Shown here: in pieces, positions 1 through 64,000 of the stretch | Layout: every line of letters begins with the position of its first letter | How positions within the stretch are numbered: the stretch's first letter is position 1 | Origin: Methylacidiphilum caldifontis | Lineage (GTDB): Bacteria; Verrucomicrobiota; Verrucomicrobiia; Methylacidiphilales; CAMAQI01 | Length of the DNA: 64,000 nt | Assembly (NCBI GenBank): GCA_945877805.1 | Contig: CAMCSM010000001.1 | Location: 10,221-74,220, forward strand | Direction of reading: 5' to 3' | The notes under the pieces: model-generated | Database searches by the model: none | Told to the model about the DNA's origin: nothing | What the model saw: the letters and a program-made list of their open reading frames with translations, nothing else | Made by a program: the position numbers and the translations under genes

Positions 1-394
<394 letters not shown>

Positions 395-466
395 AAGGCA
401 AAGATTCATCCTCAAACGCAATAGACCAATCGCAGTCCATAGTCCCTCACTCTTGAAATCTTTCGC

Positions 467-509
467 AATATTTTTCGTTCCGACGAAAAATATTCGTCAA
501 AGCCCGAAA
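467..509. repeat. REP-like hairpin repeat, copy in inverted orientation relative to 8223..8264
   Basis: Hairpin aatatttttcgt/tccg/acgaaaaatatt (467-494) followed by cgtcaaagcccgaaa. The reverse complement matches 8223-8264 at 41 of 42 positions. Confidence 0.8.
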
Positions 510-533
510 ACAAAAAAACAAAAGAAACTGTAT

Positions 534-560
534 TTTTAAAATTCATAAATCGGAATTCAA
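534..560. repeat. 27-nt dispersed repeat (reverse complement of 22672..22698)
   Basis: ttttaaaattcataaatcggaattcaa is the exact reverse complement of ttgaattccgatttatgaattttaaaa at 22672-22698. Confidence 0.8.
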
Positions 561-654
561 TGTGATGTAAGGTTGCCGCTTGTTTTTTTAATGCAGACCT
601 CAACATCGCAATGGTTTCCCGAGTATCCTTATTGTCGCTACCGCGACCAAAAAT

Positions 655-740
655 TGGACAGAGAGGGATTCGAACCCTCGGTACTTTTTAGGTACACACG
701 CTTTCCAAGCGAGCTCTTTAAACCACTCAGACATCTGTCC
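655..740 (-). tRNA. tRNA-Ser (anticodon GGA), long variable arm
   Basis: Minus-strand sequence GGACAGATGTCTGAGTGGTTTAAAGAGCTCGCTTGGAAAGCGTGTGTACCTAAAAAGTACCGAGGGTTCGAATCCCTCTCTGTCCA. Acceptor stem is GGACAGA/TCTGTCC, the T arm is GAGGG-TTCGAAT-CCCTC, the anticodon loop TTGGAAA gives GGA, and there is a stem-loop variable arm. One T-T mismatch sits in the anticodon stem. Confidence 0.85.
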
Positions 741-805
741 TGATCCGAAGCTCTCTAACTAAGCACGTTCTTTAAATAAAATCCACTACCGATTTCAATC
801 CCCTC

Positions 806-1561
806 TTATTTCGGTTTCTTAGCGACCACTAATATCGAGACTCCAAAGGGAAATCGGATTAATTTTTGAACCGCCAACGTTACAAATTGCCATTCTAAAA
901 TTCGATTCAACGGCCCGCAAGGAATCTTGTTCTCCGGGCGGTCTAAGGGGTCCTCACCCCCGCCAAAGCAATCCCGCCAACGCCGTAAACAAAAAACGAT
1001 CGGAAAGGCCAAGACGTTGATGTAATTCCAAAACGAGATCTCAAACCCCGCCCCTTTCAAGAGCGGAAGCAGGGAGGAGGCGGTATAGCGTCGAAAATGA
1101 TGGAGGGATCGATCCCAATCGCTCCAAAAAAACTGAAATGCAGGAACGGTAATCAACAAAACTCCCCCGCCTTTAAGACCCCGATACATCGAATCCAGAG
1201 CCACTCGATCCTCTTTCAAATGCTCCAAAACATCAAGCATGGTGATTAAATCGACGCTATTGTCCTGAAAAGGAAAAGCTTCCGCGCTTCCTTCCCGAAA
1301 GTTTTTCTCCCCCAATAAAAGTCGCGCTCGATCAATCGACTCCTGATGGTCATCGACTCCGATCATCGGATATCCTTTTTGAATCATCTGCTCAACAAAA
1401 CAGCCGGTTCCACATCCTAAATCGACGAATATTTTCTCTTTGGCAGAGGGAAACAACTCTCGAATCCATTGAGAGGCAATCTGACGTTTGCCGCGGTAAA
1501 ACCAATGATCCCGCTCCACGCGGGATAAAATCTCATATTCCTCGGGATTCATGACTCTCAA
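806..1561 (-). CDS. class I SAM-dependent methyltransferase
   Basis: 251-aa ORF with SAM-binding motif I (VDLGCGTGCF) and the following acidic loop (IGVDDH). It overlaps the 3' end of the upstream GT2 gene, suggesting an operon. Confidence 0.8.
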   Translation of the reverse strand: MRVMNPEEYEILSRVERDHWFYRGKRQIASQWIRELFPSAKEKIFVDLGCGTGCFVEQMIQKGYPMIGVDDHQESIDRARLLLGEKNFREGSAEAFPFQDNSVDLITMLDVLEHLKEDRVALDSMYRGLKGGGVLLITVPAFQFFWSDWDRSLHHFRRYTASSLLPLLKGAGFEISFWNYINVLAFPIVFCLRRWRDCFGGGEDPLDRPENKIPCGPLNRILEWQFVTLAVQKLIRFPFGVSILVVAKKPK

Positions 1562-2468
1562 TAATATAAGAAGGGCGTTGTTTTACCTCATGATAGACCC
1601 GGGCTAAATATTGGCCCAAAATTCCCGTGGCAATGAGTTGGACCCCTCCCAAACAGAGGACGGCGACCGATACCGTCGTAAACCCAGGAACCTCCAAGGA
1701 CTGAAGTTTGCCGAAAAACTGTAACCCTTTAATACCCAAAAGAAAAGCGGCGTAAAGAAAGCCAAATAATGAGATGATCACCCCCAAATTAGAAATCCAC
1801 TGTATCGGAAGCGTACTAAAGCTCGTGATCCCATCCCAAGCCTGAGTGAATAGCTTGGCATAGGTCTGTTTCACCTCACCGCCGATACGAGCAGAGCGAT
1901 GATACTCAATCGTCGATCTCGAATAGCCGACCCAACTTCTTAATGCTTGAAAAAGGACCGATCTCTCCGGCATTCGCTTCAACTCCTCGACGATCACCCG
2001 ATCAATCAATCCGAAGGTCCCGCTATTTTTAGGCATCACCGCATCAGTTAAATGATAAAAAACTTGATGAAAGGAGCGAAAAAGAAGCCCTCTTAATCCC
2101 CACTCCGCTCTTGAAAGACGAACTGCGACGACCGACTTAAATCCCTTTTTCCATTCCCCAATTAAATCAACGATTTTCTCAGGGGGATCTTGCAAATCGG
2201 CATCTAAAAAAACCACCGCCTTTCCCTTGGCAGCATTCAACCCCGCGCGAAAGGCATTCTGTTGCCCAAAATTACGCGAAAATCGAATCAGCTGCCAATT
2301 TCCCAAACGATCCAGCCACGGTCTTAATTTTTCTACGGTTTGATCTTGGCTCCCATCATCGATAAAGATCCACTCCCAATCGGGCTGAGAAACGTTGACG
2401 AGTCGTTGCGCCATCAAATCGATAATCGCCTCTTCATGATAAAGAGGGATGATAACGCTTATCTGCAT
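1533..2468 (-). CDS. family 2 glycosyltransferase, polyprenol-phosphate (ArnC/GtrB/DPM1-like) type
   Basis: 311 aa with GT2 blocks ISVIIPLYHEE, FIDDGSQDQT and FLDADLQDPPE, plus two C-terminal TM helices. Confidence 0.85.
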   Translation of the reverse strand: MQISVIIPLYHEEAIIDLMAQRLVNVSQPDWEWIFIDDGSQDQTVEKLRPWLDRLGNWQLIRFSRNFGQQNAFRAGLNAAKGKAVVFLDADLQDPPEKIVDLIGEWKKGFKSVVAVRLSRAEWGLRGLLFRSFHQVFYHLTDAVMPKNSGTFGLIDRVIVEELKRMPERSVLFQALRSWVGYSRSTIEYHRSARIGGEVKQTYAKLFTQAWDGITSFSTLPIQWISNLGVIISLFGFLYAAFLLGIKGLQFFGKLQSLEVPGFTTVSVAVLCLGGVQLIATGILGQYLARVYHEVKQRPSYIIESHESRGI

Positions 2469-2510
2469 TCCGTGAGATTAAAGAGAACTCTTTCAAAAAT
2501 CAAAAGAAAA

Positions 2511-3233
2511 CTAAAGCTTTCCAAACTCTTTGATAAATCGCTCGTTAATGATCTTTAACGTCTTTAACCGTGCATACCACTTATGCTCTCCCTCGATCAA
2601 ATGCCAAGGGGCCTTCGAGTTATCGGTTAAATCAAACATCTCATCTGCGGCCTCGATGTATTGACTCCATTTCTCGCGATTCCGCCAATCTTCATCGGTC
2701 ATTTTCCAACGTTTATAAGGATCTCCCTCACGTTTTTTAAATCGGCTCAGTTGCTCCGTCTTACTGATATGAACGTAGAACTTCATCAACATCGTTCCAC
2801 TATCGGTCAACGTTCGCTCAAACTCGTTAATCTCCTGAAAGGCACGTCCCCACTCCTCTTTTGTCGCAAACTTTTCAATTCGCTCGACCAAAATTCTTCC
2901 GTACCAAGAGCGATCAAAAATCGCGATCTCTCCCAAAGGGGGCAGCTTGTTCCAAAATCGCCACATATAATGATGCTTATATTCTTCGGAGGTCGGCTTA
3001 ACAACCGAGTAGACCTTCACAAATCGTGGATCTAATTTCTCGGTCACCCGCTTGATCACTCCCCCTTTTCCTGCGGCATCAGGCCCCTCAAAAACAAGGA
3101 TCACATTCCGCTGCTTTTCAATTAAAACGCGCTGGTAAAGGAGGAAGTTAAGCTGTAACTCCTCGAGCTTTTTTTCGTACTCTTTTTTACTTTCAATTTC
3201 TTTATCGAGATTGAGCTGATCGAGTTTTCCCAT
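2511..3233 (-). CDS. polyphosphate kinase 2 (PPK2) family protein
   Basis: 240 aa with a P-loop (FEGPDAAGKGG) and the WRFWNKLPPLGEIAIFDRSWY block typical of PPK2. Confidence 0.85.
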   Translation of the reverse strand: MGKLDQLNLDKEIESKKEYEKKLEELQLNFLLYQRVLIEKQRNVILVFEGPDAAGKGGVIKRVTEKLDPRFVKVYSVVKPTSEEYKHHYMWRFWNKLPPLGEIAIFDRSWYGRILVERIEKFATKEEWGRAFQEINEFERTLTDSGTMLMKFYVHISKTEQLSRFKKREGDPYKRWKMTDEDWRNREKWSQYIEAADEMFDLTDNSKAPWHLIEGEHKWYARLKTLKIINERFIKEFGKL

Positions 3234-3272
3234 AGAGCGTGGATTAAACCCGTCTGTTGCAACGTGGCAACC

Positions 3273-4166
3273 TCAAAAAACCTGCGGCTGGCCCTCAATC
3301 AAAAATCGAATCTGGTTCATCACCCCCAGCTCCACTGCCGCGCTTAAAAGTCGCTGCTCGGGCTCATGCATCGGCTCGTAACTCATCCGATAAGAGCCGT
3401 AATGCATCGGAATAAAGGTCTTGGCTCCTAAAATTTTGAAGACCTCCAAGGCCTGCTCCGGATTCATATGATGATCGCGCCCGGAAGGGGGATCGTAGGC
3501 TCCGATCGGTAAGAGGGCGATTTCTGGCTTCAGTTTTTTTCCGATCTCTTGAAATCCATCAAACATCGCCGAATCTCCACAATGATAAATCACTCGGTCT
3601 AAATACTCGATCGCAAACCCTCCATAGCCGCGAAACCGATCGGTGATCACCCGAGCCCCCCAATGCTTAGCCGGAGTAAACGTAATCTTTAAATCTTTAT
3701 AGGTCAGGCTCTCCCACCACTGCATCTCATGAACTCGCTCAAACCCCAAATCATGAACTAAATTGCCGACCCCTTGCGGAACAATGATCGGCTGTCTTGC
3801 CGCAATTTTTTTCAGTGATCGGCGGCTCAAATGATCAAAATGGGCGTGCGTGACCAAAACTAAATCGATGTTCGGCAAATCCTCAATCGCCATCCCCGCC
3901 TCCCGCAGTCGCTTGACCACAAAAACCCAATTATTCCAATTGGGATCAATAATCAAATGATGATGCGCTGTTTGAATTAAAAAAGAGGCGTGCCCAATCC
4001 ACGTAATTGAAATTTGATTTCCTGTAAGCTTCGGGAAAATAGGCCGTTGCTTTTGCCCCCCTCGCTTGATAAAAAAAGAGGGGAGTAATACTTCGGTAAT
4101 AAAGTTTCTTTTACTCCGAGAAGGTGACGAAGAGGACTTCACCTCCCCTTTCTGGCCTTTTTCCAT
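3273..4166 (-). CDS. MBL-fold metallo-hydrolase
   Basis: 297 aa with the HxHxDH motif (VTHAHFDHL) and later His/Asp ligands (HCGDS, PMHYG). Confidence 0.8.
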   Translation of the reverse strand: MEKGQKGEVKSSSSPSRSKRNFITEVLLPSFFIKRGGQKQRPIFPKLTGNQISITWIGHASFLIQTAHHHLIIDPNWNNWVFVVKRLREAGMAIEDLPNIDLVLVTHAHFDHLSRRSLKKIAARQPIIVPQGVGNLVHDLGFERVHEMQWWESLTYKDLKITFTPAKHWGARVITDRFRGYGGFAIEYLDRVIYHCGDSAMFDGFQEIGKKLKPEIALLPIGAYDPPSGRDHHMNPEQALEVFKILGAKTFIPMHYGSYRMSYEPMHEPEQRLLSAAVELGVMNQIRFLIEGQPQVF

Positions 4167-4231
4167 AAAAATAACATCATAAAATGAAACCTCCTCTTGT
4201 TGTTCTTCATTTACCCCGTTAAACTTTCCTC

Positions 4232-4930
4232 ATGAATCCGACCCGCATTTTCCTGATTCGACACGGTGCCACAACCCTCACCGCTGAAGATCGCTTTGCG
4301 GGAGCCACCAACGTCCCTCTCTCAGATGAAGGAAGAGCTCAAGTTCAACGGCTCTCCGAACGACTCAGCCGTGAAAAAATCGCCGCCATCTGGGCCTCCC
4401 CTCTCTCCAGAACCGTAGAAACAGCTCAAATTCTAGCCAAGCCACATGCTCTCGAAGTGAACCCCTGTGCCGATCTTCGAGAAATTTCCCATGGACATTG
4501 GGAGCAACTGACGCGCAAAGAGGTTGAAACCCAATTTCCTGAAGAGGCAAAGGCTTGGGATGAAGATCCTTATACCTTCGCCCCCATCGAGGGCGAAAGC
4601 GGTCTCGCGGTCACGGCACGAGCTCTCCCGGCTCTGCTCTCCATCGTCAAAAAACATCCCGGAGAAAACGTCCTCGTTGTCTCTCATAAAGCGACGATCC
4701 GACTCCTGCTCAGCTCGTTGCTCGGATTCGATCCCCGACGTTATCGCGATACTCTCGATCAAAGTCCTGCGGCTCTCAATATTATCGATTTCAAAAATTC
4801 CACCTGCGCTCGGCTCACTTTATTCAACGACACCTCTCACTACTCCGAAACAGGCCTTGCGATTCCCGCCCCGCCCACGGGACGACTTTCAAAATACTGG
4901 GACACTGGCTCTTCTGCCGCGAAGTCCTAA
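4232..4930 (+). CDS. histidine phosphatase family protein (phosphoglycerate mutase-like)
   Basis: 232 aa with the N-terminal RHG catalytic motif (IFLIRHGATT) and a second His block (VVSHKATIR). Confidence 0.85.
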   Translation: MNPTRIFLIRHGATTLTAEDRFAGATNVPLSDEGRAQVQRLSERLSREKIAAIWASPLSRTVETAQILAKPHALEVNPCADLREISHGHWEQLTRKEVETQFPEEAKAWDEDPYTFAPIEGESGLAVTARALPALLSIVKKHPGENVLVVSHKATIRLLLSSLLGFDPRRYRDTLDQSPAALNIIDFKNSTCARLTLFNDTSHYSETGLAIPAPPTGRLSKYWDTGSSAAKS

Positions 4931-4980
4931 CCCCGAGTTCTTCTTGCCCTTTTGATTTAATATTCTAAAGCTCTCTCTCT

Positions 4981-5646
4981 ATGACGACTCACACTTTTGA
5001 TTCTCGAGAGAGTTGGCTGGAATCCCTTCTCGAACGCTTTGAACTTCTTTTCAACCAAGCCCTCCTCAAACGAGGATCCTTTCATGTCGCTCTTTCTGGA
5101 GGAAGCACCCCAAAAGAGCTTTACGGCGCCCTCAACGCACGAGGGCTTGATTGGAGTAAAATCATCTGGTGGCTCGGCGATGAGCGTTGGGTCAAACCGG
5201 AACATGACGACAGTAATGAAAAAATGATTCGCTCCTCGCTTGGCCTCGGGATCTCCCCCTTTCTCTTTCAAAGCTGGCACACCGCCGAAGACCCTTCCGA
5301 AGCCGCAGCCCTCTACGAAACAGAACTCATCAAACAACTTGGACCGCAACCGGAGATCGATCTTGTTCTCCTCGGCATTGGCACCGACGGCCATACCGCC
5401 TCTCTCTTTCCAGGAACCGAGGCCCTCAAGGAAAAGAACCGATACGCGGTATCCAATCTCGTTCCCCAACTCAACACCACCCGTGTCACGTTGACTTATC
5501 CCGCACTTAATATCGCCCATGAAACTTGGTTCCTCGTGAAAGGAGCCGATAAAGCCGTCATGGTCGATCGACTTCTTCAGAGAGATCAAACCATCCCCTC
5601 CGCCTGCATCAAAGCAAAGAATCAGCAGCTCTTTTGGTGGAAATAG
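4981..5646 (+). CDS. pgl: 6-phosphogluconolactonase
   Basis: 221 aa with the ALSGGSTP, GDERWV and LLGIGTDGHTASLFP motifs. Confidence 0.9.
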   Translation: MTTHTFDSRESWLESLLERFELLFNQALLKRGSFHVALSGGSTPKELYGALNARGLDWSKIIWWLGDERWVKPEHDDSNEKMIRSSLGLGISPFLFQSWHTAEDPSEAAALYETELIKQLGPQPEIDLVLLGIGTDGHTASLFPGTEALKEKNRYAVSNLVPQLNTTRVTLTYPALNIAHETWFLVKGADKAVMVDRLLQRDQTIPSACIKAKNQQLFWWK

Positions 5647-5652
5647 AAATAA

Positions 5653-5891
5653 GGTTCCTTCCTGTTTTCCCCATTAAAACTGTATTTTTCATAACGACCT
5701 TATTACAAGATATTTATCCCATTTCTTGCATTAGAACTGGAGGGGCAGTGGCCCACTGCCTTCCCCGTCCGATGAGGCACAGAGCCTGTGCCCCTCCAGT
5801 TTTTATCACCATTTTGGTGATATCGTTTACGAGGTATATCCATTCCCAATGCAAGAAATGGGTTGAATTCCACTTAAAATGGGAAGGAACC
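5653..5891. repeat. nested palindromic element between convergent genes
   Basis: Perfect inverted pairs: ggttccttcc 5653-5662 with 5882-5891 (10 bp); cccatttcttgcatt 5718-5732 with 5848-5862 (15 bp); aactggaggggca 5735-5747 with 5789-5801 (13 bp). Inner hairpins are ggcagtg/cactgcc and atcacca/tggtgat. Confidence 0.75.
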
Positions 5892-5919
5892 GATTTTAAA
5901 TCCAAGAGTTCGCTCTCGA

Positions 5920-7461
5920 TTATCCTAAATGCAATTTCTTTTCGAGGGCTCGGTACTTGAGATCATCCTCAGGTCGATAGGTAAGCATCGATACCACAAT
6001 CCCAACGACAAAAGAAAGAGGGACGCTGACAAGGGCTGGATTTTTCCAAGGGAAAAAAGCGGAGGAGTGCTTCAAAATATCGATTTGAACGGTCGGTGAA
6101 AACCAAATCAATATCAGCGTCGTCACAGTTCCCACGATCATACTCGAGACCGCCCCTGCAGTGGTAAATCGACGCATAAAGATCGCCATCACGAGAACGG
6201 GGAAATTTCCACTGGCCGCGATCGCAAAGGCTAATCCGACCATGAAAGCAACATTTTGGCCTTGAAAAGAGATTCCCAAGATCATTGCTAAAACGCCTAA
6301 CCCCAAAGTCGCGACGCGCGCCACTTTCATTTGCTCTTTTTCATCAACCTTTCCCGCGCGGAGAACATGAACCCATAAATCGTGGGAGACAGCTGCCGCA
6401 CCGGATAAAGTCAATCCGGCCACAACCGCTAATATCGTCGCAAAGGCAACCGCTGAAATAAATCCCATCAACGGAGAGCCGCCCAAGGCATAAGAAAGAG
6501 CAATCGCCGCCATGTTACCCCCTTTATCGATTTGGAGAATTGCCTCCCGACCGACCACGACACAGGCTCCAAAGCCTAACACAAAGGTGACGAGATAAAA
6601 CCAACCGATGAGACCAGTGGCGTAAAAAACGGAAAGACGTGCGCACTTGGAACTTTTCACCGTATAAAAACGCATCAAAATATGAGGAAGTCCAGCCGTC
6701 CCAAAAATCAGCGCCATCCCGAGTGAAATCAGATCAAACGGTTTTGAAATAAGTTTGGCTCCGATTAATGGATTCGGATCGGGATATTTTTCGACCGCCT
6801 GAGCAAAGAGCGTAAATGGGGAGCCTCCCACCTTCCATAAAACGAGGGCGGCTAAAAAAGTGGCCCCTGCTAACAGTAAAACCGCCTTGATGATTTGAAC
6901 CCAAGTAGTCGCAATCATCCCACCAAAAAGAACGTAAAGAATCATCACCACGCCAACAATAAAGACCGCGGTTTGATAAGGAATTCCAAACATGAGTTGA
7001 ATCAAGCTTCCGGCTCCGACCATTTGAGCGATCAGATAAAAAGCAACGACACAGAGACCACTGAAGGCCGCCGAGACTCGAATCGGCACAGGGCTAAAAC
7101 GAACCGCAACAACGTCGGCAAATGTAAATTTTCCGAGATTTCGCAGAGGCTCGGCTAAGAAAAAAAGGACCACCGGCCAGCCGACTAAAAATCCGATCGA
7201 ATAGATTAGCCCATCAAATCCGGAAAGGGCGACCATCCCCGCGATCCCCAAAAAACTGGCCGCACTCATGTAATCTCCGGCTAAAGCAAAGCCGTTCTGC
7301 CAAGCAGAGATATTTCCTCCTGCAGTAAAAAACTCTGAGGCGGTCTTCGTTTTTCGTGCTGCAAAATAAGTCACCCCCATGGTCGCTGCGATAAACACTG
7401 CAAAAAAAGCAACGGCGACGGGGTTAATTTTTCCGAGAATATCAATAAACTGGTGTTCCAT
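5920..7461 (-). CDS. actP: sodium:solute symporter family transporter, cation/acetate symporter-like
   Basis: 513 aa, polytopic, with the SSS N-terminal block FFTAGGNISAWQNGFALAGDYMSAASFLG. It is preceded by a DUF485-type gene, the conserved yjcH-actP arrangement. Confidence 0.75.
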   Translation of the reverse strand: MEHQFIDILGKINPVAVAFFAVFIAATMGVTYFAARKTKTASEFFTAGGNISAWQNGFALAGDYMSAASFLGIAGMVALSGFDGLIYSIGFLVGWPVVLFFLAEPLRNLGKFTFADVVAVRFSPVPIRVSAAFSGLCVVAFYLIAQMVGAGSLIQLMFGIPYQTAVFIVGVVMILYVLFGGMIATTWVQIIKAVLLLAGATFLAALVLWKVGGSPFTLFAQAVEKYPDPNPLIGAKLISKPFDLISLGMALIFGTAGLPHILMRFYTVKSSKCARLSVFYATGLIGWFYLVTFVLGFGACVVVGREAILQIDKGGNMAAIALSYALGGSPLMGFISAVAFATILAVVAGLTLSGAAAVSHDLWVHVLRAGKVDEKEQMKVARVATLGLGVLAMILGISFQGQNVAFMVGLAFAIAASGNFPVLVMAIFMRRFTTAGAVSSMIVGTVTTLILIWFSPTVQIDILKHSSAFFPWKNPALVSVPLSFVVGIVVSMLTYRPEDDLKYRALEKKLHLG

Positions 7462-7464
7462 AAA

Positions 7465-7764
7465 CTACTCCTGATCTTTTTTCCGAAAAGCCGCAACGGC
7501 CGGATCATAATGGGCATTGGCCCACCAAACATAAATGCCGGTCGAAATCCATGCTAAGAAAATCATTCCCATTCCCAATGCGATACTTAAACTACAGCCA
7601 GGAAAAAGGATCGTCGCCATCCACTCCTTTTGAAACCCCAGAAGCAAAAGAAATCCGAAATAGGAGAATAAAATAAGCCCTGTCAAAAGACAGGAGATCC
7701 TCCAGCGCTGCTGCGAAAGTTTTTCAACCATGAGGAACCCTATGAAGAGAATCGAAAAATACAA
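7465..7764 (-). CDS. DUF485 (YjcH-like) small membrane protein
   Basis: 99 aa with two TM helices, ending 3 nt before the symporter start. The start may be the internal MVEKL. Confidence 0.65.
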   Translation of the reverse strand: MYFSILFIGFLMVEKLSQQRWRISCLLTGLILFSYFGFLLLLGFQKEWMATILFPGCSLSIALGMGMIFLAWISTGIYVWWANAHYDPAVAAFRKKDQE

Positions 7765-7838
7765 ACCTTAAAATTTTGATAACTCAATCGATCCTATTTT
7801 CAGATTGTTTCCTTGCCTGATTCCGACATGCTCCGTAA

Positions 7839-8222
7839 ATGATTTCAAAAGGTTATGTCGGACTTTTCTCAAAATCGATCGATCGAAATGTGATGCACAA
7901 GATCATCGAATGTTGGCTGGAGCGATTTGAAAAACTGGAACAACTTGTTCCGGGGGATGCCCAGGGAACCTCAGCTCTCTCGATTAAATCAACGACGGAT
8001 ATGATGTGGCATAAGAATATGGAGTTCAGGGCGATTCAAGGGGAGGAGTTTACCTGGATTTATGTCCAAGCCGATTCAAAGGTCATGGAGACAAGTGGAT
8101 TTCCCTCCGAGCAACTCTCTCTCAGTGTTGATGTCTTTGTTGATCTTCCAGGGATCATCGAAATCATCGATGATGAGGATGAAAAGCGTCTCAACGAGCT
8201 TGAGAAACAGGGAATTCTTTAG
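7839..8222 (+). CDS. hypothetical acidic protein
   Basis: 127-aa ORF with no recognisable motif. The start is uncertain (an alternative is MHKIIECW at about 7893). Confidence 0.4.
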   Translation: MISKGYVGLFSKSIDRNVMHKIIECWLERFEKLEQLVPGDAQGTSALSIKSTTDMMWHKNMEFRAIQGEEFTWIYVQADSKVMETSGFPSEQLSLSVDVFVDLPGIIEIIDDEDEKRLNELEKQGIL

Positions 8223-8264
8223 TTTCGGGCTTTGCCGAATATTTTTCGTCGGAACGAAAAATAT
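8223..8264. repeat. REP-like hairpin repeat (partner of 467..509)
   Basis: tttcgggctttgccgaatatttttcgtcggaacgaaaaatat begins immediately after the stop of the 127-aa ORF. The hairpin is gaatatttttcgt/cgga/acgaaaaatat, with no T-run after it. Confidence 0.8.
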
Positions 8265-8333
8265 GAACCTTCGGACAAAGGAGGGTTAATTCCATTTGTC
8301 ACATTCTGGTTAGGTGCTTAAATAAGGTGGATC

Positions 8334-9230
8334 ATGAGTGATTCAGCCCAACTTTCGATTTTTCTGATTACCGGTTTCTTAGGATCGGGGAAAACGACCC
8401 TTTTGAATCGGATTGTTTCCTCTCCTGAATTTAAAGCGAAGCATTCCGCACTTCTTATCAATGATGCGGGGCCGGTGAATATCGATGCCAAAATCTTTCG
8501 AGGAAAAGCGAAAGAGGTGAGGGCGGTCACGGGGGGATGTGTTTGCTGTGTCAATCCTGAGGAGATGAAAAGTACGCTGCTAGAGTTTTCTGCCAATCCG
8601 GAAATCCAGGAGGTTTGGATTGAGGCCTCGGGGATTGCGGAGACGGATGACATTTTAGATCGGCTGATGGATTATCCCCTTCCCCAGAAAACAGTCATCA
8701 AGGAGATCATCCATGTTCTTGATGCCGAAAGTTTTTCTGGATGGTTTAGCAATGGGGTCGGTCAAAAACAACAGATTGCACTGGCGAATCGAGTTTTGGT
8801 GAACAAAGTTGATCGGATTAAACCTGCGGCTCTTGAAAAAATGATTCAGGAGATACAGGCGTGGAATCCTCGCGCCTTGGTTCAACCGACCGTCCGTTGT
8901 GATGCCGATTTTTCGATCGCCCCCTCTTCGCCGCCGGTTGGATCGTCGTATCAGGAGAAAAAATGGAGTAGCCATGCGGTATGGAAAACCGTCTGGATTC
9001 CCCAGCCGGAACCACAATCGTTGAAATCTGTTGAACAATTTCTTCAGCAACTACCGAATGAAGTCTATCGCGCGAAAGGGTTTATCCGCAGCAACGAGAA
9101 AGGGAGTCCGACCTATTTTATTCAAAAGGTGGGGATCCATGCAGAGGTGATTTCTTGGAAATATGAAGGGGAAGTGAAGGAGTATGGTCTCGTCCTCCTC
9201 GGTCGCGGCGAAAAGATGAAGCTGGTATAA
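8334..9230 (+). CDS. COG0523-family (CobW/YjiA/ZigA-like) metallochaperone GTPase
   Basis: 298 aa with Walker A (GFLGSGKTTLLN), the CxCC metal motif (GGCVCC) and a C-terminal CobW_C-like region. Confidence 0.85.
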   Translation: MSDSAQLSIFLITGFLGSGKTTLLNRIVSSPEFKAKHSALLINDAGPVNIDAKIFRGKAKEVRAVTGGCVCCVNPEEMKSTLLEFSANPEIQEVWIEASGIAETDDILDRLMDYPLPQKTVIKEIIHVLDAESFSGWFSNGVGQKQQIALANRVLVNKVDRIKPAALEKMIQEIQAWNPRALVQPTVRCDADFSIAPSSPPVGSSYQEKKWSSHAVWKTVWIPQPEPQSLKSVEQFLQQLPNEVYRAKGFIRSNEKGSPTYFIQKVGIHAEVISWKYEGEVKEYGLVLLGRGEKMKLV

Positions 9231-9270
9231 TCTTAAAAACTCTGTGTCTCCGTGGTGAAGACTGTATTTT

Positions 9271-9390
9271 CGGTTCTGTTGCAAAAACCTGCAAATGACC
9301 ACAATTCCAATTTCTGGCTTATGTAAGTCCTTGATGATAAAGAATCGAAATTTGTAAATATGGAGGAAATATGATTTTTGCAACAGAACC
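9271..9390. repeat. 120-bp element bounded by a perfect 16-bp inverted repeat
   Basis: ggttctgttgcaaaaa (9271-9286) and tttttgcaacagaacc (9375-9390) lie in the intergenic region next to the hipA remnant. Confidence 0.7.
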
Positions 9391-9476
9391 TATATTTACC
9401 TCATGCCCTGGGATGAGCGCCATCGTAGACCTTCCTCATTGTTTGCGGGCTCACTTTTATGTAAACCTCCAAGCCC

Positions 9477-10062
9477 CTACTGTTTCTTTAAAATTGCACC
9501 TGCGCTCATTTCTTCAACTCTTTGAACGATAGCACTTTTTAGCAGCTCAATCTCATTATTCTCCTCTGGTTTTAGTGGTCCTAATAATGAATGAGCTTCA
9601 TCCACTTTTTTCTTTATATCGCCACTGACAGAAAGGTACCAGTTGCTAATTTCTTCATTTATCAGAGAACGGTTTTTCGTGCATGAGAGTATATCATTAA
9701 GCCCTAAGTCGAAGAGTGACAGATTTCTGTTTGCAATTGGCACTCCTAACTTTACGAGTGCCTTGTTCTGAGGAAAACTATTTAAAATGCCATGATATGA
9801 CACTAGGTCATAGAGGGGCGCCAGTGCAAATCCATGCCTTCCTCTAAGAATGCTAAAGTTTTTTGCGTGTGCGTCTCCACCCGCAATAATGATATTAAAA
9901 AGTTGGGCTTTCAAAAATTTGACCCCGTCTTTCTTATGATTAGAATTTGCCAAAAGCTTCAATGCCGCCACCAATGAAATCCAAGGCAGATTCGTGAGCA
10001 CTGTCCACAAAAGTAGAAATTTGGCCTCCTGCCAAATTCCTACTTTTGGGACACGCTCTAGG
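9477..10062 (-). pseudogene. 5'-truncated HipA-family kinase toxin remnant (C-terminal domain only)
   Basis: The catalytic-loop block IIAGGDAHAKNFSIL resembles the HipA GATDGHAKNFS motif. Only about 60 usable residues lie upstream of it, against roughly 300 in full-length HipA. The 5' part of the listed ORF overlaps the preceding gene in another frame. The segment is AT-rich and has no hipB. Confidence 0.6.
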
Positions 10063-12132
10063 TTACTCGTAGGTAAATTGCGCACTCGCTGTCGTCGGTT
10101 TTTCTGCAATAATTCGAAACCAGTATGAGGTAAACGCTTCTGGAAAGGTGTACTCGATGGTTTTACCGGCAGGAACGACAAAAGATTGGACGTTAGCCCA
10201 TTCTTTGTTGCCAGTGATATCCGCTTCGATTCGAAATTTCACACTTTCTTTACTGGTGTGAGAGAGGGCTAGACTCTTTTTATCATATCCCGTGGCGAGA
10301 TAAGGCTCGCTCGGTTTTTCTGCTTCGACGATGGTGTTGAGCCAAGGACCCCCATGGCCACGAGGTTTGCCGGCTTTCCAAATATCATCGATGGCTCCAA
10401 CCCAAAGGGCGGCCTTTCCATCGTTACTGCGAACAATATGTTCACTTGCAGGGGCGTCGGCGCGAACACCGGTCATGACAAACAGCCCTCGATAGGAACA
10501 ATAATCCATCACACCGAGATTGTGTGTGGAAATGGCCCGTGCCTTGATGAACCCTCCTGCGTTTTCTGCGGGCAGTTCGAAGAATGTTCCGTATGCGTTG
10601 AAAAGGTTGCGTTCAGTGGCTACTTCGCGGCAAACACGAATGGGAGCTGATTCAGGGAAGTTTGAGCTTCCTCGGGGAAGTCGCCAACGAGCGCCTTTGT
10701 CATCAGTATAGACGACAGAAGCGGCATCGGCGGTGAGAACTCCTGCCGGAATCGGATATTTGCGGGCAAACTCGAGGTCGGCGGATTCATTAACGGGATT
10801 AAGGTTAAGAGCGCTATCAAGCGAGTAGAGCCCCACTTCCTGTGCTGCAGTGTTCGCAAGAAAATGGAGATCCCTCTTGTCATTACCCCTAGCGAAAGCG
10901 ATGCCTCCTATTGCTTTATCATCTCCAAGTGCCGCAAGTCCTGAAAAAATCTCTGCGGGTTCTATACTGCGTTTATCTTCATTGGAAAAAGAGAATGCAG
11001 CCGTAACTTGATGGAGATCTTTTTCACAACGTAGGCGTACCCATTCTTGTTCAGCCTCAGGTCTTAATTCCAGCCAAGTCGCTTCGCCCGGTAGGACTGT
11101 TTTCTCACCTATCTTGACCCACCCATTGAGTTTAGCTGTGCTTGCTTCGATAATGATTGTGACAGGAGTGGAGCCGCCCTGTTTAAGGTGAAGACCGCGT
11201 CTTTGCCACCCAGCAATGCCAAATGGATCAGAGACGTTGCCTGCGGCGACCTCTTCATTCATCCAAACAGCACCGCGTCCGATAGCGGGACCGAGGTCAG
11301 ACAATCGCTCCCGTTTTACGAACCACAGGTTGGATTGCGACTGCGGCTCTGGAATTTTACCAGCCGCTTTTCGCTTATTGAGAAACTCTGCTTTTGCCGT
11401 GTCATCGCACCCAAGAACAACGCGATCCTTCCACCCACAAAAATCACCGATAACCTTTAAGTAACTCGACATCGGCGTAGGAGCATGAGCGTTTGTCGAG
11501 GAGAAATCACCAGGAAATTTCCAAAACATCCCGTGCATTGTCATGACATAATCCCCTTGACCGACATCGCGAATGCGCGGCCATTCTGTATTCCATCCAT
11601 GCGCACCGTCGTAACTATGGCTCGACTTGGGAAGACGAAAACTAGTCCATTTTCCACCATCGAGCACCTGCAAGATAAGCGATCGGTGATCCCAACCAAT
11701 GCTCCATAAGGGGTCGTTCGCCGGATCTTTTGCACCATAAATACCTCCGGGGCCGGTGACCTCCGTGAACTGGTTTCTGCGGACAACCGTCCATTTTTCC
11801 TCTTTACCGTTCCATTCAGCTAAAACGCCGCTCGGAACACTGGGGTTGATCAGCGCTTCTTTCGCATGATCTCCGTTATTTGAATAAACGATACGACCTT
11901 GTCCGCTGTAGAGTCCTTTACCGTGGTACCCAGGAAGATCGGAGTGACGTCCTTCCTTTTTGGCTTCATCCGCCCAAAGTTCGGTCACATTAAGTGTTTT
12001 AACATCCACCTCGTAAAGCCCTTCCTCCATCGTGGCGCAGTAAATTTTTCCTGCCGGATCCGTAAGATGCCTTGCATTACCGGTGGGACGGCCAAACATA
12101 TTGGAGTAAGGAATGGCGCGTACATTCCCCAT
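10063..12132 (-). CDS. conserved hypothetical protein, C-terminal 689 codons of an interrupted secreted protein
   Basis: Long ORF in the same frame as 12151..12486, separated from it by a single TGA plus 6 sense codons. Last gene of the esterase-GH95 operon. Confidence 0.7.
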   Translation of the reverse strand: MGNVRAIPYSNMFGRPTGNARHLTDPAGKIYCATMEEGLYEVDVKTLNVTELWADEAKKEGRHSDLPGYHGKGLYSGQGRIVYSNNGDHAKEALINPSVPSGVLAEWNGKEEKWTVVRRNQFTEVTGPGGIYGAKDPANDPLWSIGWDHRSLILQVLDGGKWTSFRLPKSSHSYDGAHGWNTEWPRIRDVGQGDYVMTMHGMFWKFPGDFSSTNAHAPTPMSSYLKVIGDFCGWKDRVVLGCDDTAKAEFLNKRKAAGKIPEPQSQSNLWFVKRERLSDLGPAIGRGAVWMNEEVAAGNVSDPFGIAGWQRRGLHLKQGGSTPVTIIIEASTAKLNGWVKIGEKTVLPGEATWLELRPEAEQEWVRLRCEKDLHQVTAAFSFSNEDKRSIEPAEIFSGLAALGDDKAIGGIAFARGNDKRDLHFLANTAAQEVGLYSLDSALNLNPVNESADLEFARKYPIPAGVLTADAASVVYTDDKGARWRLPRGSSNFPESAPIRVCREVATERNLFNAYGTFFELPAENAGGFIKARAISTHNLGVMDYCSYRGLFVMTGVRADAPASEHIVRSNDGKAALWVGAIDDIWKAGKPRGHGGPWLNTIVEAEKPSEPYLATGYDKKSLALSHTSKESVKFRIEADITGNKEWANVQSFVVPAGKTIEYTFPEAFTSYWFRIIAEKPTTASAQFTYE

Positions 12133-12150
12133 GAGGTCAATGGCGTAAGG

Positions 12151-12486
12151 TCAAATGAAAAGCTGATTAGACTCACGATGAATCATTCTGTTTGCAGGCG
12201 TTCCGCCAATACTCTCAGGCCGAATAATCTGCTCCAATCCCTCGGAAATCTCGTAGAGCTTGTCCGTCGAGCCCTTCGGCATATGGGGTGCATAAGTCAC
12301 GACCCAAAGACGCCCCGCCCAAGGAACGACCGCCCCCGTACCGCATTCGCCTTCTAAATTAAACATCGTAAGATGCGGATAGATCCCTGAGACGGAGCGA
12401 GGTTCATTTTCGGCAAAAGCCACACTCATCAAAGCGATCAGGGATATTGTCAATAACACTGAGCTTTTTTTCATAGTATTTTTCAT
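12151..12486 (-). CDS. N-terminal fragment (signal peptide plus 111 aa) of the same interrupted protein
   Basis: Signal peptide MKKSSVLLTISLIALMSVAFA. Ends at the TGA (12151-12153), which is in frame with the downstream 689-aa ORF. Confidence 0.6.
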   Translation of the reverse strand: MKNTMKKSSVLLTISLIALMSVAFAENEPRSVSGIYPHLTMFNLEGECGTGAVVPWAGRLWVVTYAPHMPKGSTDKLYEISEGLEQIIRPESIGGTPANRMIHRESNQLFI

Positions 12487-12488
12487 AA

Positions 12489-15176
12489 TTATATTTTTTC
12501 TGAGTTGATCGTTTTCTTTTCCCCATTGACCCGGATACTCACTTGTGACGGCTTAGAGGAGGAGATCCGGTAGGAGATGACCTTTCCATCCTTCCAATCG
12601 ATATCAACAATGAACCCCCCGCGGGCACGGAGCCCCTTAACGCTTCCTGTGGGCCAAGCTTTGGGGAGCGCGGGGAGTAGATGAATTTCATCAAGGTGGC
12701 TCTGGAGGAGCATTTCGCAGACCCCGGCGGTGTATCCAAAGTTACCATCAATCTGGAAAGGAGGACAGGTGTCGAACAGGTTAGGAAGAATGCCATGACG
12801 AAGAAGATCTGACACAAGTTTGTAAGCGCGATCTCCATCCTGTAGGCGAGCCCACAGATTGATCTTGTTAGCAATGCTCCAACCCGTGCTGATATCCCCT
12901 CGTGCATTCAATGAAATCCGTGCCGCTTCAGCAAGTGCCGGCGTCTTTTGCAAGGAGATCTGGCGGCCGGGATAAAGGGCAATTAAGTGGGAAATATGGC
13001 GATGCTTGTTTTCGGGAGTATCGAGGGTCCCCTCATGGGATTTAATCGATTTGAGCTCCTCCTGCCACTCCAGTAATTGCCCCCAGCTGCCGATCTTTGG
13101 TGGAAGGAGATGCGCTTTTTTGTCGACAAGCATCTTGCGGAACTCAGCGTCCACTCCAAGGGCTTCTGAAGCCTCAATGGTGCTATTAAAAAGATCCCAT
13201 ACCCACTGTTGATCAAATGAGATTCCCTCCTGTTTGGGGCCCTGCTCAGGAGAGAGACCCACAGGGGTGACAAGAGTTCCGTCCGGTTTGGTAATCAGGC
13301 TGGCGAGCCAGTATTCACAGACCTCTTTCATGGCGGGGTAGGCCCGGTTACGCAGATACTCTTTATCTCCCGTGTATCGATAATGATCGTAGCTATTTTG
13401 AAGCAGCCAAGCACTAGCGCCCGGCACCCAATCCCAAGTAGATCCGCCAAAAAGCCCGCTCTCACCCTTTATAATCCAACCAGGTTTATTAAATGTTTTC
13501 AGAGTTTCTGCAGTTCGTACTCCGCGGATGGAGTTAATCCAATCGGCATAGGGCTGGAAGCACTCGGAAAGATTCGCCACATCAGTAGGCCAGTAGTTCA
13601 TCTGAACGTTGATGTCGGTGTGATAATCACAGCGCCAAGGCGGCCGATTGGAATTATTCCATTTCCCTTGGAGATTCGCCGGCAAACTGCCTGGTCGTGA
13701 AGAGGAGATCATGAGGTATCGGCCATACTGGAAAAGCAGGGACTCCAAGCCATAGTCCACCGCCCCTGGCTTACCGAGATTGGCCAGTCGGACGTTCGTA
13801 GGCAGCGAGGAATCGCCCGGTCCAATGTCGAGCGTCACTCGTTTGAACAACGACTGATAATCGCGGATATGTTCGGTAAGCAGATCATCCCATGAACGTT
13901 TAAGGGCGGCATCAAGCCTCGCCGTGACTTTGGCGTGCGGAGCTTCGCCTTTCCATCCCTTTCCGCTATCTTGCACAAAATCCGTTCCTGCGCTGAGAAT
14001 AAACGTAATGGAGTCGGCGTTTTTGAAGAGAATATTTCCAGATTTGGTCTCGATGGTACCTCCCTGATTGAGTACCGCCAACTCCGCTTCATAGCTCAGA
14101 GCAATCTTGTACGGCTCAGGTTTTTTGACATACTGGTAACCTTCCAGTGAACCTGAACATACGATACGATTGCCGGATGAGGAAACCGTCCCCTTGTGCA
14201 GATCAAGTCCCTTGTGCGCATCTTGAATCTCCACCATTCCGCTGAGCGAACCAGGCTTGTTGGCGGTGAAACGAAAGACCATAACCTTGGCTGGATAACT
14301 CGCAAATGCCTCACGTTTATATTTTACTCCATCCTTTTCGTAGGTAACCGTATGCAGTGCCCGTTCGATATCAAGCTCACGTCGGTAAACGGACGGTGGT
14401 GATGGTTGTACCGGATTTTTGGGAAGCGAAATGTTTCCGAGTGCGATTTCGGCGATTTGAAAATAGGGATCACCTTGATTTTCCAGAAATTCAAAGCGAT
14501 AATAAGGATAGCTGATTTTATTTTCGAATTGAAAGGATTTCGCTAATTTTCTGGACTCCCACTCGGCGACACCCTTACGTTCATCCAAGATTTTCCAGTT
14601 TTTACCATCCTGCGATCCGAGAAAGCGCCAAGCCTTGGGGTCACGCTTGGGAACGTCTCCTGCTGATGTCAGGCTGTAGCTGGTGATGGCACTATTTTGA
14701 AGTTCCTCTGGAACTTTAGCCTGCCAGATGATAGGGAAAACCCGATTATGCCCGAAACACCATTTTGTATCGGGATTACCGTCGACAGAATCTTGGATCC
14801 CCTGATCGACCGAATCCTTATGATCACTTGTACAACTGACAAAATCCTCAAGCACATTTCCAACATGGACAAAGATATTGCCGAATGCCTGATAGGCCCC
14901 TGTGTCATTCTCATCACCGATCCAAAGGCTTTCTTCGTTAAATTGAATTTGTTCGCGGTCAGCACCGCCAAACAACATGGCCCCCATGAAACCGTTACCG
15001 ATAGGCAAAGCTTCCTGCTCCCATTGCGTGGCGGGCTGGTCATAGCGCAGAACCAATTCACTCGATCTGGCCGGACTGGCTATATCTGACGCTTTGGCCG
15101 TTGATAGGGCAATCAACCCTAAAAACATAAAACGTCTGAAATGGGAGGTTAACATAAAGGTTGAAGTTTCGTTCAT
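12489..15176 (-). CDS. GH95 alpha-L-fucosidase with an inserted F5/8 type C (CBM32-like) domain
   Basis: 895 aa with GH95 blocks EALPIGNGFMGAMLFGG, NLQGKWN and DYHTDINVQMNYWP. A discoidin-like insert (DGNPDTKWC...WRFLGSQDGKNWKILDER) spans about 14426-14864. Confidence 0.85.
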   Translation of the reverse strand: MNETSTFMLTSHFRRFMFLGLIALSTAKASDIASPARSSELVLRYDQPATQWEQEALPIGNGFMGAMLFGGADREQIQFNEESLWIGDENDTGAYQAFGNIFVHVGNVLEDFVSCTSDHKDSVDQGIQDSVDGNPDTKWCFGHNRVFPIIWQAKVPEELQNSAITSYSLTSAGDVPKRDPKAWRFLGSQDGKNWKILDERKGVAEWESRKLAKSFQFENKISYPYYRFEFLENQGDPYFQIAEIALGNISLPKNPVQPSPPSVYRRELDIERALHTVTYEKDGVKYKREAFASYPAKVMVFRFTANKPGSLSGMVEIQDAHKGLDLHKGTVSSSGNRIVCSGSLEGYQYVKKPEPYKIALSYEAELAVLNQGGTIETKSGNILFKNADSITFILSAGTDFVQDSGKGWKGEAPHAKVTARLDAALKRSWDDLLTEHIRDYQSLFKRVTLDIGPGDSSLPTNVRLANLGKPGAVDYGLESLLFQYGRYLMISSSRPGSLPANLQGKWNNSNRPPWRCDYHTDINVQMNYWPTDVANLSECFQPYADWINSIRGVRTAETLKTFNKPGWIIKGESGLFGGSTWDWVPGASAWLLQNSYDHYRYTGDKEYLRNRAYPAMKEVCEYWLASLITKPDGTLVTPVGLSPEQGPKQEGISFDQQWVWDLFNSTIEASEALGVDAEFRKMLVDKKAHLLPPKIGSWGQLLEWQEELKSIKSHEGTLDTPENKHRHISHLIALYPGRQISLQKTPALAEAARISLNARGDISTGWSIANKINLWARLQDGDRAYKLVSDLLRHGILPNLFDTCPPFQIDGNFGYTAGVCEMLLQSHLDEIHLLPALPKAWPTGSVKGLRARGGFIVDIDWKDGKVISYRISSSKPSQVSIRVNGEKKTINSEKI

Positions 15177-15229
15177 AGACTGGCTGCTTGGCTGGTGATC
15201 ACAGATAGTTGAGCTATTATCGATCGTCG

Positions 15230-16723
15230 CTATTTTATCTCGATGGTAAATGGTGAAGCAGGTAGGTTTTTTCGATTCGCTAAGTTAACATCCAGTTCTT
15301 TATGACCCATATCGCGTTCAGATCCATAGCGAACGTAACGGGGCTGAGCATCCCCCCAGGCGCTCAACCACACGTGATCCCCTTCGATCGTCGCCTCCGC
15401 TTTCGTGAATTTTTGATTCTCCCCCGCAACATAAAATCCTCGGAGCCCCTTTTCGTCTATTGATTTGAGACCACTTTTTGCAAAATCAAAATTCAATCGG
15501 ATTTTCCCCTCTTCAAGATGCCCTTCCTTGATCATCGGTCCCGAATAATCCTCCTCCCGATCAATTCCATAAACCAACGCTTTTGCGGCAAGCGCCAATC
15601 TTTCACCTACCGGCTGCTTCGTAGCAGGATGAATGGGGTGATATATGAGATGCGCATTCGTAGGTGGCTTTGGAAGCTCGGACTCCCTTGAAAGATCGAT
15701 GGTAACAGCCATAAAAGAGAATGGAATGGATTGAGCAATTTTTCGCTGCACATCTCGAAATTCGTGCCAAATCGTTTGTTCATAACGCGCCAGTTGAACA
15801 ATATAAAAGGGCATCTTCAAATCATCAAAAAGAGTCCGCCAATCTTCCACCATTGCAGTAAAGAGTTTTTCCTGCTCAGCCCAAGCCCCTGCATTTGCCT
15901 CCCCTTGATACCATATCACACCACGAATGGAGAAAGGGATCACTGTTGTTAACATCCGTTCATAGCAAAAACTCGGAGTAAGTTGATTCATCGCTTTCGC
16001 CGATTCTTGTTTAAAATAAAAAAGCTGATCATAATTAGGAATCTTTTGAAACATCTCGGCACGACACCATGACTCCGTGGTACTTGCACCGCGGGAACAA
16101 TGAATGATGGCGATGGGAATATTAAGCGATTGCCTGAGAGCGTAGGCAAAATGGTAACCAACCGCACTCCACTTTCCCAATACATCACTTTGAGCACTCT
16201 CCCAAGAAGTTCCTAAAGGCCCTCCTTTGGAATCTTTCGCTAAAAGAGCCGTTGATACAGTAAAAAAACGAAGGAGAGGATCAGAAGGCCTTAGCATCGA
16301 CTCCTCTCCCTCTTTCGTCATATCTAACCGCATCTCCATATTGGATTGCCCGGAAGCCAGCCAAACCTCTCCCACCAAGACATTTGAAATCTTCCGTACC
16401 AGCTTTCCTCCTGAAAAAATCTTAATTTCAAGCACTTGTCCCTCCGCTTTTTGAGGAGGAAACTCCACCATCCAACGATTCCCATTGAAAAGAGCGGCTT
16501 TTTTCTCCCCCAAAAACTCCACCTCCACCGACTTTTCGGGATTCCCCTCTCCAAAGACACGGACTGGTTTCTCCTGTTGAATCACCATCCCGTTCGAAAA
16601 TAGATCAGGAATAATAAGCCGATCTATTTCTTGACCTGCAGCAAACTCAAAATAAAAAAACGCTCCAATAACTAAAATCCGAAATAATAATAAAAAATAT
16701 TTACTCATTTGTGGAGACCTCAT
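15230..16723 (-). CDS. sialate O-acetylesterase (SASA family)
   Basis: Contains the VWLASGQSNMEM catalytic block and a signal or TM N-terminus. The track ORF begins at a TTG (16738); the ATG at 16723 or 16708 is more likely. Confidence 0.8.
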   Translation of the reverse strand: MRSPQMSKYFLLLFRILVIGAFFYFEFAAGQEIDRLIIPDLFSNGMVIQQEKPVRVFGEGNPEKSVEVEFLGEKKAALFNGNRWMVEFPPQKAEGQVLEIKIFSGGKLVRKISNVLVGEVWLASGQSNMEMRLDMTKEGEESMLRPSDPLLRFFTVSTALLAKDSKGGPLGTSWESAQSDVLGKWSAVGYHFAYALRQSLNIPIAIIHCSRGASTTESWCRAEMFQKIPNYDQLFYFKQESAKAMNQLTPSFCYERMLTTVIPFSIRGVIWYQGEANAGAWAEQEKLFTAMVEDWRTLFDDLKMPFYIVQLARYEQTIWHEFRDVQRKIAQSIPFSFMAVTIDLSRESELPKPPTNAHLIYHPIHPATKQPVGERLALAAKALVYGIDREEDYSGPMIKEGHLEEGKIRLNFDFAKSGLKSIDEKGLRGFYVAGENQKFTKAEATIEGDHVWLSAWGDAQPRYVRYGSERDMGHKELDVNLANRKNLPASPFTIEIK

Positions 16724-16727
16724 TAAA

Positions 16728-16753
16728 CAATAATACAAGAGCTTGTATTATTG
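16728..16753. promoter_or_regulatory. candidate operator, 26-bp palindrome containing TACAA-N4-TTGTA (site 1)
   Basis: caataatacaag-ag-cttgtattattg has 12-bp perfect arms and lies directly upstream of the esterase-GH95 operon start. Confidence 0.55.
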
Positions 16754-16810
16754 TCAAATTAAAACCGCCTTATCCGATTAATCTTAGAGTAGGCCAGACG
16801 AAGTGATGAG

Positions 16811-19800
16811 CTAATCTGCGACATGCTCAACCTCAAGATCGAGCACTTTTCCGGTCTGTCGATCGATACTCGCATGCACCCAAGCACGTCGCTCTCCATG
16901 AGTCGAGAATCGACCGGTCTCTTTTGATGTTTTTCCCGTCTGACTCACAATATCAACCATGATCTGCCATGTGGAGTTACTGTGACTCTCCACCCACGAT
17001 CTCAGGACCGACTCCGACTCCTGCTTCACTTGAGAAATTGCCCCCCCCTTCTCCTGATCCATTCCGGGAAGTTTTAAGATTTGACTAGCGAAGTCGGAGT
17101 TTCGTTCGATCGATACAATGGTTTTGCTCGACTGCTCCGTAAGCTCCCGGGCTTGTGTAGAACTTAAGACCATCGGCGCCTGAGAGCGATAGTTCATAAA
17201 GGCTCCGGAGAGAATCGCCTGACGAATAGGTAGAGGCGCCTGCACAAAATCAACCCGCCCCGAGGAGATCTCCCCCTCCTCCAAACAAAAGACATCAAGC
17301 AATGGAAGATCCCCGCTCTTGTTGGTGAAAAAATCAAGAGTCTTCCCGGGAAGGTCGCGAAAGACATACCCCAACTCTCCAATCGAACGAAACGGACGGT
17401 TGAGTACCGGCGTTCTTGTCAGAAAATTTCCGGGAATCGTTGGAAAATCAGCATCATTCAAATAAGCAGCATCCCCAGGCCGAAGGATCGACGCCCCACT
17501 GGAGTCAAGTTCTGTATAACGAACGGCACTTGTCGTTCGATTAATCCATACATCTGAAATAGGAGCATTTCTATACCCCGACTTTAAACTGGAATAACTC
17601 CAAGAATTTCGGTTATTGAGCAATCCACTAAAAATATTGTTAACTAGAAAGCCCCAATTGGGCCCCCCATATACCATATCCCAATTGCTGTTGAGATTAT
17701 TTACATCTTTAGTCCATTTAGCCTGACTACGGATCGAAACCCCGGGAGTCGCCCGCGAATCAATGGGTCCCCCACTTGTGGTATTAAGAAAATGCCTATA
17801 TTGAAAACCTAACCGGGATCCCCGAGGGTCTGCTCTCATATAGGAGGCTTTCGCACTTCCTCTTTGCCAAGCACTATAAAAATTTAAAGTCGTTATGTTA
17901 AGGTTATTCACCGCATACTGTGATGAATCTACCGTATCAAAGGTGAAGGCGGTTTGCGGAGAGTCGTGAGCAATTACGCAAAAGGAGTAGTTTGAAAGAG
18001 GTAAATTCGTGACCAGCTCAAATCGTTGATAAGGAACCCATAGTGTTCCTACATAAACACCAAGCTCCATCGTAAAAGGGGTATCACTCGATAAACCGGT
18101 AATCGGCGATATTCTTTGAAATAAGAGACTCGCATAATTTCGATTTTTTAATCCTAAATCTGTCCCTCCTGAGTACGCAACACTCGGAAATGCTCCTGCT
18201 CCAGTTGAGCAGTATCTTCCTATGGCATCTACGGGCTTTCCTGCATTGGGGGCCCCCACCTTGAGAGTAATTGCAGGATCGGGAGTCGTTCGACTGGAAA
18301 TTAAAATCTCATTTTGAGCGTTGGGCGCCGTGCTTGTAGGGAGGCCCGGAAGAGAGCCAAGAACAGCGGGCTCACCAAAGGACTTTGAGCTCGGTAAGGA
18401 AAATGAAACCTGCTTTCCGGCAAAAATTGTTGATGTCGGAACATTAGGGGTCATTCCTGCATTCACCGTTAGGTACCCCCCAGTAGGAAGATTTGCCATA
18501 GCTCCCAACTCCAAATAAGACTGACCCTCGAGTAACTTCACAGATCCCGATGAAATGCTCTCTCCGCGATATCCTTTTAAAACAGAGCATGGATTTTGAT
18601 GGGGATTCCAAAGCTCAAACTGCATCCACGCTTCTGCTGATGAATTATTATTGGGACGTAAAAAATTGTATACAATTTCATTCAGATAAGGAAGATTCTC
18701 CGTTCCAATCGCCAAATTTTGATTCACAGAAGAATAGGTCTGATACCCTGAAGGCCAATTAAGAGCAATCAAGGCCGTTGACGGTTTGATTAAATCCGAA
18801 AAACCAGTCTCCACTATTGTCGGTAAATCATCGGAATCCCATTGATCGATAATATTACATCCGATTTGGAGTAAGTGAAAATCGGTCGATTGATCAATTC
18901 CGTTTCTGAGGGTCACCGTCGTGCCACTCACATAATAACTACACGCAATCCCCCCCGAAACCCCGAGACTTCCGGGAACAATCGTCGCCTTGAGCCATTC
19001 GAAGAAATCGGGCTCTCTTCCTTGACTCATCACCTCCGTCAAACTTTTGATTTTCGTCGCCGGGGTCAAACCGTTCCCCTCGGGAGAAACATAGACAAAC
19101 CGATTTTTTTGGGAATCCCATTTCAATCCAAAATGTTTTAAAATTGCCTTCTCTTTTTTGGAATCGCTGAGGCTTCCATCCGCATTTCTGGAATTAAACC
19201 AATCGAGTCGTGCTAAAGGGAATTTTCGTGCGAAAAAGGGATCCCCCTCCTCCACAACATAAGAATCCAGTGTTCCATCCACACGATAATATTCAAAGGT
19301 CCTCTTTTTTGGCGCCAGATAGGAGGTTTGAGTCAAAAGAGCGAGTTCGGGACGATTCACCGCGCTCGAATGATGTCGAAAATAAGGTTCAACCCCTTCC
19401 CCTTCATTTTCATGAATGAAATTCAAAAGATCCTGACGTCCTAAAAAAATATTCTGACCCTCTTTTAATTTTTCCTGATCCTGATAAAGTACCCCCTGTG
19501 TCGGAGTCCCTGATGAAAAAGACTCTTTCCCATAAAGCCATTTTTCATATTTTTGAGGACTCGATTCATCCGGTAAACGCCACCGGACCGCTTGATCTCC
19601 GATTTTCGAGGCCCTCTCCGAAATTTGAGTTAAATCCGCGCAGATCGTCCGTCCTCTGTACATATCGTAGCGATAGCTTTTATTCGCTTCCGGGTAGTGA
19701 GGATCGGGTCCATCCCCAAGCCTGTTAAATCCTTCCGGTTTTCCGCAAATATTCAGATCCAAAAGCCCATTCACTTGGTAGGCTAAGTAAGCATAACGAC

Positions 19801-20365
19801 TTATGGAAGAGTTCTCTTTTTTATTATCCGCATCGATCCATTCCGGAAGTTCATCTTGCGATAACGGTTCTTTAAAAAAAAGGGGCTTGTTCCAGAGCTT
19901 TGCACTGACAGAGCGTCCATTCTCCTGATCATCTGAAATTCCTCCCTTTGCCTCTTTTCCCTGTTCCTCAAAAAAACCTCCCTCCAAGAAAGAATCAGAC
20001 GAATTCGGAATGATCGGTATCGGAAAAGAAGAACTGCGGCGTAGGTAACACAATTTATCGCTATTTTGAGTAGGACTCGATAGACTGTTCAACCCCCACT
20101 TGGCAGGAGAGAGCGAGAGCGATTCCCCTCTGTTTTTTCGCCGCGACACTTCTCTCGCCTCGTTCTGGAGTTCCGCAATGACTTGGTCCACCGCCATACG
20201 CTCCGATTCATACCCCACCACCTGATCAGAATACGAGTACGCCATTGAATAATCAGCTTGAGAGCGGATACTCCACAGCACCAAAGTTCCCGTCAATAGA
20301 GAACTAAAAATGAGAACAAGAATAAGGGCAAACCCTTTTCTTTTTAAATAATTATGCTTTCTCAT
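16811..20365 (-). CDS. giant GspK-like pseudopilin-family protein (resembles Verru_Chthon cassette protein A)
   Basis: 1184 aa. The N-terminus RKGFALILVLIFSSLLTGTL is a pseudopilin-type hydrophobic segment lacking the Glu at +5, as in GspK. The rest has no recognisable domain. Divergent from the prepilin-type genes. Confidence 0.6.
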   Translation of the reverse strand: MRKHNYLKRKGFALILVLIFSSLLTGTLVLWSIRSQADYSMAYSYSDQVVGYESERMAVDQVIAELQNEAREVSRRKNRGESLSLSPAKWGLNSLSSPTQNSDKLCYLRRSSSFPIPIIPNSSDSFLEGGFFEEQGKEAKGGISDDQENGRSVSAKLWNKPLFFKEPLSQDELPEWIDADNKKENSSISRYAYLAYQVNGLLDLNICGKPEGFNRLGDGPDPHYPEANKSYRYDMYRGRTICADLTQISERASKIGDQAVRWRLPDESSPQKYEKWLYGKESFSSGTPTQGVLYQDQEKLKEGQNIFLGRQDLLNFIHENEGEGVEPYFRHHSSAVNRPELALLTQTSYLAPKKRTFEYYRVDGTLDSYVVEEGDPFFARKFPLARLDWFNSRNADGSLSDSKKEKAILKHFGLKWDSQKNRFVYVSPEGNGLTPATKIKSLTEVMSQGREPDFFEWLKATIVPGSLGVSGGIACSYYVSGTTVTLRNGIDQSTDFHLLQIGCNIIDQWDSDDLPTIVETGFSDLIKPSTALIALNWPSGYQTYSSVNQNLAIGTENLPYLNEIVYNFLRPNNNSSAEAWMQFELWNPHQNPCSVLKGYRGESISSGSVKLLEGQSYLELGAMANLPTGGYLTVNAGMTPNVPTSTIFAGKQVSFSLPSSKSFGEPAVLGSLPGLPTSTAPNAQNEILISSRTTPDPAITLKVGAPNAGKPVDAIGRYCSTGAGAFPSVAYSGGTDLGLKNRNYASLLFQRISPITGLSSDTPFTMELGVYVGTLWVPYQRFELVTNLPLSNYSFCVIAHDSPQTAFTFDTVDSSQYAVNNLNITTLNFYSAWQRGSAKASYMRADPRGSRLGFQYRHFLNTTSGGPIDSRATPGVSIRSQAKWTKDVNNLNSNWDMVYGGPNWGFLVNNIFSGLLNNRNSWSYSSLKSGYRNAPISDVWINRTTSAVRYTELDSSGASILRPGDAAYLNDADFPTIPGNFLTRTPVLNRPFRSIGELGYVFRDLPGKTLDFFTNKSGDLPLLDVFCLEEGEISSGRVDFVQAPLPIRQAILSGAFMNYRSQAPMVLSSTQARELTEQSSKTIVSIERNSDFASQILKLPGMDQEKGGAISQVKQESESVLRSWVESHSNSTWQIMVDIVSQTGKTSKETGRFSTHGERRAWVHASIDRQTGKVLDLEVEHVAD

Positions 20366-20413
20366 TTTGAATTTATTGAATATAATCTAACTCCAAAAAT
20401 GTTCAAGCATCAA

Positions 20414-20431
20414 AATACAAGGGATTGTAAT
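20414..20431. promoter_or_regulatory. candidate operator TACAA-GGGA-TTGTA (site 2)
   Basis: aatacaagggattgtaat lies in the 113-bp divergent region between the 1184-aa gene and the pseudopilin operon. Confidence 0.5.
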
Positions 20432-20478
20432 ATTCATATTGATTCTTTTACAGAAAGCCTTATATTCTAAATCACACT

Positions 20479-20949
20479 ATGAAGGTAAGAAAAAATACCG
20501 CTTTTAGTCTCTTGGAATCGATATTTGCCATCGCCCTTCTCACCTTCATCCTGCCTGCACTATTGGTATTAATAACCCTCAATCTCAAATCGAACGAAGA
20601 TAGTAGTTCCAAGAAGGATGCCGCCAACATGACGACTCTTTTGATCACCGCGCGAAGGGTGATCCCCCTCGACCGTCACGCCCTCTGCCTGCCCGCACTC
20701 TCCACCCTCAGTCCCGGTCAAGAGCTTTCGGAGACGTTTAATATTGATTCAGATGGCCAGAAAATTCCAAATGAAAAAAAGTTCCGTCTCACCTACAATA
20801 TTCTCCGGGATGAGAAGTTGACCAATCTTTATCGGCTTCATCTGAAGCTCAAATGGCCTGCGACACCCCTTGAAAGTAAGCGTGATAAAAATGAATTTGA
20901 AATCAAGACCTCGATTCGTCTTGATGAGTGGACGGATTCCTCAACATGA
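20479..20949 (+). CDS. prepilin-type N-terminal domain protein (pseudopilin-like)
   Basis: 156 aa. The N-terminus KNTAFSLLESIFAIALLTF has the [AG]F[ST]LxE methylation-site pattern followed by a hydrophobic helix. Confidence 0.65.
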   Translation: MKVRKNTAFSLLESIFAIALLTFILPALLVLITLNLKSNEDSSSKKDAANMTTLLITARRVIPLDRHALCLPALSTLSPGQELSETFNIDSDGQKIPNEKKFRLTYNILRDEKLTNLYRLHLKLKWPATPLESKRDKNEFEIKTSIRLDEWTDSST

Positions 20950-21836
20950 GCTTCATCCATCACAATTCACGGACTTCATTTTGTAGACCATTTTTTACTC
21001 CAAATTGTCGATCCGGTTTTACTTTGATCGAACTGCTCGTCTCTTCCGTCATCGTCATGATTCTTGTCTTGATTTTGGGTGGAATTTCAAGCCTGGTGCT
21101 CCATCAGTCTTCACTTTCTTACAATAGGATCAGCAATTCTAGTAAAATGAGAATTATCTTTCAACTCATTGCCCGTGATCTTGAGAAGGCAGTGATTCGT
21201 CCGGATCTCGCAAAATTTGTCGATTCGAACGGGAACTCCTCACTGACTTTTTACTCTCAAATTCGATCCTATGAAAATAAACAAGTGAAAGGGGATCTGC
21301 GCAACTTGAGTCTGATCTCCTATTCTTGGAGTTCTGAGGATCAAAATCTCAAGAGGATCATCCAAGGGATTGGACGTGAAAACCAAGTGGATTTACTTCC
21401 CTTTAACCAAATAACTCGAACTCCCGACCTTGATCTTCAAAACACAGAGGAGATCGCCTCTGCGGTCATTGATTTTCAATGGTCTTTTTTAAATCCAACA
21501 GGAATGACTTCGGACTATTCTCTCAACCCCCTTTCCCGGGCAGTAAGAGTGACGGCGGCGGTCATCGATCAATCGATGCTTCAAAAAATTTCTCAGAACC
21601 CCTCTTTCGAAGAGCTCAAGACCAAGTTTCACGAAGCCACGCAGCGTAAAAGCAAGTCCAACGATCTGGATCATCTGAGCCTCCTTGCCGAATGGGAGAA
21701 AATAATCGATGACCCTTCCTTAATTCGCTCTTTTCCTGTCGATTTCAGAAGATCGATCACCCTCATGGAACGATTTTACGAGATTCCCTATAACCCAAAA
21801 TATAGCCAGACCGACTTTTCAAACTCCCAAAATTAA
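20946..21836 (+). CDS. prepilin-type N-terminal cleavage/methylation domain protein
   Basis: Carries the classic SGFTLIELLVSSVIVMILV motif. The ATG at 20946 overlaps the upstream TGA (ATGA coupling). The track ORF starts 18 nt earlier. Confidence 0.75.
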   Translation: MSFIHHNSRTSFCRPFFTPNCRSGFTLIELLVSSVIVMILVLILGGISSLVLHQSSLSYNRISNSSKMRIIFQLIARDLEKAVIRPDLAKFVDSNGNSSLTFYSQIRSYENKQVKGDLRNLSLISYSWSSEDQNLKRIIQGIGRENQVDLLPFNQITRTPDLDLQNTEEIASAVIDFQWSFLNPTGMTSDYSLNPLSRAVRVTAAVIDQSMLQKISQNPSFEELKTKFHEATQRKSKSNDLDHLSLLAEWEKIIDDPSLIRSFPVDFRRSITLMERFYEIPYNPKYSQTDFSNSQN

Positions 21837-21854
21837 CAATAGGAAAGACCTGTC

Positions 21855-22607
21855 ATGAAAACATCTCCAATTCAAATTTTATCCTTTTATTATTTAACCC
21901 TCCTTCTCCTTTGCTTTTCCTTACCAGTTCAAAGTCAGGAATGGCAAAAAGTCCTTATTCCCGACGATCAGTCCGTACAGAGACTTAATCAGAACCCGAA
22001 ACTCACTTCCTTGGAGTTAGTCGACGACCCCGAAGATCCCCTTGGAAAGTGTTTTCGTCTGAAAGCACTTCTAACAAGTTGGGGAATGATCAACGCCAGC
22101 TTTCCTGAGATTAAAAAAAATAGTGTCGGAACTCTTTGCTTTAAAATCAGAATAGAACCCGCTGAATCTACAGACAAAACCTTCATTCGATTCGCATTTA
22201 GTTCTAAACCAAATATGCAATGGGGAAACGCGGCAGATCAAGAGTTAGGCTTGCTGCTTACAAATGGCTCATTGGAGATATTAAAAATGAAAAAAAAGAT
22301 TTCCCTCCCCGTAAAGCATTGGATCCGAATGTGGTATGTCTTAAAAAACGGAGACGGCGAAAACCTTCCATTTATCTCCCATTTCACTTTTTTAACAGAT
22401 GAAGTCGATCTCCCTACGTCAAAACCGGAAGAGAAGATTCTCAATGACCCCCCTAGAGAAAAAGAAGGAGTCACAGGCTTCTCCATTCCGGAAATGGGCT
22501 TCTATGTACTCTCCCCTGAAATGGAGCCGTTTGAAGGGCGAGCCGCTCTTTATATCTCAGACCTCTATTTCTCGGATGGTGAAAACCTGACAGTGCCGCA
22601 AAAGTAG
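21855..22607 (+). CDS. secreted hypothetical protein, third gene of the pseudopilin operon
   Basis: 250 aa with a signal peptide (ILSFYYLTLLLLCFSLPVQSQ) and no known motif. Confidence 0.55.
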   Translation: MKTSPIQILSFYYLTLLLLCFSLPVQSQEWQKVLIPDDQSVQRLNQNPKLTSLELVDDPEDPLGKCFRLKALLTSWGMINASFPEIKKNSVGTLCFKIRIEPAESTDKTFIRFAFSSKPNMQWGNAADQELGLLLTNGSLEILKMKKKISLPVKHWIRMWYVLKNGDGENLPFISHFTFLTDEVDLPTSKPEEKILNDPPREKEGVTGFSIPEMGFYVLSPEMEPFEGRAALYISDLYFSDGENLTVPQK

Positions 22608-22671
22608 ATCCTCACGAATCTGCCTAGAATATATATTCAATGAAACCATTTTCTACTCTACTCAAATCGCT

Positions 22672-22698
22672 TTGAATTCCGATTTATGAATTTTAAAA
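22672..22698. repeat. 27-nt dispersed repeat (partner of 534..560)
   Basis: ttgaattccgatttatgaattttaaaa is an exact inverted copy of 534-560. Confidence 0.8.
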
Positions 22699-22716
22699 CG
22701 GGAAAAAACCGAAATC

Positions 22717-25700
22717 TCATACCCCCAACAATCGTTGATACCATCTCTTTAAAATTTGATTCGCCTCAGACTCCTGTTTTCGGGGGTCGGTCAAATTTCC
22801 GACCTCCTGCGGATTTTTTAAATCCGTCGTATTGATTTCATAGGTCTTTGTTTTGAGATCATAATCTTGACTCATCCGATATTGATATTGATCCAAACTC
22901 CCAGAGTCTAACGATGAATTTAAAACAAGAGGCGGACTCGCAGATAAATTCCCCGTGTTCACAAAAATCGGCTCCGGAAGCGTCTTGGAGAGTGTCGATT
23001 CCGAGGTACTTCCCCCACTCTTCGATTGAAGTTTTTGAAAAGCCGGGGAACTACTCGGATTAAAGATTGTCTTTAGGGTTCCGTTCACAAATTGAAAACG
23101 ATAGTTCAGGTCACTCGCTCCCGTTCCATTCGAGAGAACAATCGGTGAGGTGACACTATTTGCCGCAGAGAAGGTTCCCAAGGTTCCTTGAAAGGCATTC
23201 GCTTGGGTGTCTGTCCCAAGAAGTCCTGAGGGGTCGGAGTAGGTAAAGTTGGGGTTCGCCTCTCCATAATTTTTTTGTGCGTCATTCGCGGTGAAGGTCA
23301 AGGTCGCTGCGGTTGCAAAAACAAAGCGATTTCCTGTTTGCGTGATGCTTGTCGGGGCAAGGGTGTCGTAGGTTCCATTGTAAAGATACTTGGAACTCAA
23401 TCCGTTGAGGGTCGCTAAGGGAGTGGCTCCATTAACCGTAATATCTGTAGCGGTGCCATTGGCCGCATCAGGAACATAAACGAGCCATTTCCCCGTTCCG
23501 GAAACCGCTAGGGCTCCCGCCCCTACGGCGTTGGAAAAAGCCCCCGTCGCAAGAACAAGGTTTTTGTTCGCGCTCGCGGTTTGAATTCCATTCACCGTAA
23601 TTCCGGAAGCCCCGCTTCCGGTGTTGAGCACGGTGACGCCATCAGTCCAAGTCGTCGCCCGAAGATCGACTGCCCCAGTTCCCGTTGTTTTTCCGATCAC
23701 AATCCCTGAGTTACCGGCGGTGATCGTCGCCAGATCGGTCGAACTTAAATTAAAATCTCCCGTCGCTCCGGTATTGACTCCGATCGTCGTACTATTATTC
23801 ACCGGTTGAAGATTCACTTTACCGGTCGTTTGAATGCTTAGATTGGCAAGGGAGATCGAATCGTTCGCCGCTGTCGCCGTATTCGCAATTAAAGTGATAT
23901 CCCCTGTCGCAGAGGCCCCACCGATCACATTCGCCCCCGTAACCACTTGCAAACCCGGTGCCGTTCCCGCCGATCTTCCCGTGATGGCGATCGTTCCCGC
24001 TCCCGTCGAGCTCACCATTCCACCATTGTAGAGATTGAACCCATAATTATTCGTCGTCGATCCCCCCCCTGTCCCATCAATCGTCACCGCTCCTGTTGTC
24101 GTTGAAATAAAGGTCGTTGCTCCCCCATTGCCATCGATAAAGACCCCATAATTATCATTCGTTCCCGTGGTACTCCCCGCTCCCGTCAACGTTATTTTTG
24201 CCCCCGCCGTGGAGGTGATCTCCGCCCCATTATAAAGCCTAATTCCATGATTGCTTGTGGTTGCTCCCCCACCTGTTCCATTCAAGGCGATTGCTCCCGT
24301 TGCTGAAGTCACTAAAGTATTTGCCGATTCCAAGAAGATCCCCAAATTATTTGAGCTCGTGGCATTTCCTCCAGTTCCATTCAAAGTAATGGCACCCGTT
24401 CCTGAGGATTGAATTTTGGAGGCGCTGAGAAGATAAATACCATAATTTGTGCTAGTCCCTCTCCCACCTGTTCCATTAATCGTGATAGAAGCGGTTCCCG
24501 TCGAAAAAATCCCTTCATTTGACATCCAGATTCCCGGATTTTGAAAGGTCGCGCTAGTGTTTGTAGTTCCGGTACCATTAAGGGTAATATCCCCATTAAC
24601 TGAGGAGATAAGCGAACTCGCAGACCCACCTCCATTAAAATAAATCCCAAAATTATTAAAGGTGGTCCCAGCGGAGCCTGCAGTGCCGTTGAGAGTGATT
24701 TTAGCACTTCCTGTCGATGTGATCTGAACCGATGGATTAAAATTGATCCCTATTGCACTCCCTCCAGTTCCATTGCCAGTACCCTCAATTAAAATATTTC
24801 CCGTGACGGAGGTGATGATTGTCCCCGCAGATCCAATTTTAAACCCTACATTATCGGTACTTGATCCATTGCCTCCGGTTCCTCTTAAAGATATGGCTCC
24901 AGTTCCAGAAGACTGGATGAGACTGCTGCCAATCATATTGATTCCATAATTACTCGTCGTCCCCGCACCGCCGGTTCCTGTGATTGAAATCGCTCCGGTT
25001 CCTGTCGATATCACTTGAGAGCTAGCTCTAAGCTCAACGCCATATGCCGCCGTTGTCCCCGCAGCTCCCGTTCCCGTGATGTTGATCGTTCCATTGCTTG
25101 ACTGAACGGTCCCCTTATTGAGTCGGACTCCATACAAATTCGTCGTCGAAGGGGCAACCCCGGTCAACGTAATATTCCCCGCTCCAGTGCTCATCGTTGC
25201 TGTGGTGGTCCCCCCGCCGATCAGGATACTGCCAACAGTCGTTCCTCCATAAGCTCCCGCCGTGACACTGATCGCCCCCCCATTCGTGGTAATACTCGAT
25301 CCATCGCTCATCGTAAAAAGCGCATCCCCTGCCGTTCTCTGTCCTGCCTGCGCACCGACATCATTAATCGTTGCGATGTAACTTCCTCCATTGAGGGTCA
25401 ACGCAATATTGCTATTGAATGTGATACTTCGACCTGCATTCGTCGTCAGACTCCGATTCAGATACGTCGCCCCGCTGGCATCGACATTATTGACAAAGGT
25501 AATATCGGTATTGGCTTGAAGAGTCACATTTCCAGTTGAAAGCAGCGACAGGAGATCGGTTGAGGTGATATAACTATTTTCTGCCACGTTATCGGTAAAT
25601 TGATCCAGATCACTAGCCAGAGTCCGATTGGTATAGGCTCCAGGATTGGCATTACTAATTTGTAAATTCTGCGGATCTAGAAGCAAACTTCCGTTGCCCC

Positions 25701-26880
25701 CTAAATCGACGCTCCCTTGATAAACGAGGTTTCCTTTTCCGGAGATCTCCACATTCGAGCCCTTCGCCTCCATCGCTCCATAATACTCCGTCACTCCATC
25801 CGACCAAATCACCAGATTCTTCTCCTCGCTTTTCTCTCCATTGCCATTATTCGCAAAGAGCTTTGCCTCAGAGCTGATCTTCACCTGCTGCGCATTTTCA
25901 ATGCGGCTATCCTTCCCTTGAAATCCCCCCCCGATATTCAGCGTTCCGGCCTTCTCCCCACCACTGACATCGATCGTTCCCGCAACTCCGATTTGATTCC
26001 CCTCAATCACGACCTTTCCCCCCTTTTGATCCCCTGTAGCCGTGATCGTTCCCGTGTTCCTGACCTTTCCCTTTGGAGCCTTGAGATAAACCTCTCCGCC
26101 AATTCGTTCCACTTGGGTCGCTTGGATAAAACCCCCATTATTAATCGCTAAACTGGAAAGAGACCCTGCTGCTTTCAGCTCTGTTTGAATCGCCGAGATA
26201 TAACCTTGCTGCTCAATCGCGGTTCCCGAGGGAATGATTCCCGCTTTAACAAAGATTCGCTCAGCACCCACAGGTTTTAATAAAATCTCACTCCCTGAGG
26301 CTAGCCCGACACTTCCCTTCTCAGCGCGAATCTCTCCGTAATTCTCGATCTGGCGTGCGATTAAAAAAACATCGCCTCCTGAGGCGGTGATCTTGCCTAA
26401 GTTTGTGATCTTGGCACTCGAATCACCTGCAAAATTCAAATCTCCCCCCGTGAGAAAATTTTCATTCGTAAGATCAAGGGTACTGGCAATAAAGCTATTG
26501 CATTGGATATTCGCTCCGGCTCCCAATAATACCCCATTAGGATTTATTAGGTAAACATTTCCATTCCCTTGCAGCGTCCCTAAAATTGAACTCAGATTTC
26601 CCCCCGTCACCCGATTTAGGACTGAACTTGAGGCCGAGGGCATCACAAAACGGGTCGTCTCATCAGAGGCGATCGAAAAATCCCGCCAGTTGATAATCAA
26701 TTTATCGGAACTTTGATTAATCAGCGTCGTTTTTAAAATATCGGTGATTGTTGCTGAACCGGCAGCGACCGAGCCGTCGGTCGGATTCGAATACAAAAAA
26801 CTTCCCCGCATGAAAAAGAAGAGAAGCAGCAAGAATAAACCGGCTTTTTTTTTGGGGGGGGTGAGGAAGAATTCTTTCAT
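22717..26880 (-). CDS. TpsA-type exoprotein (filamentous haemagglutinin N-terminal domain, beta-helical repeats, MBG-like domain)
   Basis: 1387 aa. The TPS domain includes NPTDGSVAAGSATI...INWRDFSI...VLNRVTGG...LQGNGNVYLINPNGVLLGAGA. There are about a dozen repeats of roughly 30 aa of the form GTGAIxLxGTGGxxxxxNxGI, and a C-terminal block NYGEANPNFTYS...LNYRFQFVNGTL. Confidence 0.85.
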   Translation of the reverse strand: MKEFFLTPPKKKAGLFLLLLFFFMRGSFLYSNPTDGSVAAGSATITDILKTTLINQSSDKLIINWRDFSIASDETTRFVMPSASSSVLNRVTGGNLSSILGTLQGNGNVYLINPNGVLLGAGANIQCNSFIASTLDLTNENFLTGGDLNFAGDSSAKITNLGKITASGGDVFLIARQIENYGEIRAEKGSVGLASGSEILLKPVGAERIFVKAGIIPSGTAIEQQGYISAIQTELKAAGSLSSLAINNGGFIQATQVERIGGEVYLKAPKGKVRNTGTITATGDQKGGKVVIEGNQIGVAGTIDVSGGEKAGTLNIGGGFQGKDSRIENAQQVKISSEAKLFANNGNGEKSEEKNLVIWSDGVTEYYGAMEAKGSNVEISGKGNLVYQGSVDLGGNGSLLLDPQNLQISNANPGAYTNRTLASDLDQFTDNVAENSYITSTDLLSLLSTGNVTLQANTDITFVNNVDASGATYLNRSLTTNAGRSITFNSNIALTLNGGSYIATINDVGAQAGQRTAGDALFTMSDGSSITTNGGAISVTAGAYGGTTVGSILIGGGTTTATMSTGAGNITLTGVAPSTTNLYGVRLNKGTVQSSNGTINITGTGAAGTTAAYGVELRASSQVISTGTGAISITGTGGAGTTSNYGINMIGSSLIQSSGTGAISLRGTGGNGSSTDNVGFKIGSAGTIITSVTGNILIEGTGNGTGGSAIGINFNPSVQITSTGSAKITLNGTAGSAGTTFNNFGIYFNGGGSASSLISSVNGDITLNGTGTTNTSATFQNPGIWMSNEGIFSTGTASITINGTGGRGTSTNYGIYLLSASKIQSSGTGAITLNGTGGNATSSNNLGIFLESANTLVTSATGAIALNGTGGGATTSNHGIRLYNGAEITSTAGAKITLTGAGSTTGTNDNYGVFIDGNGGATTFISTTTGAVTIDGTGGGSTTNNYGFNLYNGGMVSSTGAGTIAITGRSAGTAPGLQVVTGANVIGGASATGDITLIANTATAANDSISLANLSIQTTGKVNLQPVNNSTTIGVNTGATGDFNLSSTDLATITAGNSGIVIGKTTGTGAVDLRATTWTDGVTVLNTGSGASGITVNGIQTASANKNLVLATGAFSNAVGAGALAVSGTGKWLVYVPDAANGTATDITVNGATPLATLNGLSSKYLYNGTYDTLAPTSITQTGNRFVFATAATLTFTANDAQKNYGEANPNFTYSDPSGLLGTDTQANAFQGTLGTFSAANSVTSPIVLSNGTGASDLNYRFQFVNGTLKTIFNPSSSPAFQKLQSKSGGSTSESTLSKTLPEPIFVNTGNLSASPPLVLNSSLDSGSLDQYQYRMSQDYDLKTKTYEINTTDLKNPQEVGNLTDPRKQESEANQILKRWYQRLLGV
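23970..25115 (-). repeat. intragenic tandem repeats of roughly 30 codons in tpsA (coordinates approximate)
   Basis: Repeated peptide pattern S/T-GTGAI-x-L/I-x-GTGG-x5-N-x-GI across about residues 590-970. This also explains the antisense shadow ORFs here. Confidence 0.6.
26845..26861 (-). repeat. C8A9 homopolymeric tract in codons 7-12 of tpsA
   Basis: The plus strand reads T9 (26845-26853) then G8 (26854-26861). On the coding strand this is ACC CCC CCC AAA AAA AAA (TPPKKK). Confidence 0.9.
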
Positions 26881-26957
26881 AAAAAAACTACCTAAATATA
26901 ATACATTTTTTCAGCTCGATTACAAGTATTTTCGCTATTGCGTAATAAAAATTTTGA

Positions 26958-28796
26958 ATGTATGGTTTTTCAATGGAATTAAAACTCCCATTCACGCAAA
27001 TTCAAAAGCCTGTTATTTATTTATATAAATTACTTGCTACCCCCTGCATTTTCTCTCGAAACCCTCTGGTTTTCGCCGTTTTATTAATTTTTAACCATTT
27101 TTTAATCGCACAAGACCTTTCACGAGTCGCACCAAAGATCCCTGCAGTTCAAGAGCAGGGAGAGATCAAGGACTCGAAGAATCCAAAGGACAGTACCTCA
27201 ATTCAAACCCCCAAGGCTCAAGTATTAATCGAACAGTTTAAGGGATTAGTCCTCTGGAAAAGCTCTTTAGAAATGCAATGGGCAGGGGTTGAGGCAGTTC
27301 AAGGGCTAAAGAGCGAACTGACGTTGAACTATCGAAAGGATCTGGACATACAGTTGGAGCCATTTTGGAACAAGCCGTTGACCGATGAGGGAGTCGTAAA
27401 ATTAGTTCAAGTTCTTGAGGGCTACTTCTTAACGAAAGAATCTCAATGGGTTCTGGCTCAGGTAGAGGAACAGAAGATTAAAAACGGCGTTCTTCAAATC
27501 GTGATTGTCCCAGGAAAAGTAGGACAGGTTAGAATTACTGGAAATCGATGGTTTAAAACCGAAAAACTTGAGGAACAGTTTGAACTCAAACCGGGAGAGC
27601 CACTCAATCAGAAGGAGATGACTCAGACATTAGAAAATTTTAATCAAAACCCTTTTCGTCAAGGAGATCTTTATATGAAGGCGAGCGATATCAAAGGGTG
27701 CAGTGATGTAGATTTAAAAATACAGGATCGCTTCCCCGCCCGTTTTTATTCTGGATACGAGAATAATGGAAATAATTTAACAGGAAATGACCGATGGTTT
27801 GCCGGATTTAATTGGGGAGATGCCTTTTGGCAAGGGCATTTGATGAGTTATCAATTCACGACCGATGGCTGGTTTGATCGCTTTAAATCCCATACGGGCA
27901 GTTACTCGATTTTCATGCCGTGGGGAGGACAACGGTTTGATCTCGTCGGTGGATATTCAGAGGCCCAGGGATCCGTTTCTGATTTCAATATTCAGGGAAA
28001 AAGCTGGCTCGTCGGAGGCCGCTATCGAATTCCTCTTCCGAAATTTAATGAAGTTCGGCAAGAAATCAGTTTCGGATATGAATTTAAGCAGAGTAACAAC
28101 AATTTGGAATTTGGTGGAGCCAATGTCTTTAACCATTTCAATGATGTCAGTCAATTTGTTGCCGAATACCAAGGAAGTCTTGCCGATCCCTGGGGCTCCA
28201 CTCGTTGGAGCGGTAAAGTCTATGGAAGTCCCGGAGGGATGACGGAGAATAATCTTAATTCCGTTTATCGTGAATCGCGAGCGAACGCCAAGGCCGATTA
28301 TCTTTATGCCCAGGTGGAGCTTGAGCGGAGATTTACCCTGCCTTGGGGAGTCAGTTCACGGCATCAGGCTCAAATTCAGTGGGCGAGCGGTAATCTCCTC
28401 GGCAGCGAACAGATCGGAGCAGGCGGTCGAGAGAGCGTTCGCGGTTATTCCGAACGAGAGGCCAATGGCGATGAGGGATTATTGATGCAAAACGAGCTCT
28501 GGAGCCCTACTGGGAGTCTGGGGGCACTCCTCAAAGATTTTGGAGTTCCTGAAGCAGGGCACTACCAAGATAAGCTTCAAGGACTCCTCTTCTGGGATTA
28601 CGGAGTTGTTCGCAATCGATTCCTCTTACGAGGGGAAGACCGCGAAAAAATCCTCTCCTCCGTCGGTCTCGGAGCCCGTTATTCCATTAACACCTACATG
28701 AGTTTTCGCGGTGATTATGGAGTTCAACTCACCGATTCAGGACAAAATAACCCTGACAGCTATTTTGTTCATTTGAGCATGACGCTCAGTTATTAA
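26958..28796 (+). CDS. ShlB/FhaC/HecB-family TpsB outer-membrane transporter
   Basis: 612 aa with a POTRA-like region (VLQIVIVPGKVGQVRITGNRWF) and a C-terminal beta-barrel ending in an aromatic residue (...HLSMTLSY). Divergent from tpsA. The start is uncertain. Confidence 0.8.
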   Translation: MYGFSMELKLPFTQIQKPVIYLYKLLATPCIFSRNPLVFAVLLIFNHFLIAQDLSRVAPKIPAVQEQGEIKDSKNPKDSTSIQTPKAQVLIEQFKGLVLWKSSLEMQWAGVEAVQGLKSELTLNYRKDLDIQLEPFWNKPLTDEGVVKLVQVLEGYFLTKESQWVLAQVEEQKIKNGVLQIVIVPGKVGQVRITGNRWFKTEKLEEQFELKPGEPLNQKEMTQTLENFNQNPFRQGDLYMKASDIKGCSDVDLKIQDRFPARFYSGYENNGNNLTGNDRWFAGFNWGDAFWQGHLMSYQFTTDGWFDRFKSHTGSYSIFMPWGGQRFDLVGGYSEAQGSVSDFNIQGKSWLVGGRYRIPLPKFNEVRQEISFGYEFKQSNNNLEFGGANVFNHFNDVSQFVAEYQGSLADPWGSTRWSGKVYGSPGGMTENNLNSVYRESRANAKADYLYAQVELERRFTLPWGVSSRHQAQIQWASGNLLGSEQIGAGGRESVRGYSEREANGDEGLLMQNELWSPTGSLGALLKDFGVPEAGHYQDKLQGLLFWDYGVVRNRFLLRGEDREKILSSVGLGARYSINTYMSFRGDYGVQLTDSGQNNPDSYFVHLSMTLSY

Positions 28797-28818
28797 TCCT
28801 AAATCCGGCAGTTGAAAT

Positions 28819-28948
28819 GGAGGGTAACGGAGGTTATGACTGCTTTAATTTCAATAATGATTTTTGTAATGTAAATCCATCTTTTTCAGATAGCCGTCGA
28901 CCCTTGAAACGACAACGGCAGAAATATTATGACCTCCGTTATCCTCCG
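28819..28948. repeat. 130-bp element with imperfect 22-bp inverted termini
   Basis: ggagggtaacggaggttatgac (28819-28840) matches the reverse complement of attatgacctccgttatcctcc (28927-28948) at 18 of 22 positions. Confidence 0.55.
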
Positions 28949-29012
28949 TCTTGTCCGCCATAGCCAGTGCGAAGGAGGATTACCCTGCGGTTAAAGTTGT
29001 ATTTTCTTTTCT

Positions 29013-29046
29013 CTTAAGTTGACGCCTATGCGATCTGCTTGACGGA
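29013..29046. repeat. dispersed intergenic repeat family, cttaagttgacgcc core copy
   Basis: cttaagttgacgcctatgcgatctgcttgacgga. Related copies lie at 34584-34605 (inverted), 61892-61923 (inverted), 62173-62204, and partially at 50533-50547. Confidence 0.7.
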
Positions 29047-29051
29047 CTACA

Positions 29052-30392
29052 TTAGCTGCGAGGCAGATCGTTCCGAGACTTTGAGAGGCACTCCGGATTC
29101 GGTGTAACGGGATGCGTTCCCTTCCATTCCGTAACCATTTTTTTGAGCCTCTCTGAAAGGGCACGGTTTTTATTGGCAACATTGCTTGTTTCATTTGGGT
29201 CCACAACAATGTCAAAGAGCTCGTCCGGTTCTTGATTATTTCCTGTCACATACTTCCATTGCCCATCACGAACCGCATATTGACCTCCGCCATACCAAAA
29301 GAGCGGCTTCGTTCTCGGCTTTGGATTTCCAAATAAAACATCGAGGCGACTCTCTCCATCTCCAAAATAATCCGAAGGAATCTGAATGCCAACGGCTTTA
29401 CAAACCGTGGGGAGATAATCCACCGCGGCCATCACACTCTCTTGATCAACCTTTCCCTCTGGGATATGGCCGGGCCACCGGGCAATAAAGGGCTGATGAA
29501 TTCCCCCTTCATACACTTGCCCTTTCCAACCCCGACGTCCTCCTGTGGAGCCTGCATTAAATCGCTCTCCATTTTTATCTTCTGGATCGTTTTTTGCCTT
29601 TGCCGGTCCGTTGTCACTTGAGAAAATAATGAGGGTATTGCCTTCAATTCTGCCTTCTTTAAGCGCCTCTAAAATTTGACCGATTCCACGATCAAGATCT
29701 GCGACTGAAGCTGCATATTTCTGTATCATCGGGTCTAATCCACTCGCTGCGTTCAGGGATTCCTTTGAAGGGAGATAGGGAACATGCGTTTCATGTAAGG
29801 TCACGGTTAGATAAAAAGGTCGATGCTTGTTATCTCGGATAAATTTCGTCGCCGTTGGATAAACTTGGTGGTTAAAGTCTTTATCTAAATCTGCCTCCCA
29901 TGGTCCACGCATCAGATGCCATTCATCAAATCCAAAGTCAGAGGGTTTAGGCGCATCCAGCATTCGTCCTTTAAATTCCTCTACCAAATGCCATTTACCA
30001 CAAATTCCTGTGTAATACCCCGCTTCCTTGAATATTCGAGCAACGGATGGAGCTTTGGGGTCAAGCCAATCGGACTGATTTCCCTTAATATTCGTCTCTA
30101 GGTAAAACGGACTATGGATTCCGTAGCGCATCGGAAATTGTCCTGTCAAGAAACCGGCTCGACTGGGCGAACAAATGGAAGCGGCTACATAAAACTGGTG
30201 AATATCAATTCCCTGACTGGCAAGTTTATCCAAATGGGGGGTTTTAAAATAGGGGTGACCATGAGAACTTAAATCTCCCCAGCCCATATCATCGGCCAAA
30301 ATAAAAATGACATTCGGCTTTTGAAATGAGGCTTCTACGACGCTTAAGAAACCCCAAAGGAGGAAAATAATTAAAAAATGTATCCTCATCAT
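29052..30392 (-). CDS. sulfatase (formylglycine-dependent, arylsulfatase A family)
   Basis: 446 aa with a signal peptide, NVIFILADDMGWGDL and the CSPSR formylglycine motif. Confidence 0.9.
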   Translation of the reverse strand: MMRIHFLIIFLLWGFLSVVEASFQKPNVIFILADDMGWGDLSSHGHPYFKTPHLDKLASQGIDIHQFYVAASICSPSRAGFLTGQFPMRYGIHSPFYLETNIKGNQSDWLDPKAPSVARIFKEAGYYTGICGKWHLVEEFKGRMLDAPKPSDFGFDEWHLMRGPWEADLDKDFNHQVYPTATKFIRDNKHRPFYLTVTLHETHVPYLPSKESLNAASGLDPMIQKYAASVADLDRGIGQILEALKEGRIEGNTLIIFSSDNGPAKAKNDPEDKNGERFNAGSTGGRRGWKGQVYEGGIHQPFIARWPGHIPEGKVDQESVMAAVDYLPTVCKAVGIQIPSDYFGDGESRLDVLFGNPKPRTKPLFWYGGGQYAVRDGQWKYVTGNNQEPDELFDIVVDPNETSNVANKNRALSERLKKMVTEWKGTHPVTPNPECLSKSRNDLPRS

Positions 30393-30393
30393 C

Positions 30394-33300
30394 TTATCTC
30401 TCCGTCACGACTCGTATCGCACCAACACAGAACCGTTCGTCCGCCGAGTTCACCCTCAAGACGGCCTTCAGATAAAAACGGCTTTTTCCTTGAACGTGAG
30501 GTGTTAGATCCAGAAACTGCCAAGGTAACCTCATGACCTTGCTATCAATACTCTGGGGATAGGCATTTTGCCAACTATTGTCAAAAACGCCTGCCCGTCT
30601 CCAACTCTTCTGATCCTCGCTCACCCAAAACTCAACCGAACTCGAATCTTCAAAGGCTCTTGCGGTAAACTCGACGACCGTTGTTTTTAACGGTTGTTCA
30701 GATAAGACCTGATAACAAATGAATCCAGGATTAAAATACTCCGTCGGCCTCAAAAGATTCATCACAATTTTATGGAGATAATTCGGCTCTGGTTTGTGCG
30801 GCTTGACGATTACTCCTTGATAAGTGGAAGCTGATTTTTTCCAATCATCTACTTGACTCATCTCGACATAGTTTTGATCCAAAAGAACCTTCCACGGTTG
30901 ATGAATCCGGATGATGCGCGGCTTTCCTCCTTTTTCCGCGTAAGGAGAGTAATCGATTTCAATCTCCTGACCCGGTTTAAAAGCCTCGATGAACATTTTG
31001 GACTCATAGTTTCGATAGGGTCCGTGCATCGCCACCGTGTCGATCACCGCATTGACATCAAACTCAAATCGCTTTCCGTTTTCGAGTTCGATGGCTCCAT
31101 TGCTGTAAGGGGGCATGACGGAAACGGGATCAACGGCTTTTATTTTTCCTTTTGCATAGCCGTAGAGGGCTTCGATCGAGACCACCTCGCCCTGATCATT
31201 TAAATCAAGCATCACCCGATCCTCTTTTTGAGGCCACTCGGAAGATTCACCTGGCTTTATTTCTCCCTCCGCTTGACGGGTCACTTTGACGGATGCGGAT
31301 AGGAAAAGAGTCATATTCTCTTCAAAGTTCATCCACTCCAAATTCTGTGTATCGACCCGAATTTTCTTGCGATCCCCCTCTAAAAATCGGGCGCTGAATT
31401 GACGCGGGAGCACCGGCTTCACGGGCCCCGTTTTTTCCGCATGGAATGGAACAACCGCTTTTCCTTCTTTGATATCGATTTCGCTTTGATTCGGATCCTT
31501 GGAGAAGAGGGCTTGAATTCTCTCCATGAATCCCCGTGATCCCTGAGATTTTGGCTCAATTTGGAGAGCGTATCGATTTTGCCCGGTCTCCCTCACGGTC
31601 GCCGTTTTCGCAACGTCGCCCACTTCCACGATCAGCTCTCCCTTTTGAAATTCCTTCTCCGGAGTCAATTCCAGTTCGAATTCATTTTTATTCAATTTCA
31701 GGATTGTCGCCAGAATCACTTCATTCGGATCCGCAAGTCTGACCTCGATCGGATATTTTCCAAGCTTCCCATGACTTCGAATCGCATAGCGGGCGGGAAG
31801 CACCTGCGAAAGTTCGCCATTTAAAAGATTTTGAACCGAGCGATAACGGGCTTCGGCATAAAGTTCCCCGGCCTTGCTCAAAATGTCTCGATCTCCCCCT
31901 TGCTCCTCGTATCTCTGAAGCAATCTCTTTGCGACCGAGCGATCCTGCACCCAAAGTTCCAAGGTTCGGTTCTCTTTCATCGTCCAAGGGCTACCCTGAA
32001 GATGACCGCTTTTCTTTTCCCATTCGCCTCCGATCTGGCAACTCAACAAAAACGTCGCATCCGTTGCCCCCTTGGCATGGAGAGCTAATTTTACGAAACA
32101 TTTCTTCTTTCCAACCATCGACTTTCCGAGACTACATTTATTCTTACTGGTCATGAAATGAGTCCAGTGATCGGGACAAGGCAACTCCTTTTCCGTCAAT
32201 TGTGAAACTTTTTTCATCGTTTCCGCCGTATCCCCTACCCAGACTTCGATTCGATTTTCTTTTCCGGGGGAGATACGACCATCGAGTTCCATCACCAGCT
32301 CAGAAGAAAAAGCCTCTCCGCCATTTTCTACGACATAAATCACCTCCCCGGGCTGGGAAAGATCGGTCACCGACAAACGGGAGCAGGATTGGGAATCGGC
32401 ATTATCCAAAACACGGGATTGCACTTCGATATTGCGATGAGAAATCACTTCATCGGGGGAACCTAAACTTCCCCTTAAGCGGTATGGCGCTTCAAAAAAA
32501 TAAGGGGAATAATGCTCAGGAGCAAACATCGGCATCGACTCAAATCCATCGGCTTTTCGAATAAAGGGGGTATCTGTCTCTAATTCGTTGTAAAGCGTCA
32601 CATATTGAAAACCTGTTGCATAAAGATTACGCAGGGGGGTGTAATCCTCTTTCAGGATTGTTGCCTCCAAATTGACGTGAGCTAGCTTTCCATTAGCCCT
32701 GAGGTAGTCGTAGTAAGTATACCCCGTCCAAAAAAGCTCCCCGCTACTCCAAAGTCCCTTCACCATCCCCGATTGACCTCCGAACCATCGGGAGTCCTTC
32801 ATCGGCCCCTCTGTCTTAAAGTAAGTCTGGGCATAGAGGTTTTCGGTCATTGGATCGGTGGGCAACCGCACCTCCCCGCGATCGACAATCACATAATTAC
32901 GGCCCACCGCCTTCACTGTTTCTTCTGCATAACCTTTCCAAAGGCAAACTCCGTCCTGGAAAACCCAAGCCTGCTCCTCGGAACTTAATCCATCCGAATA
33001 GTTGAGTATCACTCCCTCTTTTTTTGCCTCTGCCATCGTCGCCGCAGTGACCTCCCCAAGCGGAGGACCCATCTCCCGGACAAAGATCGCCTCACCCCTC
33101 ATTCCCCGTGCCTGATCAAATGCGATTTTTTCCGGAACATCGCGCATGACCTCAAAAAAACGCTTCCGCATTTGTTCATTCATGTAAGGATCACGAAACG
33201 TCGACCAAATGGAACTGCTCCACATATTCGGCCATGAGGGACGATAAGCTTTCCTCTGCGAGTCGTAGGAGACCTGACTGTAGCGGCTATCACAGAAGTA

Positions 33301-34110
33301 GCCCCCGAGACCATCCGGACCCTTGGGCGCTCCGCCCCAAGTCGCCCCGTTGATGACAATTTGGACCGGAGCCCCCGCTTGGTCCGCTTGGTCGATTGAC
33401 TTTAAAATATCAGCCCTTGTCTTTTCGAACGGTTTATTTTGATAGTTCGTCAAAAGCATCGTTCCCAAGGGAGAAAAACAGCTCATCGGTTTTTCATCCG
33501 GGGAGGGTTTTTTAAATTTCCCATTCAATCCCATTGGACGATAAACCGACTCAACGGCATCCACAGTCTTGAAAAAATCGGCATAAAGCCAGACTTGCCC
33601 GATTGAAAAAGGGGCACTTCCCCGGCTTTGAAGGGAGACCTCCATGCTTTTCCTTTTTTTTGCCACATCGGCTGGAACCGAGACAAAATAATGATTCGGT
33701 CCCGCTCCTAATTCCTGATAGGTTCTAAAATAGAGCTCCACCCCGTTGACAAAAAGGGAGTAGCCGTGAGCTTGAGGACGACGATCATGAATCTCCTGAA
33801 TTTCGAGAATAAACGACCCTTCATATCCCCCCTTGTCCATTTGAAATTCAAGCTTTGAACCTGTTCCCTTCAGGGTTCGTACAGGGGATTCCTCCTTCAA
33901 TCCTCCCATAACCGTCTTCAACAACTCCATCCCCGCATTTCCTTGTAACTGAACCCGGTGAGCTCGCTCACTCTGTTCATTTCCACAAAGGAGGTGATCG
34001 GCAAAAAGAGCCTCCCCGAAAACCCGTCGATCAAAAAGGAATGCGATTAAAAAAATAAGGAGTGGGATCAAAAGGTTTTTTTTCATATTTTTTATAAAGT
34101 CAAGATGCAT
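30394..34110 (-). CDS. giant secreted uncharacterised protein, paralog A (putative glycan-active enzyme)
   Basis: 1238 aa with a signal peptide. It is colinear with the 1093-aa ORF at 36556..39837 (shared blocks EIHxRR, VNGxExYFRxYxExGAGPNHYFV, PxGPDGLGGYFxD, LPARxAIRxxGKLGxYPI) and carries an extra C-terminal discoidin-like domain. Ends 1 nt before the sulfatase gene. Confidence 0.7.
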   Translation of the reverse strand: MHLDFIKNMKKNLLIPLLIFLIAFLFDRRVFGEALFADHLLCGNEQSERAHRVQLQGNAGMELLKTVMGGLKEESPVRTLKGTGSKLEFQMDKGGYEGSFILEIQEIHDRRPQAHGYSLFVNGVELYFRTYQELGAGPNHYFVSVPADVAKKRKSMEVSLQSRGSAPFSIGQVWLYADFFKTVDAVESVYRPMGLNGKFKKPSPDEKPMSCFSPLGTMLLTNYQNKPFEKTRADILKSIDQADQAGAPVQIVINGATWGGAPKGPDGLGGYFCDSRYSQVSYDSQRKAYRPSWPNMWSSSIWSTFRDPYMNEQMRKRFFEVMRDVPEKIAFDQARGMRGEAIFVREMGPPLGEVTAATMAEAKKEGVILNYSDGLSSEEQAWVFQDGVCLWKGYAEETVKAVGRNYVIVDRGEVRLPTDPMTENLYAQTYFKTEGPMKDSRWFGGQSGMVKGLWSSGELFWTGYTYYDYLRANGKLAHVNLEATILKEDYTPLRNLYATGFQYVTLYNELETDTPFIRKADGFESMPMFAPEHYSPYFFEAPYRLRGSLGSPDEVISHRNIEVQSRVLDNADSQSCSRLSVTDLSQPGEVIYVVENGGEAFSSELVMELDGRISPGKENRIEVWVGDTAETMKKVSQLTEKELPCPDHWTHFMTSKNKCSLGKSMVGKKKCFVKLALHAKGATDATFLLSCQIGGEWEKKSGHLQGSPWTMKENRTLELWVQDRSVAKRLLQRYEEQGGDRDILSKAGELYAEARYRSVQNLLNGELSQVLPARYAIRSHGKLGKYPIEVRLADPNEVILATILKLNKNEFELELTPEKEFQKGELIVEVGDVAKTATVRETGQNRYALQIEPKSQGSRGFMERIQALFSKDPNQSEIDIKEGKAVVPFHAEKTGPVKPVLPRQFSARFLEGDRKKIRVDTQNLEWMNFEENMTLFLSASVKVTRQAEGEIKPGESSEWPQKEDRVMLDLNDQGEVVSIEALYGYAKGKIKAVDPVSVMPPYSNGAIELENGKRFEFDVNAVIDTVAMHGPYRNYESKMFIEAFKPGQEIEIDYSPYAEKGGKPRIIRIHQPWKVLLDQNYVEMSQVDDWKKSASTYQGVIVKPHKPEPNYLHKIVMNLLRPTEYFNPGFICYQVLSEQPLKTTVVEFTARAFEDSSSVEFWVSEDQKSWRRAGVFDNSWQNAYPQSIDSKVMRLPWQFLDLTPHVQGKSRFYLKAVLRVNSADERFCVGAIRVVTER

Positions 34111-34174
34111 TGCTCATTTGAAATCCATATCGACGCAACGTTTTCGATGATTGTCACTGTAGATTAAAACCTAC

Positions 34175-34192
34175 AATACAATCGATTGTATT
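34175..34192. promoter_or_regulatory. candidate operator, perfect 18-bp palindrome aatacaatcgattgtatt (site 3)
   Basis: TACAA-TCGA-TTGTA with a central CG, about 65 nt upstream of the paralog A start codon. Confidence 0.6.
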
Positions 34193-34583
34193 TCAAGTGA
34201 AATGTGAATTCAGCCATCTTTTCCGAAAACCTTCGATCATTATTCGAGAAAATCGTGATTCTCGGATAAATAACAGACACAATTAGTTTAAATAATGAAC
34301 CTAATATCTCTTAGTGAAGTAAAGTCCAAGAGATTATGAAAAAATCATTTTTTGTATCGATAGGGAGGATGGGGAGGATAAATTCAAAAACAATTTTCTT
34401 TGGTCTTTATCCTGAAAATCCTCTCTATCGATGCAAAATTTTCCTGCCATGATAACTCATCCATTATGCAAGAATCAGAGGGTTACTCTCCAACTCCATG
34501 ATGACTCCGCCGAGTCCCCTCGGCTGCGGGTTGCGTCCCAGCCCCGATCCTTTTTCGGGGCTGCAATCTCTTCTCCCGCTGCT

Positions 34584-34605
34584 GCGCATAGGCGTCAACT
34601 TAAGG
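34584..34605. repeat. dispersed repeat copy (inverted cttaagttgacgcc core), preceded by a hairpin cluster at 34500-34585
   Basis: gcgcataggcgtcaacttaagg. Upstream of it are ctccgccgagtcccctcgg... and the 9-bp-stem hairpin cagccccga/tcggggctg. Confidence 0.65.
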
Positions 34606-34669
34606 GAAGAGAAAAGACTTCGTTTCAGCTCCTAAGCTTTCGTCTCAGGGAGCTGAACAGTAACTAATA

Positions 34670-35347
34670 TTATATGATTTCTTTTTTACGAGTGCTCGAT
34701 TTAAAGACCACAAACAACAGAGCACTTAGCCCTAAAAATAGATAGGTCGAAGGCTCAGGAACCGGGCTCACACTAAAGGCATCTAATTCAATCACAGTAG
34801 CCCCAAAAGAATCAGCACTATTCAGATTTAATCTAAAATATTGGGCGGTTGTATAAGCATTGAAAGTGTCAGTTATAGTAATTTGAAAATTTCCATATGT
34901 CCCGGAGTAATCAGGATTAATTGTCGAGGTGGAGACGATGTTGGAGTTTGTAAAACTTCCAGGACTAGAGCTCGCAAATAGAGTATATCTTGAGATCGAA
35001 CGGTATGAAGTTGCGGGATCAGCAGTACCTTCTTCACGAACAAAAAGTCTAATTTGACTAAAAGTAATTGGTGCGGAGGTATTAAATTCAATAAAATGAA
35101 CAGGAACGGTTGATACACCCCCATTAAAATACGTGATTCCGCTCCCAAAGTTTCCTGTGCCCCCAAAAATACCACTAGGGGTCGTATCGTCAGCAGTTGG
35201 TGTCGCCAATCTTGAACTAGAGGCTGTGACCGTGGCATTTTGAAATAAATCGGTCGTACTTTGTACTCCGCCTGCTGTAATAATTTGAGCGTTACTCATT
35301 GAAATGAATGCCAACCCAGAGAGGGCGATGATTAATATTTTTTTCAT
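34670..35347 (-). CDS. PEP-CTERM sorting-domain protein
   Basis: 225 aa with a signal peptide and a Thr/Ser-rich body. The C-terminus VPEPSTYLFLGLSALLFVVFKSSTRKK shows the PEP motif, a TM helix and a basic tail. Confidence 0.85.
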   Translation of the reverse strand: MKKILIIALSGLAFISMSNAQIITAGGVQSTTDLFQNATVTASSSRLATPTADDTTPSGIFGGTGNFGSGITYFNGGVSTVPVHFIEFNTSAPITFSQIRLFVREEGTADPATSYRSISRYTLFASSSPGSFTNSNIVSTSTINPDYSGTYGNFQITITDTFNAYTTAQYFRLNLNSADSFGATVIELDAFSVSPVPEPSTYLFLGLSALLFVVFKSSTRKKEII

Positions 35348-35654
35348 AAATTAATTTCCTTTTTTATTGAAGTTGAAATTAAACTAACATTAGTTATCAG
35401 TTCCGTCTTCCCCTCCAATCCTGTAAAATGATCTTCCATTGAGTGGAACGACGACAACCTCATCAGCATTGATCATGAGGGAGATTTAAGTTTCCATCTC
35501 ATTTACAGTGGAATAAAAAAATATCTGAGGAAAGCAGGTGACATAAGTCGGGATTCGAAGACTTTCTTGCATTAGGAATCGGTTTGCCTCTTAAAACATA
35601 TTACCAAAATGGTGAAATATAAAAATCCTCAAACATCAATTCATTTTAATGGAA

Positions 35655-36536
35655 TTAATCGTCACTCTTTTTTATGAAAGAAGCGATGCGACTTCTTCGG
35701 ACTTTTCCTGGTGCCATTCCAAAATGATATTTAAAGAGTCGATAAAAATGGGCGACGCTTTTAAAACGAAGTTCTTCAATAATATCAAGGATCGGCTTCT
35801 CCGTCTGTTCCATCATTATTTTCGCGTACAAAATCCGTTTCTTATTGATATAATTCGTCGGTGTCGTGGTCATATACGATTTAAAAATTTGAGAAAATCG
35901 AGAGGGGCTATATCCGGAGATTTTTTGTATTTCCGTGACCTCTTTGAGAAAGAACTCCGGGCTTTCGAGTTTCTCTAAAAGTAAGACCAGCCAGTCCGGA
36001 ATCGCATTTTTTCGTGATCCCATAATAATCGGCATATAAGGGGGAAAATAGGTCTCTATTTTTTCTTCCGGAACGATAATCGTCAGAAGCTCACTGAGGA
36101 TCCGATAAAGTTGTAGTGAGGTATTCGAGATCTCTCTGGCCTGAAGCAATAGATTGGTCAACTGTGTCGCCTGTGCTGCTGAAAACGATAACGCCCTATT
36201 TCGAACCCCCTTGCTTTTTAAGTAGTCCGTCGCCTTCGGCGTAATCCTTGAGAACACAGCATAATATTTTTTTGGAAAAGAAAAATTGAGAATAATTCCA
36301 GATCGCCCTTTAGGGATTGAAAAGCGATGAACATCCTTCGGACAGATCCACCATCCCTCCCCTACTTGCATTTCAACGGTTTTCCCATTGATATGATGAA
36401 GTACCACTCCAGCCTCAATGATAAAAAATTCGTAAAAGTCATGGTCATGCAAAAAGACTTCACTCGGATAGTTCAGCTCCAAACGATGAGACTGAAAGTG
36501 TTGATTGCAGACCTCGTTCCAAAGAATTGTTTTCAT
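35655..36536 (-). CDS. AraC family transcriptional regulator (cupin plus HTH)
   Basis: 293 aa. The N-terminal cupin-like part includes FLHDHDFYEFF. The C-terminal HTH_18 blocks are ISGYSPSRFSQIFK...YINKKRILYAKIMM...VAHFYRLFKYHFGMAPG. Confidence 0.85.
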   Translation of the reverse strand: MKTILWNEVCNQHFQSHRLELNYPSEVFLHDHDFYEFFIIEAGVVLHHINGKTVEMQVGEGWWICPKDVHRFSIPKGRSGIILNFSFPKKYYAVFSRITPKATDYLKSKGVRNRALSFSAAQATQLTNLLLQAREISNTSLQLYRILSELLTIIVPEEKIETYFPPYMPIIMGSRKNAIPDWLVLLLEKLESPEFFLKEVTEIQKISGYSPSRFSQIFKSYMTTTPTNYINKKRILYAKIMMEQTEKPILDIIEELRFKSVAHFYRLFKYHFGMAPGKVRRSRIASFIKKSDD

Positions 36537-36555
36537 TGAAGGAGGGGCTCGGTTC

Positions 36556-39500
36556 TTACTTTGACTGAACCTTTTTTTGACTCAAACTGACCATTCGTGG
36601 AAGCGTTCCGTTCACTCCATAAGGACTGTAAACAATATCAACTTCGGTTCCTGGAGCCAGTGCTGCCATTAACTGCTTTTCTGAATTAATCCGGATAAAT
36701 TCATTCAAGGGAGGAACGTCAATCTTGGTCCGTCCCCACATGCAGGAAAACTCATAGCGATTTCCGCTCTCCAACTCTATGATTCCGTTATGCGTTTTGC
36801 CTTTGACCGCCGCAGGAGTGAAGGATTTAATCTTTCCTCTCTCTTTTCCAGAGATCGAAACGATCGCTTCAGCAATTCCCGAGTCATTCACCAAAAGGTC
36901 CACTTGGTCCCATTTCTCTGGCAACGAACTCGCAATGACGGAGCCCCCTTTCTGACTTCGACTCAATTTAGTCTCTTTATTGATCGGAACAAAAATCGGG
37001 TTTTCCAACCAAAGCCGTGGGTCTTGCGTCTCGATCGTAATTCCTGAGGGATTTCGATCGATACAGAGACCGGAAAACTGTGAAGGAAGATTAACCCTCT
37101 CTTTTTCTTGTGGGCTTCCTTTAATTTCAAAATCTAATTTCCCCTCTTTTGCCACGATCGCCGTTTTTCCCGTCGACGGGAGGAGTTGATATCGATTCAT
37201 CGGAGAGCTTGTCAGCAAATATGTTTGCCCAGACTTCAATCCTTCCACATGCAACTTGCAGAGACTTTCCTTTTCTGTTTTCAGCAAAAACTCAACACCT
37301 TCGCTTCCGACCTTGAGCAAATCAATGACCGCAACCTCCTTTTCATCAGGAAGTTGAATGCTGATCGGATAGAAACCGAGTTTTCCGAACCCGCGAATAG
37401 CAAATCGTGCCGGCAGTTTTTGGGAGATTTCCCCAGAAAGATGTCGATGGGCACTGCGATATTTCCCTTGAGATATTAAGCTGTTTGCTTCTTGGAATGC
37501 AAGATCTGATCCTGATAAGTCGAGGTACCTTCTCTGCAACCTTTCCAGTACTGCGCGCTCCTGAATCCAAAGACTCATGATTCGTTTTTGATAAACGTTA
37601 GTCGATATCTCGCCAAGGGGGCCACTTGTTTTTCCCCAAGGAATCGTCACACGTAGTTTTTCAATCCCAAATTTTTCTTCGTTTTGCGCATTGAGTACCA
37701 ACTTGAGATAAACCTCATTTCCCTCTTTAAAATCATTACCTAAAGAGACTGTTGTCCATGTTTTCCATGGATGCCCATTCTCCCGGAAAAGATCTTTTTT
37801 ACTGATTTTTTTAACCATTTTTAAACTCTCTGGAGTCAAGCCCACCATAACATCAATCGAACTCTTGTTCGGCATATTAACGGTTAAGGTCAGATCGAGA
37901 GAGGAATTAAAAGGGCGATCTTGTTTTAAATGATAAACGACGGATGAGGAAATATTTCTATCTATCGGCCGCATCAATTCTGGATTATAGTTATAGGAAA
38001 CAGAACGCTCGACGTTTTCCTGTGAAAATAGAACTTCCTTAGAACCTAAATCGGAATCACGCCTGAACTGTCGATCAAACAAAAACGGATCCGCATGAAC
38101 GACGGGCCTTGCTACTTTTTGATCCAACGTCTCTCCTTGCGGAAGAAAAAGATCCCCCTCCCCCCATCGCGCATTAATCAAAGTGACACTTTGAAATCCC
38201 CGCTCGTAAAGAATTTGGAGATAGTCCCAGTTGGGCAAACAAGCCCGCTCCAAGTTCGAACAGGCGACTTTCCCTTGGGCCGCCATATATTCGTAATAAG
38301 GCTCAGGAAGCCCTGGGAGCAACTCTCCTGTGGTCCATGAGTTTTCACTCATTCCGTGTTGATAGCCCGCCCACGCATTATCAAAAAAGGGATCAACGGG
38401 ATCCGCCCACACATGAAAATAATTTTGATCGAAAGCTTGCTCTTGGGGAAGTTGGATTGATCCCTTATCGATAATAATTGGATTGCGTCCGACAGATTTA
38501 AAAAATCTCTCTGCGGTCCTCTTCGGCACTTGCACAATATTGCGATAGAGCCAGATTTTTTCCTCCTCATTATATCCATCTTCCGGGGTCAATTTTAATC
38601 CATTCTTCTCGGCGGCTTGCATCGTAAAATCATTGCAATCCTTTTCGACACTGATCCCCCAGTCATGATCGATCAAGGGAATAGGAAACGATTTTCCGTT
38701 CGCTTTATATAAATCACGACGGTCGACAAAATAGCGAACCGCCTGATCGAGGCGATGCTTCAAGTAGAGCATCAATTGGGGATTGTTAAAAGAAGGCCAT
38801 GTCGTTGATCCCGGGGTATTAAGCCACGTGGTACGATAAGATTGAGTCTGAGCGTCAAATGCAATCTTACTATATTTTACATCGGAAAAATAACCTCCTA
38901 ATCCATCAGGACCGTTGGGATGAGTCCCCCACTCCCCTGCAGAGAAGTTGATTTGCGATTCAAGAGGAAGATTATATTGAGAAAGTCTTTCAAAATATTG
39001 ATCTATTTTCTTTTCTATCTCAATTTCAGAGTGAATCGCGTATGGTATATCAAGCATGAATCCCTGAGAAAAAACGGTTTTGGAAAATCGATCCTCCATC
39101 TCTTTCCAATAGTCAATATCCTGCCTTATTTCCGGCTTCTTAATTCTCTCCGCCCAAGAGATTGTTTTATTATTCTTTTGTTTGTCATCTTGATTTCGAA
39201 GAATAAAAGCCTCTTCAATAACTGACATTTTTTTAGTGACCCCTTCTTTTTGAGCGAGAGTGAAGAAATCTTCATAAAGCCAGACCCTCGCCAAGCTAAA
39301 TGATTCCTCTCCCTCATTTCGAAAAGTGACTTTGATGGAGCTGGAAGTGAGATTCTCTTTGGGAATTGGAACAAAGTAATGATTGGGACCCGCTCCCATC
39401 TCTTCATAACTACGGAAATAAACCTCCTGACCGTTCACTAAAACGGTATACCCAAAAACTTGTTTTCGTCGTTGATGAATCTCCTCCACCTCCATCATCA

Positions 39501-39837
39501 GCCAATTCGAATTCTTATCCTGCGCAGCCGTTTCCACCCGAAATGGCAGTTTGATTTGAAACTCAATTGCGGATCCCTTCCCCGCGATCGTATGGGCTTC
39601 ATAAGTTTTTTGAATCGACCCCATCTCCGTGGCGATCTTTTCGAGTCGCACATTTCCCTTGGGTATAATCAAAAGATTAGGATCAGTGGAGGAAACCCCC
39701 AATGAAATCTCTTTAAATCCTACCCCTTGGCTTGATGCCACCGCCATGAGTCCGATGAACAAGAAAATGGCCTTATGTAAAACCAAAGCCTTAGAACGTG
39801 AAGTAATGCCGTTTTTTATAAAATTTAAAAAGATCAT
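36556..39837 (-). CDS. giant secreted uncharacterised protein, paralog B
   Basis: 1093 aa with a signal or TM N-terminus, colinear with paralog A (see 30394..34110). It is followed after 19 nt by the AraC gene. Confidence 0.7.
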   Translation of the reverse strand: MIFLNFIKNGITSRSKALVLHKAIFLFIGLMAVASSQGVGFKEISLGVSSTDPNLLIIPKGNVRLEKIATEMGSIQKTYEAHTIAGKGSAIEFQIKLPFRVETAAQDKNSNWLMMEVEEIHQRRKQVFGYTVLVNGQEVYFRSYEEMGAGPNHYFVPIPKENLTSSSIKVTFRNEGEESFSLARVWLYEDFFTLAQKEGVTKKMSVIEEAFILRNQDDKQKNNKTISWAERIKKPEIRQDIDYWKEMEDRFSKTVFSQGFMLDIPYAIHSEIEIEKKIDQYFERLSQYNLPLESQINFSAGEWGTHPNGPDGLGGYFSDVKYSKIAFDAQTQSYRTTWLNTPGSTTWPSFNNPQLMLYLKHRLDQAVRYFVDRRDLYKANGKSFPIPLIDHDWGISVEKDCNDFTMQAAEKNGLKLTPEDGYNEEEKIWLYRNIVQVPKRTAERFFKSVGRNPIIIDKGSIQLPQEQAFDQNYFHVWADPVDPFFDNAWAGYQHGMSENSWTTGELLPGLPEPYYEYMAAQGKVACSNLERACLPNWDYLQILYERGFQSVTLINARWGEGDLFLPQGETLDQKVARPVVHADPFLFDRQFRRDSDLGSKEVLFSQENVERSVSYNYNPELMRPIDRNISSSVVYHLKQDRPFNSSLDLTLTVNMPNKSSIDVMVGLTPESLKMVKKISKKDLFRENGHPWKTWTTVSLGNDFKEGNEVYLKLVLNAQNEEKFGIEKLRVTIPWGKTSGPLGEISTNVYQKRIMSLWIQERAVLERLQRRYLDLSGSDLAFQEANSLISQGKYRSAHRHLSGEISQKLPARFAIRGFGKLGFYPISIQLPDEKEVAVIDLLKVGSEGVEFLLKTEKESLCKLHVEGLKSGQTYLLTSSPMNRYQLLPSTGKTAIVAKEGKLDFEIKGSPQEKERVNLPSQFSGLCIDRNPSGITIETQDPRLWLENPIFVPINKETKLSRSQKGGSVIASSLPEKWDQVDLLVNDSGIAEAIVSISGKERGKIKSFTPAAVKGKTHNGIIELESGNRYEFSCMWGRTKIDVPPLNEFIRINSEKQLMAALAPGTEVDIVYSPYGVNGTLPRMVSLSQKKVQSK

Positions 39838-39872
39838 ATTTTTTTTTATTAAAGTATTGTTTTGGAGATTCT

Positions 39873-39890
39873 ATTACAAAGGCTTGTATA
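39873..39890. promoter_or_regulatory. candidate operator TACAA-AGGC-TTGTA (site 4)
   Basis: attacaaaggcttgtata lies about 36 nt upstream of the paralog B start. Confidence 0.5.
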
Positions 39891-39987
39891 AAATACCGAT
39901 TAATTTCGCTAAGTCAATAGCCGGAGTTTGAAAAAGGGAGGGAACCGATTCCCGTTTCCCTATAACAAATCCTTAATCGAATTCTCT

Positions 39988-42138
39988 CTAACGAGCCATA
40001 AGTCGATGCTGAATCGAAATTCGATCTCCTCCCTTCTGTTCCTCCAACAGAACGATCTCATTGACTCCCTCTTTCAACCATGAACGAGGAAGGACATAAT
40101 ACTGTTGGGAATACCGAACGTTTTCCTGGATATAAAGACCGCAATCTTTCGGATGCCAAACCTCATCCACACCATATCCATTCGCCTCCAGAAGCCAGTA
40201 ACGACCGATCATCCTTCCATTGACAAAGGCCATTCCTTTCCCCCAGAGCTCCAGATCCAGTCGCCAATCGAGCTCCTGCCTTAGATCCTCCGTGGAAAGC
40301 GTTATCGTGAATCGATGCCACGTCAATTTCTCCGAAGATGATTTTCCGGATCTCCATGGAATATTTTTTTGGTCAATATTTTCAAAGTTCAAAAACGGCC
40401 TGATTTTCCATTTTCGAAGCGGATTCTCGTTCCAGAACACTTCATCCCAAATCCCTTTTCGTTCGCAATGCATCGGACTGGAGATCGACCAATCCCCTTT
40501 CACCATTCCGATCGCCGTTGCGAGAATATCGATTTGATGATTACCCGGTTTGGCTTCAAAGACAAATTCGTGTAAATACCCATCCTCGAGCGGTTTCTCT
40601 GCTTGAACCGCCCAACTGTCCTCAAACGCCCCTGATTCTTTTCGGATCGCCTGTCTCAATATCGATCCGCGCCACTCCTTAAGGGGCGCCGAAGTTGAAC
40701 CGATTTTTTCACCATCACAATAGAGATAAAGGAAATCGGCTCCATAAGGGATCCGAATTCTCTGAATCCCTTCTTTTTCAACGAAAATTTCACAGCTATA
40801 CCAACAATAATCACTCCGGTCGTGAGTAAACTTTAATTGGTCCTCAGGCGTATCCACCTCGATCGGCGAGTCCTGGCGATCTTGTGGCATGGGCTCTGGA
40901 GCAGTTTCTATCGATTCGCAAATCTTACAAACGGTCCAGGGATTTTCCTGAATGTGAGTCGAAGCCCTTTCATAAAGGGCCAGAGAGTCGAAAATCACTC
41001 GTCCATTCGCGGAAAGAATCACTTCTGGAAGTCGTTGTCCATCCAGCCCCATCTTCTCTCCTTGGGATCGAAACGTAATTTGGACAACCTCTTCTTTCAA
41101 GGTAAATTGAACCTGCTCGACCTCTCCACTCTGGGTACAGGTACGCTCTCCCTCTATCAGCACTTGCTGTAAATCCTTGAGCACACGATGGAACTCGCAC
41201 AAATACAAGCCCACAGGGGTCACTCTCCCATACTCGTCCAAGCCCCAATCAAACCCATATGCGGTGCATTGTTGAAACATGGCGGTACGTCCAAAATTCG
41301 TTCCCCCGAACCACATGTAATAATTAAAGCCGCTTCCTCCCTGCGCGATAAACCGAAGAATCGCATAGGCGACATGTCGAACGTCCCTGTGATGGGGTGC
41401 AAAACCCCACGTATTATACCATCCCGGCCAAAGCTCAGTCCAAATCAAAGGGGCATCAGGCTGCTTCGCTCGCAATTTTTCAACAATCTCTTGTTTAATG
41501 TTAAAGCCATTCGCACATTCGATGGCCCCGGGAGTTCCCCCTTCGCACGTCATCAATGGGACATCGACTCCGCTCTTTTGAACGAGATCAACGATCCACG
41601 CATTGTATTTGACCCCCTCCTCGCCATACCACTTACCGACGACACTATATTCATTCTCGACCTGAACCATCGTCACCGCGCCTCCCCTCGTCGCCAAATG
41701 GGGGATAAAAACTTCAAAAAGTTTTTTAAAATAAATCTCAACCCTTTCCATAAAAGCGGGGTTAAAGGTTCTAAAAACAATCCCCGGTTCATCGCGAAGC
41801 CAGCAGGGAAATCCTCCGTAGTTCCATTCTCCACAGCTATAGGGTCCTATTCTTAAAAAGACCTTTAAGCCCTTCTTCCGACAGAGAGTCAAAAATCGTC
41901 CCAGATCACGATTTTCCGAAAAATTAAAAACCCCTTTTTCCTCTTCATGAAAATTCCAAAAAATATAGGTCGCAATCGTATTGATCCCCATCTTGACACA
42001 ATTCTCCAGCGCGCGATCCCAATCCTCTGCATCCAAGCGGGAATAATGAAACTCCCCACTGATCAGAATTTCACGCTGCCCATTAAAAATGAATGATTTC
42101 TGGTCGAATTCGATACTCTTCATTAATTCGCTTTTCAT
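39988..42138 (-). CDS. GH35 beta-galactosidase
   Basis: 716 aa with the blocks GEFHYSR, NTIATYIFWNFHE, GPYSCGEWNYGGFPCWL and VQVENEY. Confidence 0.9.
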   Translation of the reverse strand: MKSELMKSIEFDQKSFIFNGQREILISGEFHYSRLDAEDWDRALENCVKMGINTIATYIFWNFHEEEKGVFNFSENRDLGRFLTLCRKKGLKVFLRIGPYSCGEWNYGGFPCWLRDEPGIVFRTFNPAFMERVEIYFKKLFEVFIPHLATRGGAVTMVQVENEYSVVGKWYGEEGVKYNAWIVDLVQKSGVDVPLMTCEGGTPGAIECANGFNIKQEIVEKLRAKQPDAPLIWTELWPGWYNTWGFAPHHRDVRHVAYAILRFIAQGGSGFNYYMWFGGTNFGRTAMFQQCTAYGFDWGLDEYGRVTPVGLYLCEFHRVLKDLQQVLIEGERTCTQSGEVEQVQFTLKEEVVQITFRSQGEKMGLDGQRLPEVILSANGRVIFDSLALYERASTHIQENPWTVCKICESIETAPEPMPQDRQDSPIEVDTPEDQLKFTHDRSDYCWYSCEIFVEKEGIQRIRIPYGADFLYLYCDGEKIGSTSAPLKEWRGSILRQAIRKESGAFEDSWAVQAEKPLEDGYLHEFVFEAKPGNHQIDILATAIGMVKGDWSISSPMHCERKGIWDEVFWNENPLRKWKIRPFLNFENIDQKNIPWRSGKSSSEKLTWHRFTITLSTEDLRQELDWRLDLELWGKGMAFVNGRMIGRYWLLEANGYGVDEVWHPKDCGLYIQENVRYSQQYYVLPRSWLKEGVNEIVLLEEQKGGDRISIQHRLMAR

Positions 42139-42147
42139 ATACAGGTT

Positions 42148-42669
42148 TTACCTATTTTGCTCGGATTTAGGCTCAAAAAAAATCGACCAAAGACTTTTCT
42201 TTCTGAGTAAGATTATTGTACAACCGTTTGTATTATTTTCAAGCCTATTTTTTATAAAAAGGACAAGGGCACTCAGGATGACGGTGTCTCGTATGATCCA
42301 CCAGAGATACTGAGAGCGATTTTGAGCAGAGGATTTCCCAAAACAACCACAAGTGATATCAAGTCCTCTGATCCATGCCTGAAGCATCGCAGAGATGAAA
42401 AAAAGCATCATCAACAAGAGGATCATGGAGGCACCCAGATCTATTTTATTGAAGAGAATAGAAAGTCCGCAAAGAATTTCTAAAATCGGAATAAAATAAG
42501 CGAAAAAAACTGAAAATGAATAGGAGATCAGTTGATAGGATTCGATCGTTTGGATGAAATCCACTGGCGACAGAATTTTAACGACTCCTGCCCAAAGAAA
42601 GAGGAGTGCAAGTCCAAAGCGAAGGATTTGTTCGATGATCAGCGTCCGTTTAATTTCCATGATTCCCAA
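42148..42669 (-). CDS. MauE/DoxX-family membrane protein
   Basis: 173 aa with four TM helices and the N-terminal block RFGLALLFLWAGVVKILSPVDF, typical of MauE/DoxX. Overlaps the rhodanese gene's 3' end. Confidence 0.7.
   Translation of the reverse strand: MGIMEIKRTLIIEQILRFGLALLFLWAGVVKILSPVDFIQTIESYQLISYSFSVFFAYFIPILEILCGLSILFNKIDLGASMILLLMMLFFISAMLQAWIRGLDITCGCFGKSSAQNRSQYLWWIIRDTVILSALVLFIKNRLENNTNGCTIILLRKKSLWSIFFEPKSEQNR
42217..42234. promoter_or_regulatory. candidate operator TACAA-CCGT-TTGTA (site 5), embedded in the 3' end of the MauE-like ORF
   Basis: attattgTACAACCGTTTGTAttatt lies 81-94 nt upstream of the GH35 start. Its flanks resemble site 1. Confidence 0.5.
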
Positions 42670-43061
42670 CCTCCGTGTAACACATAAACATTCAAAAAAC
42701 CGGCTGACCTCATTTGATCTGCGATGACTTTACTCGTATGGCAGCTTTGACTGCTACAATAGACGACGATATTTTGAGTTCCATTCCAAGCATTAAAAAT
42801 AATCGGAAGCTGATCCTCCCAATGATCTTCGTTAAGAGGAAGCGCATGAGGGATATGCTCTTGAAAATAATCATTATCAGAACGAGAATCGACCCATAAC
42901 GGATTCAATAACAAAGCCTCTTTTAAATCGATCTCCTCTTTTAACAAAGAAGTCCGAGTAAGGAGGGGGCGATGGGGATCAATTTCATAATGCACAAGAG
43001 AAAGTACCAGCGCGATACAAAATAAGAGGGAGGACTGGGAAATTATTTTTTTAATTTCCAT
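42639..43061 (-). CDS. rhodanese-like domain protein
   Basis: 140 aa with an N-terminal TM or signal segment and the active-site loop VVYCSSQSCHTS followed by VLHGGWESW. Confidence 0.8.
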   Translation of the reverse strand: MEIKKIISQSSLLFCIALVLSLVHYEIDPHRPLLTRTSLLKEEIDLKEALLLNPLWVDSRSDNDYFQEHIPHALPLNEDHWEDQLPIIFNAWNGTQNIVVYCSSQSCHTSKVIADQMRSAGFLNVYVLHGGWESWKLNGR

Positions 43062-43064
43062 AAA

Positions 43065-43739
43065 TTAGGGAGATGATGAAGATTGTTTTGGATCTTTTAT
43101 TTCGATATAGATCGTCGCAGGCTTCGAGGGCTTGTCGTCAATCAGTATTGGAATTTCTACGGATATTGAATCGGCGTGTGATGTATCCGTTGCCTTGACT
43201 TCAAGCTCATATATTTCATCTTTTTTTATTTCATTCATTTTAATAAAGAAGTGATGAAAGGAGGCCTCCTGAAGTTCTAATTTAACATCGTAGGATTTAT
43301 CAATCGTAATCACAGACTTTTTTGAAGAGATTTTTTCTCCGAGAGTCCAAAAAACAAGACGGGGAGAAATTTTAAAGGGCTGAGGGATATCGACCTCGAA
43401 AGCGAGCGTGATAACTGGGGTTTTTGAGTCAGTGGATTCGACTAGAATCTCCTTTTTTTGGAGGCCGGTTCGAGTACTCATATCAAAAGAGACAGAAATT
43501 TCTCCGGACTCATTTGGCTTGTAGGTAGTCTTAGGGATTTTGGCAAACGTACAATCACAGGAGGGTTGGACTTTGGTGATCGTGATGCTTGTCTTTCCGA
43601 TATTTTTAAATTTATAAACAAAATCGACTTTGGCTTCGTTTATTCCAGCTTTATATTTTTGAAAAACATTTTCCCAAAGAAGTTCAGCTCGTAATGTCGT
43701 AAAAGTAAGTAGTGAAAGAATTAAAAGTTTAAAAATCAT
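43065..43739 (-). CDS. DUF1573 domain protein
   Basis: 224 aa with a signal peptide and the YKFKNIGKTSITITKVQPSCDCT block characteristic of DUF1573. Confidence 0.8.
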   Translation of the reverse strand: MIFKLLILSLLTFTTLRAELLWENVFQKYKAGINEAKVDFVYKFKNIGKTSITITKVQPSCDCTFAKIPKTTYKPNESGEISVSFDMSTRTGLQKKEILVESTDSKTPVITLAFEVDIPQPFKISPRLVFWTLGEKISSKKSVITIDKSYDVKLELQEASFHHFFIKMNEIKKDEIYELEVKATDTSHADSISVEIPILIDDKPSKPATIYIEIKDPKQSSSSP

Positions 43740-43821
43740 AGAATAAATTAGTTAAATTATACCTCAAATAAATAGAATAAATATTAAATGGTAGGTCGTA
43801 GTTTTGTTAGAATTGTCCAAG

Positions 43822-45312
43822 TCATTTTATCATCATTTTTTCGACGCCGGAGAGAAGTGCTATTCCCTGAACCCGATTGAGTTCAATAAGGGATTTATCA
43901 AGATCTGAAATGGCAAGATTTTCGCTGCTTTCCGCATTTGCTAAATCTCTCTGAATTTGGAGGAGATTAAAAGTAGTGCTAATGCCCTCTTTGAGTTTTA
44001 ACTCCTCAACATGTAGCGATTCTTCTGTAAATCTTCGAGCCTCTCTTGCACTTAATACCTTTTCTCGATTTACTGAGACTTGTCCGAGTGAGTTATCAAT
44101 CTCCGCATATATTTCTTGTTCTCGTTTTTTAAGTAGAATGACCGATTGCTGTTTTTTAAGTTTCGCCTCTGTTAATTTTCCATCCGCAACACGATTTTGG
44201 AACAAATAGGTGAATCTAAATCCAAACTGCCACGACTTTTTTTCAAACTCTAATGAATTTGAATAGCTTTTCTGTAATTCTTCATCCTGACCGGAATAAC
44301 CGTAGCTTCCTGTGAGATCAAAAGAAGGCAACTTTTGATTTTCCAGATATTTTATTTGAATGTGATTCTTTTCTAATTCCTGGTTGATTTGCCGATAATC
44401 TGGACGATTTACGAATGCGGTTTGAATCGCTTTCTCTAAGGGGGGAAGGGGTAATTCTATGGGATCAGTATGCGAGGGAATTATCGTTTTGCCAAACCAC
44501 GGAAAGATTTCCGAAGTGATTAAAAGAAGGAGTTTATTTTGCTGATCCTGTATTTGTCGAGTCGCGACAGATAAGGCCTGCTGTCGAGTTGCGACCTCCG
44601 CATGTGCTCGTGAAATATCGAGGGAAGTCATAACGCCGATTTCAACTCTTTTTTGATTATCCTCCAGGAGCCGAGTGGCGAGCGATAAAGACTTTTCCTT
44701 GGCTTTAAAATCCTGACGAGCGAATACCAGATCACTATAAGTAGTTGCGACCTCACTCACAATTCTATCGATTTGACCTTGATAGGCGGTTATTGAAATT
44801 TCCAAGGAACGACGGGAGGTGTTTATAAGCACCATATTCGTCTCCATTCCAAAATCCTTAAGAAGGGGCTGGATGACGCTCACACCGATAAACGAAGAGT
44901 ATAAACGATCGAAGTCATTTACATTCGAAGTAGAATTAAGGTAATTATTGCTAAGCCCAAAAGTAGTTCCAAGCGCTATTTTTTGACTCAGTTCACTCTG
45001 AAATTGCGTTGATCTTGATTGACTGATCGAATCTGAAAAAGAAGGGACTTGTGACTCTCCGTATTGTCCATTTGTTATTAATTTTAAATCATAATCGCCT
45101 TGGCTTTCGTTCAGGTTAGCCTTTGATATTTCCGGATTCAGGCGGTGAAATGCGAGGTCGATATTTTTATCCAATGCCATACGTACACATTCAGAAAGCG
45201 TTAACGAGACCTCCTCAGCACCAAGAAATGAAACTAAAAAATAGAGAATTAATATAATATTTCTTGCTTTAATCCGGAACGACAAAATAAATCGAGACAG
45301 TAATTTATTCAT
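43822..45312 (-). CDS. TolC-family outer membrane efflux protein
   Basis: The N-terminus after the signal peptide reads LTLSECVRMALDKNIDLAF, and two coiled repeat halves follow. The track ORF extends to 45336; MNKLLSRF at 45312 is the more likely start. Confidence 0.8.
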   Translation of the reverse strand: MNKLLSRFILSFRIKARNIILILYFLVSFLGAEEVSLTLSECVRMALDKNIDLAFHRLNPEISKANLNESQGDYDLKLITNGQYGESQVPSFSDSISQSRSTQFQSELSQKIALGTTFGLSNNYLNSTSNVNDFDRLYSSFIGVSVIQPLLKDFGMETNMVLINTSRRSLEISITAYQGQIDRIVSEVATTYSDLVFARQDFKAKEKSLSLATRLLEDNQKRVEIGVMTSLDISRAHAEVATRQQALSVATRQIQDQQNKLLLLITSEIFPWFGKTIIPSHTDPIELPLPPLEKAIQTAFVNRPDYRQINQELEKNHIQIKYLENQKLPSFDLTGSYGYSGQDEELQKSYSNSLEFEKKSWQFGFRFTYLFQNRVADGKLTEAKLKKQQSVILLKKREQEIYAEIDNSLGQVSVNREKVLSAREARRFTEESLHVEELKLKEGISTTFNLLQIQRDLANAESSENLAISDLDKSLIELNRVQGIALLSGVEKMMIK

Positions 45313-46540
45313 ATCGCAAAGCCTCAATGGGATCAAGATAGGTGGCTTTTAAGGCGGGATAAATCCCCGCTAACACTCCCATTATAATACTAAAGCTAAA
45401 CCCGATAACTAATGTGCTATAATTTAAAATAGGCGGATATTCTACGATTATTTTTTTTAATAAATCAATCAAGTAAATACTAAGAATGAGTCCCAATCCC
45501 CCCCCCAACACACTGAGCATAATCGATTCGGAAATAAACTGGATAAAGATGTCGGAATCCCAGGCCCCGAGGGCCTTACGTACCCCAATTTCTCGAATTC
45601 TTTCTGTGATCGAGGCCAACATAAGATTCATGATTCCTATCCCTCCGATGACAAGAGTTATTCCTCCAATAGAAAATCCTGCGATCATGAATCCCTTTTT
45701 TATTTTTTCAAATTGGCGAACGTATTCCTCAAGAGTTTCGATATTAAAATTATGAATTCCTTTATGAGTGATTTTCATGATATTTTCGATCGCTTTAACC
45801 GTTTCACGGATTTGAGTGATATCTCGTATTTGAATCTGAATAGAGGTTAAATCATTTTTGGAGGTCAATTTTCGTCTGACAGTCGTTAATGGAATATAAA
45901 CAATCTTATTTTTTTTAGGAAGGGATCCGCCATACGGATCCTCTTCCTCTTCTGGATAGACTTTATAGTACTTACTTTTTCCGACTACCTCAAAGGGGAT
46001 TCCATTGACGTTTACAAACGATCCTTCGATGCTTTCTCTTGGAGAAAAAAGATCTCGATAAGCAAGAGCTCCTAAAAAAATTACATTTCCTGAGCTTTCA
46101 ATATCGAATGACTTTAAAAGTCGACCCTTATCTTCCTGTACACGCTCGACCTCAAAAATTTCAGGAGTGCACCCTAAAGCTTTCCCACGAAACACCTTCC
46201 CATTTCGAGTAATCACCGTATCCAGGCTGATTTCTGGAGAAACTCGTATCACCTCCGGTTTAAATGAGGAAAGAGCATGAACATCTTCTAGATTACATTG
46301 AGGCGCGATCCCTCTGAAGAAACGTTGAGATTCAGGAACATCATCATTAAAAATAGTAATTTTATTAAGCCCCCCCAACTCCCTCATCATCACGGAGTAG
46401 CTTTCAAATAGTCCTTCCATAAAGCTGAGAGTGAGAATCAGCGAACAGACCCCGATCATAACGCAAAATAGAGAAAGAAAGGAGCGTAGTTTATGCGCCC
46501 TAATTTCACGAATTCCGCTTCCGATTCTGCACCAGAACAT
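45305..46540 (-). CDS. ABC transporter permease (MacB/FtsX type)
   Basis: Begins IREIRAHKLRSFLSLFCVMIGV, has a large periplasmic domain and a C-terminal FtsX 3-TM bundle (RKALGAW...). The ATG at 46540 overlaps the ATPase stop by 1 nt (TAATG). Confidence 0.85.
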   Translation of the reverse strand: MFWCRIGSGIREIRAHKLRSFLSLFCVMIGVCSLILTLSFMEGLFESYSVMMRELGGLNKITIFNDDVPESQRFFRGIAPQCNLEDVHALSSFKPEVIRVSPEISLDTVITRNGKVFRGKALGCTPEIFEVERVQEDKGRLLKSFDIESSGNVIFLGALAYRDLFSPRESIEGSFVNVNGIPFEVVGKSKYYKVYPEEEEDPYGGSLPKKNKIVYIPLTTVRRKLTSKNDLTSIQIQIRDITQIRETVKAIENIMKITHKGIHNFNIETLEEYVRQFEKIKKGFMIAGFSIGGITLVIGGIGIMNLMLASITERIREIGVRKALGAWDSDIFIQFISESIMLSVLGGGLGLILSIYLIDLLKKIIVEYPPILNYSTLVIGFSFSIIMGVLAGIYPALKATYLDPIEALRYE

Positions 46541-47220
46541 TATCGTAACTCCATCGATTCTATTTTTCCATCCTTCACAATCATCTGCCGATGGCAATGA
46601 CCTGCGACCAGGGGATCATGTGTCACTAAAACAATCGTACGACCTTCATGATGGAGCGATTCAAAAATCTCCAAAATCATGGCTGCCGTCTTACTGTCAA
46701 GATTTCCAGTGGGTTCATCCGCAAGGATGATTTTAGGATTATTCAAGAGGGCACGAGCAATCGCCGCTCTTTGTTTTTGGCCTCCGGAAAGCTGATTGGG
46801 GAGATGATTTAGACGATTCCCCATTCCTACTTTATTCAAAGCGGTATGGGCTCTCTCTAATACTTTTGACTCAGGATGACGCTGATACACATAAGGCAAA
46901 AGCGTATTTTCCAAAACAGAGAGGCGGGGGAGAAGGTTGAAGGATTGGAAAACAAAACCGATTTTTTCAGAGCGAATCACGGCTCTTTCTCGAGAATTCA
47001 AACTTGAAAATTCAGTTCCTTCAAATTGAATTGAACCAGAGCTGGGTTGATCTAAAAAACCAAGGAGATGCATGATCGTTGATTTCCCCGATCCGGATGA
47101 GCCTCGAATAGCGATAGAGTCTCCTTCCTCGATTAAAAAGGAGACTTCATCGAGCGCTTTTATCCTCTCTGAACCCATCTTATAAATCTTGCTTACTTTT
47201 TTAAATTCAATGAGGGGCAT
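46540..47220 (-). CDS. ABC transporter ATP-binding protein (MacB/LolD type)
   Basis: 226 aa with Walker A (GSSGSGKST), the signature LSGGQKQR and Walker B (ILADEPTGNLD). Confidence 0.9.
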   Translation of the reverse strand: MPLIEFKKVSKIYKMGSERIKALDEVSFLIEEGDSIAIRGSSGSGKSTIMHLLGFLDQPSSGSIQFEGTEFSSLNSRERAVIRSEKIGFVFQSFNLLPRLSVLENTLLPYVYQRHPESKVLERAHTALNKVGMGNRLNHLPNQLSGGQKQRAAIARALLNNPKIILADEPTGNLDSKTAAMILEIFESLHHEGRTIVLVTHDPLVAGHCHRQMIVKDGKIESMELR

Positions 47221-47221
47221 C

Positions 47222-48334
47222 TTATTTTCCTAAAAATTCAGGAGGGATGATTAACGATACCGTTTCGGTATCCTTCAATCCCTCACGGATCTCAATGAGG
47301 TTAGCATTATGAACGCCTGTTATTACTGAGCGTTGTTCGTACTTCCCTTCTAAATTTAAGACATAAACAGAGGAATTTCCCTCCTCTTGAAAAACGGCGG
47401 CGAGCGGCAATGTTAATATATTTTTAAATTCTGCGATTTTAATCAAGACTTGGACTCCCATTCCAGGCCGGACAAGCGGATTTTCTGTCGTAAAATGGAT
47501 TCGAATTGGAAAACTGCGAATCTCCTGATCACTTCCTTTCGCTGTGGCGTAGGGATAAATATAAGAGATATTTCCTATTATATTAACTCCTGGAATTCCA
47601 TAGAATGAGAGTTCCACGGGAAGTCCGGACTGAAGTTTCGTGACATCTATTTCGCTCACATCCGCTTTGACCTCCAGCGAATTTACATTCCCTAAATACA
47701 TCAGGGTTGTACCTGATGATATTCCATCTGCGCCAACAACAACCGCCCCAACCATAACGGGTAGACTCAAAACCTCTGCATCAAAAGGAGCTCGAATCGA
47801 GGTCTTAAGAAGATCTTGTTGTAGGGTTTTAAGACGTACTTTTTGAAGTTGATAATCATTTTCTGCGATACGTGAGTCAATGCTCGTATCCTCAAATTCT
47901 TTTTTAGAAATTAAATCCTGCTTATAAAGGGCTTTTTTTCGAACGATTTCTTGCTGAATTTTTTCTGATTGAAGCCTGGTTGATTCAATGCTTAGGAGCG
48001 ATTCATTCACCTGGCTCTCTAATTTTCCCCGATCCAATTCAATTAAAATCTGATCCTTGACCACTTTTGCGCTCGGTTTTACGAGGATTTTATCGATCTG
48101 TCCCCTAATTTCTGACTTAAGTTCCACACTTTGAATGCAAGCCACTTCACCATTACATACCAAGGTCTGAATGATCTCTTTATATTCTGCTTTTACGGAT
48201 GGAATGGCCAATATTGCCTCTTGTTTTTTTAAAATTAACTTATCTTTTTGATAGAGATAAATAAATCCACTTAATAGAACAATGATCCCAAAGATAATTC
48301 CTATCTTTATTATTTTTTGTATTCGATTGCTCAT
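47222..48334 (-). CDS. efflux periplasmic adaptor (MacA/HlyD_D23 family)
   Basis: 370 aa with an N-terminal TM helix, a lipoyl-like block (ILVKPSAKVVKDQILIELD), a coiled-coil hairpin and a beta-barrel. Confidence 0.8.
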   Translation of the reverse strand: MSNRIQKIIKIGIIFGIIVLLSGFIYLYQKDKLILKKQEAILAIPSVKAEYKEIIQTLVCNGEVACIQSVELKSEIRGQIDKILVKPSAKVVKDQILIELDRGKLESQVNESLLSIESTRLQSEKIQQEIVRKKALYKQDLISKKEFEDTSIDSRIAENDYQLQKVRLKTLQQDLLKTSIRAPFDAEVLSLPVMVGAVVVGADGISSGTTLMYLGNVNSLEVKADVSEIDVTKLQSGLPVELSFYGIPGVNIIGNISYIYPYATAKGSDQEIRSFPIRIHFTTENPLVRPGMGVQVLIKIAEFKNILTLPLAAVFQEEGNSSVYVLNLEGKYEQRSVITGVHNANLIEIREGLKDTETVSLIIPPEFLGK

Positions 48335-48419
48335 TATGAATTATTTATCGAAATTATTTCTAAGCATTTATTTTAATTCTTAGATTTTAATTTAAACGAC
48401 AGAAATGATTTAAACTGAA

Positions 48420-48450
48420 CTCCTCTGCGCATTGCGCAGAGGAGTTTTTT
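48420..48450. terminator. strong GC hairpin between the peptide gene and macA (terminator or attenuator candidate)
   Basis: ctcctctgcgc-att-gcgcagaggag (11-bp perfect stem) followed by T6 on the plus strand. For minus-strand transcripts the stem is followed by UUCAGUUUAAAU, which is only moderately U-rich. Confidence 0.55.
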
Positions 48451-48542
48451 ATGCCTGAGTAGAATAATCAAGCATCCAAGTATGATTTTAAATCTTTAAA
48501 CTCGTTTCTTCTCATGAAAAAACGAGGGAAAAGTAAAAATCT

Positions 48543-48737
48543 TTACTTAACGTCATTGCCTAATGGGCGGTTAACAGGACATCCTCTGCAAGCTCCTGTT
48601 ACAGTGAATGTAAATGGTTTTTTAAATCTATCACTATAATAACTTTTACTGTTTCCGCTTCCAGATGCCTGAGCCTCGGTTGTAGGAAGGAGATTTAACA
48701 CTGTTCCTACAATTGTAAGAATTAACATTTTTTTCAT
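48543..48737 (-). CDS. small secreted CxxC peptide (64-aa precursor)
   Basis: Signal peptide MKKMLILTIVGTVLNLLPTTEAQA followed by a basic 40-aa tail SGSGNSKSYYSDRFKKPFTFTVTGACRGCPVNRPLGNDVK. First gene upstream of the MacAB-TolC genes. Confidence 0.5.
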   Translation of the reverse strand: MKKMLILTIVGTVLNLLPTTEAQASGSGNSKSYYSDRFKKPFTFTVTGACRGCPVNRPLGNDVK

Positions 48738-48750
48738 TTATTATCCTTTT

Positions 48751-48768
48751 GTGATATTTCTATCACAC
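48751..48768. promoter_or_regulatory. inverted repeat tgtgata-tttc-tatcaca just upstream of the peptide gene
   Basis: 7-bp perfect arms, 14-31 nt upstream of the start codon at 48737. Confidence 0.4.
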
Positions 48769-49067
48769 TTTATTTATTAATATTTCCGTATTTTTCGGCG
48801 CATTTCTTTCTTAGAAATGCTATCAACCTAAAATAGAAGAAATATTAAATTGTCTTTATTTGATAAAAAATACACTCCCTGTATTTCCCTCATAAGAGAC
48901 TTAAGGTATTATTTTATTCCCATTTTTTTCTGCCTACTGAGATTTGAGGTGGCCCCCGAAATTCAGGCCAGAGGTTAAGCTGTCGAATGGAGGTCAAGGG
49001 AGGAACAAAAGTTCAAAATGGAGTCACTAAAATGAGTACAAAGAAATACTTTTCATCTTCTAAAAGA

Positions 49068-50465
49068 CTATCTAAGATCTTTGATTTTTTCAGGACTGAG
49101 CGGAAATCGAATCGTGAAATAAGCGCATAAGACTAAAAAAGGGATCGGAAAGATCGAACAGGCCAAAAGCAATATTTTTACCGTCTGCTCACTTTGCATT
49201 GGCAAATCAGGTTTAAAATGGGAGAGATCAATGATGATCCCCAAGATCAAGGAGAAGGCAGAAATCGCCGCTTTCCCTCCCCAATTGAACATCGCCGTAA
49301 AAAGCCCCTCTCGACGCTTTCCCGTCTGAATTTCATCAAAATCACAGACATCCCCCAGCATCGGAATTGTTAAGACCCAGACACAGGAGACTGAAACTGT
49401 GACAAGTGTTTGAAAAATAATCTGTAAGTAAGGGTACTGCTGTGAAAATAAGAGAGGGGAGGAGATAAAGGCGATCATCAATCCAAAAATGCCGCAAAGG
49501 AGAAGTCGCTGGCGTCCTATTTTTTTTGCAAGTGGATTCACCAGGGGACAAAAGCAGAGCCCAATGACGTTGGAGACTGTTTGGCAGATTCCATTCAATC
49601 GTGTTGCGGCCTCTTTATCGGCCAAAGTCCCTCCTGGAAAAACAACAGAGAGATTGATGTAGTAAACTAAAGAGGTCGCCACACAAAACCCGATGATCGT
49701 AAAAGCGACGATTCCCGTCACCATTAAAAACGGCTTGTTTTTTAAACAGTTTTTAAATCCCTCAACAACCCCCTCTTTGTCCGAAGTCACCAGAACCACT
49801 TTTTCCTTACAAACAAAGGCCGCCAAAAGCCCCAAAACCAAAATAACGACCGCTAAAAGGATTCCGACAATACGCATCGACTCCGCGGGACTGCTCCCGA
49901 ACGACCTATTGGTCACTAAAACCGGCGCCCATGGCATGATGGCAATATAAGCCAAGGGAACCGCCGCCGCCCGAAACCCCATCAGGCTCGTCCGATCGGA
50001 ATCATTCGTCGAAAGCTCCAGCCCTAAAGCCAGATAAGGGACATTAAAAAAGGCATAGGCGGTAAAGTAGAGGATTGAGATGACTAAAAAGAAAGACAGC
50101 AACCCTTCATGACCCCATCCTCGAGGAGGCATCCACATCACGGCCGCCAAAATCGATGCGGCAATCACGCCGCCAACAATAAAAGGACGTCGTCTTCCCC
50201 ATCTCGTTCTTATATTATCCGAGAGATTACCAATCAAAGGATCCGTGAAGGCCTCCCAGATCCGCGGAAGGGCGATCGCAATCCCGAGCCATGTCGCCGG
50301 AACCCCGTACTCGACATTATAAATCATCATCGCGAAGGTGCCGATTAAATTATTCATGATCACATCGGGAACATAGCCGATCCCATAAAAGAATTTGGTC
50401 CAAAACGAAAGAGATTCCGTTGAGACCTCAGGGAGTGACTCTTTTGCGGGGGTCGTACGATTCAT
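49068..50465 (-). CDS. MFS transporter, glycoside-pentoside-hexuronide (GPH):cation symporter family
   Basis: 465 aa with 12 TM helices and the loop DPLIGNLSDNIRTRWGRRRPF, typical of MelB/GPH. Confidence 0.85.
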   Translation of the reverse strand: MNRTTPAKESLPEVSTESLSFWTKFFYGIGYVPDVIMNNLIGTFAMMIYNVEYGVPATWLGIAIALPRIWEAFTDPLIGNLSDNIRTRWGRRRPFIVGGVIAASILAAVMWMPPRGWGHEGLLSFFLVISILYFTAYAFFNVPYLALGLELSTNDSDRTSLMGFRAAAVPLAYIAIMPWAPVLVTNRSFGSSPAESMRIVGILLAVVILVLGLLAAFVCKEKVVLVTSDKEGVVEGFKNCLKNKPFLMVTGIVAFTIIGFCVATSLVYYINLSVVFPGGTLADKEAATRLNGICQTVSNVIGLCFCPLVNPLAKKIGRQRLLLCGIFGLMIAFISSPLLFSQQYPYLQIIFQTLVTVSVSCVWVLTIPMLGDVCDFDEIQTGKRREGLFTAMFNWGGKAAISAFSLILGIIIDLSHFKPDLPMQSEQTVKILLLACSIFPIPFLVLCAYFTIRFPLSPEKIKDLR

Positions 50466-50700
50466 GAAGATTCCTTGGCTTTTTTTATGCTAAATATAGA
50501 AGTTGTTTAACCTTGTGAACCCCTATAAAATCGCATAGGCGTCAAGATAAGCGAAAGACACAAACAAAAATGAATCCAAAGAAATAGATTTATAGAGGGA
50601 CGGAGAAACACGAAGGTGAAAACTTTTTTTAATAGGGAACTCAGGAAAAAAGGAAAAAATATTCCTGATTTCCTGCTTTCCCTATTAAATTGTATTTTTC

Positions 50701-53700
50701 TCATAAATTTTTAGTGATCAAAATCGTTTTCACTTGAAAGGGCTTCAAGTCGATCCCCTCCGAAGAGATCTCTCCCCTTGGTCGCTCCATCAGATCGGTT
50801 TCACAGACTTCGCTCCCATTTCCATCCCATTGGAAGCGACTGTTTCTTCCCTCGACTTCTACCACGCGAACCACAATTCCCTTTCCTGATTCCGCACGTT
50901 TGACCGCGTCGACTGAAATTCCCTTTCCTTCGATGGTCATCCATGGTTTTAATCCGGAGCCATCGCGTCCCTCAAAAAGCAGAGGAGTAACATTGAGTTG
51001 CGCCGCCTCAGCGACCACGCAGGAAAACTCACCTTCATTCCGTAGCGGGAGATAGGAGTAGGTGAATCGATGATTGCCCAAGTCCGCTGAGTGATCCGGA
51101 TATGTGGGAGCACGTAACAGGGCCAGCTCCATTAAATTGCCTTCCAATCGAACCCCATATTTGGAGTCATTGAGAAGAGCCGCTCCTCCCGAACGATCCA
51201 ACAGACAAGCATAACGATGACAGGGAACTTCGAAACGTCCTTTCTCAAAAGCGGTATTTAAATGCGTCGCCCGATCATAGAACCCATGCTGAATTTCACA
51301 GCGTGCGGTGGCATGATGAACATTGGCATCAAAAGCGACTCGAAGCATCTTATGACGCTCCGACCACTCGACCTCGGTTTCAAAATCGACCCGGCGGGAA
51401 TCACTTTCCAAAATACACCGTTGATGAATTGTCGAATTTCCAATTTTTAATTGAAAGACAAGAACACTCCGAACAGGCCCCGTCCACCCTTCCCAATTTC
51501 CGCTGGAAACCGCCGTTTCTATCCGCTCCTTTTTGTAGTGCGGATCGATATCCCAAGCGTCGAAATCAATGGGGCGATCGATATAAAGATTGAATCGATT
51601 GCCGACTCCATCCCGAGGGAGCATCTCCCGTTTTAATTCCTTGTCATAGACCGAAATTAAATTTCCATCCCGATTAAAAGTACAGCGAAGATGGCAGTTC
51701 TCTAAAGCCGGCTCCGTAAGAGGGAGGGTCGTCGGAACTTCATCAGAAACAGAAAGCGAGGTAAACCCAAACGGTTTGAGTTCAATTTTGGAAATGATTT
51801 TTCCATCCGGCTCCCGTTGTGCTCGTCGCTCAGCGCCTTCAACGTTTAAAGCATACGTTAGACTTTGGATTCCCTTCCACATCCCAATAAGAGAATTGAA
51901 TGCCGTCACTTTTCCCTCATGACGTGGAAGTTGTTCACTGAATTCTGTAATCAAAGCTTTTGCCTTCTCTGAGATCCAAGCATACTTTTCATGAGCCTCC
52001 CGAATCACCTCAGGGATCCCTGATCCCGGAAGAATATCATGAAATTGATTTAAAAGGAGGTACTGCCACATCTTTCTAAATTCATCCCTGGGATATGATT
52101 TCTCCGGAAGATAACAATAAAGATGCTCTAATTGCGTTAAGAGGATTTCAAGTTTTCGATTTTGCTTCTTAAGCTCTGCCTGAGTCGTATAGGTTCCCCG
52201 ATGGCCTTCGACGTAAAGATCCCCCCGAATCGTTTCCAACTCTTCCCGCTTTTTTTCAAACTGCTCAAATACCTCGACCGATTTTCCAAAGCGAACACGG
52301 GGAACCCCCTCAAGTGAACTCATCCGATTCGCCCTTTCCAACATCTCCTCCATCGGGCCTCCCCCTCCATCCCCAATTCCACAGGTATAGACAAATTGAT
52401 CGAAAATCCCTTTTTCCGCGAATCCATTTTCCGCCTTAATCAAATCCTCTACCCTCATTCTTCCATTATAATCACGGGCCTGTGGCAGAAGATGGACAAG
52501 GACCTCCGATCCATCATTTCCCTCCCAACGAAAGGTCGTCCTCGAAAATACTGTGAAACGACTCCACTGTGGTTTTTTCGTCAGTAAATAATCGATTCCT
52601 GATTCCTTCAAAATCTGAGGAAGTGCCGCCGAGAGTCCGAAGATATCCGGCAACCAAGCCACGGAACACTCCTGTCCGAATTCGCGAAGAAAAAATTCAC
52701 GGCCATAAAGCAACTGACGGATGAGCGACTCCCCGGAAGGGAGATTGGTATCGGGCTCAATCCACATTCCGCCCTGAAGATCCCAGGAGCCGCTCTGAAC
52801 CCGATCCTTCACTTTTTGGTAAACTTCAGGATAGTGCTCTTTGACCATTTCATAGTGTTGGGCCGAAGAGGCGCCGAAAATATAGCCGGGATACTTTTCC
52901 ATGAGCTCGATCTGACTTGCAAAGGTTCGTCCACATTTCCCGATCGAATCCTCGACCGTCCAGAGCCATCCCGTATCAATGTGAGCATGACCGATCGTCA
53001 CCGCTTCAAGACTGGAAGGAACCGCCTTCATTTGTAAAAGAGGAGCCAGAGTCCTGCGAGCCTCAGCGGAGCGAGCAGGATCATCCTGCCAGGAGAAGAG
53101 CGCCTTCATCAGAGTCTGGATGATTTTCGAACGACGGGTCGAATGGGCGGGAGAGCCATGAATAATCCCCATCAAAACATCCAGATCGTGAAATAACGCC
53201 TGTACCTCAGTTTGAGGAACCGAAAGCGAAGCGCGATTGACCCGAGCAGGGTGATAGCCATGCCGACGTTCATCCTGAGGGAGGGGATCTTCGGGACGTT
53301 CCAGCCCGACAATCGAACTCGCCCACGCCTGCACTAAAATCTCAACTTTTTCTCCCCCCTCACAGGAGGGGTACAACGGAATGTGATCGACCTCACAATG
53401 AACGTCGAAAGCACTCCCCGCCGTCAGTCGTCGAACAAGCAGTCCTTTAGCATCAAAAACAGAGATCTCCCCATCCAGATGAATCCGGGCATCAACAGGA
53501 AGGCCTGACCATTCTTGGGGAATTTCCCCTTTGAACCGAAACCATGCGTAGTCCCCCCCCTTACTCCACTGCTCCTGAAGGGAAATGGAATGAAACTTTT
53601 TTGAAGAGGAGATCAAAGAGAGATCGTCCATCTCCTGACGAGAAGTAATCAACGCAATCTCAATCTCTAAGGGGGAGGTCTTTAAGTAAAAGAGGCTTCG

Positions 53701-53826
53701 AAGCTGTTTCATCCAGCGATCAAGTCGCTCCAAATTCCATTGCTCATCCGTCAGAAAAAATTCACGATGCGGCTCTCCCATGGGTAACTTCATATTTCCT
53801 CTCTTCCCTTTTTTGTCATGATTCAT
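50701..53826 (-). CDS. GH38 alpha-mannosidase
   Basis: 1041 aa with the blocks GHAHIDTGWLW and WIEPDTNLPSGESLIRQLLYGREFF, and C-terminal GH38 beta-domains. Confidence 0.9.
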   Translation of the reverse strand: MNHDKKGKRGNMKLPMGEPHREFFLTDEQWNLERLDRWMKQLRSLFYLKTSPLEIEIALITSRQEMDDLSLISSSKKFHSISLQEQWSKGGDYAWFRFKGEIPQEWSGLPVDARIHLDGEISVFDAKGLLVRRLTAGSAFDVHCEVDHIPLYPSCEGGEKVEILVQAWASSIVGLERPEDPLPQDERRHGYHPARVNRASLSVPQTEVQALFHDLDVLMGIIHGSPAHSTRRSKIIQTLMKALFSWQDDPARSAEARRTLAPLLQMKAVPSSLEAVTIGHAHIDTGWLWTVEDSIGKCGRTFASQIELMEKYPGYIFGASSAQHYEMVKEHYPEVYQKVKDRVQSGSWDLQGGMWIEPDTNLPSGESLIRQLLYGREFFLREFGQECSVAWLPDIFGLSAALPQILKESGIDYLLTKKPQWSRFTVFSRTTFRWEGNDGSEVLVHLLPQARDYNGRMRVEDLIKAENGFAEKGIFDQFVYTCGIGDGGGGPMEEMLERANRMSSLEGVPRVRFGKSVEVFEQFEKKREELETIRGDLYVEGHRGTYTTQAELKKQNRKLEILLTQLEHLYCYLPEKSYPRDEFRKMWQYLLLNQFHDILPGSGIPEVIREAHEKYAWISEKAKALITEFSEQLPRHEGKVTAFNSLIGMWKGIQSLTYALNVEGAERRAQREPDGKIISKIELKPFGFTSLSVSDEVPTTLPLTEPALENCHLRCTFNRDGNLISVYDKELKREMLPRDGVGNRFNLYIDRPIDFDAWDIDPHYKKERIETAVSSGNWEGWTGPVRSVLVFQLKIGNSTIHQRCILESDSRRVDFETEVEWSERHKMLRVAFDANVHHATARCEIQHGFYDRATHLNTAFEKGRFEVPCHRYACLLDRSGGAALLNDSKYGVRLEGNLMELALLRAPTYPDHSADLGNHRFTYSYLPLRNEGEFSCVVAEAAQLNVTPLLFEGRDGSGLKPWMTIEGKGISVDAVKRAESGKGIVVRVVEVEGRNSRFQWDGNGSEVCETDLMERPRGEISSEGIDLKPFQVKTILITKNL

Positions 53827-53848
53827 TAATTTAGCATATCGCCATTAA

Positions 53849-53866
53849 ATTACAAGCGTTTGCAAT
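53849..53866. promoter_or_regulatory. degenerate operator TACAA-GCGT-TTGCA (site 6) in the GH38/lacI divergent promoter
   Basis: attacaagcgtttgcaat matches 9 of 10 core positions and has a central CG. Confidence 0.45.
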
Positions 53867-53912
53867 TAAAAGGATTGAGTTTCTGACTTAGTGGGCTTAA
53901 AATACAACCGCT

Positions 53913-54920
53913 ATGAATAAAATTACTCTCATTGATGTTGCCCGTTTTTGTCATGTGGACATCTCCACCGCATCACGGGCGCTACGCTCCGATCCCCGAG
54001 TAAAATCAAAAACCCAGGAGCTTGTCAAAAAAGCCGCAAACCGATTGGGGTATCGGCCCAATCTTCTCGCCAAAAGTCTTGCGGGCGGAAAAACCAATAC
54101 CTTATGGGTCATCCTCCCCTCGATCGATTCCATCGTCGATGCCAAACTCGTTCACGAGATCAGTCGTTACGCCAATTCTCTGGATTACTCCCTCTTTGCC
54201 GCATTTCACGACTCTGAGGAATTTGGAGTATCCAAAGGAAATCCGATCGACCACTACGTAAAAATTGTTGACTCCGCCTGCCAGGGCCTTGTCGATGGGG
54301 CAATCGTTCTTCCGCGTCGATTCGCCGATGATTCGGATATTTTAAACACCTTTGTCAAAAATGAATTCCCCTTTGTCTTCGTTGATAACTATCTGGAGGG
54401 TGTTCCAACCTCGGTTGCGATGACCGATCAGAAACAGGCCACGGAAAGCTTGATCCAACACTGTCTGCAGGCAGGAGCCAAAGAGTTCATCCTTCTTTTT
54501 GGAAACGACACTAATCCCGTGGAGTCGCGGCGCCTAACCTCTTCTCGCGATTATCTGATTCGCCAACGAATTCCCTTCACGGAGATCTGCGAAATCCAAA
54601 AAACGTGGAAACCGAAAAAAAAGGGTTCCCCCGCCCTGGCCGTCCTCGGTTCTTCACAAGCGATCTTTCATACCTATCTTGCTGAACACTTCTCACCATT
54701 TCTTCAACATAAACTCGTTTTTGGGGTCTTTGATGAGTGGATCGGAGAACCGTCCCCCGCCCAAAAAGTTTTTGTCGGAATTCAAAACAGTGAAAAGTTG
54801 GCAAAGGAGGCCGTCGATCTTTTGATTAAAAAAATCCAAAGAAAGAACAAATCCCCAAAAGAGATCAAACGAATCCCCTTGGTCGAATGTCGCGCCATTC
54901 TCCCCTCCATTCGGTGCTAA
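53913..54920 (+). CDS. LacI family transcriptional regulator
   Basis: 335 aa with the N-terminal HTH ITLIDVARFCHVDISTASRALR and a periplasmic-binding-protein-like C-terminal domain. Confidence 0.9.
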   Translation: MNKITLIDVARFCHVDISTASRALRSDPRVKSKTQELVKKAANRLGYRPNLLAKSLAGGKTNTLWVILPSIDSIVDAKLVHEISRYANSLDYSLFAAFHDSEEFGVSKGNPIDHYVKIVDSACQGLVDGAIVLPRRFADDSDILNTFVKNEFPFVFVDNYLEGVPTSVAMTDQKQATESLIQHCLQAGAKEFILLFGNDTNPVESRRLTSSRDYLIRQRIPFTEICEIQKTWKPKKKGSPALAVLGSSQAIFHTYLAEHFSPFLQHKLVFGVFDEWIGEPSPAQKVFVGIQNSEKLAKEAVDLLIKKIQRKNKSPKEIKRIPLVECRAILPSIRC

Positions 54921-55134
54921 TTCACCATAGCATGTAAGTTCCTCATAAGGAAAATGATATGCAATTCACGATGACCTCCTGTTGAAATCCTCATTAATTT
55001 CGCTGACTCGCTGCGCCGCGGCGGGAAACTGTGACTTTCAAATTCCGTTCATCTGTATTTTATCGATAGAATAAGTTGTCTTTGCTCTCATTTTTGCCCT
55101 TGCACTCAACCTCAACGCAAATTATCTTAAAGGC

Positions 55135-55350
55135 ATGAGTATCGCAGAGATTAGACAACTGCCTCAAAAGGAGAAATTCCTCATCATGGAGGCTCTCTGG
55201 TCTGATTTGATTTCCCCAGAAGAAAATTTTGAAGCCCCATCATGGCACGCCCTCGAACTCCAAAAAACGGAGCAGGAGTTAAAACAAGGTCTTATCCAAT
55301 CCATGGATTGGGACCTCGCCAAAAAGAACCTCTTGAAACGTTTTGAGTGA
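55135..55350 (+). CDS. addiction-module antitoxin (putative addiction module component family)
   Basis: 71 aa beginning MSIAEIRQLPQKEKFLIMEALWSDL. Its stop overlaps the toxin start (GTGA). Confidence 0.75.
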   Translation: MSIAEIRQLPQKEKFLIMEALWSDLISPEENFEAPSWHALELQKTEQELKQGLIQSMDWDLAKKNLLKRFE

Positions 55351-55637
55351 AAATTCGAATCCTTTCTCCCGCCATTGAAGATCTGGCTCATGGGAGAATT
55401 TTCTACGAAAAGCAAAGCCTCGGCCTCGGGAGTTATTTCTTTACCAGCCTCTTCTCTGAAATCGACTCCCTTATTTTATATGCAGGAATCCATCCGATAC
55501 GGTCAGGTCATCATCGCCTTTTAGCAAAGCGATTTCCGTACGCAATCTACTATAAAATTCATCGCCAAGAAATTCTTATTCACCGTGTTCTCGATTGCCG
55601 CCGTGATCCCCAATGGATTTTAAACGAATTAGGCTAA
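55347..55637 (+). CDS. type II toxin, RelE/ParE family
   Basis: 96 aa with the blocks ...RFPYAIYYKIHRQEILIHRVLDCRRDP, typical of ParE/RelE plasmid-stabilisation toxins. GTG start. Confidence 0.75.
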   Translation: MKIRILSPAIEDLAHGRIFYEKQSLGLGSYFFTSLFSEIDSLILYAGIHPIRSGHHRLLAKRFPYAIYYKIHRQEILIHRVLDCRRDPQWILNELG

Positions 55638-55916
55638 CAGTTTCTAAAACTCCTCTTTTTGCCTCACCCCACTTTTAACAAAAACGAAATGTCTCAAAAA
55701 AACCGCAGCCAATTCACCAAAGAGCAAAAAGAGTGACCCTAACCATCTCCAATTGGAACCAAATCACCGAATGGCTCCAAGAGGTCAAATCCTTCAGGGA
55801 AAGCCTCCCTCCAGAGACGCTTTTCTCCTTAAAGGGGCGAAATCCAGCCATAAATCCCTCCTCTCAAAGAGAGCCTTATAGGTCTAAAACCAAGATAGAA
55901 AGCCCCACTTCACCTA

Positions 55917-56903
55917 CTATCCAAATAACCGTTTAATTGAAAATGGTTGAAACTTTGAAGAAACCTTTTCGATACTCTCTTTTTCGCTGTTACCTGCATC
56001 AATAAGAGAAAAAACCTGATTAATACCGTTCAGCAAAGCGATCTGAGAATACTTGCGAGACTGTAACGTAACATACCCAAGATCAAAGAAAACCGTTCCT
56101 ACTTCATTGTTTTTCTTCACTCGATGTTCAGAAAGATCCCCTCCATTAGATATATTACTTTTATGGTAATAACGTATGTAAACCTCACTCTCATTCCAAG
56201 TGTAGGTTCCATTCCCGAAAATCGCGTCAATTGAAGCCGCCTGCAACGGTGTGGAAAGAAAGCAATATTCTTTTTTAATAACAAATGGGTTATTTTTTGA
56301 ACCAATTCCATCTACATAATTTTTATAGTTTTCAATTAAGTACAAAAAAAGTTTTTGTTTCCCATCCAATTTCTTTTCAACGCTCATATTTTTCTCCTCC
56401 ACAGATCCTTCATTATTGGTGGAACGTATATCGCTATATGCCTTTAAAGCACATTGCATCTTAACAACGGCTGAAATCAAATTTGACCATACTTCATCTG
56501 TAAATGATTTAGAGATCGATTTTTCCGAACCGTGAATTGCAGCTTCTAAATCTATTTCCTCTCCTTTCGCCCATTTTTCCCGCAATGAGAGTCCAATGAA
56601 ATAATTTATTGTTGAAGCCTCTTCTAAAGTTATTTGAGAATCAGAAACATCTCTAAGGGATTGAAAATATTTACTGCGGATCTCTTCGTTTTCAGGGAAA
56701 CAAGCTAGAGTTTTTTTCGCCATAATCTTCTCGCATTTTGCAGAATCTTCATCGAGATGAGCTCGTAAAAATTCCTTTCCTAAAAAAAGCATTTCCTCGG
56801 ATTTAATAATATATTCAGGCTTTATTGTAATCCTAAAATCGCTCCCATTTTTCAGAACTTCTTCTGGTATATTGATATTAAGACGCCTCATTTTATGCTC
56901 CAT
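55917..56903 (-). CDS. hypothetical protein, second gene of the nuclease cassette
   Basis: 328 aa with no recognisable motif. AT-rich. Starts 7 nt after the upstream nuclease gene ends. Confidence 0.55.
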   Translation of the reverse strand: MEHKMRRLNINIPEEVLKNGSDFRITIKPEYIIKSEEMLFLGKEFLRAHLDEDSAKCEKIMAKKTLACFPENEEIRSKYFQSLRDVSDSQITLEEASTINYFIGLSLREKWAKGEEIDLEAAIHGSEKSISKSFTDEVWSNLISAVVKMQCALKAYSDIRSTNNEGSVEEKNMSVEKKLDGKQKLFLYLIENYKNYVDGIGSKNNPFVIKKEYCFLSTPLQAASIDAIFGNGTYTWNESEVYIRYYHKSNISNGGDLSEHRVKKNNEVGTVFFDLGYVTLQSRKYSQIALLNGINQVFSLIDAGNSEKESIEKVSSKFQPFSIKRLFG

Positions 56904-56910
56904 TGTATGT

Positions 56911-57834
56911 TCACACAGATTTTTCTATAATCCAATCTACCAATCCGAGCCTAATCACCTTCTCTGCAATTTGATCCTCAAACCAAAACTCCACGGTAAA
57001 GTGCTTATCGTCGGGCTTAAATCTCAGATTCATTACCTTCAAATCAGACTTCGGCTGATGAACGATGTAAAAGAAAGTTTTGATCTTCTCGAACTCATCC
57101 ATCTGATCCAAGTCGGATTCAAAATCAGCCTTGGATGCCATTGATTTCACCTGAACAGCCGAAAAATCGTCCGTGATAGGATTGGAAACCTGAAAGTCGA
57201 TAGTTTTAAGACTCCCTCCGAGCTCTCCAGAGCGAAATAATCCAGATTGCCTAAAGATGAGGTCGATGAGGATCTCGAAGTCTCTCCAATGAAGCTGGAG
57301 GATTAGGGGCTTGATTCGCTGAATGAGTGCTTTTTTAGCTTCCTTCAAAGCGATCAACTCCTGAGAGGTATTCCCTTCGATGATATTTTCAATCAATTGA
57401 TGTCGATAATCCTTAATCCTGCAAATCGTTCCCCTAAACCCCCGAACCATCTCGATTGATCCCGGAACAGGATTATAGTTTTGATTTTGCAGATTAACAC
57501 TCTTCCAGCCAATACAGGATCGAGTTTTGCGTCCTTGGACATCATCGAAGAGCGTTTTTCCATTGATTCTAGTCCAATACATCTGGTTACCCGAAAAAGT
57601 GATCCAGAGATCCTTTTCGTCCGATTCACAGAAAGCCGCAATTTGATTGGAGTGAGAGGTCGCCGCCCCCTGTGTTGCTCCATTGACAATGTACCATCCT
57701 TTAATCTCCTCCCATTTTCTCTCTTTAATCAGAGCTGGGGGAACATTTCGGTAGTCCAAAATTATAATACTTTGGGACTCCGCTTCTTGAAAATACCCTC
57801 CACCTTTGCCCAACTTGACATAGTAAATCGCCAT
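56911..57834 (-). CDS. Mrr-like PD-(D/E)xK restriction endonuclease domain protein with an unknown N-terminal domain
   Basis: 307 aa. The C-terminal block WRDFEILIDLIFRQSGL...LKTIDFQV...FSAVQVKS fits the Mrr_cat pattern (FE..L, D, QxK). The N-terminal ~170 aa are unassigned. Confidence 0.6.
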   Translation of the reverse strand: MAIYYVKLGKGGGYFQEAESQSIIILDYRNVPPALIKERKWEEIKGWYIVNGATQGAATSHSNQIAAFCESDEKDLWITFSGNQMYWTRINGKTLFDDVQGRKTRSCIGWKSVNLQNQNYNPVPGSIEMVRGFRGTICRIKDYRHQLIENIIEGNTSQELIALKEAKKALIQRIKPLILQLHWRDFEILIDLIFRQSGLFRSGELGGSLKTIDFQVSNPITDDFSAVQVKSMASKADFESDLDQMDEFEKIKTFFYIVHQPKSDLKVMNLRFKPDDKHFTVEFWFEDQIAEKVIRLGLVDWIIEKSV

Positions 57835-57893
57835 AGCTTAGATAGAGCATTGGTGCGGCGTTAGTCCAGTAGCATTTATGCTCCCTTAGGGAG

Positions 57894-58184
57894 GTGGATA
57901 AGGAATTCCTCAAATCTTTGGGACTGAGCCTAAAAAAGGCACGGCAAGAGATGGGCTTTACCCAAGAATGTTTAGCGGAAATGGTCGGGATTCATTGGAA
58001 GACGTTGGGCTATATCGAATCAGGAAAACGGGACTTCAGCGTTCTCACTTTATCTAAATTGATCGAATGCCTGAAACGAACCCCATCAGAGATCATCGTT
58101 AAATTGCCGAAAACAGACTCCAGAGCCTTGAAAACGATTGCCAAGGCAAAAGCCCGCCAAAGAAAACCTCGGACGCTCCAATAA
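57894..58184 (+). CDS. XRE-family helix-turn-helix regulator (controller-protein-like)
   Basis: 96 aa with LKKARQEMGFTQECLAEMVGIHWKTLGYIESGKRDFSVLTLSKL. Divergent from the nuclease cassette. GTG start. Confidence 0.8.
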   Translation: MDKEFLKSLGLSLKKARQEMGFTQECLAEMVGIHWKTLGYIESGKRDFSVLTLSKLIECLKRTPSEIIVKLPKTDSRALKTIAKAKARQRKPRTLQ

Positions 58185-58418
58185 GCGTTTTTTAAGCCAT
58201 CTGCGTAATACGATAAGGCTATTCCTTTTTTGCTCTTTTACATGAGAGCTAAAATATTGAATATGAGCTACTTACAACCTGAGAGGCTCTGCTCTTTCAA
58301 AACAACAAAAAACAAACTCTAACAAACTTTTTAAGACAATATAAAAAACTTAAATTTCACTCTTTTTTGAGATTAAATCAAACTCAGAGCTATCTAAAAG
58401 CTATAATGGAAAATTGAT

Positions 58419-58748
58419 TTAACCCTTCTTCAATTGCTGATCGTCATAACGAGCCGATTCAATTCGATAGTCAGTCGGTACGCTCTCCAGATGAGGAAAC
58501 TTTATCCAATACTGGCCTCCAAATATCTTGAGCATAGCCCAATGCCACGCCTCATCATGAAACACAAGCCCTCGAAGTTCTCCAACATCTGCGGGTTCAT
58601 AATAATAGAATTCCTCCGCAAGTTTTTTGGCATCGTCCTCTGATGATTTACCGTAAGCAACAAAACACCACGCAAACATATGCCTCTCGTGATGGAGATA
58701 TTGAATATATTCGCTCTCCTTCCAATTGGATTGATTATTTAAACTCAT
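58419..58748 (-). CDS. hypothetical protein
   Basis: 109 aa, Trp/Tyr-rich, with no known motif. Lies 14 nt downstream of the 131-aa gene. Confidence 0.45.
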   Translation of the reverse strand: MSLNNQSNWKESEYIQYLHHERHMFAWCFVAYGKSSEDDAKKLAEEFYYYEPADVGELRGLVFHDEAWHWAMLKIFGGQYWIKFPHLESVPTDYRIESARYDDQQLKKG

Positions 58749-58762
58749 TTAAATTTCCAAAA

Positions 58763-59158
58763 TTACACTTGTTCATAAAATTCACTGATTTTCTTGAAAA
58801 CCAAACCATCACCTTCTGCGATAACTGACCTTATCTGCCCGATATATTTCCCCTCTTTAAAGAAGGCAAGACATCCATCCCCTTTAAATGAAATATCAGG
58901 AACACCTAAAGCGCAAACTTCTGCTGCAAGATAAACAAGATCCTCCTCAAATACTCCAAAATAGAAATGAACATCTTGTTGGCTAGCTTGGAAATGAGTC
59001 TCTATATTTTCTACCAACTCTTTGCTTTCTCTGCAATACCGAGACCATGGAGAGTGCAAAAAAAGAAGCCCGTATTTTCTTCGTAAGAACTCTCTCAAAC
59101 TCTCTTTATTAGTAATCTCAATCATCTTATTTAATTGTGTGACATGAATCTTACCCAT
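58763..59158 (-). CDS. thioredoxin-fold-like protein lacking a CxxC motif
   Basis: 131 aa. LLFLHSPWSRYCRESKELVENI aligns by eye with the thioredoxin WCGPC region, and GVPDISFKGDG with the cis-Pro loop. Only one Cys sits at the active-site position. Confidence 0.4.
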   Translation of the reverse strand: MGKIHVTQLNKMIEITNKESLREFLRRKYGLLFLHSPWSRYCRESKELVENIETHFQASQQDVHFYFGVFEEDLVYLAAEVCALGVPDISFKGDGCLAFFKEGKYIGQIRSVIAEGDGLVFKKISEFYEQV

Positions 59159-59253
59159 TCAAATATATTCTCCATCCATATCTTTCGATAATTTTGGTCT
59201 TTTCTTAAATTGAACGTTGACGTATATTTTAATTAAAGTAAGATAACATAACG

Positions 59254-60039
59254 ATGGAAACCGAAAATAGCCTTCGAGCGAATGACCTTTTAAAGATCGC
59301 TGGACTCACGTATCGCCAATTAAATGATTGGGACGAGCGAGCGGGCATATTATCCTCCGATCGTTCCTCTAAAGCGGGCTGGAGGCGTTTTACGGGTGAC
59401 GAAGCCCTTGCTCTTTGCATTTGCGCCAAGCTACGGAATCAATTCTCCATTCCCCTTGAAAAGCTTCACCCTGTCCTGAAATGGCTTCTCGGAAAAACAG
59501 AGGATAATGCTCTTCAAAAAATGAAAAAAGAAGCGGATCGGTACATTCGGAATGCGGAAAAACAGCATCACACATTTTTGAACCTTGATGAAGAGTCCCT
59601 TCAAAAAGCACTGAAGGACGAGTCCAATCGACTCCTTCTTAGTGAGTACCGATTTGCCAAGATCAAATCCCTAGCCAACCTTCCTGTACGCTATGCCTAT
59701 GCCTTAGTGAATGTTGGGACAAAGATTAATCTTGTTACCGATTTTAATGAGATTTTCAGGATTTATACCTTTGATCAAACCCATTTATTGATTTCGTTTG
59801 ATCTTCATAATCCCCTGATTGTTCTTCCTTTGAGTCCGATTATTACCGAATTCAAGAAGGTCTTGGAAACCAAGACACCCAAACCCGATTTCTCTGAAAA
59901 GGCGTCAGAAGGTTCTGAGCCTAAAACGAAAGTAAACCCTCGTCGTTCCGCAAACCGAAAATTGAAGATCGTGAGTCACCAGGGCAAAAGCCCTCCTGAA
60001 CTTAATGTTATCTCTTCAAGAAATTCGGGAAATCCTTAA
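59254..60039 (+). CDS. MerR-type HTH domain protein (possible excisionase or regulator of the island)
   Basis: 261 aa. The N-terminus LLKIAGLTYRQLNDWDERAGIL matches the MerR/excisionase HTH pattern. Directly upstream of the recombinase. Confidence 0.5.
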   Translation: METENSLRANDLLKIAGLTYRQLNDWDERAGILSSDRSSKAGWRRFTGDEALALCICAKLRNQFSIPLEKLHPVLKWLLGKTEDNALQKMKKEADRYIRNAEKQHHTFLNLDEESLQKALKDESNRLLLSEYRFAKIKSLANLPVRYAYALVNVGTKINLVTDFNEIFRIYTFDQTHLLISFDLHNPLIVLPLSPIITEFKKVLETKTPKPDFSEKASEGSEPKTKVNPRRSANRKLKIVSHQGKSPPELNVISSRNSGNP

Positions 60040-60220
60040 TAATCCAGATTTAGATGACACAGAAATCTCTGCACTAAGAGATGACGCTTATCTTCTGGCG
60101 AATGTTTTTATTGATATGTTTATTGAAAATAAAAAAAAATCCAAACGGGCGACTGAGCCCGCAGCATTCGATCAAAAAAACACTTTTAAAGATGAAACCC
60201 CCTTTAATTCCCTCCGTTAA
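60005..60220 (+). CDS. small acidic hypothetical protein
   Basis: 71-aa ORF bridging the MerR-like and recombinase genes. It looks more protein-like than the alternative N-terminal extension of the recombinase ORF. Confidence 0.35.
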   Translation: MLSLQEIREILNNPDLDDTEISALRDDAYLLANVFIDMFIENKKKSKRATEPAAFDQKNTFKDETPFNSLR

Positions 60221-61742
60221 AAATAAAGCCGTCATTTACTGCCGTGTTTCTACGAAAGATCAGGTTGAAAATAACAGCCTCGAATCTCAAGAAAAAGAGT
60301 GCCGGAAGTATTGCGTTGCTCATGAGCTAGATATTGTCGAAGTATTTGTTGAGCCTGGAGAAAGCGCCAAAACAGTTAATCGTCACGAGTTTCAGAGGAT
60401 GCTTGGTTTTTGTCAAAAAAATAAAGGTCGAATCTCGCATCTTATTACTTACAGCACGAGTAGGTTTAGTCGAAATAACGATGATTACTACGCAGTTAAG
60501 GCATATCTCACTAAAATGGGCATCGTCTTAAGATGTACTTCTGAGCCATTTGATGAAACTCCTCAAGGTAAATTTATGGCAGGAGTTTATGCTTTAACGT
60601 CACAGCTCGATAATGATTTAAAATCCGTGAGGACGATCGATACAATGAATGAAGCCCGAGCCAAAGGACATTGGCTTTCTAAACCTCCCTTAGGATATCG
60701 AGCTGGAGATAAAAATTTCGGTGCAAGTCTAATTCCCGATCCCGAAAGAGCAGAGCATGTTCAAAAAGCTTTTTCAATGATGGCCACTGGAATATTTTCA
60801 ATCCAAGAGGTGCTTAAAAAATTAAATCTTGAGGGATTTAAAACCCGTGGAGGAAAACCTGTTTCCATTCAGACATTTCGCCAACTTCTAAGGAAAAAAG
60901 CCTACATAGGAAAAATTGTCTCACAGCGAACCTCTGATATTTTTCAAGGAGACTTTATTCCTCTTATTGACGAAAACCCTTTCTTCCGAGTTCAAGAGAT
61001 TTTAGATGGAAAAACAAAACTCGTTAAAACATATCAAAAAATAAACCCTGACTTTCCCTTGCGAAACTTTGTGATCTGCGCGCACTGTCAAAAAGGCTTC
61101 TCAGGAAGCCACTCCAAGGGAAGAAACAGCTCCTATGCGTACTATACACCCGTTTGTCGTTGCTCTGGAGGAAATTCACCGAGTATCCGCAAAGAACGAT
61201 TAGAGAGCGACTTCTTCGCAGAACTCGAATTTTTAAAGCCAAAACAGCATCTCTTTCAAATGGTCAATAAGGTGATTCGGGACGCCACAAAAATGAGACA
61301 AAAAGGAAATCTCGATCGAAAAACTACCCTCAAAAAGAAAATGGATGATCTTCGTAAAAAACGAATGACTCTTGATGAGCGGTTTGCGTTTGAAAAAGCC
61401 ATCGATCAAGAAACATACGACCGTTTAAAAATTCAGATTCAAAATGATGAAGGGGAGATAAAGGCTGCACTCTATGAAATCGAGAGCGAGCTTTTCCATC
61501 CTGATGAGGTAATTCAATTCGCAGAAGTGGCGATGACAAATGCAGCAAGCCTCTGGAAGGATCTTCCCATGCCGCATAAACATCGCTTCCAATACCTTCT
61601 TTTTCCCCGTGGAGTCGAATATTCGGATGGGAAATTAAAAACCGCTGATAAAAGCCTCATCTTCAGTCTCTTAGAAAAGAAAAATGAGAGCGAAGATGGT
61701 TTGGTGACCCTAACGGGACTCGAACCCGTGCGTCAGCCTTGA
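60192..61742 (+). CDS. large serine recombinase (integrase)
   Basis: Catalytic block AVIYCRVSTKDQ, resolvase and recombinase domains, a Cys-rich zinc-ribbon region (CAHCQKGF...CRC) and a C-terminal coiled coil. The start is chosen at MKPPLIPS. The last 41 nt overlap tRNA-Glu on the opposite strand. Confidence 0.85.
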   Translation: MKPPLIPSVKNKAVIYCRVSTKDQVENNSLESQEKECRKYCVAHELDIVEVFVEPGESAKTVNRHEFQRMLGFCQKNKGRISHLITYSTSRFSRNNDDYYAVKAYLTKMGIVLRCTSEPFDETPQGKFMAGVYALTSQLDNDLKSVRTIDTMNEARAKGHWLSKPPLGYRAGDKNFGASLIPDPERAEHVQKAFSMMATGIFSIQEVLKKLNLEGFKTRGGKPVSIQTFRQLLRKKAYIGKIVSQRTSDIFQGDFIPLIDENPFFRVQEILDGKTKLVKTYQKINPDFPLRNFVICAHCQKGFSGSHSKGRNSSYAYYTPVCRCSGGNSPSIRKERLESDFFAELEFLKPKQHLFQMVNKVIRDATKMRQKGNLDRKTTLKKKMDDLRKKRMTLDERFAFEKAIDQETYDRLKIQIQNDEGEIKAALYEIESELFHPDEVIQFAEVAMTNAASLWKDLPMPHKHRFQYLLFPRGVEYSDGKLKTADKSLIFSLLEKKNESEDGLVTLTGLEPVRQP

Positions 61743-61777
61743 GAGGGCTGTGTCCTAACCGACTAGACGATAGGGCC
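61702..61777 (-). tRNA. tRNA-Glu (anticodon CUC), CCA encoded
   Basis: Minus-strand sequence GGCCCTATCGTCTAGTCGGTTAGGACACAGCCCTCTCAAGGCTGACGCACGGGTTCGAGTCCCGTTAGGGTCACCA. Anticodon stem is CAGCC/GGCTG, and the loop CTCTCAA gives CTC. Confidence 0.9.
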
Positions 61778-61891
61778 TTTTGTGGAATCCACAGATATAT
61801 CGAAAAACGAAATCCCTGCAATCGAAATAATTACTCACCTTTATTCCTCTACTCGATCATTGTCTGGAGTTGCCCATTGAATTTGTTTGTG

Positions 61892-62226
61892 TCCATCAGC
61901 TGACCATGCGCATCAACCTAAGGAATTCATTCAAAGGCATTTTCTCACACGAAGGCGCGAAGAACACGAAGTGAGAAATAGAAAGACTCTTCGAGGTGAT
62001 TCACCTGTTTTTAAAAAGCTCTCGAAAGCTCGTTTTCGAGAGCTTTTTAAAAATAGGGAGGAGGCTCGCAAGAGCCGTGGTCAGAACAAGGGGTAGGGAG
62101 GCATTTAACTTCGTGTCGTTGTGCCTTCGTGTGAGACAAGGTTTTTTTGAAAGTTCGCCCCATAATAAAGAGCCTTAAGTTGACGCCCATGGTCAGCTGA
62201 CGGATCGTGGCTTCGTGTGAAAATGG
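61892..62226. repeat. 335-bp imperfect palindrome built from two inverted copies of a dispersed repeat
   Basis: tccatcagctgaccatgcgcatcaacctaagg (61892-61923) pairs with the reverse complement of 62173-62204. The ctcacacgaaggc...acgaagt blocks are also mirrored. The centre is a 20-bp perfect hairpin. Confidence 0.75.
62008..62053. repeat. perfect 20-bp-stem hairpin at the centre of the palindrome
   Basis: tttttaaaaagctctcgaaa (62008-62027), loop gctcgt, then tttcgagagctttttaaaaa (62034-62053). Confidence 0.9.
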
Positions 62227-62313
62227 TTTTAAATCTATTTTGGACACTAGCAGTGTGATTTATCCGAACGGATAGGGTTTGCTTTTCGATTTAAATTTTG
62301 GGTTAATTCCTCC

Positions 62314-62721
62314 ATGTCCTCTCGTAAAGAAAAGATCAACACTACTGGGGCGACTCCCTCTCTCGCCTTTAATGCTTTTGAAGCCCTCGCCTCGCTCGAC
62401 ACCTCCGCGCTTCCCCCAGGGGAATTTCGACCGATCCCCGCCAGTAAAACGGCGCCGGTCGATAAGCCGAAAAAAGGACGACTCATTTTACGCCGTGAAA
62501 AAAAGGATCGTGGCGGAAAAACGGTCGTTGTTGTTTACGGATTTGATCAACTCCCCGGATGGGGGTTCGATAAAATGGATGCCCTCTGCCGAGAGATCCG
62601 GAAGAAGATCGGATGCGGGGGGACCGTTGAGGGAAAAGAGATCATGATCCAAGGAGATCAGGCGGCGAGAGTCGCCGAATATCTCGAAGCCCAAGGTTTT
62701 CGCGTCGATGGAGTCCGGTAA
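62314..62721 (+). CDS. yciH: translation initiation factor SUI1/YciH family protein
   Basis: 135 aa with RREKKDRGGKTVVVVYGF and CGGTVEGKEIMIQGDQAARVAEYLEAQGF, typical SUI1 blocks. Confidence 0.85.
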   Translation: MSSRKEKINTTGATPSLAFNAFEALASLDTSALPPGEFRPIPASKTAPVDKPKKGRLILRREKKDRGGKTVVVVYGFDQLPGWGFDKMDALCREIRKKIGCGGTVEGKEIMIQGDQAARVAEYLEAQGFRVDGVR

Positions 62722-63073
62722 GCACGTGAGCCGCTAAGGGGAGCCTGATAGCTGGATAGCTGAATAGCGAAGGAAATACTGTCTTGAACCACGAATGGAC
62801 ACGAATGCGCACGAATTTAAAGACATTCAAAACAGGGCAGTTTCGCCCGGCGGCCGGAACAAATCCAAAGCCATGAGAAAAACAATCTTCACAAACGCGT
62901 TTGTAAGAGTCGTTTTTTTCATGGTTTGAATTCCGATTCTGATCGGAAATTTCCCTGTTTTGGGGTTGGGGATTAATATCAGTGTCGATAAGTGAAGATA
63001 AGCGGTTAAAAATTGCCTTTAACCCTAACGGTTAATTTCTTCCTTCCCCATCAGCCCCACAGTCTACGCTTAG

Positions 63074-63108
63074 TCCGCCGTAGTCCCGCAGTGCGGGACG
63101 AAGGTGGA
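63074..63108. repeat. hairpin repeat tccgccgtagtcccgca-g-tgcgggacgaaggtgga
   Basis: Imperfect 17-bp arms with a perfect inner stem gtcccgca/tgcgggac. Related strings occur at 28954-28980 and 34505-34540. Confidence 0.6.
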
Positions 63109-63250
63109 TCAGCCGATTAGCCTCTCTTTCTCTGCGTCTCAGCGACTCCGCGCGAGGCACTCCCCTGAATTTGAAATGGATTCAGCTATTCAGCTCACAG
63201 GCCTCTGAGAGGAACGATCCGTCAGTGGACGGACAGGAGAATAAGCGGGT

Positions 63251-63283
63251 AAAAAAAGGGGGGCGCCGCACACGCGACGCCCC
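63251..63283 (-). terminator. rho-independent terminator of the 136-aa gene
   Basis: The minus-strand RNA is GGGGCGUCGCGUGUGCGGCGCCCC followed by CCUUUUUUU, 35 nt downstream of the stop at 63318. Confidence 0.75.
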
Positions 63284-63317
63284 GATGATGTTAGGTTACC
63301 GAAACCGTTCGAATAAT

Positions 63318-63728
63318 CTATTTTGCGGCATATCCAATAACCGATTCATCACCATAATGACAAACCACTTTATTGACTGTTCCCTTAGAGAAAAAATTCA
63401 CCCATTGCTCCGGTTTATTCCCCGATAACCACATCGGCTGTTTCAACCGATTATCCATTCCATAGTAACGACCTTTCTCATCTTTGTAGACAACAAAGGC
63501 GTGACGTCCTTGAGTACGATTTTCATCTTTCCACTCGTAAATAATAAAATGAGCCTCATGACCATTCTTCGCCATTTTTCCAAAAAGATCTTTCGAATAA
63601 TTTAAACAGGTAAACCATCCCCCTTTTCCCTTAACATCGGTCGATATCGCCGTTTCCCAAGCACTCTCAGCATTCAATACCCCAGTGATCAGCAACCCCA
63701 CCATCAGTAATCCTTTAATCATCTTCAT
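63318..63728 (-). CDS. secreted hypothetical protein
   Basis: 136 aa with a signal peptide (MKMIKGLLMVGLLITGVLNA). Conserved-looking Cys, His and Asp spacing (TCLNY...GRHAFVVY...GMDN) could suggest a papain-like fold, but this is unverified. Confidence 0.5.
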   Translation of the reverse strand: MKMIKGLLMVGLLITGVLNAESAWETAISTDVKGKGGWFTCLNYSKDLFGKMAKNGHEAHFIIYEWKDENRTQGRHAFVVYKDEKGRYYGMDNRLKQPMWLSGNKPEQWVNFFSKGTVNKVVCHYGDESVIGYAAK

Positions 63729-63893
63729 ACGAAAAGAGCTGCTTACCCCATGCCAAAAGATTTCCTTTGTTCGTTAAGTACTTGCTATCAATAAGATGTA
63801 ATTATTTTTAATTTATTTAATGTTATATTTATACTGACATTTGGAACTAAATCTGATAAGAAACTTACCAGTTAGGAACATAAACTATCCCTT

Positions 63894-64000
63894 GTGAACC
63901 ATTCTCAGTATAAAATATTGGTCATTGAAGATGATCCGCTCGAATCGGCGCTTTTCCACAAGCTGCTGACCCAGAAAAATTTTCAAGCCACTCTCCTTTC
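63894..64000 (+). CDS. response regulator receiver domain, N-terminal fragment (runs off the window)
   Basis: Hand translation from the GTG at 63894 gives VNHSQYKILVIEDDPLESALFHKLLTQKNFQATLL, the classic start of a receiver domain (ILVIEDD). Confidence 0.6.
   Translation, partial: MNHSQYKILVIEDDPLESALFHKLLTQKNFQATLL

What the first reader, a model, noticed from the sequence alone, without database searches (positions are those of the whole stretch)
16811..22607. Divergent pseudopilin cassette (giant GspK-like protein, two prepilin-type proteins and a secreted protein) with no secretion ATPase or secretin in the window
The 1184-aa protein starts with a pseudopilin-like hydrophobic segment that lacks the Glu at +5 (KGFALILVLIFSSLL), as GspK does. 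The 156-aa protein (AFSLLESIFAIALL) and the 297-aa protein (GFTLIELLV) carry prepilin cleavage/methylation motifs and are translationally coupled by an ATGA overlap. The composition recalls the TIGRFAMs-defined Verru_Chthon cassette, with a large protein A plus prepilin-type proteins B, C and D. The function of that cassette is, to my knowledge, unknown. Here the large gene is divergent rather than co-oriented, no D-like gene is evident, and the cassette carries the shared glycan-regulon operator in its promoter. This suggests a pseudopilus-like surface or secretion device dedicated to glycan foraging.
Basis: partly seen in the sequence, partly recalled or inferred. Interest (0 to 1): 0.6.

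Follow-up and report, generated by a model that had tools for sequence, protein, structure and literature searches.

The report
Glycan-regulated pilus-tip genes, giant GspK-like protein
A freshwater Verrucomicrobium carries three genes for the starter (tip) complex of a pilus-like filament, one of them a giant 1184-residue relative of the tip protein GspK. They are wired into the same sugar-degradation regulon as the neighbouring enzymes and belong to a large, unstudied, phylum-wide gene-cassette family.

Summary
All four ORFs, the prepilin motifs, the ATGA overlap, the divergent layout and the lack of an ATPase or secretin are as described. The "glycan operator" TACAA-N4-TTGTA is real: 6 sites against about 1 expected.

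- The 1184-aa protein is a remote GspK/PilK homologue. The N-terminal helix matches at hhalign 95% and a second collinear block, residues 989-1055, at 84-92%. About 900 residues are inserted, with no Pfam domain, no PDB sequence relative and no PDB Foldseek match.
- The 156-aa and 296-aa proteins are the I-like and J-like partners.
- It is not a TIGRFAM Verru_Chthon cassette. All scores fall far below the cut-offs, and a genuine Verru_Chthon cassette sits beside one of "our" type in another genome.
- It belongs to an unmodelled sister family: 4860 clusters, and 409 genomic loci of which all 79 returned are Verrucomicrobiota, with several copies per genome.
- The family's usual order is H/G-like, I-like, J-like, giant K-like, then a secreted ~240-aa protein.
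- The window copy is a stripped, rearranged form. Only I, J and K remain, the I-J pair is inverted, and the 250-aa protein is a lineage-specific add-on.

Most likely it primes and caps a type IV filament built by machinery encoded elsewhere. It is co-induced with fucosidase, sialate-esterase, galactosidase, mannosidase and sulfatase genes. That function is inferred, not shown.

The parts
16811..20365 (-). Gene A: a 1184-aa giant GspK/PilK-like minor (pseudo)pilin, the apical tip subunit
   Evidence: ORF. Homologues hit GspK and Verru_Chthon_A over the N-terminal ~65 residues only. hhalign against a GspK profile gives two collinear blocks. The AF2 model has pLDDT 77 and pTM 0.86. There is no Pfam, NCBIfam, PHROG or PDB match. 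dN/dS is 0.16 in the diverged 5' part.
20132..20365 (-). Codons 1-78 of A: class III-type leader (RKG|FALILVL, no Glu+5) and a long alpha-1 helix
   Evidence: The model has a helix at residues 5-78. hhalign maps residues 5-73 to GspK 1-69 with probability 94.8% and E 5.5e-8.
17201..17401 (-). Codons 989-1055 of A: a block homologous to the second half of the GspK alpha-domain (NRPFRSIGELGYV...LLDVFC...GRVDFVQ...IRQAILSG)
   Evidence: With the N-terminal helix removed, hhalign gives probability 84-92% and E 7e-7 to 8e-6 against E. coli GspK 179-237. This is the most conserved part of the family.
17546..18568 (-). Codons ~600-940 of A: a variable, beta-rich insert, the candidate ligand-specific module
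   Evidence: It has the highest column entropy (2.7-3.2) and the lowest occupancy (0.3-0.7) across 123 family members. The model is beta-rich there and pLDDT is low.
16823..16972 (-). Codons 1132-1181 of A: three long C-terminal beta-strands, nearly invariant in the family (in-cis closing strands of the pilin sheet, inferred)
   Evidence: Model strands at 1132-1146, 1153-1168 and 1174-1181 have pLDDT 84-95. Column entropy is lowest there. The in-cis concept comes from PMC13533445.
20366..20478 (.). 113-nt divergent control region between A and B
   Evidence: Promoter-like hexamers 20406->20379 (-) and 20439->20466 (+) flank the operator. These are consensus matches only.
20416..20429 (.). Operator palindrome TACAAGGGATTGTA, centred in the control region (about 50 nt from each start codon)
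   Evidence: 6 sites against 0.99 expected. It is kept as TACAAGTGCTTGTA in strain L008 inside a stretch of ~70% identity.
20479..20949 (+). Gene B: a 156-aa GspI/PilI-like minor pseudopilin (TA|FSLLE)
   Evidence: It is 27% identical over its full length to the 152-aa gene in the co-oriented cassette of L002 (E 6e-16). NCBIfam hits are weak: ComGE 3e-6 and Verru_Chthon B 0.016. A family member hits XpsI at 7e-8. Local hhalign gives GspI and GspJ about 55% each.
20946..21836 (+). Gene C: a 296-aa GspJ/PilJ-like minor pseudopilin (SG|FTLIE), coupled to B by an ATGA overlap
   Evidence: Pfam N_methyl scores 30.4 bits, above the 21.2 cut-off. It is 26% identical to the 260-aa gene of L002 (E 4e-15). 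The family profile's best match is GspJ, at 96.3% and E 1.7e-9 over 68 columns. The overlap is seen.
21855..22607 (+). 250-aa secreted protein, probably co-transcribed with B and C. It is lineage-specific and not a conserved cassette component.
   Evidence: It has no Pfam, NCBIfam, PHROG or PDB hit. It was found only in near-identical strains. It does not match the family's E protein.
16730..16757 (-). Strong promoter-like site (TTGACA-16-TATTAT) overlapping a second operator copy (16734-16747), ahead of the SASA esterase / GH95 operon just downstream of A
   Evidence: The gene families are given.
12489..16738 (-). Co-oriented downstream genes: a SASA-family carbohydrate esterase (15230-16738) and a GH95 glycoside hydrolase (12489-15176)
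   Evidence: Pfam SASA at 3e-17. GH95 domains are precomputed on the contig.
53851..54920 (+). Candidate regulator: a LacI-family gene (53913-54920) with an operator copy (53851-64, 1 mismatch) between it and the GH38 gene
19400..20600 (.). Recombination patch covering the 5' third of A, the control region and the first ~40 codons of B
   Evidence: Identity to strain L008 is 70-85% here and 99.5-100% elsewhere. dS is 0.64 against 0.005 in the flanks.

Best explanation
Genes B (I-like), C (J-like) and A (giant K-like) encode the minimal I-J-K tip-initiation ("licensing") trimer of a type IV filament.

**Proposed steps**
- A prepilin peptidase encoded elsewhere would cleave them.
- The three proteins would assemble in the inner membrane.
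- The trimer would prime polymerisation of a major (pseudo)pilin on a PilB/GspE-type machine encoded elsewhere.
- It would stay at the filament apex.

**The giant subunit**
- A keeps the GspK scaffold: an alpha-1 helix lacking Glu5, part of the alpha-domain, and C-terminal strands supplied in cis.
- About 900 extra residues are inserted into that scaffold.
- The variable beta-rich part of the insert (residues ~600-940) would be displayed at the tip.

**Regulation**
- Both divergent promoters share one centrally placed TACAA-N4-TTGTA operator, probably bound by the LacI-family protein at 53913-54920.
- The same operator precedes the SASA/GH95, sulfatase, GH35 and GH38 genes.
- The tip would therefore be made when the cognate glycan is sensed.

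**Proposed role**
I think the most likely role is a substrate-induced tip adhesin or receptor that tethers the cell to a glycan or glycan-rich particle.

**Shown and inferred**
- Shown: homology, family anatomy, operator enrichment and conservation, and purifying selection.
- Inferred: filament incorporation, tip location, the repressor's identity and glycan binding.
For: **GspK homology.** There are two collinear blocks. N-terminal GspK HMM hits occur in 10 of 16 and 14 of 39 relatives. Two further collinear motif matches are individually non-significant.

**I-like and J-like partners.** B and C are full-length homologues of the genes that directly precede the giant gene in other loci. The C family's best match is GspJ.

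**Family order.** The order D-B-C-A mirrors gspH-I-J-K.

**Model.** A confident model (pTM 0.86) has a 74-residue N-terminal helix and conserved C-terminal strands.

**Published framework.** The I-J-K trimer licenses assembly, and K homologues can carry large insertions with the last strand supplied in cis, as in CpaL and ComZ (PMC13533445).

**Regulation.** The operator is enriched, centred in the control region, and conserved across a diverged allele.

**Selection.** dN/dS is 0.16.

**Neighbourhoods.** Of 91 neighbouring genes in related loci, the most frequent Pfam families include sulfatases, GH35, SASA, BNR sialidase-type, GH36-type and GH10 enzymes, plus LacI and GntR regulators.

**Machinery link.** One related cassette sits beside a PilB/GspE-type ATPase together with MglA-like and MglB genes.
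Against: - The window protein itself matches no Pfam or NCBIfam model.
- Foldseek of the model finds no GspK or any other PDB fold (best E 0.47).
- Only 1 of 39 relatives touches Pfam T2SSK (E 0.002).
- The globular parts of B and C have no detectable relative among solved structures.
- The window copy lacks the H/G-like D gene and the secreted E gene that most cassettes have.
- No prepilin peptidase, ATPase, platform protein, secretin or major pilin could be checked in this genome.
- The CAZyme-rich neighbourhood has no background control.
- No carbohydrate-binding domain was recognised in A.
Confidence: 0.55

Rival explanations
1. A type II secretion pseudopilus tip that sets cargo specificity. 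The same I-J-K trimer primes a periplasmic pseudopilus. The giant K-like protein recognises and pushes the co-regulated, signal-peptide-bearing enzymes (SASA esterase, GH95 and others) through a secretin encoded elsewhere.
For: The detectable homology is to T2SS GspK, GspJ and XpsI models. The family gene order equals gspH-I-J-K. The co-regulated neighbours carry Sec signal peptides (read). The operator is shared with those enzymes.
Against: A 130-kDa cap with a hypervariable module resembles known tip adhesins (PilY1, MshQ, CpaL) more than a piston tip. Several paralogous cassettes per genome would imply many alternative pistons. The one machinery gene found next to a cassette scores slightly better as PilB than as GspE, and it lies with MglA/MglB-type genes. 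None of this is decisive.
Confidence: 0.2
2. Not filament subunits. The prepilin-like N-termini serve only as an export or anchor signal, and A, B and C are membrane-anchored periplasmic or surface proteins of the glycan regulon, for example a binding or sensor complex. From my own recollection, not checked here, prepilin-type N-termini are unusually common in Planctomycetes-Verrucomicrobia proteins.
For: The body of A has no recognisable pilin or GspK fold by Foldseek. B scores below the N_methyl cut-off and has Ala at -1. Cassettes are almost never beside assembly machinery.
Against: There is a specific second block of GspK homology far from the N-terminus. Glu5 is absent only in the K-like protein, while the I-like and J-like proteins keep it. 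The H/I/J/K-like order is conserved. The C-terminal strands are nearly invariant, as a tip-complex subunit would require.
Confidence: 0.15
3. A decaying remnant. A rearranged cassette that has lost its D and E genes is no longer functional.
For: It is the only one of about 75 loci with B and C inverted relative to A. It lacks D and E.
Against: All three ORFs are intact. The window protein carries every family-invariant residue. dN/dS is 0.16 over a patch with dS 0.64. The layout and operator are kept in independent strains. I, J and K are the minimal licensing set in the published model.
Confidence: 0.05

Closest known systems
T2SS minor pseudopilin tip complex GspH-GspI-GspJ-GspK (e.g. E. coli gspHIJK)
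   Same: K-like N-terminus without Glu5. Remote but collinear homology of A to GspK in two blocks. C is closest to GspJ. The family gene order H/G-like, I-like, J-like, K-like matches gspH-I-J-K.
   Different: A is 1184 aa against ~330 aa. It fails all GspK HMMs, and Foldseek finds no GspK structure. The cassette is not embedded in a gsp operon. There are several cassettes per genome. In the window the H-like gene is missing and the I-J pair is inverted.
TIGRFAM/NCBIfam 'Verru_Chthon cassette' (proteins A TIGR02600, B TIGR02598, C TIGR02599, D TIGR02596)
   Same: Same phylum and same logic: a giant protein with a GspK-like N-terminus plus three prepilin-type proteins. The window's B and C have weak N-terminal hits to models B and C, and relatives' D proteins to model D. 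The function is likewise unknown, and no paper in the library mentions it.
   Different: All scores are far below the cut-offs. The bodies of the two giant proteins are not alignable. The order in the one genuine example (L046) is B-C-A-D, against D-B-C-A-E here. Both types occur in tandem in L046, so they are distinct paralogous systems.
PilK-family tip subunits with large insertions and an in-cis closing strand: Caulobacter CpaL/TadG (~600 aa), Thermus ComZ
   Same: A minor-pilin-like scaffold interrupted by a large functional insert, with a conserved extreme C-terminus. It acts with an I-J pair (PMC13533445).
   Different: No sequence relationship was detected. The insert here is about twice as large. 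The family is multi-copy and lies among CAZyme genes. The topology of the insertion could not be verified, because no model coordinates are returned.
T4aP minor-pilin/PilY1 sets (Myxococcus xanthus has several alternative sets) and Vibrio MshQ
   Same: Several paralogous tip-complex gene sets per genome appear to serve machinery encoded elsewhere. A large (~1100-1200 aa) protein sits at the tip (abstracts listed; PMC13533445).
   Different: PilY1 and MshQ are non-pilin proteins that donate a strand in trans. Here the giant protein is itself the K-like pilin. The secreted ~240-aa E protein of the canonical cassette has no PilY1 counterpart and is absent from the window.

Membership tests
Verru_Chthon cassette protein A (TIGR02600) | Whole-protein HMM score of at least 332.3 bits | tested here: not met
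   The window protein has no hit at E<=1. Of 39 family members, 25 hit, but the best E-value is only 1.3e-9; in the members inspected individually the match is N-terminal only. A true member, L046 10714-14616, scores 936 bits. hhalign of that member against our family aligns 65 N-terminal residues only.
Verru_Chthon cassette proteins B and C (TIGR02598, TIGR02599) | HMM scores of at least 51.4 and 256.5 bits | tested here: not met
   15.4 bits for the 156-aa protein and 31.9 bits for the 296-aa protein, the latter over the N-terminal 75 residues only.
Verru_Chthon cassette (whole) | Four co-oriented genes including a D-type prepilin protein; the order is B-C-A-D in the one genuine example found here (L046) | tested here: not met
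   The window has only two prepilin-motif ORFs. B and C are divergent from A. The related family's order is D-B-C-A-E, against B-C-A-D in L046.
T2SS minor pseudopilin GspK (NF037980; Pfam T2SSK_1st PF21687 and T2SSK PF03934) | HMM match above cut-off covering the pilin domain and alpha-domain | tested here: not met
   The window protein has no hit. Relatives hit NF037980 at 18-29 bits against a cut-off of 130, over the N-terminus only. 1 of 39 hits PF03934 at E 0.002.
GspK/PilK superfamily (remote homology) | Class III leader with hydrophobic alpha-1 lacking Glu at +5 | tested here: met
   RKG|FALILVL is read from the sequence. The family consensus is RxG|xALVIVLA. hhalign against a GspK profile gives 94.8% and E 5.5e-8.
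GspK/PilK superfamily (remote homology) | Similarity beyond the N-terminal helix, collinear with GspK | tested here: met
   Residues 989-1055 match GspK 179-237 at probability 84-92% and E 7e-7 to 8e-6 with the helix removed. Two further collinear motif matches have E 0.14-0.33 and are not significant alone.
GspK/PilK superfamily (remote homology) | Structural similarity of the model to solved GspK | tested here: not met
I-J-K tip-initiation complex of type IV filaments | The K-like gene is accompanied by I-like and J-like minor pilin genes carrying Glu5 | tested here: met
   B is FSLLE and C is FTLIE. Both are homologous to the genes directly upstream of the giant gene in other loci. The C family's best match is GspJ. 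The assignment of B to GspI is weak, at about 55%.
I-J-K tip-initiation complex of type IV filaments | Physical trimer formation and the last beta-strand of K closing its pilin sheet | not testable with these tools
   No multimer prediction is offered and no model coordinates are returned. Only the secondary structure is available, with strands at 1132-1181.
Type IV filament system (T2SS or T4P) in this genome | Prepilin peptidase, extension ATPase, platform protein, secretin and major (pseudo)pilin present | not testable with these tools
   The Pfam gene calls for positions 4.4-77 kb of the contig list none. The rest of the MAG could not be searched. In about 80 related loci, only one GspE/PilB-type ATPase and one weak secretin lie nearby.
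LacI-type regulon | Shared palindromic operator upstream of regulon genes, and a LacI-family gene with its own site | tested here: met
   6 sites against 0.99 expected; five lie in intergenic regions and the sixth lies 81 nt upstream of the GH35 start. The LacI-family protein is confirmed. The site is conserved in a diverged allele. Binding itself was not tested.

The most novel reading that the evidence does not exclude
Verrucomicrobiota carry a library of interchangeable, substrate-induced filament tips. Each D-B-C-A-E-type cassette encodes an I-J-K starter complex whose giant K-like subunit displays a different variable module. Each cassette is switched on by the local sugar regulator together with the matching degradative enzymes. 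A single pilus or pseudopilus machine would then be re-tipped to capture, or to secrete enzymes against, the glycan currently available. This would be a functional counterpart of the surface glycan-binding proteins of Bacteroidota polysaccharide-utilisation loci. The window locus would be the clearest case, with a minimal I-J-K set under a glycan operator.
Probability: 0.2. Interest if true: 0.85.

Novelty: new variant of a known kind. Interest (0 to 1): 0.55.

Why it matters
Tip-initiation complexes decide whether and with what "head" a type IV filament is built. Here the head is a 130-kDa protein of a family with thousands of members, no domain model, no solved relative and no literature. 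It is present in several copies per genome in a phylum known for polysaccharide degradation.

The window supplies a concrete regulatory link. One operator is shared with fucosidase, sialate-esterase, galactosidase, mannosidase and sulfatase genes. That link turns the long-standing "function unknown" of the Verru_Chthon-type cassettes into testable hypotheses about glycan-induced adhesion or secretion.

The window copy also offers a natural minimal I-J-K set with which to test the recent licensing model of filament assembly.

Tried and rejected
1. **Direct HMM scans.** NCBIfam, Pfam and PHROGs gave nothing for the 1184-aa and 250-aa proteins.
2. **First AlphaFold run.** With 8 sequences it was unusable (pLDDT 36.6). 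The second run, with 66 sequences, was good.
4. **PDB sequence searches.** Profiles of the A, B and C families gave nothing beyond pilin N-terminal helices.
5. **Word-indexed homologue searches.** These returned only 16 and 12 relatives and wrongly suggested a rare family. The exhaustive profile search corrected this to 4860.
6. **Iterated B, C and D profiles.** They drifted into one another through the shared helix. I therefore used only first-round profiles and the best-scoring class.
7. **The 250-aa protein as the family's secreted E protein.** Rejected: no HMM hit with --max, and hhalign probability 0.2%.
8. **An inverted repeat as the trace of the B-C inversion.** The 13-nt pair 20372-84 / 22632-44 flanks the block, but it is one of 19 similar chance-level pairs.
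9. **Sigma-70-type promoter and terminator scans.** The counts are not above shuffles (13 against 8.7, and 8 against 7.7). I used them only descriptively.
10. **By-eye GspK motifs.** I first placed the GspK "FxSxxEL...L.P.vtv" motif at residues ~306-340. hhalign put it at 989-1055 instead.

Full report
**1. Observation**

The four ORFs are at the coordinates given:
- 16811-20365(-), 1184 aa
- 20479-20949(+), 156 aa
- 20946-21836(+), 296 aa from the ATG that overlaps the preceding stop as ATGA
- 21855-22607(+), 250 aa, with a Sec-type signal peptide

The N-termini read RKG|FALILVL (no Glu at +5), TA|FSLLE and SG|FTLIE. A six-frame motif scan finds these two prepilin motifs and no other in the 64-kb window.

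The source contig is an 83.9-kb ENA metagenome contig. Its gene calls with precomputed Pfam cover positions 4.4-77 kb. They show no GspD/E/F, PilB/C/Q or prepilin peptidase.

The best genomic match is a freshwater MAG deposited as "Methylacidiphilum sp. Phi" MaE-09apr19-199, at 93-100% identity. An independent contig of that MAG has the same divergent layout.

**2. The operator**

The palindrome TACAA-N4-TTGTA occurs six times against 0.99 expected, and none of 100 shuffles reaches six. The sites and what they precede:

| Site | Position relative to genes |
|---|---|
| 16734 | inside a strong promoter-like site ahead of the SASA esterase / GH95 operon |
| 20416 | centred in the 113-nt region between A and B, about 50 nt from each start |
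| 34177 | ahead of a 1238-aa protein plus a sulfatase |
| 39875 | ahead of a 1093-aa protein plus an AraC-type gene |
| 42219 | ahead of GH35 |
| 53851 | between GH38 and a LacI-family gene |

In the second strain, the ~1.2 kb around the A/B control region is only 70-85% identical. The operator survives there as TACAAGTGCTTGTA, with conserved flanks. The LacI-family protein is the obvious candidate binder, by inference.

**3. What the giant protein is**

Direct scans of the 1184-aa protein give nothing in NCBIfam, Pfam or PHROGs.

The word-indexed search found only 16 relatives. An exhaustive profile search found 4860 cluster representatives at E<=1e-3, and 1682 at E<=1e-30.

A genome scan found 409 loci. 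All 79 returned come from Verrucomicrobiota: Chthoniobacterales, Methylacidiphilales, Terrimicrobiaceae, Akkermansiaceae and Luteolibacter. There are several copies per genome. Among the 79 loci alone, one closed Chthoniobacteraceae genome has at least 4 and one Methylacidiphilales MAG has at least 8.

Relatives hit the GspK and Verru_Chthon_A models, but only over their first ~65 residues and far below the cut-offs.

Profile-profile comparison with a 40-sequence GspK alignment gave two results:
- Residues 5-73 align to GspK 1-69 at 94.8% probability.
- With that helix removed, residues 989-1055 align to GspK 179-237, the second half of the alpha-domain, at 84-92%.

Two more collinear motif matches are the top local hits but are not significant alone:
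- YQVNGLLDLN against RDAQHCFNLN
- IIDQWDSDDLPT against IADYIDVDDSPR

A 66-sequence AlphaFold model is confident overall (pLDDT 77, pTM 0.86). Its main features:
- a 74-residue N-terminal helix
- a well-predicted alpha/beta region
- a poorly predicted beta-rich middle
- three long C-terminal strands

Conservation across 123 members mirrors this. The residues 1-80, 161-200, 441-520, 961-1040 and 1121-1184 are conserved, and 600-940 is variable.

Foldseek against the PDB finds nothing (best E 0.47), and no PDB sequence matches the profile. A is therefore a remote GspK/PilK homologue with about 900 residues of novel inserted structure.

**4. The partners and the family's anatomy**

B and C are full-length homologues (27% and 26% identity) of the two genes that directly precede the giant gene in a Verrucomicrobium MAG.

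I scripted a context analysis of about 75 loci. The usual order it shows:
- D: ~230-350 aa, closest to GspG/GspH
- B: ~150-190 aa, with weak XpsI/GspI hits
- C: ~260-370 aa, best match GspJ at 96%
- A: the giant gene
- E: in 51 cases, a ~220-280-aa signal-peptide protein whose start overlaps A's stop

The order is the gspH-I-J-K order.

The window is the only locus in which B and C lie on the opposite strand from A. It has no D and no E.

The 250-aa protein is not E, and I found it only in near-identical strains.

Assembly machinery is almost never adjacent. Across about 80 loci there is one PilB/GspE-type ATPase, which lies next to MglA-like and MglB genes, and one weak secretin hit.

**5. 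Relation to the Verru_Chthon cassette**

In locus L046 a genuine cassette passes all four cut-offs, in the order B-C-A-D:

| Protein | Score (bits) |
|---|---|
| B | 56.8 |
| C | 334 |
| A | 936 |
| D | 127 |

It lies immediately after a cassette of "our" type. The two giant proteins align only over 65 N-terminal residues.

The window locus therefore belongs to a sister cassette family without any curated model, and not to the TIGRFAM family. No paper in the searchable library mentions "Verru_Chthon", and none pairs Verrucomicrobiota with GspK.

**6. Is it functional?**

Between the window and the second strain, the 5' 330 codons of A differ with dS 0.64 and dN/dS 0.16. The rest of A has dS 0.005.

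A diverged allele was thus imported by recombination across the A/B control region. It has been under purifying selection. This argues against a decaying remnant.

**7. Mechanism**

A 2026 study (PMC13533445) makes three relevant points:
- A PilI-PilJ dimer recognises a folded PilK-family subunit to form the trimer that licenses type IV filament assembly.
- The closing beta-strand of K is supplied either in trans (PilY1/PilC, probably MshQ) or in cis (GspK, CpaL, ComZ).
- In-cis K homologues can carry very large insertions.

The window's gene set is exactly I-like, J-like and K-like. Its giant K keeps a nearly invariant C-terminal strand set.

I therefore propose that A, B and C prime and cap a filament built by machinery encoded elsewhere. 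They would be co-induced with glycan-degrading enzymes through the shared operator. The variable 600-940 module would act as a tip-displayed binding surface.

- Shown: homology, anatomy, operator statistics and conservation, and selection.
- Inferred: assembly into a filament, tip location, regulator identity and the ligand.

There are three rival explanations:
- a T2SS piston tip that specifies secretion of the co-regulated enzymes
- non-filament membrane-anchored proteins
- a remnant

The neighbourhoods of related cassettes contain many sulfatases, GH35, SASA, BNR, GH36-type and GH10 enzymes, plus LacI and GntR regulators. I had no genome background to test enrichment.

**8. Verdict**

This is a new variant of a known kind. 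It is an I-J-K tip-initiation module with an exceptionally large, structurally novel K-like subunit, from a big uncharacterised Verrucomicrobial cassette family. Here it takes an unusual minimal, inverted form under a glycan-regulon operator.

Interest is moderate to high. The function is not demonstrated, but the locus makes the old "function unknown" of these cassettes directly testable.

Noticed in passing
window 19400-20600: A ~1.2-kb patch is only 70-85% identical to a second strain (L008) that is otherwise 99.5-100% identical. The patch covers the 5' third of the giant gene, the control region and the first ~40 codons of the 156-aa gene. dS is 0.64 against 0.005 in the flanks, and dN/dS is 0.16. 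This looks like an allele imported by recombination.
   Followed up: yes
window 10063-12486 (-): A 111-aa signal-peptide ORF (12151-12486) and the 689-aa ORF (10063-12132) are in the same frame. A single TGA plus six codons separates them. This could be a split gene, a pseudogene, a sequencing error or a recoding event. Neither part has a Pfam or NCBIfam hit.
   Followed up: partly
window 22717-28796: A two-partner secretion pair lies directly beside the cassette: a 1387-aa TpsA-like protein (TPS and MBG_2 domains, minus strand) and a divergent ShlB/TpsB transporter of 612 aa.
   Followed up: no
window 30394-34110 and 36556-39837 (-): Two large proteins (1238 and 1093 aa) have no Pfam or NCBIfam hit. 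Each is preceded by the same TACAA-N4-TTGTA operator. They are followed by a sulfatase gene and an AraC-type regulator gene respectively. They are likely unknown members of the glycan regulon.
   Followed up: partly
window ~55000-62000: This stretch has low GC (0.39-0.41). It carries a large serine recombinase (60081-61742), an HTH_3 protein and an Unstab_antitox gene. It is probably an integrated mobile element.
   Followed up: no
51 related loci, e.g. L003 13430-14176, L084 13426-14136: Canonical cassettes of this family carry a fifth gene. It encodes a ~220-280-aa signal-peptide protein, and its start overlaps the stop of the giant gene by 4 or 8 nt. It has no Pfam domain and is absent from the window.
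   Followed up: partly
L046 4631-15254: A cassette of this family (giant gene plus E) is followed in tandem by a genuine Verru_Chthon B-C-A-D cassette that passes all four NCBIfam cut-offs. The two cassette types are distinct and can coexist.
   Followed up: yes
L042 298-13342: This is the only related locus with assembly machinery nearby. It has a PilB/GspE-type ATPase (641 and 619 bits) with an MshE-like c-di-GMP-binding N-terminus. Beside it lie an MglA-like small GTPase and MglB, all divergent from the cassette.
   Followed up: partly
window 34670-35347 (-): A 225-aa protein has weak C-terminal matches to PEP-CTERM sorting-signal families (E 3e-4 to 6e-3).
   Followed up: no
L008/L009 (source MAG): The MAG is deposited as "Methylacidiphilum sp.", but this contig is dominated by glycoside hydrolases, sulfatases and sugar regulators. 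It looks like a heterotrophic glycan degrader, so the taxonomic label may be imprecise.
   Followed up: no

Follow-up and report, generated by a model that had tools for sequence, protein, structure and literature searches.

Two colinear paralogs in one locus

A locus of Methylacidiphilum caldifontis that carries sulfatase and GH35 genes also encodes two giant proteins of no recognizable family, which raises the question of what these proteins are and whether they act on glycans. In the window (the whole stretch of DNA analyzed, 64,000 nucleotides), ORF A occupies positions 30394..34110 (1238 aa as called) and ORF B positions 36556..39837 (1093 aa); both are on the minus strand, as are the genes flanking them and every domain and codon of A and B located below. 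The true start of ORF A is probably M9 at 34086, because a database protein 99% identical to it is 1230 aa long and begins with MKKNLL. The initial annotation described the two as paralogs sharing colinear blocks, and the ORFs do lie at the coordinates it gave. BLASTP aligns them with 30% identity over ~1134 columns (E = 6e-136), colinear over the whole of B, a similarity that by this comparison is far beyond chance; A has ~150 more C-terminal residues than B. All three motif pairs quoted in support of paralogy were recovered, namely the block starting EIHDRR (from A106/B119), GPDGLGG (A264/B309), and LPAR[YF]AIR (A771/B808).

A and B belong to separate subfamilies. The best identities to orthologues in other PVC phyla reach 51% for A and 39% for B, and because each protein is nearer to these orthologues than to its paralog in the window, the split between them is judged to be old. 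On these alignments, A and B are anciently diverged A-type and B-type members of one small unannotated family. The other large unannotated protein of the window (16811-20365, 1184 aa) was considered as a third paralog and discarded, as BLASTP shows no relation.

Extent and annotation of the family

The family comprises about 260 clusters at 50% identity in 1.84 billion proteins, all of them named hypothetical. The claim that it is of unknown family stands in the resources searched, where no characterized family was matched: A and B give nothing at E≤1 in Pfam and NCBIfam and nothing at E≤10 among PDB sequences. Scanning 28 family members against Pfam at E≤10 returned nothing consistent, the barrel of 15 distant members (see below) matches no Pfam or NCBIfam glycosidase family, and none of 234 database matches carries a precomputed Pfam assignment on the region shared with A and B. 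In the PDB, phmmer and profile searches returned insignificant matches alone, to GH20 and a “putative chitobiase,” and the family profile does not align with the GH35 of the window (hhalign probability 0.3%).

Firmicute relatives are fused to SLH, Big_2, F5/8 type C, and dockerin modules, and such fusions are typical of extracellular carbohydrate-active enzymes. SLH-bearing Paenibacillus members reach 1820-2115 aa, and one gut-metagenome member has a weak dockerin match. A tblastn search of plasmids, made with a possible link to the Lentimonas fucoidan megaplasmid in mind, found no match.

Genomic context and regulation

ORF A is followed directly by a type I (formylglycine) sulfatase (29052..30392; PF00884 at 2e-48) with a signal peptide and a CSPSR motif of the C-x-P-x-R type; the TAA stop of A is separated from the sulfatase ATG by 1 nt, exactly as first described. 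ORF B has the neighbors originally assigned to it, an AraC-family regulator 19 nt downstream on the same strand (35655..36536) and a GH35 β-galactosidase upstream (39988..42138), which is probably cytoplasmic since its sequence has no signal peptide.

To place this arrangement in a wider context, we inspected 62 distinct genes of the family that have 4 kb or more of flanking sequence. A sulfatase lies within 300 nt of 27 of these genes and within 10 kb of 38, another paralog within 10 kb of 41, and a SASA esterase within 10 kb of 22. The co-occurrence with sulfatases is retained across phyla, in many freshwater bacteria. Because sulfatase genes are very numerous in PVC genomes, part of the adjacency could be background. 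No GH35 gene occurs within 10 kb of any of the 62 genes, and this adjacency is unique to the window; the galactose-containing substrate that had been suggested for the two proteins is accordingly not supported. Recurrent operons have the orders LacI-SSF-A-sulfatase-GH52/GtaA_6_hairpin-paralog-SASA-sulfatase and A-sulfatase-sulfatase-B, AraC genes recur beside homologues, separate esterases (SASA and GDSL) are encoded alongside them, and a Cohnella homologue sits inside an operon with LacI, ABC sugar-transporter, GH78-like, and GH38 genes. KduI, KduD, and GH88 are found in some related loci. At the related locus L071, a radical SAM gene resembling anaerobic sulfatase maturases lies nearby.

The only significant intergenic repeat found in the window is a 34-nt element with the core CTTAAGTTGACGCCTATGCG. 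One copy (34585..34618, minus strand) sits ~475 nt upstream of A, an inverted partner (28999-29032) just 3' of the sulfatase, and the element also occurs upstream of an MFS gene. The initial annotation gave A and B each a copy of a shared operator; upstream of B, however, no copy of the element occurs even when 3 mismatches are allowed, and comparison of the upstream regions of A and B reveals neither a common 10-mer nor a gapless match of 13/16 or better. The hand counts of G+C in the initial annotation (32/60 and 25/60) are exact, and the gene-wide values are 0.480 for A and 0.433 for B. Both fall within the spread of genes in the window (0.37-0.50), and the different ages or origins read from composition do not follow. 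An Rfam scan of the window returned two tRNAs and nothing else, and a scan for promoters and terminators gave no excess over the shuffled expectation.

Domain architecture and barrel fold

Signal peptides claimed for A and B can be read from the sequence, that of A (MKKNLLIPLLIFLIAFLFDRRVFG) being predicted at 34015..34086; a hydrophobic N-terminal segment is present in 81 of 105 homologues. The full-length AF2 model of A is confident (pLDDT 92, pTM 0.90), and a barrel-only model has a pLDDT of 85. Together with the conservation seen in an alignment of 339 members (PVC phyla, Firmicutes, and other lineages), and with Foldseek for the barrel, these models delineate an N-terminal β-sandwich (residues 39-178; 33577..33996), a (β/α)8-barrel region (residues ~188-550; 32461..33549), a post-barrel β-sandwich (residues 553-703; 32002..32454), a three-helix bundle (residues 711-767; 31810..31980), and a series of β-domains with the LPARYAIR motif (residues 773-1078; 30877..31794). 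A-type proteins have an extra C-terminal β-sandwich (residues 1083-1238; 30397..30864), delimited by BLASTP, the model, and hhalign; B has the same layout minus this last domain.

The C terminus of A had been called discoidin-like. It is a β-sandwich, yet it has no Pfam F5/8 match (PF00754/PF22633), hhalign gives it a probability of 4% when compared with the F5/8 domain found in the GH95 of the window, and an F5/8 match was seen in one of 28 members scanned (E = 0.022). By profile comparison it is instead an internal duplicate of the family's own post-barrel sandwich (hhalign 97%, E 1e-10).

The (β/α)8 barrel is a positive outcome of the check proposed in the initial annotation, which was to look for a catalytic core in a model, and none of the outcomes that it named as refuting appeared in the libraries searched. 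The nearest solved folds of the barrel are glycoside hydrolases: in a Foldseek search against the PDB its top matches are GH26 YdhT, the Cellvibrio japonicus GH35 enzyme (TM about 0.47-0.49, probability 0.99-1.0), GH5_18, and GH42. All this similarity is weak, with E about 1e-3, a TM score under 0.5, and an rmsd of more than 6 Å, and the C-terminal domain of PgaB and one sugar epimerase score similarly. The full-length model matches the multidomain glycosidases GH66, GH101, GH96, and GH26+CBM35. As modeled, the barrel weakly resembles those of clan GH-A glycosidases (GH35, GH26, GH5).

Conserved residues and a candidate catalytic pair

We next mapped conservation in the 339 sequences onto the model (model residue number + 38 = ORF A residue number). 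Two carboxylates are found at strand tips of the barrel. E346 of A (model E308; codon 33073..33075), at the C-terminal tip of a strand, is matched by E or D in 302 of 317 sequences, and E458 (model E420; codon 32737..32739), in a WSSGE motif directly after model strand 415-419, is E in 307 of 311. Their alignment equivalents in B are D392 (38662-38664) and E505 (38323-38325). From the model and this conservation we infer that E346/E458 in A and D392/E505 in B may be the general acid/base and nucleophile, respectively. Paenibacillus sp. 598K reads TENEP at the E346 strand, the classic clan GH-A β4 motif (N-E-P); most members have R, Q, or T, not N, ahead of the putative acid/base, and B has H-D. 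In clan GH-A the acid/base Glu ends strand 4 and the nucleophile Glu ends strand 7, ~5.5 Å from it. A count of β-α units places the two glutamates of A on strands 3 and 6, not 4 and 7, a numbering that is ambiguous.

Also conserved in the barrel are D266 (model D228; 313/315), D274 (model D236; 311/317), and N480 (model N442; 309/309), and the region contains W258, Y277, E353, and E482. Conservation of E458, N480, D266, and D274 is 98% or higher, in phyla with a mutual identity of only about 25%. In the N-terminal sandwich, E106 (model E68) is found in 304 of 304 sequences and R129 (model R91) in 306 of 310, while H108, R110, and H140 are invariant or nearly so in close relatives and about 81-89% conserved family-wide.

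Proposed function and alternatives

A and B are good candidates for a new enzyme family in the breakdown of sulfated sugar polymers. The original view of them as glycan-active enzymes keeps its main supports (an unannotated family, a barrel, secretion signals, and a sulfatase link) and loses the galactose polymer, the operator at B, the discoidin domain, and the argument from composition. We consider it slightly better than an even bet that they hydrolyze glycosides by a retaining mechanism and attack sulfated heteroglycans together with sulfatases and esterases.

On this model, signal peptides would export proteins of ~1100 aa with a conserved order of N-terminal β-sandwich, (β/α)8 barrel, β-sandwich, three-helix bundle, and further β-domains. 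The barrel would be the glycoside hydrolase domain, of clan GH-A type, with the two strand-tip carboxylates serving a retaining mechanism, and the substrate site would be shaped by the GPDGLGGYFxDxxY loop and by the Glu, Arg, and well-conserved His of the N-terminal sandwich. The cotranscribed, periplasmic formylglycine sulfatase would be the partner of A and B, joined in related genomes by SASA-type esterases and further paralogs. Their joint outcome would be the depolymerization of a sulfated and probably acetylated heteroglycan made by algae or cyanobacteria, the products of which may enter through MFS or SSF carriers and be finished by cytoplasmic exo-glycosidases such as GH35, with expression under AraC or LacI regulators. 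Specialization on sulfated algal glycans rich in fucose and rhamnose is known from Verrucomicrobiota (PMC8857213).

A more far-reaching version, to which we give somewhat less than even chances, is that A and B found a glycoside hydrolase family outside all classifications, with the barrel permanently coupled to an N-terminal sandwich whose Glu, Arg, and His would recognize anionic (sulfated or uronate) sugars. In freshwater PVC bacteria, Armatimonadota, and Firmicutes, A-type and B-type enzymes may then act sequentially, with sulfatases and esterases, on sulfated phytoplankton heteroglycans that currently have no known depolymerase.

A and B would be glycosidases, as in the model above, but no longer novel if the family is already in CAZy and unrepresented in Pfam, NCBIfam, and the PDB, a prospect that we regard as unlikely, with GH111 as the lead. 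GH111 was founded on a surface enzyme of some 200 kDa whose source is a Bacillus/Paenibacillus-type organism, a description matched by the SLH-bearing Paenibacillus members noted above, and an activity on sulfated glycans fits the sulfatase context. GH20, GH84, and GlcNAc-catabolism genes are nonetheless absent from the contexts inspected, and an adjacent D-E or D-D pair as in substrate-assisted hexosaminidase catalysis is not conserved in the family, whose only hexosaminidase similarity is the insignificant GH20 match (E 0.24). GH111 has no solved structure and a catalytic domain predicted to be a TIM barrel (PMC8602953), GH111 proteins of the gut Clostridia genus Limousia carry dockerins (PMC12997984), as may the one gut-metagenome member described above, and by 2026 the families numbered in CAZy ran to GH195 or beyond (PMC13063451). 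Names speak only weakly against this lead, since just ~1/4 of database proteins have one: among the 108, 65, and 61 relatives from three database searches, all called hypothetical, SLH-domain, or Ig-domain proteins, none is named for keratan, keratanase, or endo-β-N-acetylglucosaminidase.

It is improbable that the barrel performs other glycan chemistry, as a polysaccharide lyase, carbohydrate esterase or de-N-acetylase, transglycosylase, or phosphorylase. TIM barrels support many chemistries, and PgaB and the epimerase are among the structural matches of similar weakness; the top and highest-probability neighbors are retaining glycosidases, however, and, as in glycosidases, the strand tips bear the two carboxylates of the barrel that are conserved best. 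For other chemistry speak the KduI, KduD, and GH88 genes of some related loci, which process lyase products, and an invariant Arg and conserved His that could bind uronate carboxylates. A phosphorylase is unlikely among exported proteins, and an esterase is disfavored by the separate SASA and GDSL esterases encoded alongside. Least probable is that A and B are large noncatalytic surface or periplasmic proteins for glycan binding or scaffolding with a degenerate barrel, as might be suggested by the about 700 of 1100 aa in β-sandwich and helical domains, the Asp in place of Glu at the putative acid/base of B, and the lack of a detectable sequence link to active enzymes, since degenerate folds usually lose their strand-tip carboxylates while E458, N480, D266, and D274 are strongly conserved here, and the genes are retained in multiple copies within catabolic operons at positions expected for enzymes.

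The sulfated heteroglycans of algae and cyanobacteria make up a large pool of carbon that is poorly degraded. PVC bacteria are its specialist consumers, and to our knowledge many of the enzymes that cleave the glycan backbones have yet to be identified. As a conserved, multicopy, ~1100-aa, sulfatase-linked family invisible to Pfam, NCBIfam, and the PDB, the A/B family is a concrete and testable candidate for a missing depolymerase. Because cultured Cohnella and Paenibacillus strains have homologues, biochemistry and genetics are feasible. Confirmed activity would establish a new CAZy family, help to annotate metagenomes from lakes and the gut, and perhaps yield new tools for sulfated-glycan analysis.

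Comparison with known glycoside hydrolases

GH20 SpHex, the β-N-acetylhexosaminidase of Streptomyces plicatus (1hp4), represents the one sequence family of the PDB that the A/B profile reached at all. The two share two colinear segments, including GGYF/GGYY after an early barrel strand, at an insignificant E = 0.24, and the catalytic D-E pair of GH20 has no conserved counterpart in the A/B family.

GH111, the keratan-sulfate endo-β-N-acetylglucosaminidase (“keratanase II”) of Bacillus circulans KsT202, is compared here by description. Like the A/B proteins it is large, with a predicted TIM barrel and no solved structure (PMC8602953); its substrate is a sulfated glycan, as proposed for A and B, and its relatives in gut Clostridia bear dockerins (PMC12997984). 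The A/B contexts, in contrast, are without GlcNAc-processing genes and point to fucose, rhamnose, mannose, and uronate.

GH66 (CITase 3wno, dextranase 5axg) and GH101 (endo-α-N-acetylgalactosaminidase; 2zxq, 5a57, 3ecq) are the top full-length Foldseek matches (E 2e-12 to 1e-9), and share with A and B large size, export, and a plan of β-sandwich, barrel, and several β-sandwiches. Whole-chain TM is only 0.1-0.2, and the domain arrangements therefore differ; neither family appears among the best 50 matches of the A barrel alone. The nucleophile of GH66 and GH101 is an Asp, and the candidate for this role in A, D410 (VDRG), was rejected as it is kept in just 159 of 293 family sequences.

The closest neighbors of the barrel itself belong to clan GH-A: GH35 Bgl35A of C. 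japonicus (4d1i/8pej), GH26 YdhT of B. subtilis (3cbw), GH5_18 BlMan5B (6mp2), and GH42 (4uzs). The A/B family is without sequence or profile similarity to clan GH-A families, and the Asn that precedes their acid/base is mostly replaced. It also differs from them in a 90-residue excursion of the barrel that bears the invariant GPDGLGGYFxDxxY loop, in its obligatory N-terminal sandwich, where a Glu and an Arg are invariant, and in the conserved domains that fill ~550 aa at its C-terminal side. Candidate counterparts of clan GH-A features in the family are conserved strand-tip carboxylates about 112 residues apart, the first in a T-E-N-E-P or more usually x-R-E motif and the second in S-G-E, and a Y-x-H motif on the strand between the two tips.

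A small family of unannotated paralogs

The window encodes two long ORFs on the minus strand, A (1238 residues, 30394–34110) and B (1093 residues, 36556–39837), both located where the initial annotation had placed them, and the three motif pairs quoted there are all present in the two proteins. BLASTP aligns A and B colinearly across the whole of B (30% identity, E = 6e-136), with A extending ≈150 residues further at the C terminus. The true start of A is probably M9 (position 34086), because a near-identical database protein of 1230 residues begins at this methionine (MKKNLL). Both N termini harbor hydrophobic, signal-peptide-like segments. The two proteins had been left without a family, and they remain so, with no match for either in Pfam or NCBIfam at E ≤ 1 or among PDB sequences at E ≤ 10.

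With A as query, 5.8 billion clustered proteins yielded 108 relatives, all “hypothetical” and none with Pfam domains; among 1.84 billion cluster representatives, a profile of the family matched only 263 at E ≤ 1e-3, and the family is therefore small. Searches seeded with Firmicute and Armatimonadota members returned 65 and 61 relatives, respectively, all unannotated, and the only source names encountered are “hypothetical,” “S-layer homology domain-containing,” and “Ig domain-containing.” A-type relatives (≈1180–1300 residues) share 35 to 50% identity with A, and B-type relatives (≈1040–1100 residues) share ≈30% with A and up to 39% with B. Since both types are found in Verrucomicrobiota, Planctomycetota, and Kiritimatiellia, A and B diverged long ago. 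There are four groups of hosts. Metagenome-assembled genomes (MAGs) of freshwater PVC bacteria carry as many as ≈10 copies each; the others are Cohnella and Paenibacillus in culture (strain 598K among them), Clostridia from gut and rumen, and Armatimonadota, the last grouped with single records from Bacteroidota, Acidobacteria, and Actinobacteria. The window matches contig CAMAQI010000099.1 (locus L001) of a MAG labeled “Methylacidiphilum sp. Phi” at 100% identity. This label sits oddly with so many glycan-degrading genes in one locus; the bin may be mislabeled, or the relationship of the lineage may be a distant one.

The base composition of the two genes had been taken as a hint of different ages or origins. 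Their G+C contents (A, 0.480; B, 0.433) both lie within the spread of genes in the window (0.37–0.50), and composition is thus uninformative on origin. A block encoding MauE/DoxX, DUF1573, an outer-membrane efflux protein, and MacB/FtsX (42148–46597, minus strand) has a G+C content of 0.37 to 0.39, clearly below that of the glycan genes (0.43–0.50).

Predicted structure and conserved residues

AlphaFold2, run on residues 39 to 1238 of A with a 70-sequence alignment, yields a confident model (pLDDT 92, pTM 0.90) consisting of a β-sandwich (model residues 1–140), an alternating β/α barrel (≈150–512), a second β-sandwich (515–665), a three-helix bundle (673–729), a series of β domains (735–1040), and an extra β-sandwich found in the A-type only (1045–1200). 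This last domain, originally described as discoidin-like, has no F5/8-type-C signal and is instead homologous to the sandwich that follows the barrel in this family (hhalign 97%, E 1e-10). When the whole model is compared with the PDB using Foldseek, the top full-length matches are multidomain glycosidases of families GH66, GH101, GH96, and GH26+CBM35, at low whole-chain TM.

Conservation was counted over 339 family sequences and is given in ORF A numbering. The conserved positions are E106 (304/304), R129 (306/310), W258 (303/316), D266 (313/315), D274 (311/317), Y277 (308/317), E458 (307/311), N480 (309/309), and E482 (284/309), together with E346 and E353, which are Glu or Asp in 302 and 315 of 317 sequences, respectively. 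In A, E346 and E458 are 112 residues apart, each at the predicted C-terminal tip of a barrel strand; these strands are numbers 4 and 7, or 3 and 6, depending on the count of β-α units. The corresponding residues of B are D392 and E505. The E346 position falls within TENEP in the Paenibacillus homologue, and that of E458 within S-G-E in most members; because these surroundings resemble the acid/base and nucleophile pattern of clan GH-A, we propose E346 and E458 as the candidate catalytic acid/base and nucleophile. D410, considered as an Asp nucleophile of the GH66/GH101 style, was ruled out, as it is conserved in just 159 of 293 sequences.

Gene neighborhoods in the window and in related loci

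The neighbors are as first reported: a type I sulfatase (PF00884 match, signal peptide, CSPSR motif) begins 1 nt past the stop codon of A, an AraC regulator lies 19 nt past B, and a GH35 gene, the product of which has no signal peptide, is upstream of B. Between A and the AraC gene lies a gene for a 225-residue protein (34670–35347, minus strand) in which a PEP-CTERM sorting motif is weakly recognizable; in the matching MAG contig, too, this gene precedes A. Immediately next to the sulfatase-A operon, a TPS-domain/MBG exoprotein (1387 residues; 22717–26880, minus strand) and a ShlB/FhaC-type transporter (26958–28796, plus strand) form a two-partner secretion pair. Two minus-strand ORFs with no Pfam match, of 1184 (16811–20365) and 689 residues (10063–12132), flank GH95 fucosidase and SASA esterase genes; the 1184-residue protein is not related to A.

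An operator copy had been assigned to each of A and B, a claim we could not reproduce, as their upstream regions have no common 10-mer and no gapless match of at least 13/16. An intergenic element of ≈34 nt, with a core CTTAAGTTGACGCCTATGCG that includes a −35-like TTGACG, does recur in the window in four copies versus 0 expected by chance (28999–29032, plus; 34585–34618, minus; 50532–50551, minus; 62174–62193, plus). One copy ≈475 nt upstream of A and an inverted copy just 3′ of the sulfatase bracket the sulfatase-A operon, another lies ≈67 nt upstream of an MFS_2 transporter gene, and none is found upstream of B. The element may serve glycan-utilization genes as a shared regulator site or promoter module.

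In the neighborhoods of 62 distinct family genes, each flanked by 4 kb or more of sequence, a sulfatase is found within 300 nt in 27 cases and within 10 kb in 38; corresponding counts are 5 and 41 for another family paralog and 9 and 22 for a SASA-type esterase. One recurrent gene order is A-sulfatase-sulfatase-B; another is the operon LacI-SSF transporter-A-type-sulfatase-GH52/GtaA_6_hairpin protein-second paralog-SASA esterase-sulfatase (locus L072, 6917–23705; similar in L014, L022, L025, L031, and L033). The six-hairpin protein (≈700 residues), a constant partner in this operon, may be a second uncharacterized glycosidase of the same pathway. Other recurrent partners include AraC regulators, MFS_2 carriers, GDSL esterases, GH29 and GH95 fucosidases, rhaM, a GH78-like protein, GH38, GH42, GH43, GH88/KduI/KduD, and a radical-SAM sulfatase-maturase-like gene. 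In three related loci, a fused FA_desaturase-Rieske-NAD_binding protein of ≈750 to 790 residues adjoins an AraC regulator near family members (L068, 2508–4796; L069, 2418–4796; L073, 15580–17826). In Firmicutes, the family proteins carry fused SLH, Big_2, F5/8-type-C, and dockerin modules, which typify carbohydrate-active enzymes that work outside the cell.

Substrate and proposed function

The partner genes in related loci suggest as substrate a heteroglycan that bears sulfate and acetyl groups and has a high content of deoxy-hexoses and uronates, in keeping with what is known of the niche of Verrucomicrobiota (PMC8857213). The galactose-containing polymer suggested initially finds no such backing: the gene context is not specific to galactan, and GH35 neighbors none of the 62 family genes within 300 nt or 10 kb. 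A cultured-strain homologue from Cohnella sp. CGMCC 1.18574 (WP_378162834.1, 1765 residues; L054, 9860–15205) belongs to a LacI/ABC sugar-transporter/GH78-like/two-dehydrogenase/GH38/DUF6786 operon. No sulfatase lies near it, which suggests that the family extends beyond sulfated substrates.

The fold, the residue conservation, the module fusions, and the gene context back the central idea that A and B are candidate novel glycan-active enzymes. The best-supported reading, to which we give somewhat better than an even chance, is that they are exported, probably retaining, glycoside hydrolases, which would work with the co-transcribed sulfatases and esterases. The family might already be in CAZy, in a family beyond the libraries searched (Pfam, NCBIfam, and PDB); GH111 keratanase II, a large enzyme with a sulfated substrate and a predicted TIM barrel (PMC8602953, PMC12997984), is the most suggestive lead, but the names and gene contexts of the relatives argue weakly against it. 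We regard prior classification in CAZy as unlikely. That the barrel carries out some other chemistry is less probable again. Least probable, by a little, is that A and B are non-catalytic binding platforms, which fits poorly with strand-tip carboxylates retained across phyla at ≈25% identity. A and B and their relatives may credibly represent a new glycoside hydrolase family; such a family would be a variant of an established enzyme type and would not amount to a novel system.

Follow-up and report, generated by a model that had tools for sequence, protein, structure and literature searches.

A probable integrative element of a large serine recombinase at the 3' terminus of tRNA-Glu(CUC)

In the window (the whole stretch of 64,000 nucleotides that was analysed), the open reading frame (ORF) of a large serine recombinase (LSR) runs into the opposite strand of a tRNA-Glu gene. 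Does this overlap mark the attachment (att) site of an integrative element, and if so, what does integration do to the tRNA gene and to the recombinase itself? The features on which the answer depends are listed below.

55645..55732, minus strand: host-side B arm, the native 3' trailer of tRNA-Glu, a module of about 100 nt (homology to contig L085)
55733..55743, plus strand: attL core GTGACCCTAAC, antisense of tRNA nt 74-64 (identical to 61704-61714; the L085 alignment ends here)
55744..55762, plus strand: P' arm of the att site, with a conserved TTGGAACC motif at 55753-55760
55744..55936, plus strand: detached 3' end of the integrase ORF, in frame with the int codons at the core, ISNWNQITEWLQEVKSFRES...QITV and stop (homology to P-P' tails)
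55917..56903, minus strand: cargo gene, 328 aa, no family match (Pfam, PADLOC and PHROG searched)
56911..57834, minus strand: cargo gene, 307 aa, no family match (Pfam, PADLOC and PHROG searched)
57894..58184, plus strand: XRE-type HTH regulator, 96 aa (PF01381, 3.7e-11; regulator matches in PADLOC and PHROG)
58419..59158, minus strand: two small genes, 109 aa and 131 aa, no assigned function (ORF calls; Pfam, PADLOC and PHROG searched)
59254..60039, plus strand: MerR-like HTH protein, 261 aa (PF13411)
60005..60220, plus strand: short ORF of 71 aa whose end overlaps the start of int (with conserved counterparts in L003 and L090)
60192..61742, plus strand: LSR, integrated-form ORF, 516 aa (PF00239, PF07508, PF13408)
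61704..61714, plus strand: attR core GTGACCCTAAC (identical to the attL core)
61702..61777, minus strand: tRNA-Glu(CUC) (ARAGORN; Rfam tRNA, 64 bits)

Borders of the insert and its empty site

The 41-nt overlap between the integrase ORF and the opposite-strand tRNA, already noted in the preliminary description, is borne out by ARAGORN, Rfam and Pfam; the stop codon (TGA, 61740-42) is the antisense of tRNA nt 37-35, in the anticodon loop. The protein has the resolvase and recombinase domains, four-Cys zinc ribbon and coiled coil of an LSR (PF00239, 2.6e-30; PF07508, 8.5e-13; PF13408, 1.7e-5). The nucleophilic serine of YCRVST is invariant across homolog sets of 34 and 59, the zinc-ribbon cysteines C296, C299 and C322 are invariant and C327 nearly so in the homolog alignment, and the coiled-coil insert appears as long paired helices (342-389 and 396-422) in an AlphaFold model of the homolog P0025.

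A repeat search of the window found the 11-nt core GTGACCCTAAC in identical copies at 55733-55743 (attL), in the intergenic space between a toxin gene and the 328-aa gene, and at 61704-61714 (attR), where the integrase ORF crosses the junction, so the att site does lie in the 3' end of int as had been proposed. The repeat is as short as this because the crossover lies at the extreme 3' end of the tRNA. No left repeat had been reported before and the boundary had been put at about 55.1 kb; the copy at 55733..55743 places it at 55733/55744 instead.

Comparison with relatives lacking the island, suggested earlier as a check, located the empty site. A search of GTDB genomes using the tRNA sequence alone led to a related MAG contig (L085) in which the syntenic flanks meet exactly at the 11-nt core: the right-hand alignment starts at the core (92% identity to window 61704-62725) and the left-hand one ends at it (78% to 55645-55743). 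Since the core stands at both ends and the empty site is joined at the same core, the insert is 55744..61714, or 5,971 bp, rather than an island of 6.7 kb. The toxin-antitoxin pair (55135-55637), formerly counted as island content, thus falls outside it; indeed, the antitoxin gene and its upstream sequence (window 55013-55355) lie beside the empty site in L085 with a 94% match. Of the ParE/RelE assignment given to this pair, the antitoxin half stands (PF09720, 3.4e-11), whereas the 96-aa toxin partner had no Pfam match at E<0.01 and none in PADLOC or PHROG. In the trailer module the inverted repeat CTCTTTTTGC/GCAAAAAGAG precedes a U-run, and the module is homologous to L085 2755-2848, which adjoins the tRNA in the empty site; its hairpin fold by itself is not significant (z -1.45), and an Rfam search of the module returned no RNA family. 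An attB rebuilt with the B arm of the window itself had no exact match in GTDB genomes.

Presence and absence with junctions at the core therefore vary between related genomes, the site being empty in L085 and occupied, by elements of other sizes or in other contexts, in two more. L171, from another sample, is an independent occurrence with an identical Int in an 8,506-bp element and different cargo, and L003 is another, its element of 5,886 bp standing among other chromosomal neighbours; both have the same core borders and the same trailer-core-P' left junction as the window. We conclude that 55744..61714 is very probably an integrative element inserted by its own LSR into the extreme 3' end of tRNA-Glu(CUC), which agrees with the earlier view of a horizontally acquired region and of recombination inside the tRNA gene.

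The opposing explanation, in which the overlap is an accident of the first stop codon, int is merely near the tRNA, and the island arrived by another route or belongs to the core genome, has next to no probability. A 41-nt stop-free antisense run of 13 codons is expected by chance about half of the time ((61/64)^13 ~ 0.5), and the GC drop is modest (0.398 in the element, 0.447 in the window, 0.43-0.47 in the flanks), with other patches of the window equally AT-rich, so that the sharp fall in composition described previously was overstated. Against these points, the empty site joins exactly at the core, the insert holds no other recombinase, an in-frame conserved continuation of the ORF is present at attL, and 111 of the 120 best homologs end in the same in-frame tRNA-antisense (T-arm) peptide; it is this conservation across the integrase family that makes the overlap non-random. 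Chance overlap and a core-genome region were rejected on the L085 empty site and the homolog tails.

Among the genes of the insert, the XRE and MerR-like HTH assignments, like that of the neighbouring antitoxin, were confirmed by Pfam, the MerR-like match to PF13411 scoring 23.9 bits against a cut-off of 21.6. The 328-aa and 307-aa proteins, formerly called a nuclease cassette, had no match in Pfam, PADLOC or PHROG that would bear out this label. By eye, the C-terminal part of the 307-aa protein resembles a PD-(D/E)xK nuclease. In L003 the 328-aa protein is 100% identical and the 307-aa protein 93% identical, the latter also having a 31% homolog in an unrelated element of L087. The MerR-like protein (81% identical in L003; N-terminal 86 aa 43% identical in L090) accompanies int as its conserved upstream partner, and is a candidate for a regulator or a directionality factor. 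The 71-aa ORF is likewise a candidate directionality factor (blastp 4.6e-9 and 3.9e-12 for L003 and L090), with no family match in PADLOC or PHROG. Finally, near-identical cargo accompanies a 52%-identical Int in another genome; together with the identical Int carrying different cargo, this indicates recent mobility and mosaicism.

Crossover point and attachment-site architecture

Across nine attL/attR pairs the identity blocks measure 9-13 nt and intersect at offsets 2-5, equivalent to tRNA nt 74-71. The crossover would thus most likely lie within this 4-nt bound, at dinucleotide 72/71, which in the window is GA (55735-55736 in attL, 61706-61707 in attR). On this alignment the tRNA-Glu gene appears to be a chimera, with nt 1 to ~71 from the host and nt ~72-76 (the last 4-5 nt) from the element. 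The encoded CCA (antisense TGG, 61702-61704) comes from the element, and the tRNA of the empty site has none. Beyond these last 4-5 nt, the remainder of the 41-nt overlap is host DNA, and the last 11 integrase residues, downstream of the crossover, are encoded by host tRNA antisense. The earlier description spoke of the tRNA 3' half; the crossover is placed instead at the extreme 3' end, at tRNA nt 71-74. Comparison of empty and occupied sites suggests, indirectly, that the window integrase would act as an attP x attB recombinase.

The TTGGAACC motif of the P' arm is a candidate binding motif for the zinc-ribbon domain. The distance from its end to the CCA-antisense TGG is exactly 30 nt in 12 of 16 aligned P' arms, and hand alignment gives the same spacing in the window and in L006. 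In the tRNA, the T-arm antisense TCGAACC (61720-61726), predicted to be the B' zinc-ribbon motif, ends at 25 nt from TGG. In the right half-sites, the attP TTGGAACC thus sits exactly 5 bp beyond the position of the T-arm TTCGAACC. An offset of this size is the zinc-ribbon signature of LSRs, as established for LI integrase, where the motif is shifted by 5 bp between attP and attB (PMC3783163). Unusually for LSR sites, neither the P nor the B arm has a convincing mirror-image zinc-ribbon motif. By eye, all that these arms show is a short inner palindrome, GGTT..AACC. The reconstructed attP of the window element contains …GATGGTTTGGTGACCCTAACCATCTCCAATTGGAACC….

Sequence comparison suggests a mechanism in which the zinc-ribbon domain would read the near-universal T-arm TTCGAACC in attB and, 5 bp further out, the TTGGAACC copy in attP, while the recombinase domain would read the acceptor 3' strand and strands would be exchanged at a dinucleotide within tRNA nt 71-74. 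The P arm of the element may mimic the final tRNA nucleotides and bring the encoded CCA, so that the tRNA would stay intact. The tRNA-side half-site is seemingly the sole one that matters, which would permit repeated insertion beside earlier elements; in L090, insertion took place in tandem, next to the P arm of another LSR. More speculatively, with the T-arm as a universal docking motif, a different acceptor-strand mimic could retarget the integrase to another tRNA. On the same speculative reading, the full-length integrase would carry, in the circle, a conserved C-terminal helix and, once integrated, a short tRNA-encoded tail; the swapped isoform may differ in directionality, activity or stability, partly replacing or gating a directionality factor.

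The detached end of the integrase ORF

The in-frame segment at attL is homologous to the tails of P-P' (attP-type) forms (P0025, P0049, L006, L164 and others) and would rejoin int in the excised circle. With 571 aa, the circle ORF would then close with a conserved amphipathic segment of the pattern [ILV]xx[WCS]L[QRK][EQR][VFIL][DE]x[LF][RK]; judged from the two junctions, integration would swap the last 57 residues (after the shared TLT) for 8 tRNA-antisense residues and the anticodon-loop stop. The extension is common to the P-P' forms P0025/L001, P0049/L002, L006, L130, L134, L148, L156 and L164, and no tRNA or second LSR occurs in the downstream sequence available for them (up to 10 kb). 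Terminal-overlap tests on L001 and L002 were negative and no P-P' contig was shown to be circular; the contig of L134, with its tmRNA and tRNA genes, raises the possibility that some P-P' junctions are chromosomal. PHROG annotation did not reveal an int flanked on each side by phage genes in L006.

Pairwise nucleotide identity within the extension is 0.43, 0.64 and 0.37 at codon positions 1, 2 and 3, which points to protein-level selection. Alternatively, the extension could be no more than an in-frame reading of the DNA footprint left by the P' half-site, with no protein role and a functionally neutral integration, a reading that we regard as possible yet doubtful. SWNQ, the stretch of it that is conserved best, falls on the TTGGAACC DNA motif, its length varies (~20-65 aa) with divergence after ~30 residues, and AlphaFold gives a helix at low confidence (pLDDT 36-54). 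However, conservation runs 32-74 nt past the tRNA-end position, beyond a 25-bp half-site, identity falls from second to first to third codon position, conserved Leu, Glu and Arg codons vary synonymously, and the frame is open in every P-P' form examined. Our working hypothesis is that the 516-aa and 571-aa isoforms differ in activity or stability, in which case the integration state would feed back on the element's own recombinase.

A third possibility, that the copy is a dead remnant whose integrase was truncated by integration (as in the archaeal 'suicidal' SSV type) and which is fixed without self-excision, seems improbable. In its favour, the conserved C-terminal segment is missing from the integrated ORF, the integrated form accounts for 92% of database homologs, and the excised form was not found: the attP junction had no match in IMG/VR, nor did the reconstructed C-terminal 108 aa of the circle form among 5.8 billion proteins, and the current mobility of this element is therefore only inferred. 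Yet the part of the ORF before the junction keeps every catalytic and DNA-binding domain intact, the detached end at attL is still open and intact, the site is empty in a close relative, and Int and cargo occur in other combinations elsewhere, as described above.

A clade of tRNA-end recombinases and its known counterparts

The overlap had been treated as a peculiarity of this locus; it is instead a defining habit of a large LSR clade, seen on tRNA-Glu and at least seven other isotypes. Of the 120 best homologs, 85 share the tRNA position of their stop. Among 67 complete metagenome loci, 42 have an ORF that terminates within a called opposite-strand tRNA (Glu 28, Ala 6, Arg 3, and one each of Asn, Lys, Phe, Trp and His), and long contigs added four tRNA-Glu cases; among ~55 more distant LSRs, none had an ORF-tRNA overlap. 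Simple k-mer repeat searches found no attL in L088, L089 or the IMG/VR proviruses; these elements probably extend beyond the 10-kb flank, or have cores of less than 9 nt. We propose, tentatively and as less likely than not, that these integrases make up a very large clade that spans phyla and specialises in the 3' ends of tRNAs, docking its zinc ribbon on the T-arm, retargetable, and with isoforms that would sense the integration state.

Such a clade is apparently new to the literature. As noted earlier, tRNA targeting is unusual for serine integrases, here judged from the literature consulted: tRNA genes are stated or implied to be the province of tyrosine integrases (PMC4383910, PMC9262239), tRNA targets go unmentioned in a large systematic survey of LSRs (PMC10083194), and recombinases altering their own gene on integration are likewise stated or implied to be confined to archaea (PMC8371274). 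If confirmed, the clade would represent a major new target class for serine integrases, with a structural rationale (the T-arm as zinc-ribbon motif, the acceptor strand as specificity determinant) and a natural integrase whose isoform reports its integration state. Seemingly needing one specific half-site, tRNA-end LSRs could serve as ready-made or easily retargeted landing-pad enzymes, and island finders that limit tRNA searches to tyrosine integrases would miss such elements.

By published description, the closest precedent is DsiB of the Dehalococcoides ssrA islands (McMurdie et al. 2011, PMC3146451), an LSR at the island edge whose ORF always crosses att into the antisense of the tRNA-like 3' end of an RNA gene, in islands arrayed beside the target gene; its authors proposed that the full gene might exist only in circular form. 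DsiB differs in its tmRNA target, 20-bp repeat and inferred T-loop insertion, against a tRNA and a 9-13-bp acceptor-end core here. The six-gene ssrA module also has a DsiA small serine recombinase, RecF-like, ParB and Mom proteins and an embedded tRNA-like gene, whereas Pfam, PADLOC and PHROG found no DsiA-type, RecF-like, ParB or Mom domains among the insert proteins. DsiB tails were reported as divergent and probably non-functional (PMC3146451), while the circle-form tail of the window clade is conserved.

The canonical phage integrases LI/A118, Bxb1 and phiC31 share with the window integrase the resolvase, recombinase, zinc-ribbon and coiled-coil domains and short att sites, and LI also, as far as the right half-sites go, the attP zinc-ribbon motif 5 bp further out than in attB (PMC3783163). 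They use protein-coding or intergenic targets, with attP outside the int ORF and both half-sites recognisably related; the window clade targets the tRNA 3' end, has its attP within the int ORF, and conserves the right half-sites alone.

Islander-type islands resemble the element in their use of the tRNA 3' side, in the element copy of the displaced tRNA end that keeps the gene intact, and in tandem accretion; their tyrosine integrase is unrelated and their repeat is typically tens of nt, compared with 11 nt. As its only recombinase is a serine-family integrase, the insert is not an Islander-type island. The small serine recombinase of the Ralstonia filamentous phage phiRSM reportedly (Askora et al., 2011) integrates at a tRNA-Ser gene and would thus share the serine family and a tRNA 3' end as attB, but the enzyme, of resolvase size, has neither a recombinase nor a zinc-ribbon domain, and we know of no ORF-tRNA overlap in that system.

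Finally, archaeal SSV-type integrases and mycobacteriophage immunity systems also place attP in an element gene whose product is changed by tRNA integration (PMC8371274, PMC9262239). Both rely on tyrosine recombinases, and the mycobacteriophage repressor loses a degradation tag; the SSV int is split mid-gene, whereas the window LSR loses its C-terminal segment only.

Limits of the insertion and its empty site

As proposed in the preliminary description, the integrase ORF (int) reads 41 nt into the antisense of tRNA-Glu, both features being now located as follows:

60081/60192..61742, plus strand, int ORF, with a TGA at 61740-61742, 41 nt inside the tRNA
61702..61777, minus strand, tRNA-Glu(CTC), found by ARAGORN with Rfam in agreement (64 bits)

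The stop codon lies antisense to nt 37-35 of the tRNA, within its anticodon loop. The protein contains the three domains of large serine recombinases (LSR) according to Pfam (Resolvase, 2.6e-30; Recombinase, 8.5e-13; Zn_ribbon_recom, 1.7e-5), and the start at 60192 agrees with the database protein P0001 and with the N-terminus of the homolog family.

No repeat had been noticed on the left side; however, the 11-nt core GTGACCCTAAC is present at 55733..55743 as an identical copy of 61704..61714, which corresponds to tRNA nt 74-64 read antisense. Comparison with a relative lacking the island, suggested for locating the empty site and the junctions, was made with the GTDB contig L085 (CAMAQI010000201.1, from a MAG labelled Methylacidiphilum sp.), which has the same tRNA and no insert. 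The single other genome match is occupied and labelled Akkermansia muciniphila.

Segments of L085 aligned with the window
L085 789-1132, window 55013-55355, 94% identity
L085 2755-2859, window 55645-55743, 78% identity
L085 2849-3836, window 61704-62725, 92% identity

Because the 11-nt core is the exact point at which both flanks join in L085, the insert is 5,971 bp long (55744..61714). The toxin-antitoxin pair (55135-55637), formerly included in an island starting at about 55.1 kb, falls outside this interval. In its native state, the tRNA gene ends with ...GGGTCAC|GTT and does not encode CCA; in the occupied state, the element contributes a TGG that is CCA on the tRNA strand. The element converts tRNA-Glu into a CCA-encoding gene; tRNA-Ser(GGA) of the window (655-740) has no encoded CCA, like the native tRNA-Glu gene of L085.

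The GC content of the element is indeed lower than that of the window (0.398 vs 0.447), but the shift is modest rather than sharp, and other patches are equally AT-rich (34000-36000 and 42000-49000, with GC of 0.33-0.40, equal to or below the element). A near-copy (16/17) of 17 nt of the int 3' region (aaaaatgagagcgaaga, 61680-61696) lies inverted at 55079-55095 on the minus strand, between a LacI-type gene and the antitoxin (BLAST E 0.15), and could be due to chance or be left over from an earlier element. Rfam also gives a weak His_leader-like match between the tRNA and the SUI1 gene (61910-62051; 32.7 bits for a gathering score of 49, E 0.024), probably due to chance.

The tRNA overlap in related integrases and the exchanged C-terminus

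The overlap is widespread among relatives. In 111 of the 120 best homologs (36-52% identity, from many environments), the protein ends with a peptide encoded by the T-arm antisense, for example ...L[AV]xxTG[FIL]EP[VG]LPP, and 85 of these 111 stop at the same tRNA position; two homologs have a long form. Among 80 JGI metagenome loci, 67 were scored, 13 ORFs running off their contig, and the ORF ends inside an opposite-strand ARAGORN tRNA in 42 of the 67 (Glu 28, Ala 6, Arg 3, and Asn, Lys, Phe, Trp and His 1 each), with a modal overlap of 41 nt. The long-contig cases are all tRNA-Glu(UUC) (4/4). IMG/VR relatives (27-36% identity) read into Ala, Arg or Met tRNAs or into a tRNA-like tail at the contig end, and about 55 more distant large LSRs from IMG/VR have no tRNA at the ORF end, except two reading through tRNA-Lys. 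In four loci (L101, L108, L126 and L136), the ORF enters a tRNA 3' half alone, the tRNA-like sequence stopping at the anticodon loop; it looks as if later insertions at the anticodon loop had pushed away both the LSR element and the old tRNA 3' half.

To the right of the left core, the int frame stays open (VTLT|ISNWNQITEWLQEVKSFRES...QITV*, end 55936), and 60192-61714 joined to 55744-55933 encodes a protein of 571 aa. This long form exists without a tRNA in the database proteins P0025 (547 aa, ...LATLT|LTSWNQLVASLREFHLLKDS...) and P0049 (573 aa, ...LATLT|DASLKQIVDWLREVDLLRQG...), in an IMG/VR contig (L006) and in at least five metagenome loci (L130, L134, L148, L156, L164). In the downstream sequence available for these attP-type (P-P') loci (up to 10 kb), neither a tRNA nor a second LSR was found. 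Circularity was not demonstrated for any P-P' contig (terminal-overlap tests on L001 and L002 were negative), and one P-P' junction is on a contig that also bears tmRNA and tRNA genes. An excised form of the present copy was found neither by searching IMG/VR for the attP junction nor by comparing the reconstructed C-terminus with 5.8 billion proteins.

Downstream of the P' motif, 32-74 nt after the position of the tRNA end, twelve sequences have [ILV]xx[WCS]L[QRK][EQR][VFIL][DE]x[LF][RK] in common. Pairwise nucleotide identity in the extension is 0.43/0.64/0.37 by codon position and conserved residues vary synonymously; judging from this pattern, the extension is under selection as protein. 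The AlphaFold model of P0025 has a core pLDDT above 90 and a helix at 501-517 predicted with low confidence (36-54). On integration, the protein therefore loses a conserved C-terminal segment and gains GLEPVRQP, and we hypothesise that the two isoforms differ in activity, directionality or stability. Several family members (L006, L007, L009, L011, L130, L164) end with ...AA (PRAA, LAAA, MEAA, RRAA, PEAA), which recalls the degradation tags, similar to ssrA, that have been reported in mycobacteriophage integrases; the extension in the window ends with ...QITV.

Proposed recombination site and trailer module

A small profile of the extension served to locate attL in nine integrated loci, where attL and attR share identity blocks of 9-13 nt that intersect at offsets 2-5 from the tRNA 3' end (nt 74-71). 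For the window element, the reconstructed attP junction is …GATGGTTTGGTGACCCTAACCATCTCCAATTGGAACC… and the reconstructed attB (repaired site) is …GCAAAAAGA[GAAC]GTGACCCTAACGGGACTCG…; by eye, the dyad GATGGTT-TGGTG|ACCCT-AACCATC inside this attP has its centre at nt 72|71.

Every P' arm has (A)GTTGGAACC to the right of the core, ending exactly 30 nt from TGG in 12 of 16 aligned arms, and hand alignment gives the same spacing for the window and L006. In the tRNA arm, the related T-arm TTCGAACC ends at 25 nt, so that the right half-site motif pair, TTCGAACC and TTGGAACC, is offset by 5 bp. A motif for the zinc-ribbon domain placed 5 bp further out in attP than in attB is an established and characteristic feature of these sites in LSRs (Rutherford et al. 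2013, PMC3783163). From this match in sequence geometry we infer all the domain-DNA contacts: the zinc-ribbon domain would read the tRNA T-arm and the recombinase domain would read the acceptor 3' strand, mimicked by the P arm. The left arms (B and P) have no clear mirror motif. In contig L090, the element lies next to the P arm of another LSR element; the left arm therefore appears dispensable and tandem insertion possible. One tRNA-Glu(UUC) bears the two elements (3435-5066 and 5055-11518) in tandem; the ORF of the upstream LSR also ends at the shared core, and a TIR-domain protein and an SDH-type protease are among the cargo of the downstream element.

Each copy of the 11-nt core is preceded by a trailer module of about 100 nt, made up of AAAACTCCTCTTTTTGCCTC, a stretch of about 60 nt and GAGCAAAAAGAG[AAC].

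Copies of the trailer module
window 55645-55732
L085 2217-2306 and 2755-2848
L171 873-963
L003 547-643, 1369-1456, 4408-4504 and 5532-5626

The module may be the native tRNA-Glu terminator. Extra trailer-core copies flank integrase-less cargo blocks (TA pairs, CreD); speculatively, this repetition could come from modules without int, with a right end that imitates the trailer and restores attB.

Known systems, related elements and cargo

In the literature, tRNA attB sites are assigned to tyrosine integrases (Hatfull review, PMC9262239), the systematic LSR survey of Durrant et al. (PMC10083194) never mentions tRNA, and self-disrupting recombinases are attributed to archaea alone in a review of archaeal recombinases (PMC8371274). 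A minority of tycheposons have LSRs; no att details were found for these. The closest precedent is the system (DsiB) of McMurdie et al. 2011 (PMC3146451) which, compared by description, differs in its target, sublocation and accessory module.

Along the plus strand, the insert encodes proteins of 328 aa and 307 aa (both without family), an XRE regulator, two small unassigned genes, a MerR-like protein, a 71-aa ORF and int. The earlier assignments of XRE, MerR-like HTH and antitoxin were confirmed, but no family was matched by the supposed nuclease cassette or by the toxin. The MerR-like protein, the 71-aa ORF and int form a module kept in L003 and L090, and the 307-aa protein has a homolog with 31% identity in L087, whose element is otherwise different.

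Two further elements are bounded by the same trailer-core-P' left and int-core-tRNA right junctions as in the window. That of L171 (964-9470, Logan ERR2681669; 8,506 bp) has the same core and a 100% identical Int; its extra cargo includes a DSPc phosphatase, DUF4238 and DUF6932, and the contig ends within the tRNA, 21 nt past the int stop. That of L003 (5627-11513; 5,886 bp) lies in a different chromosomal neighbourhood; compared with 55744-61714, its cargo proteins are 100% and 93% identical, the MerR-like protein 81% and Int 52%. The last ~35 residues of this Int and the att region are identical to those of the window despite the 52% overall, and the L003 element is, on these sequence comparisons, a mosaic. 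Finally, an island beside a family member (L089, 1-7700) encodes DruA (Druantia) and a large DEAD/MZB helicase, and defence systems are therefore among the cargo of this element family.
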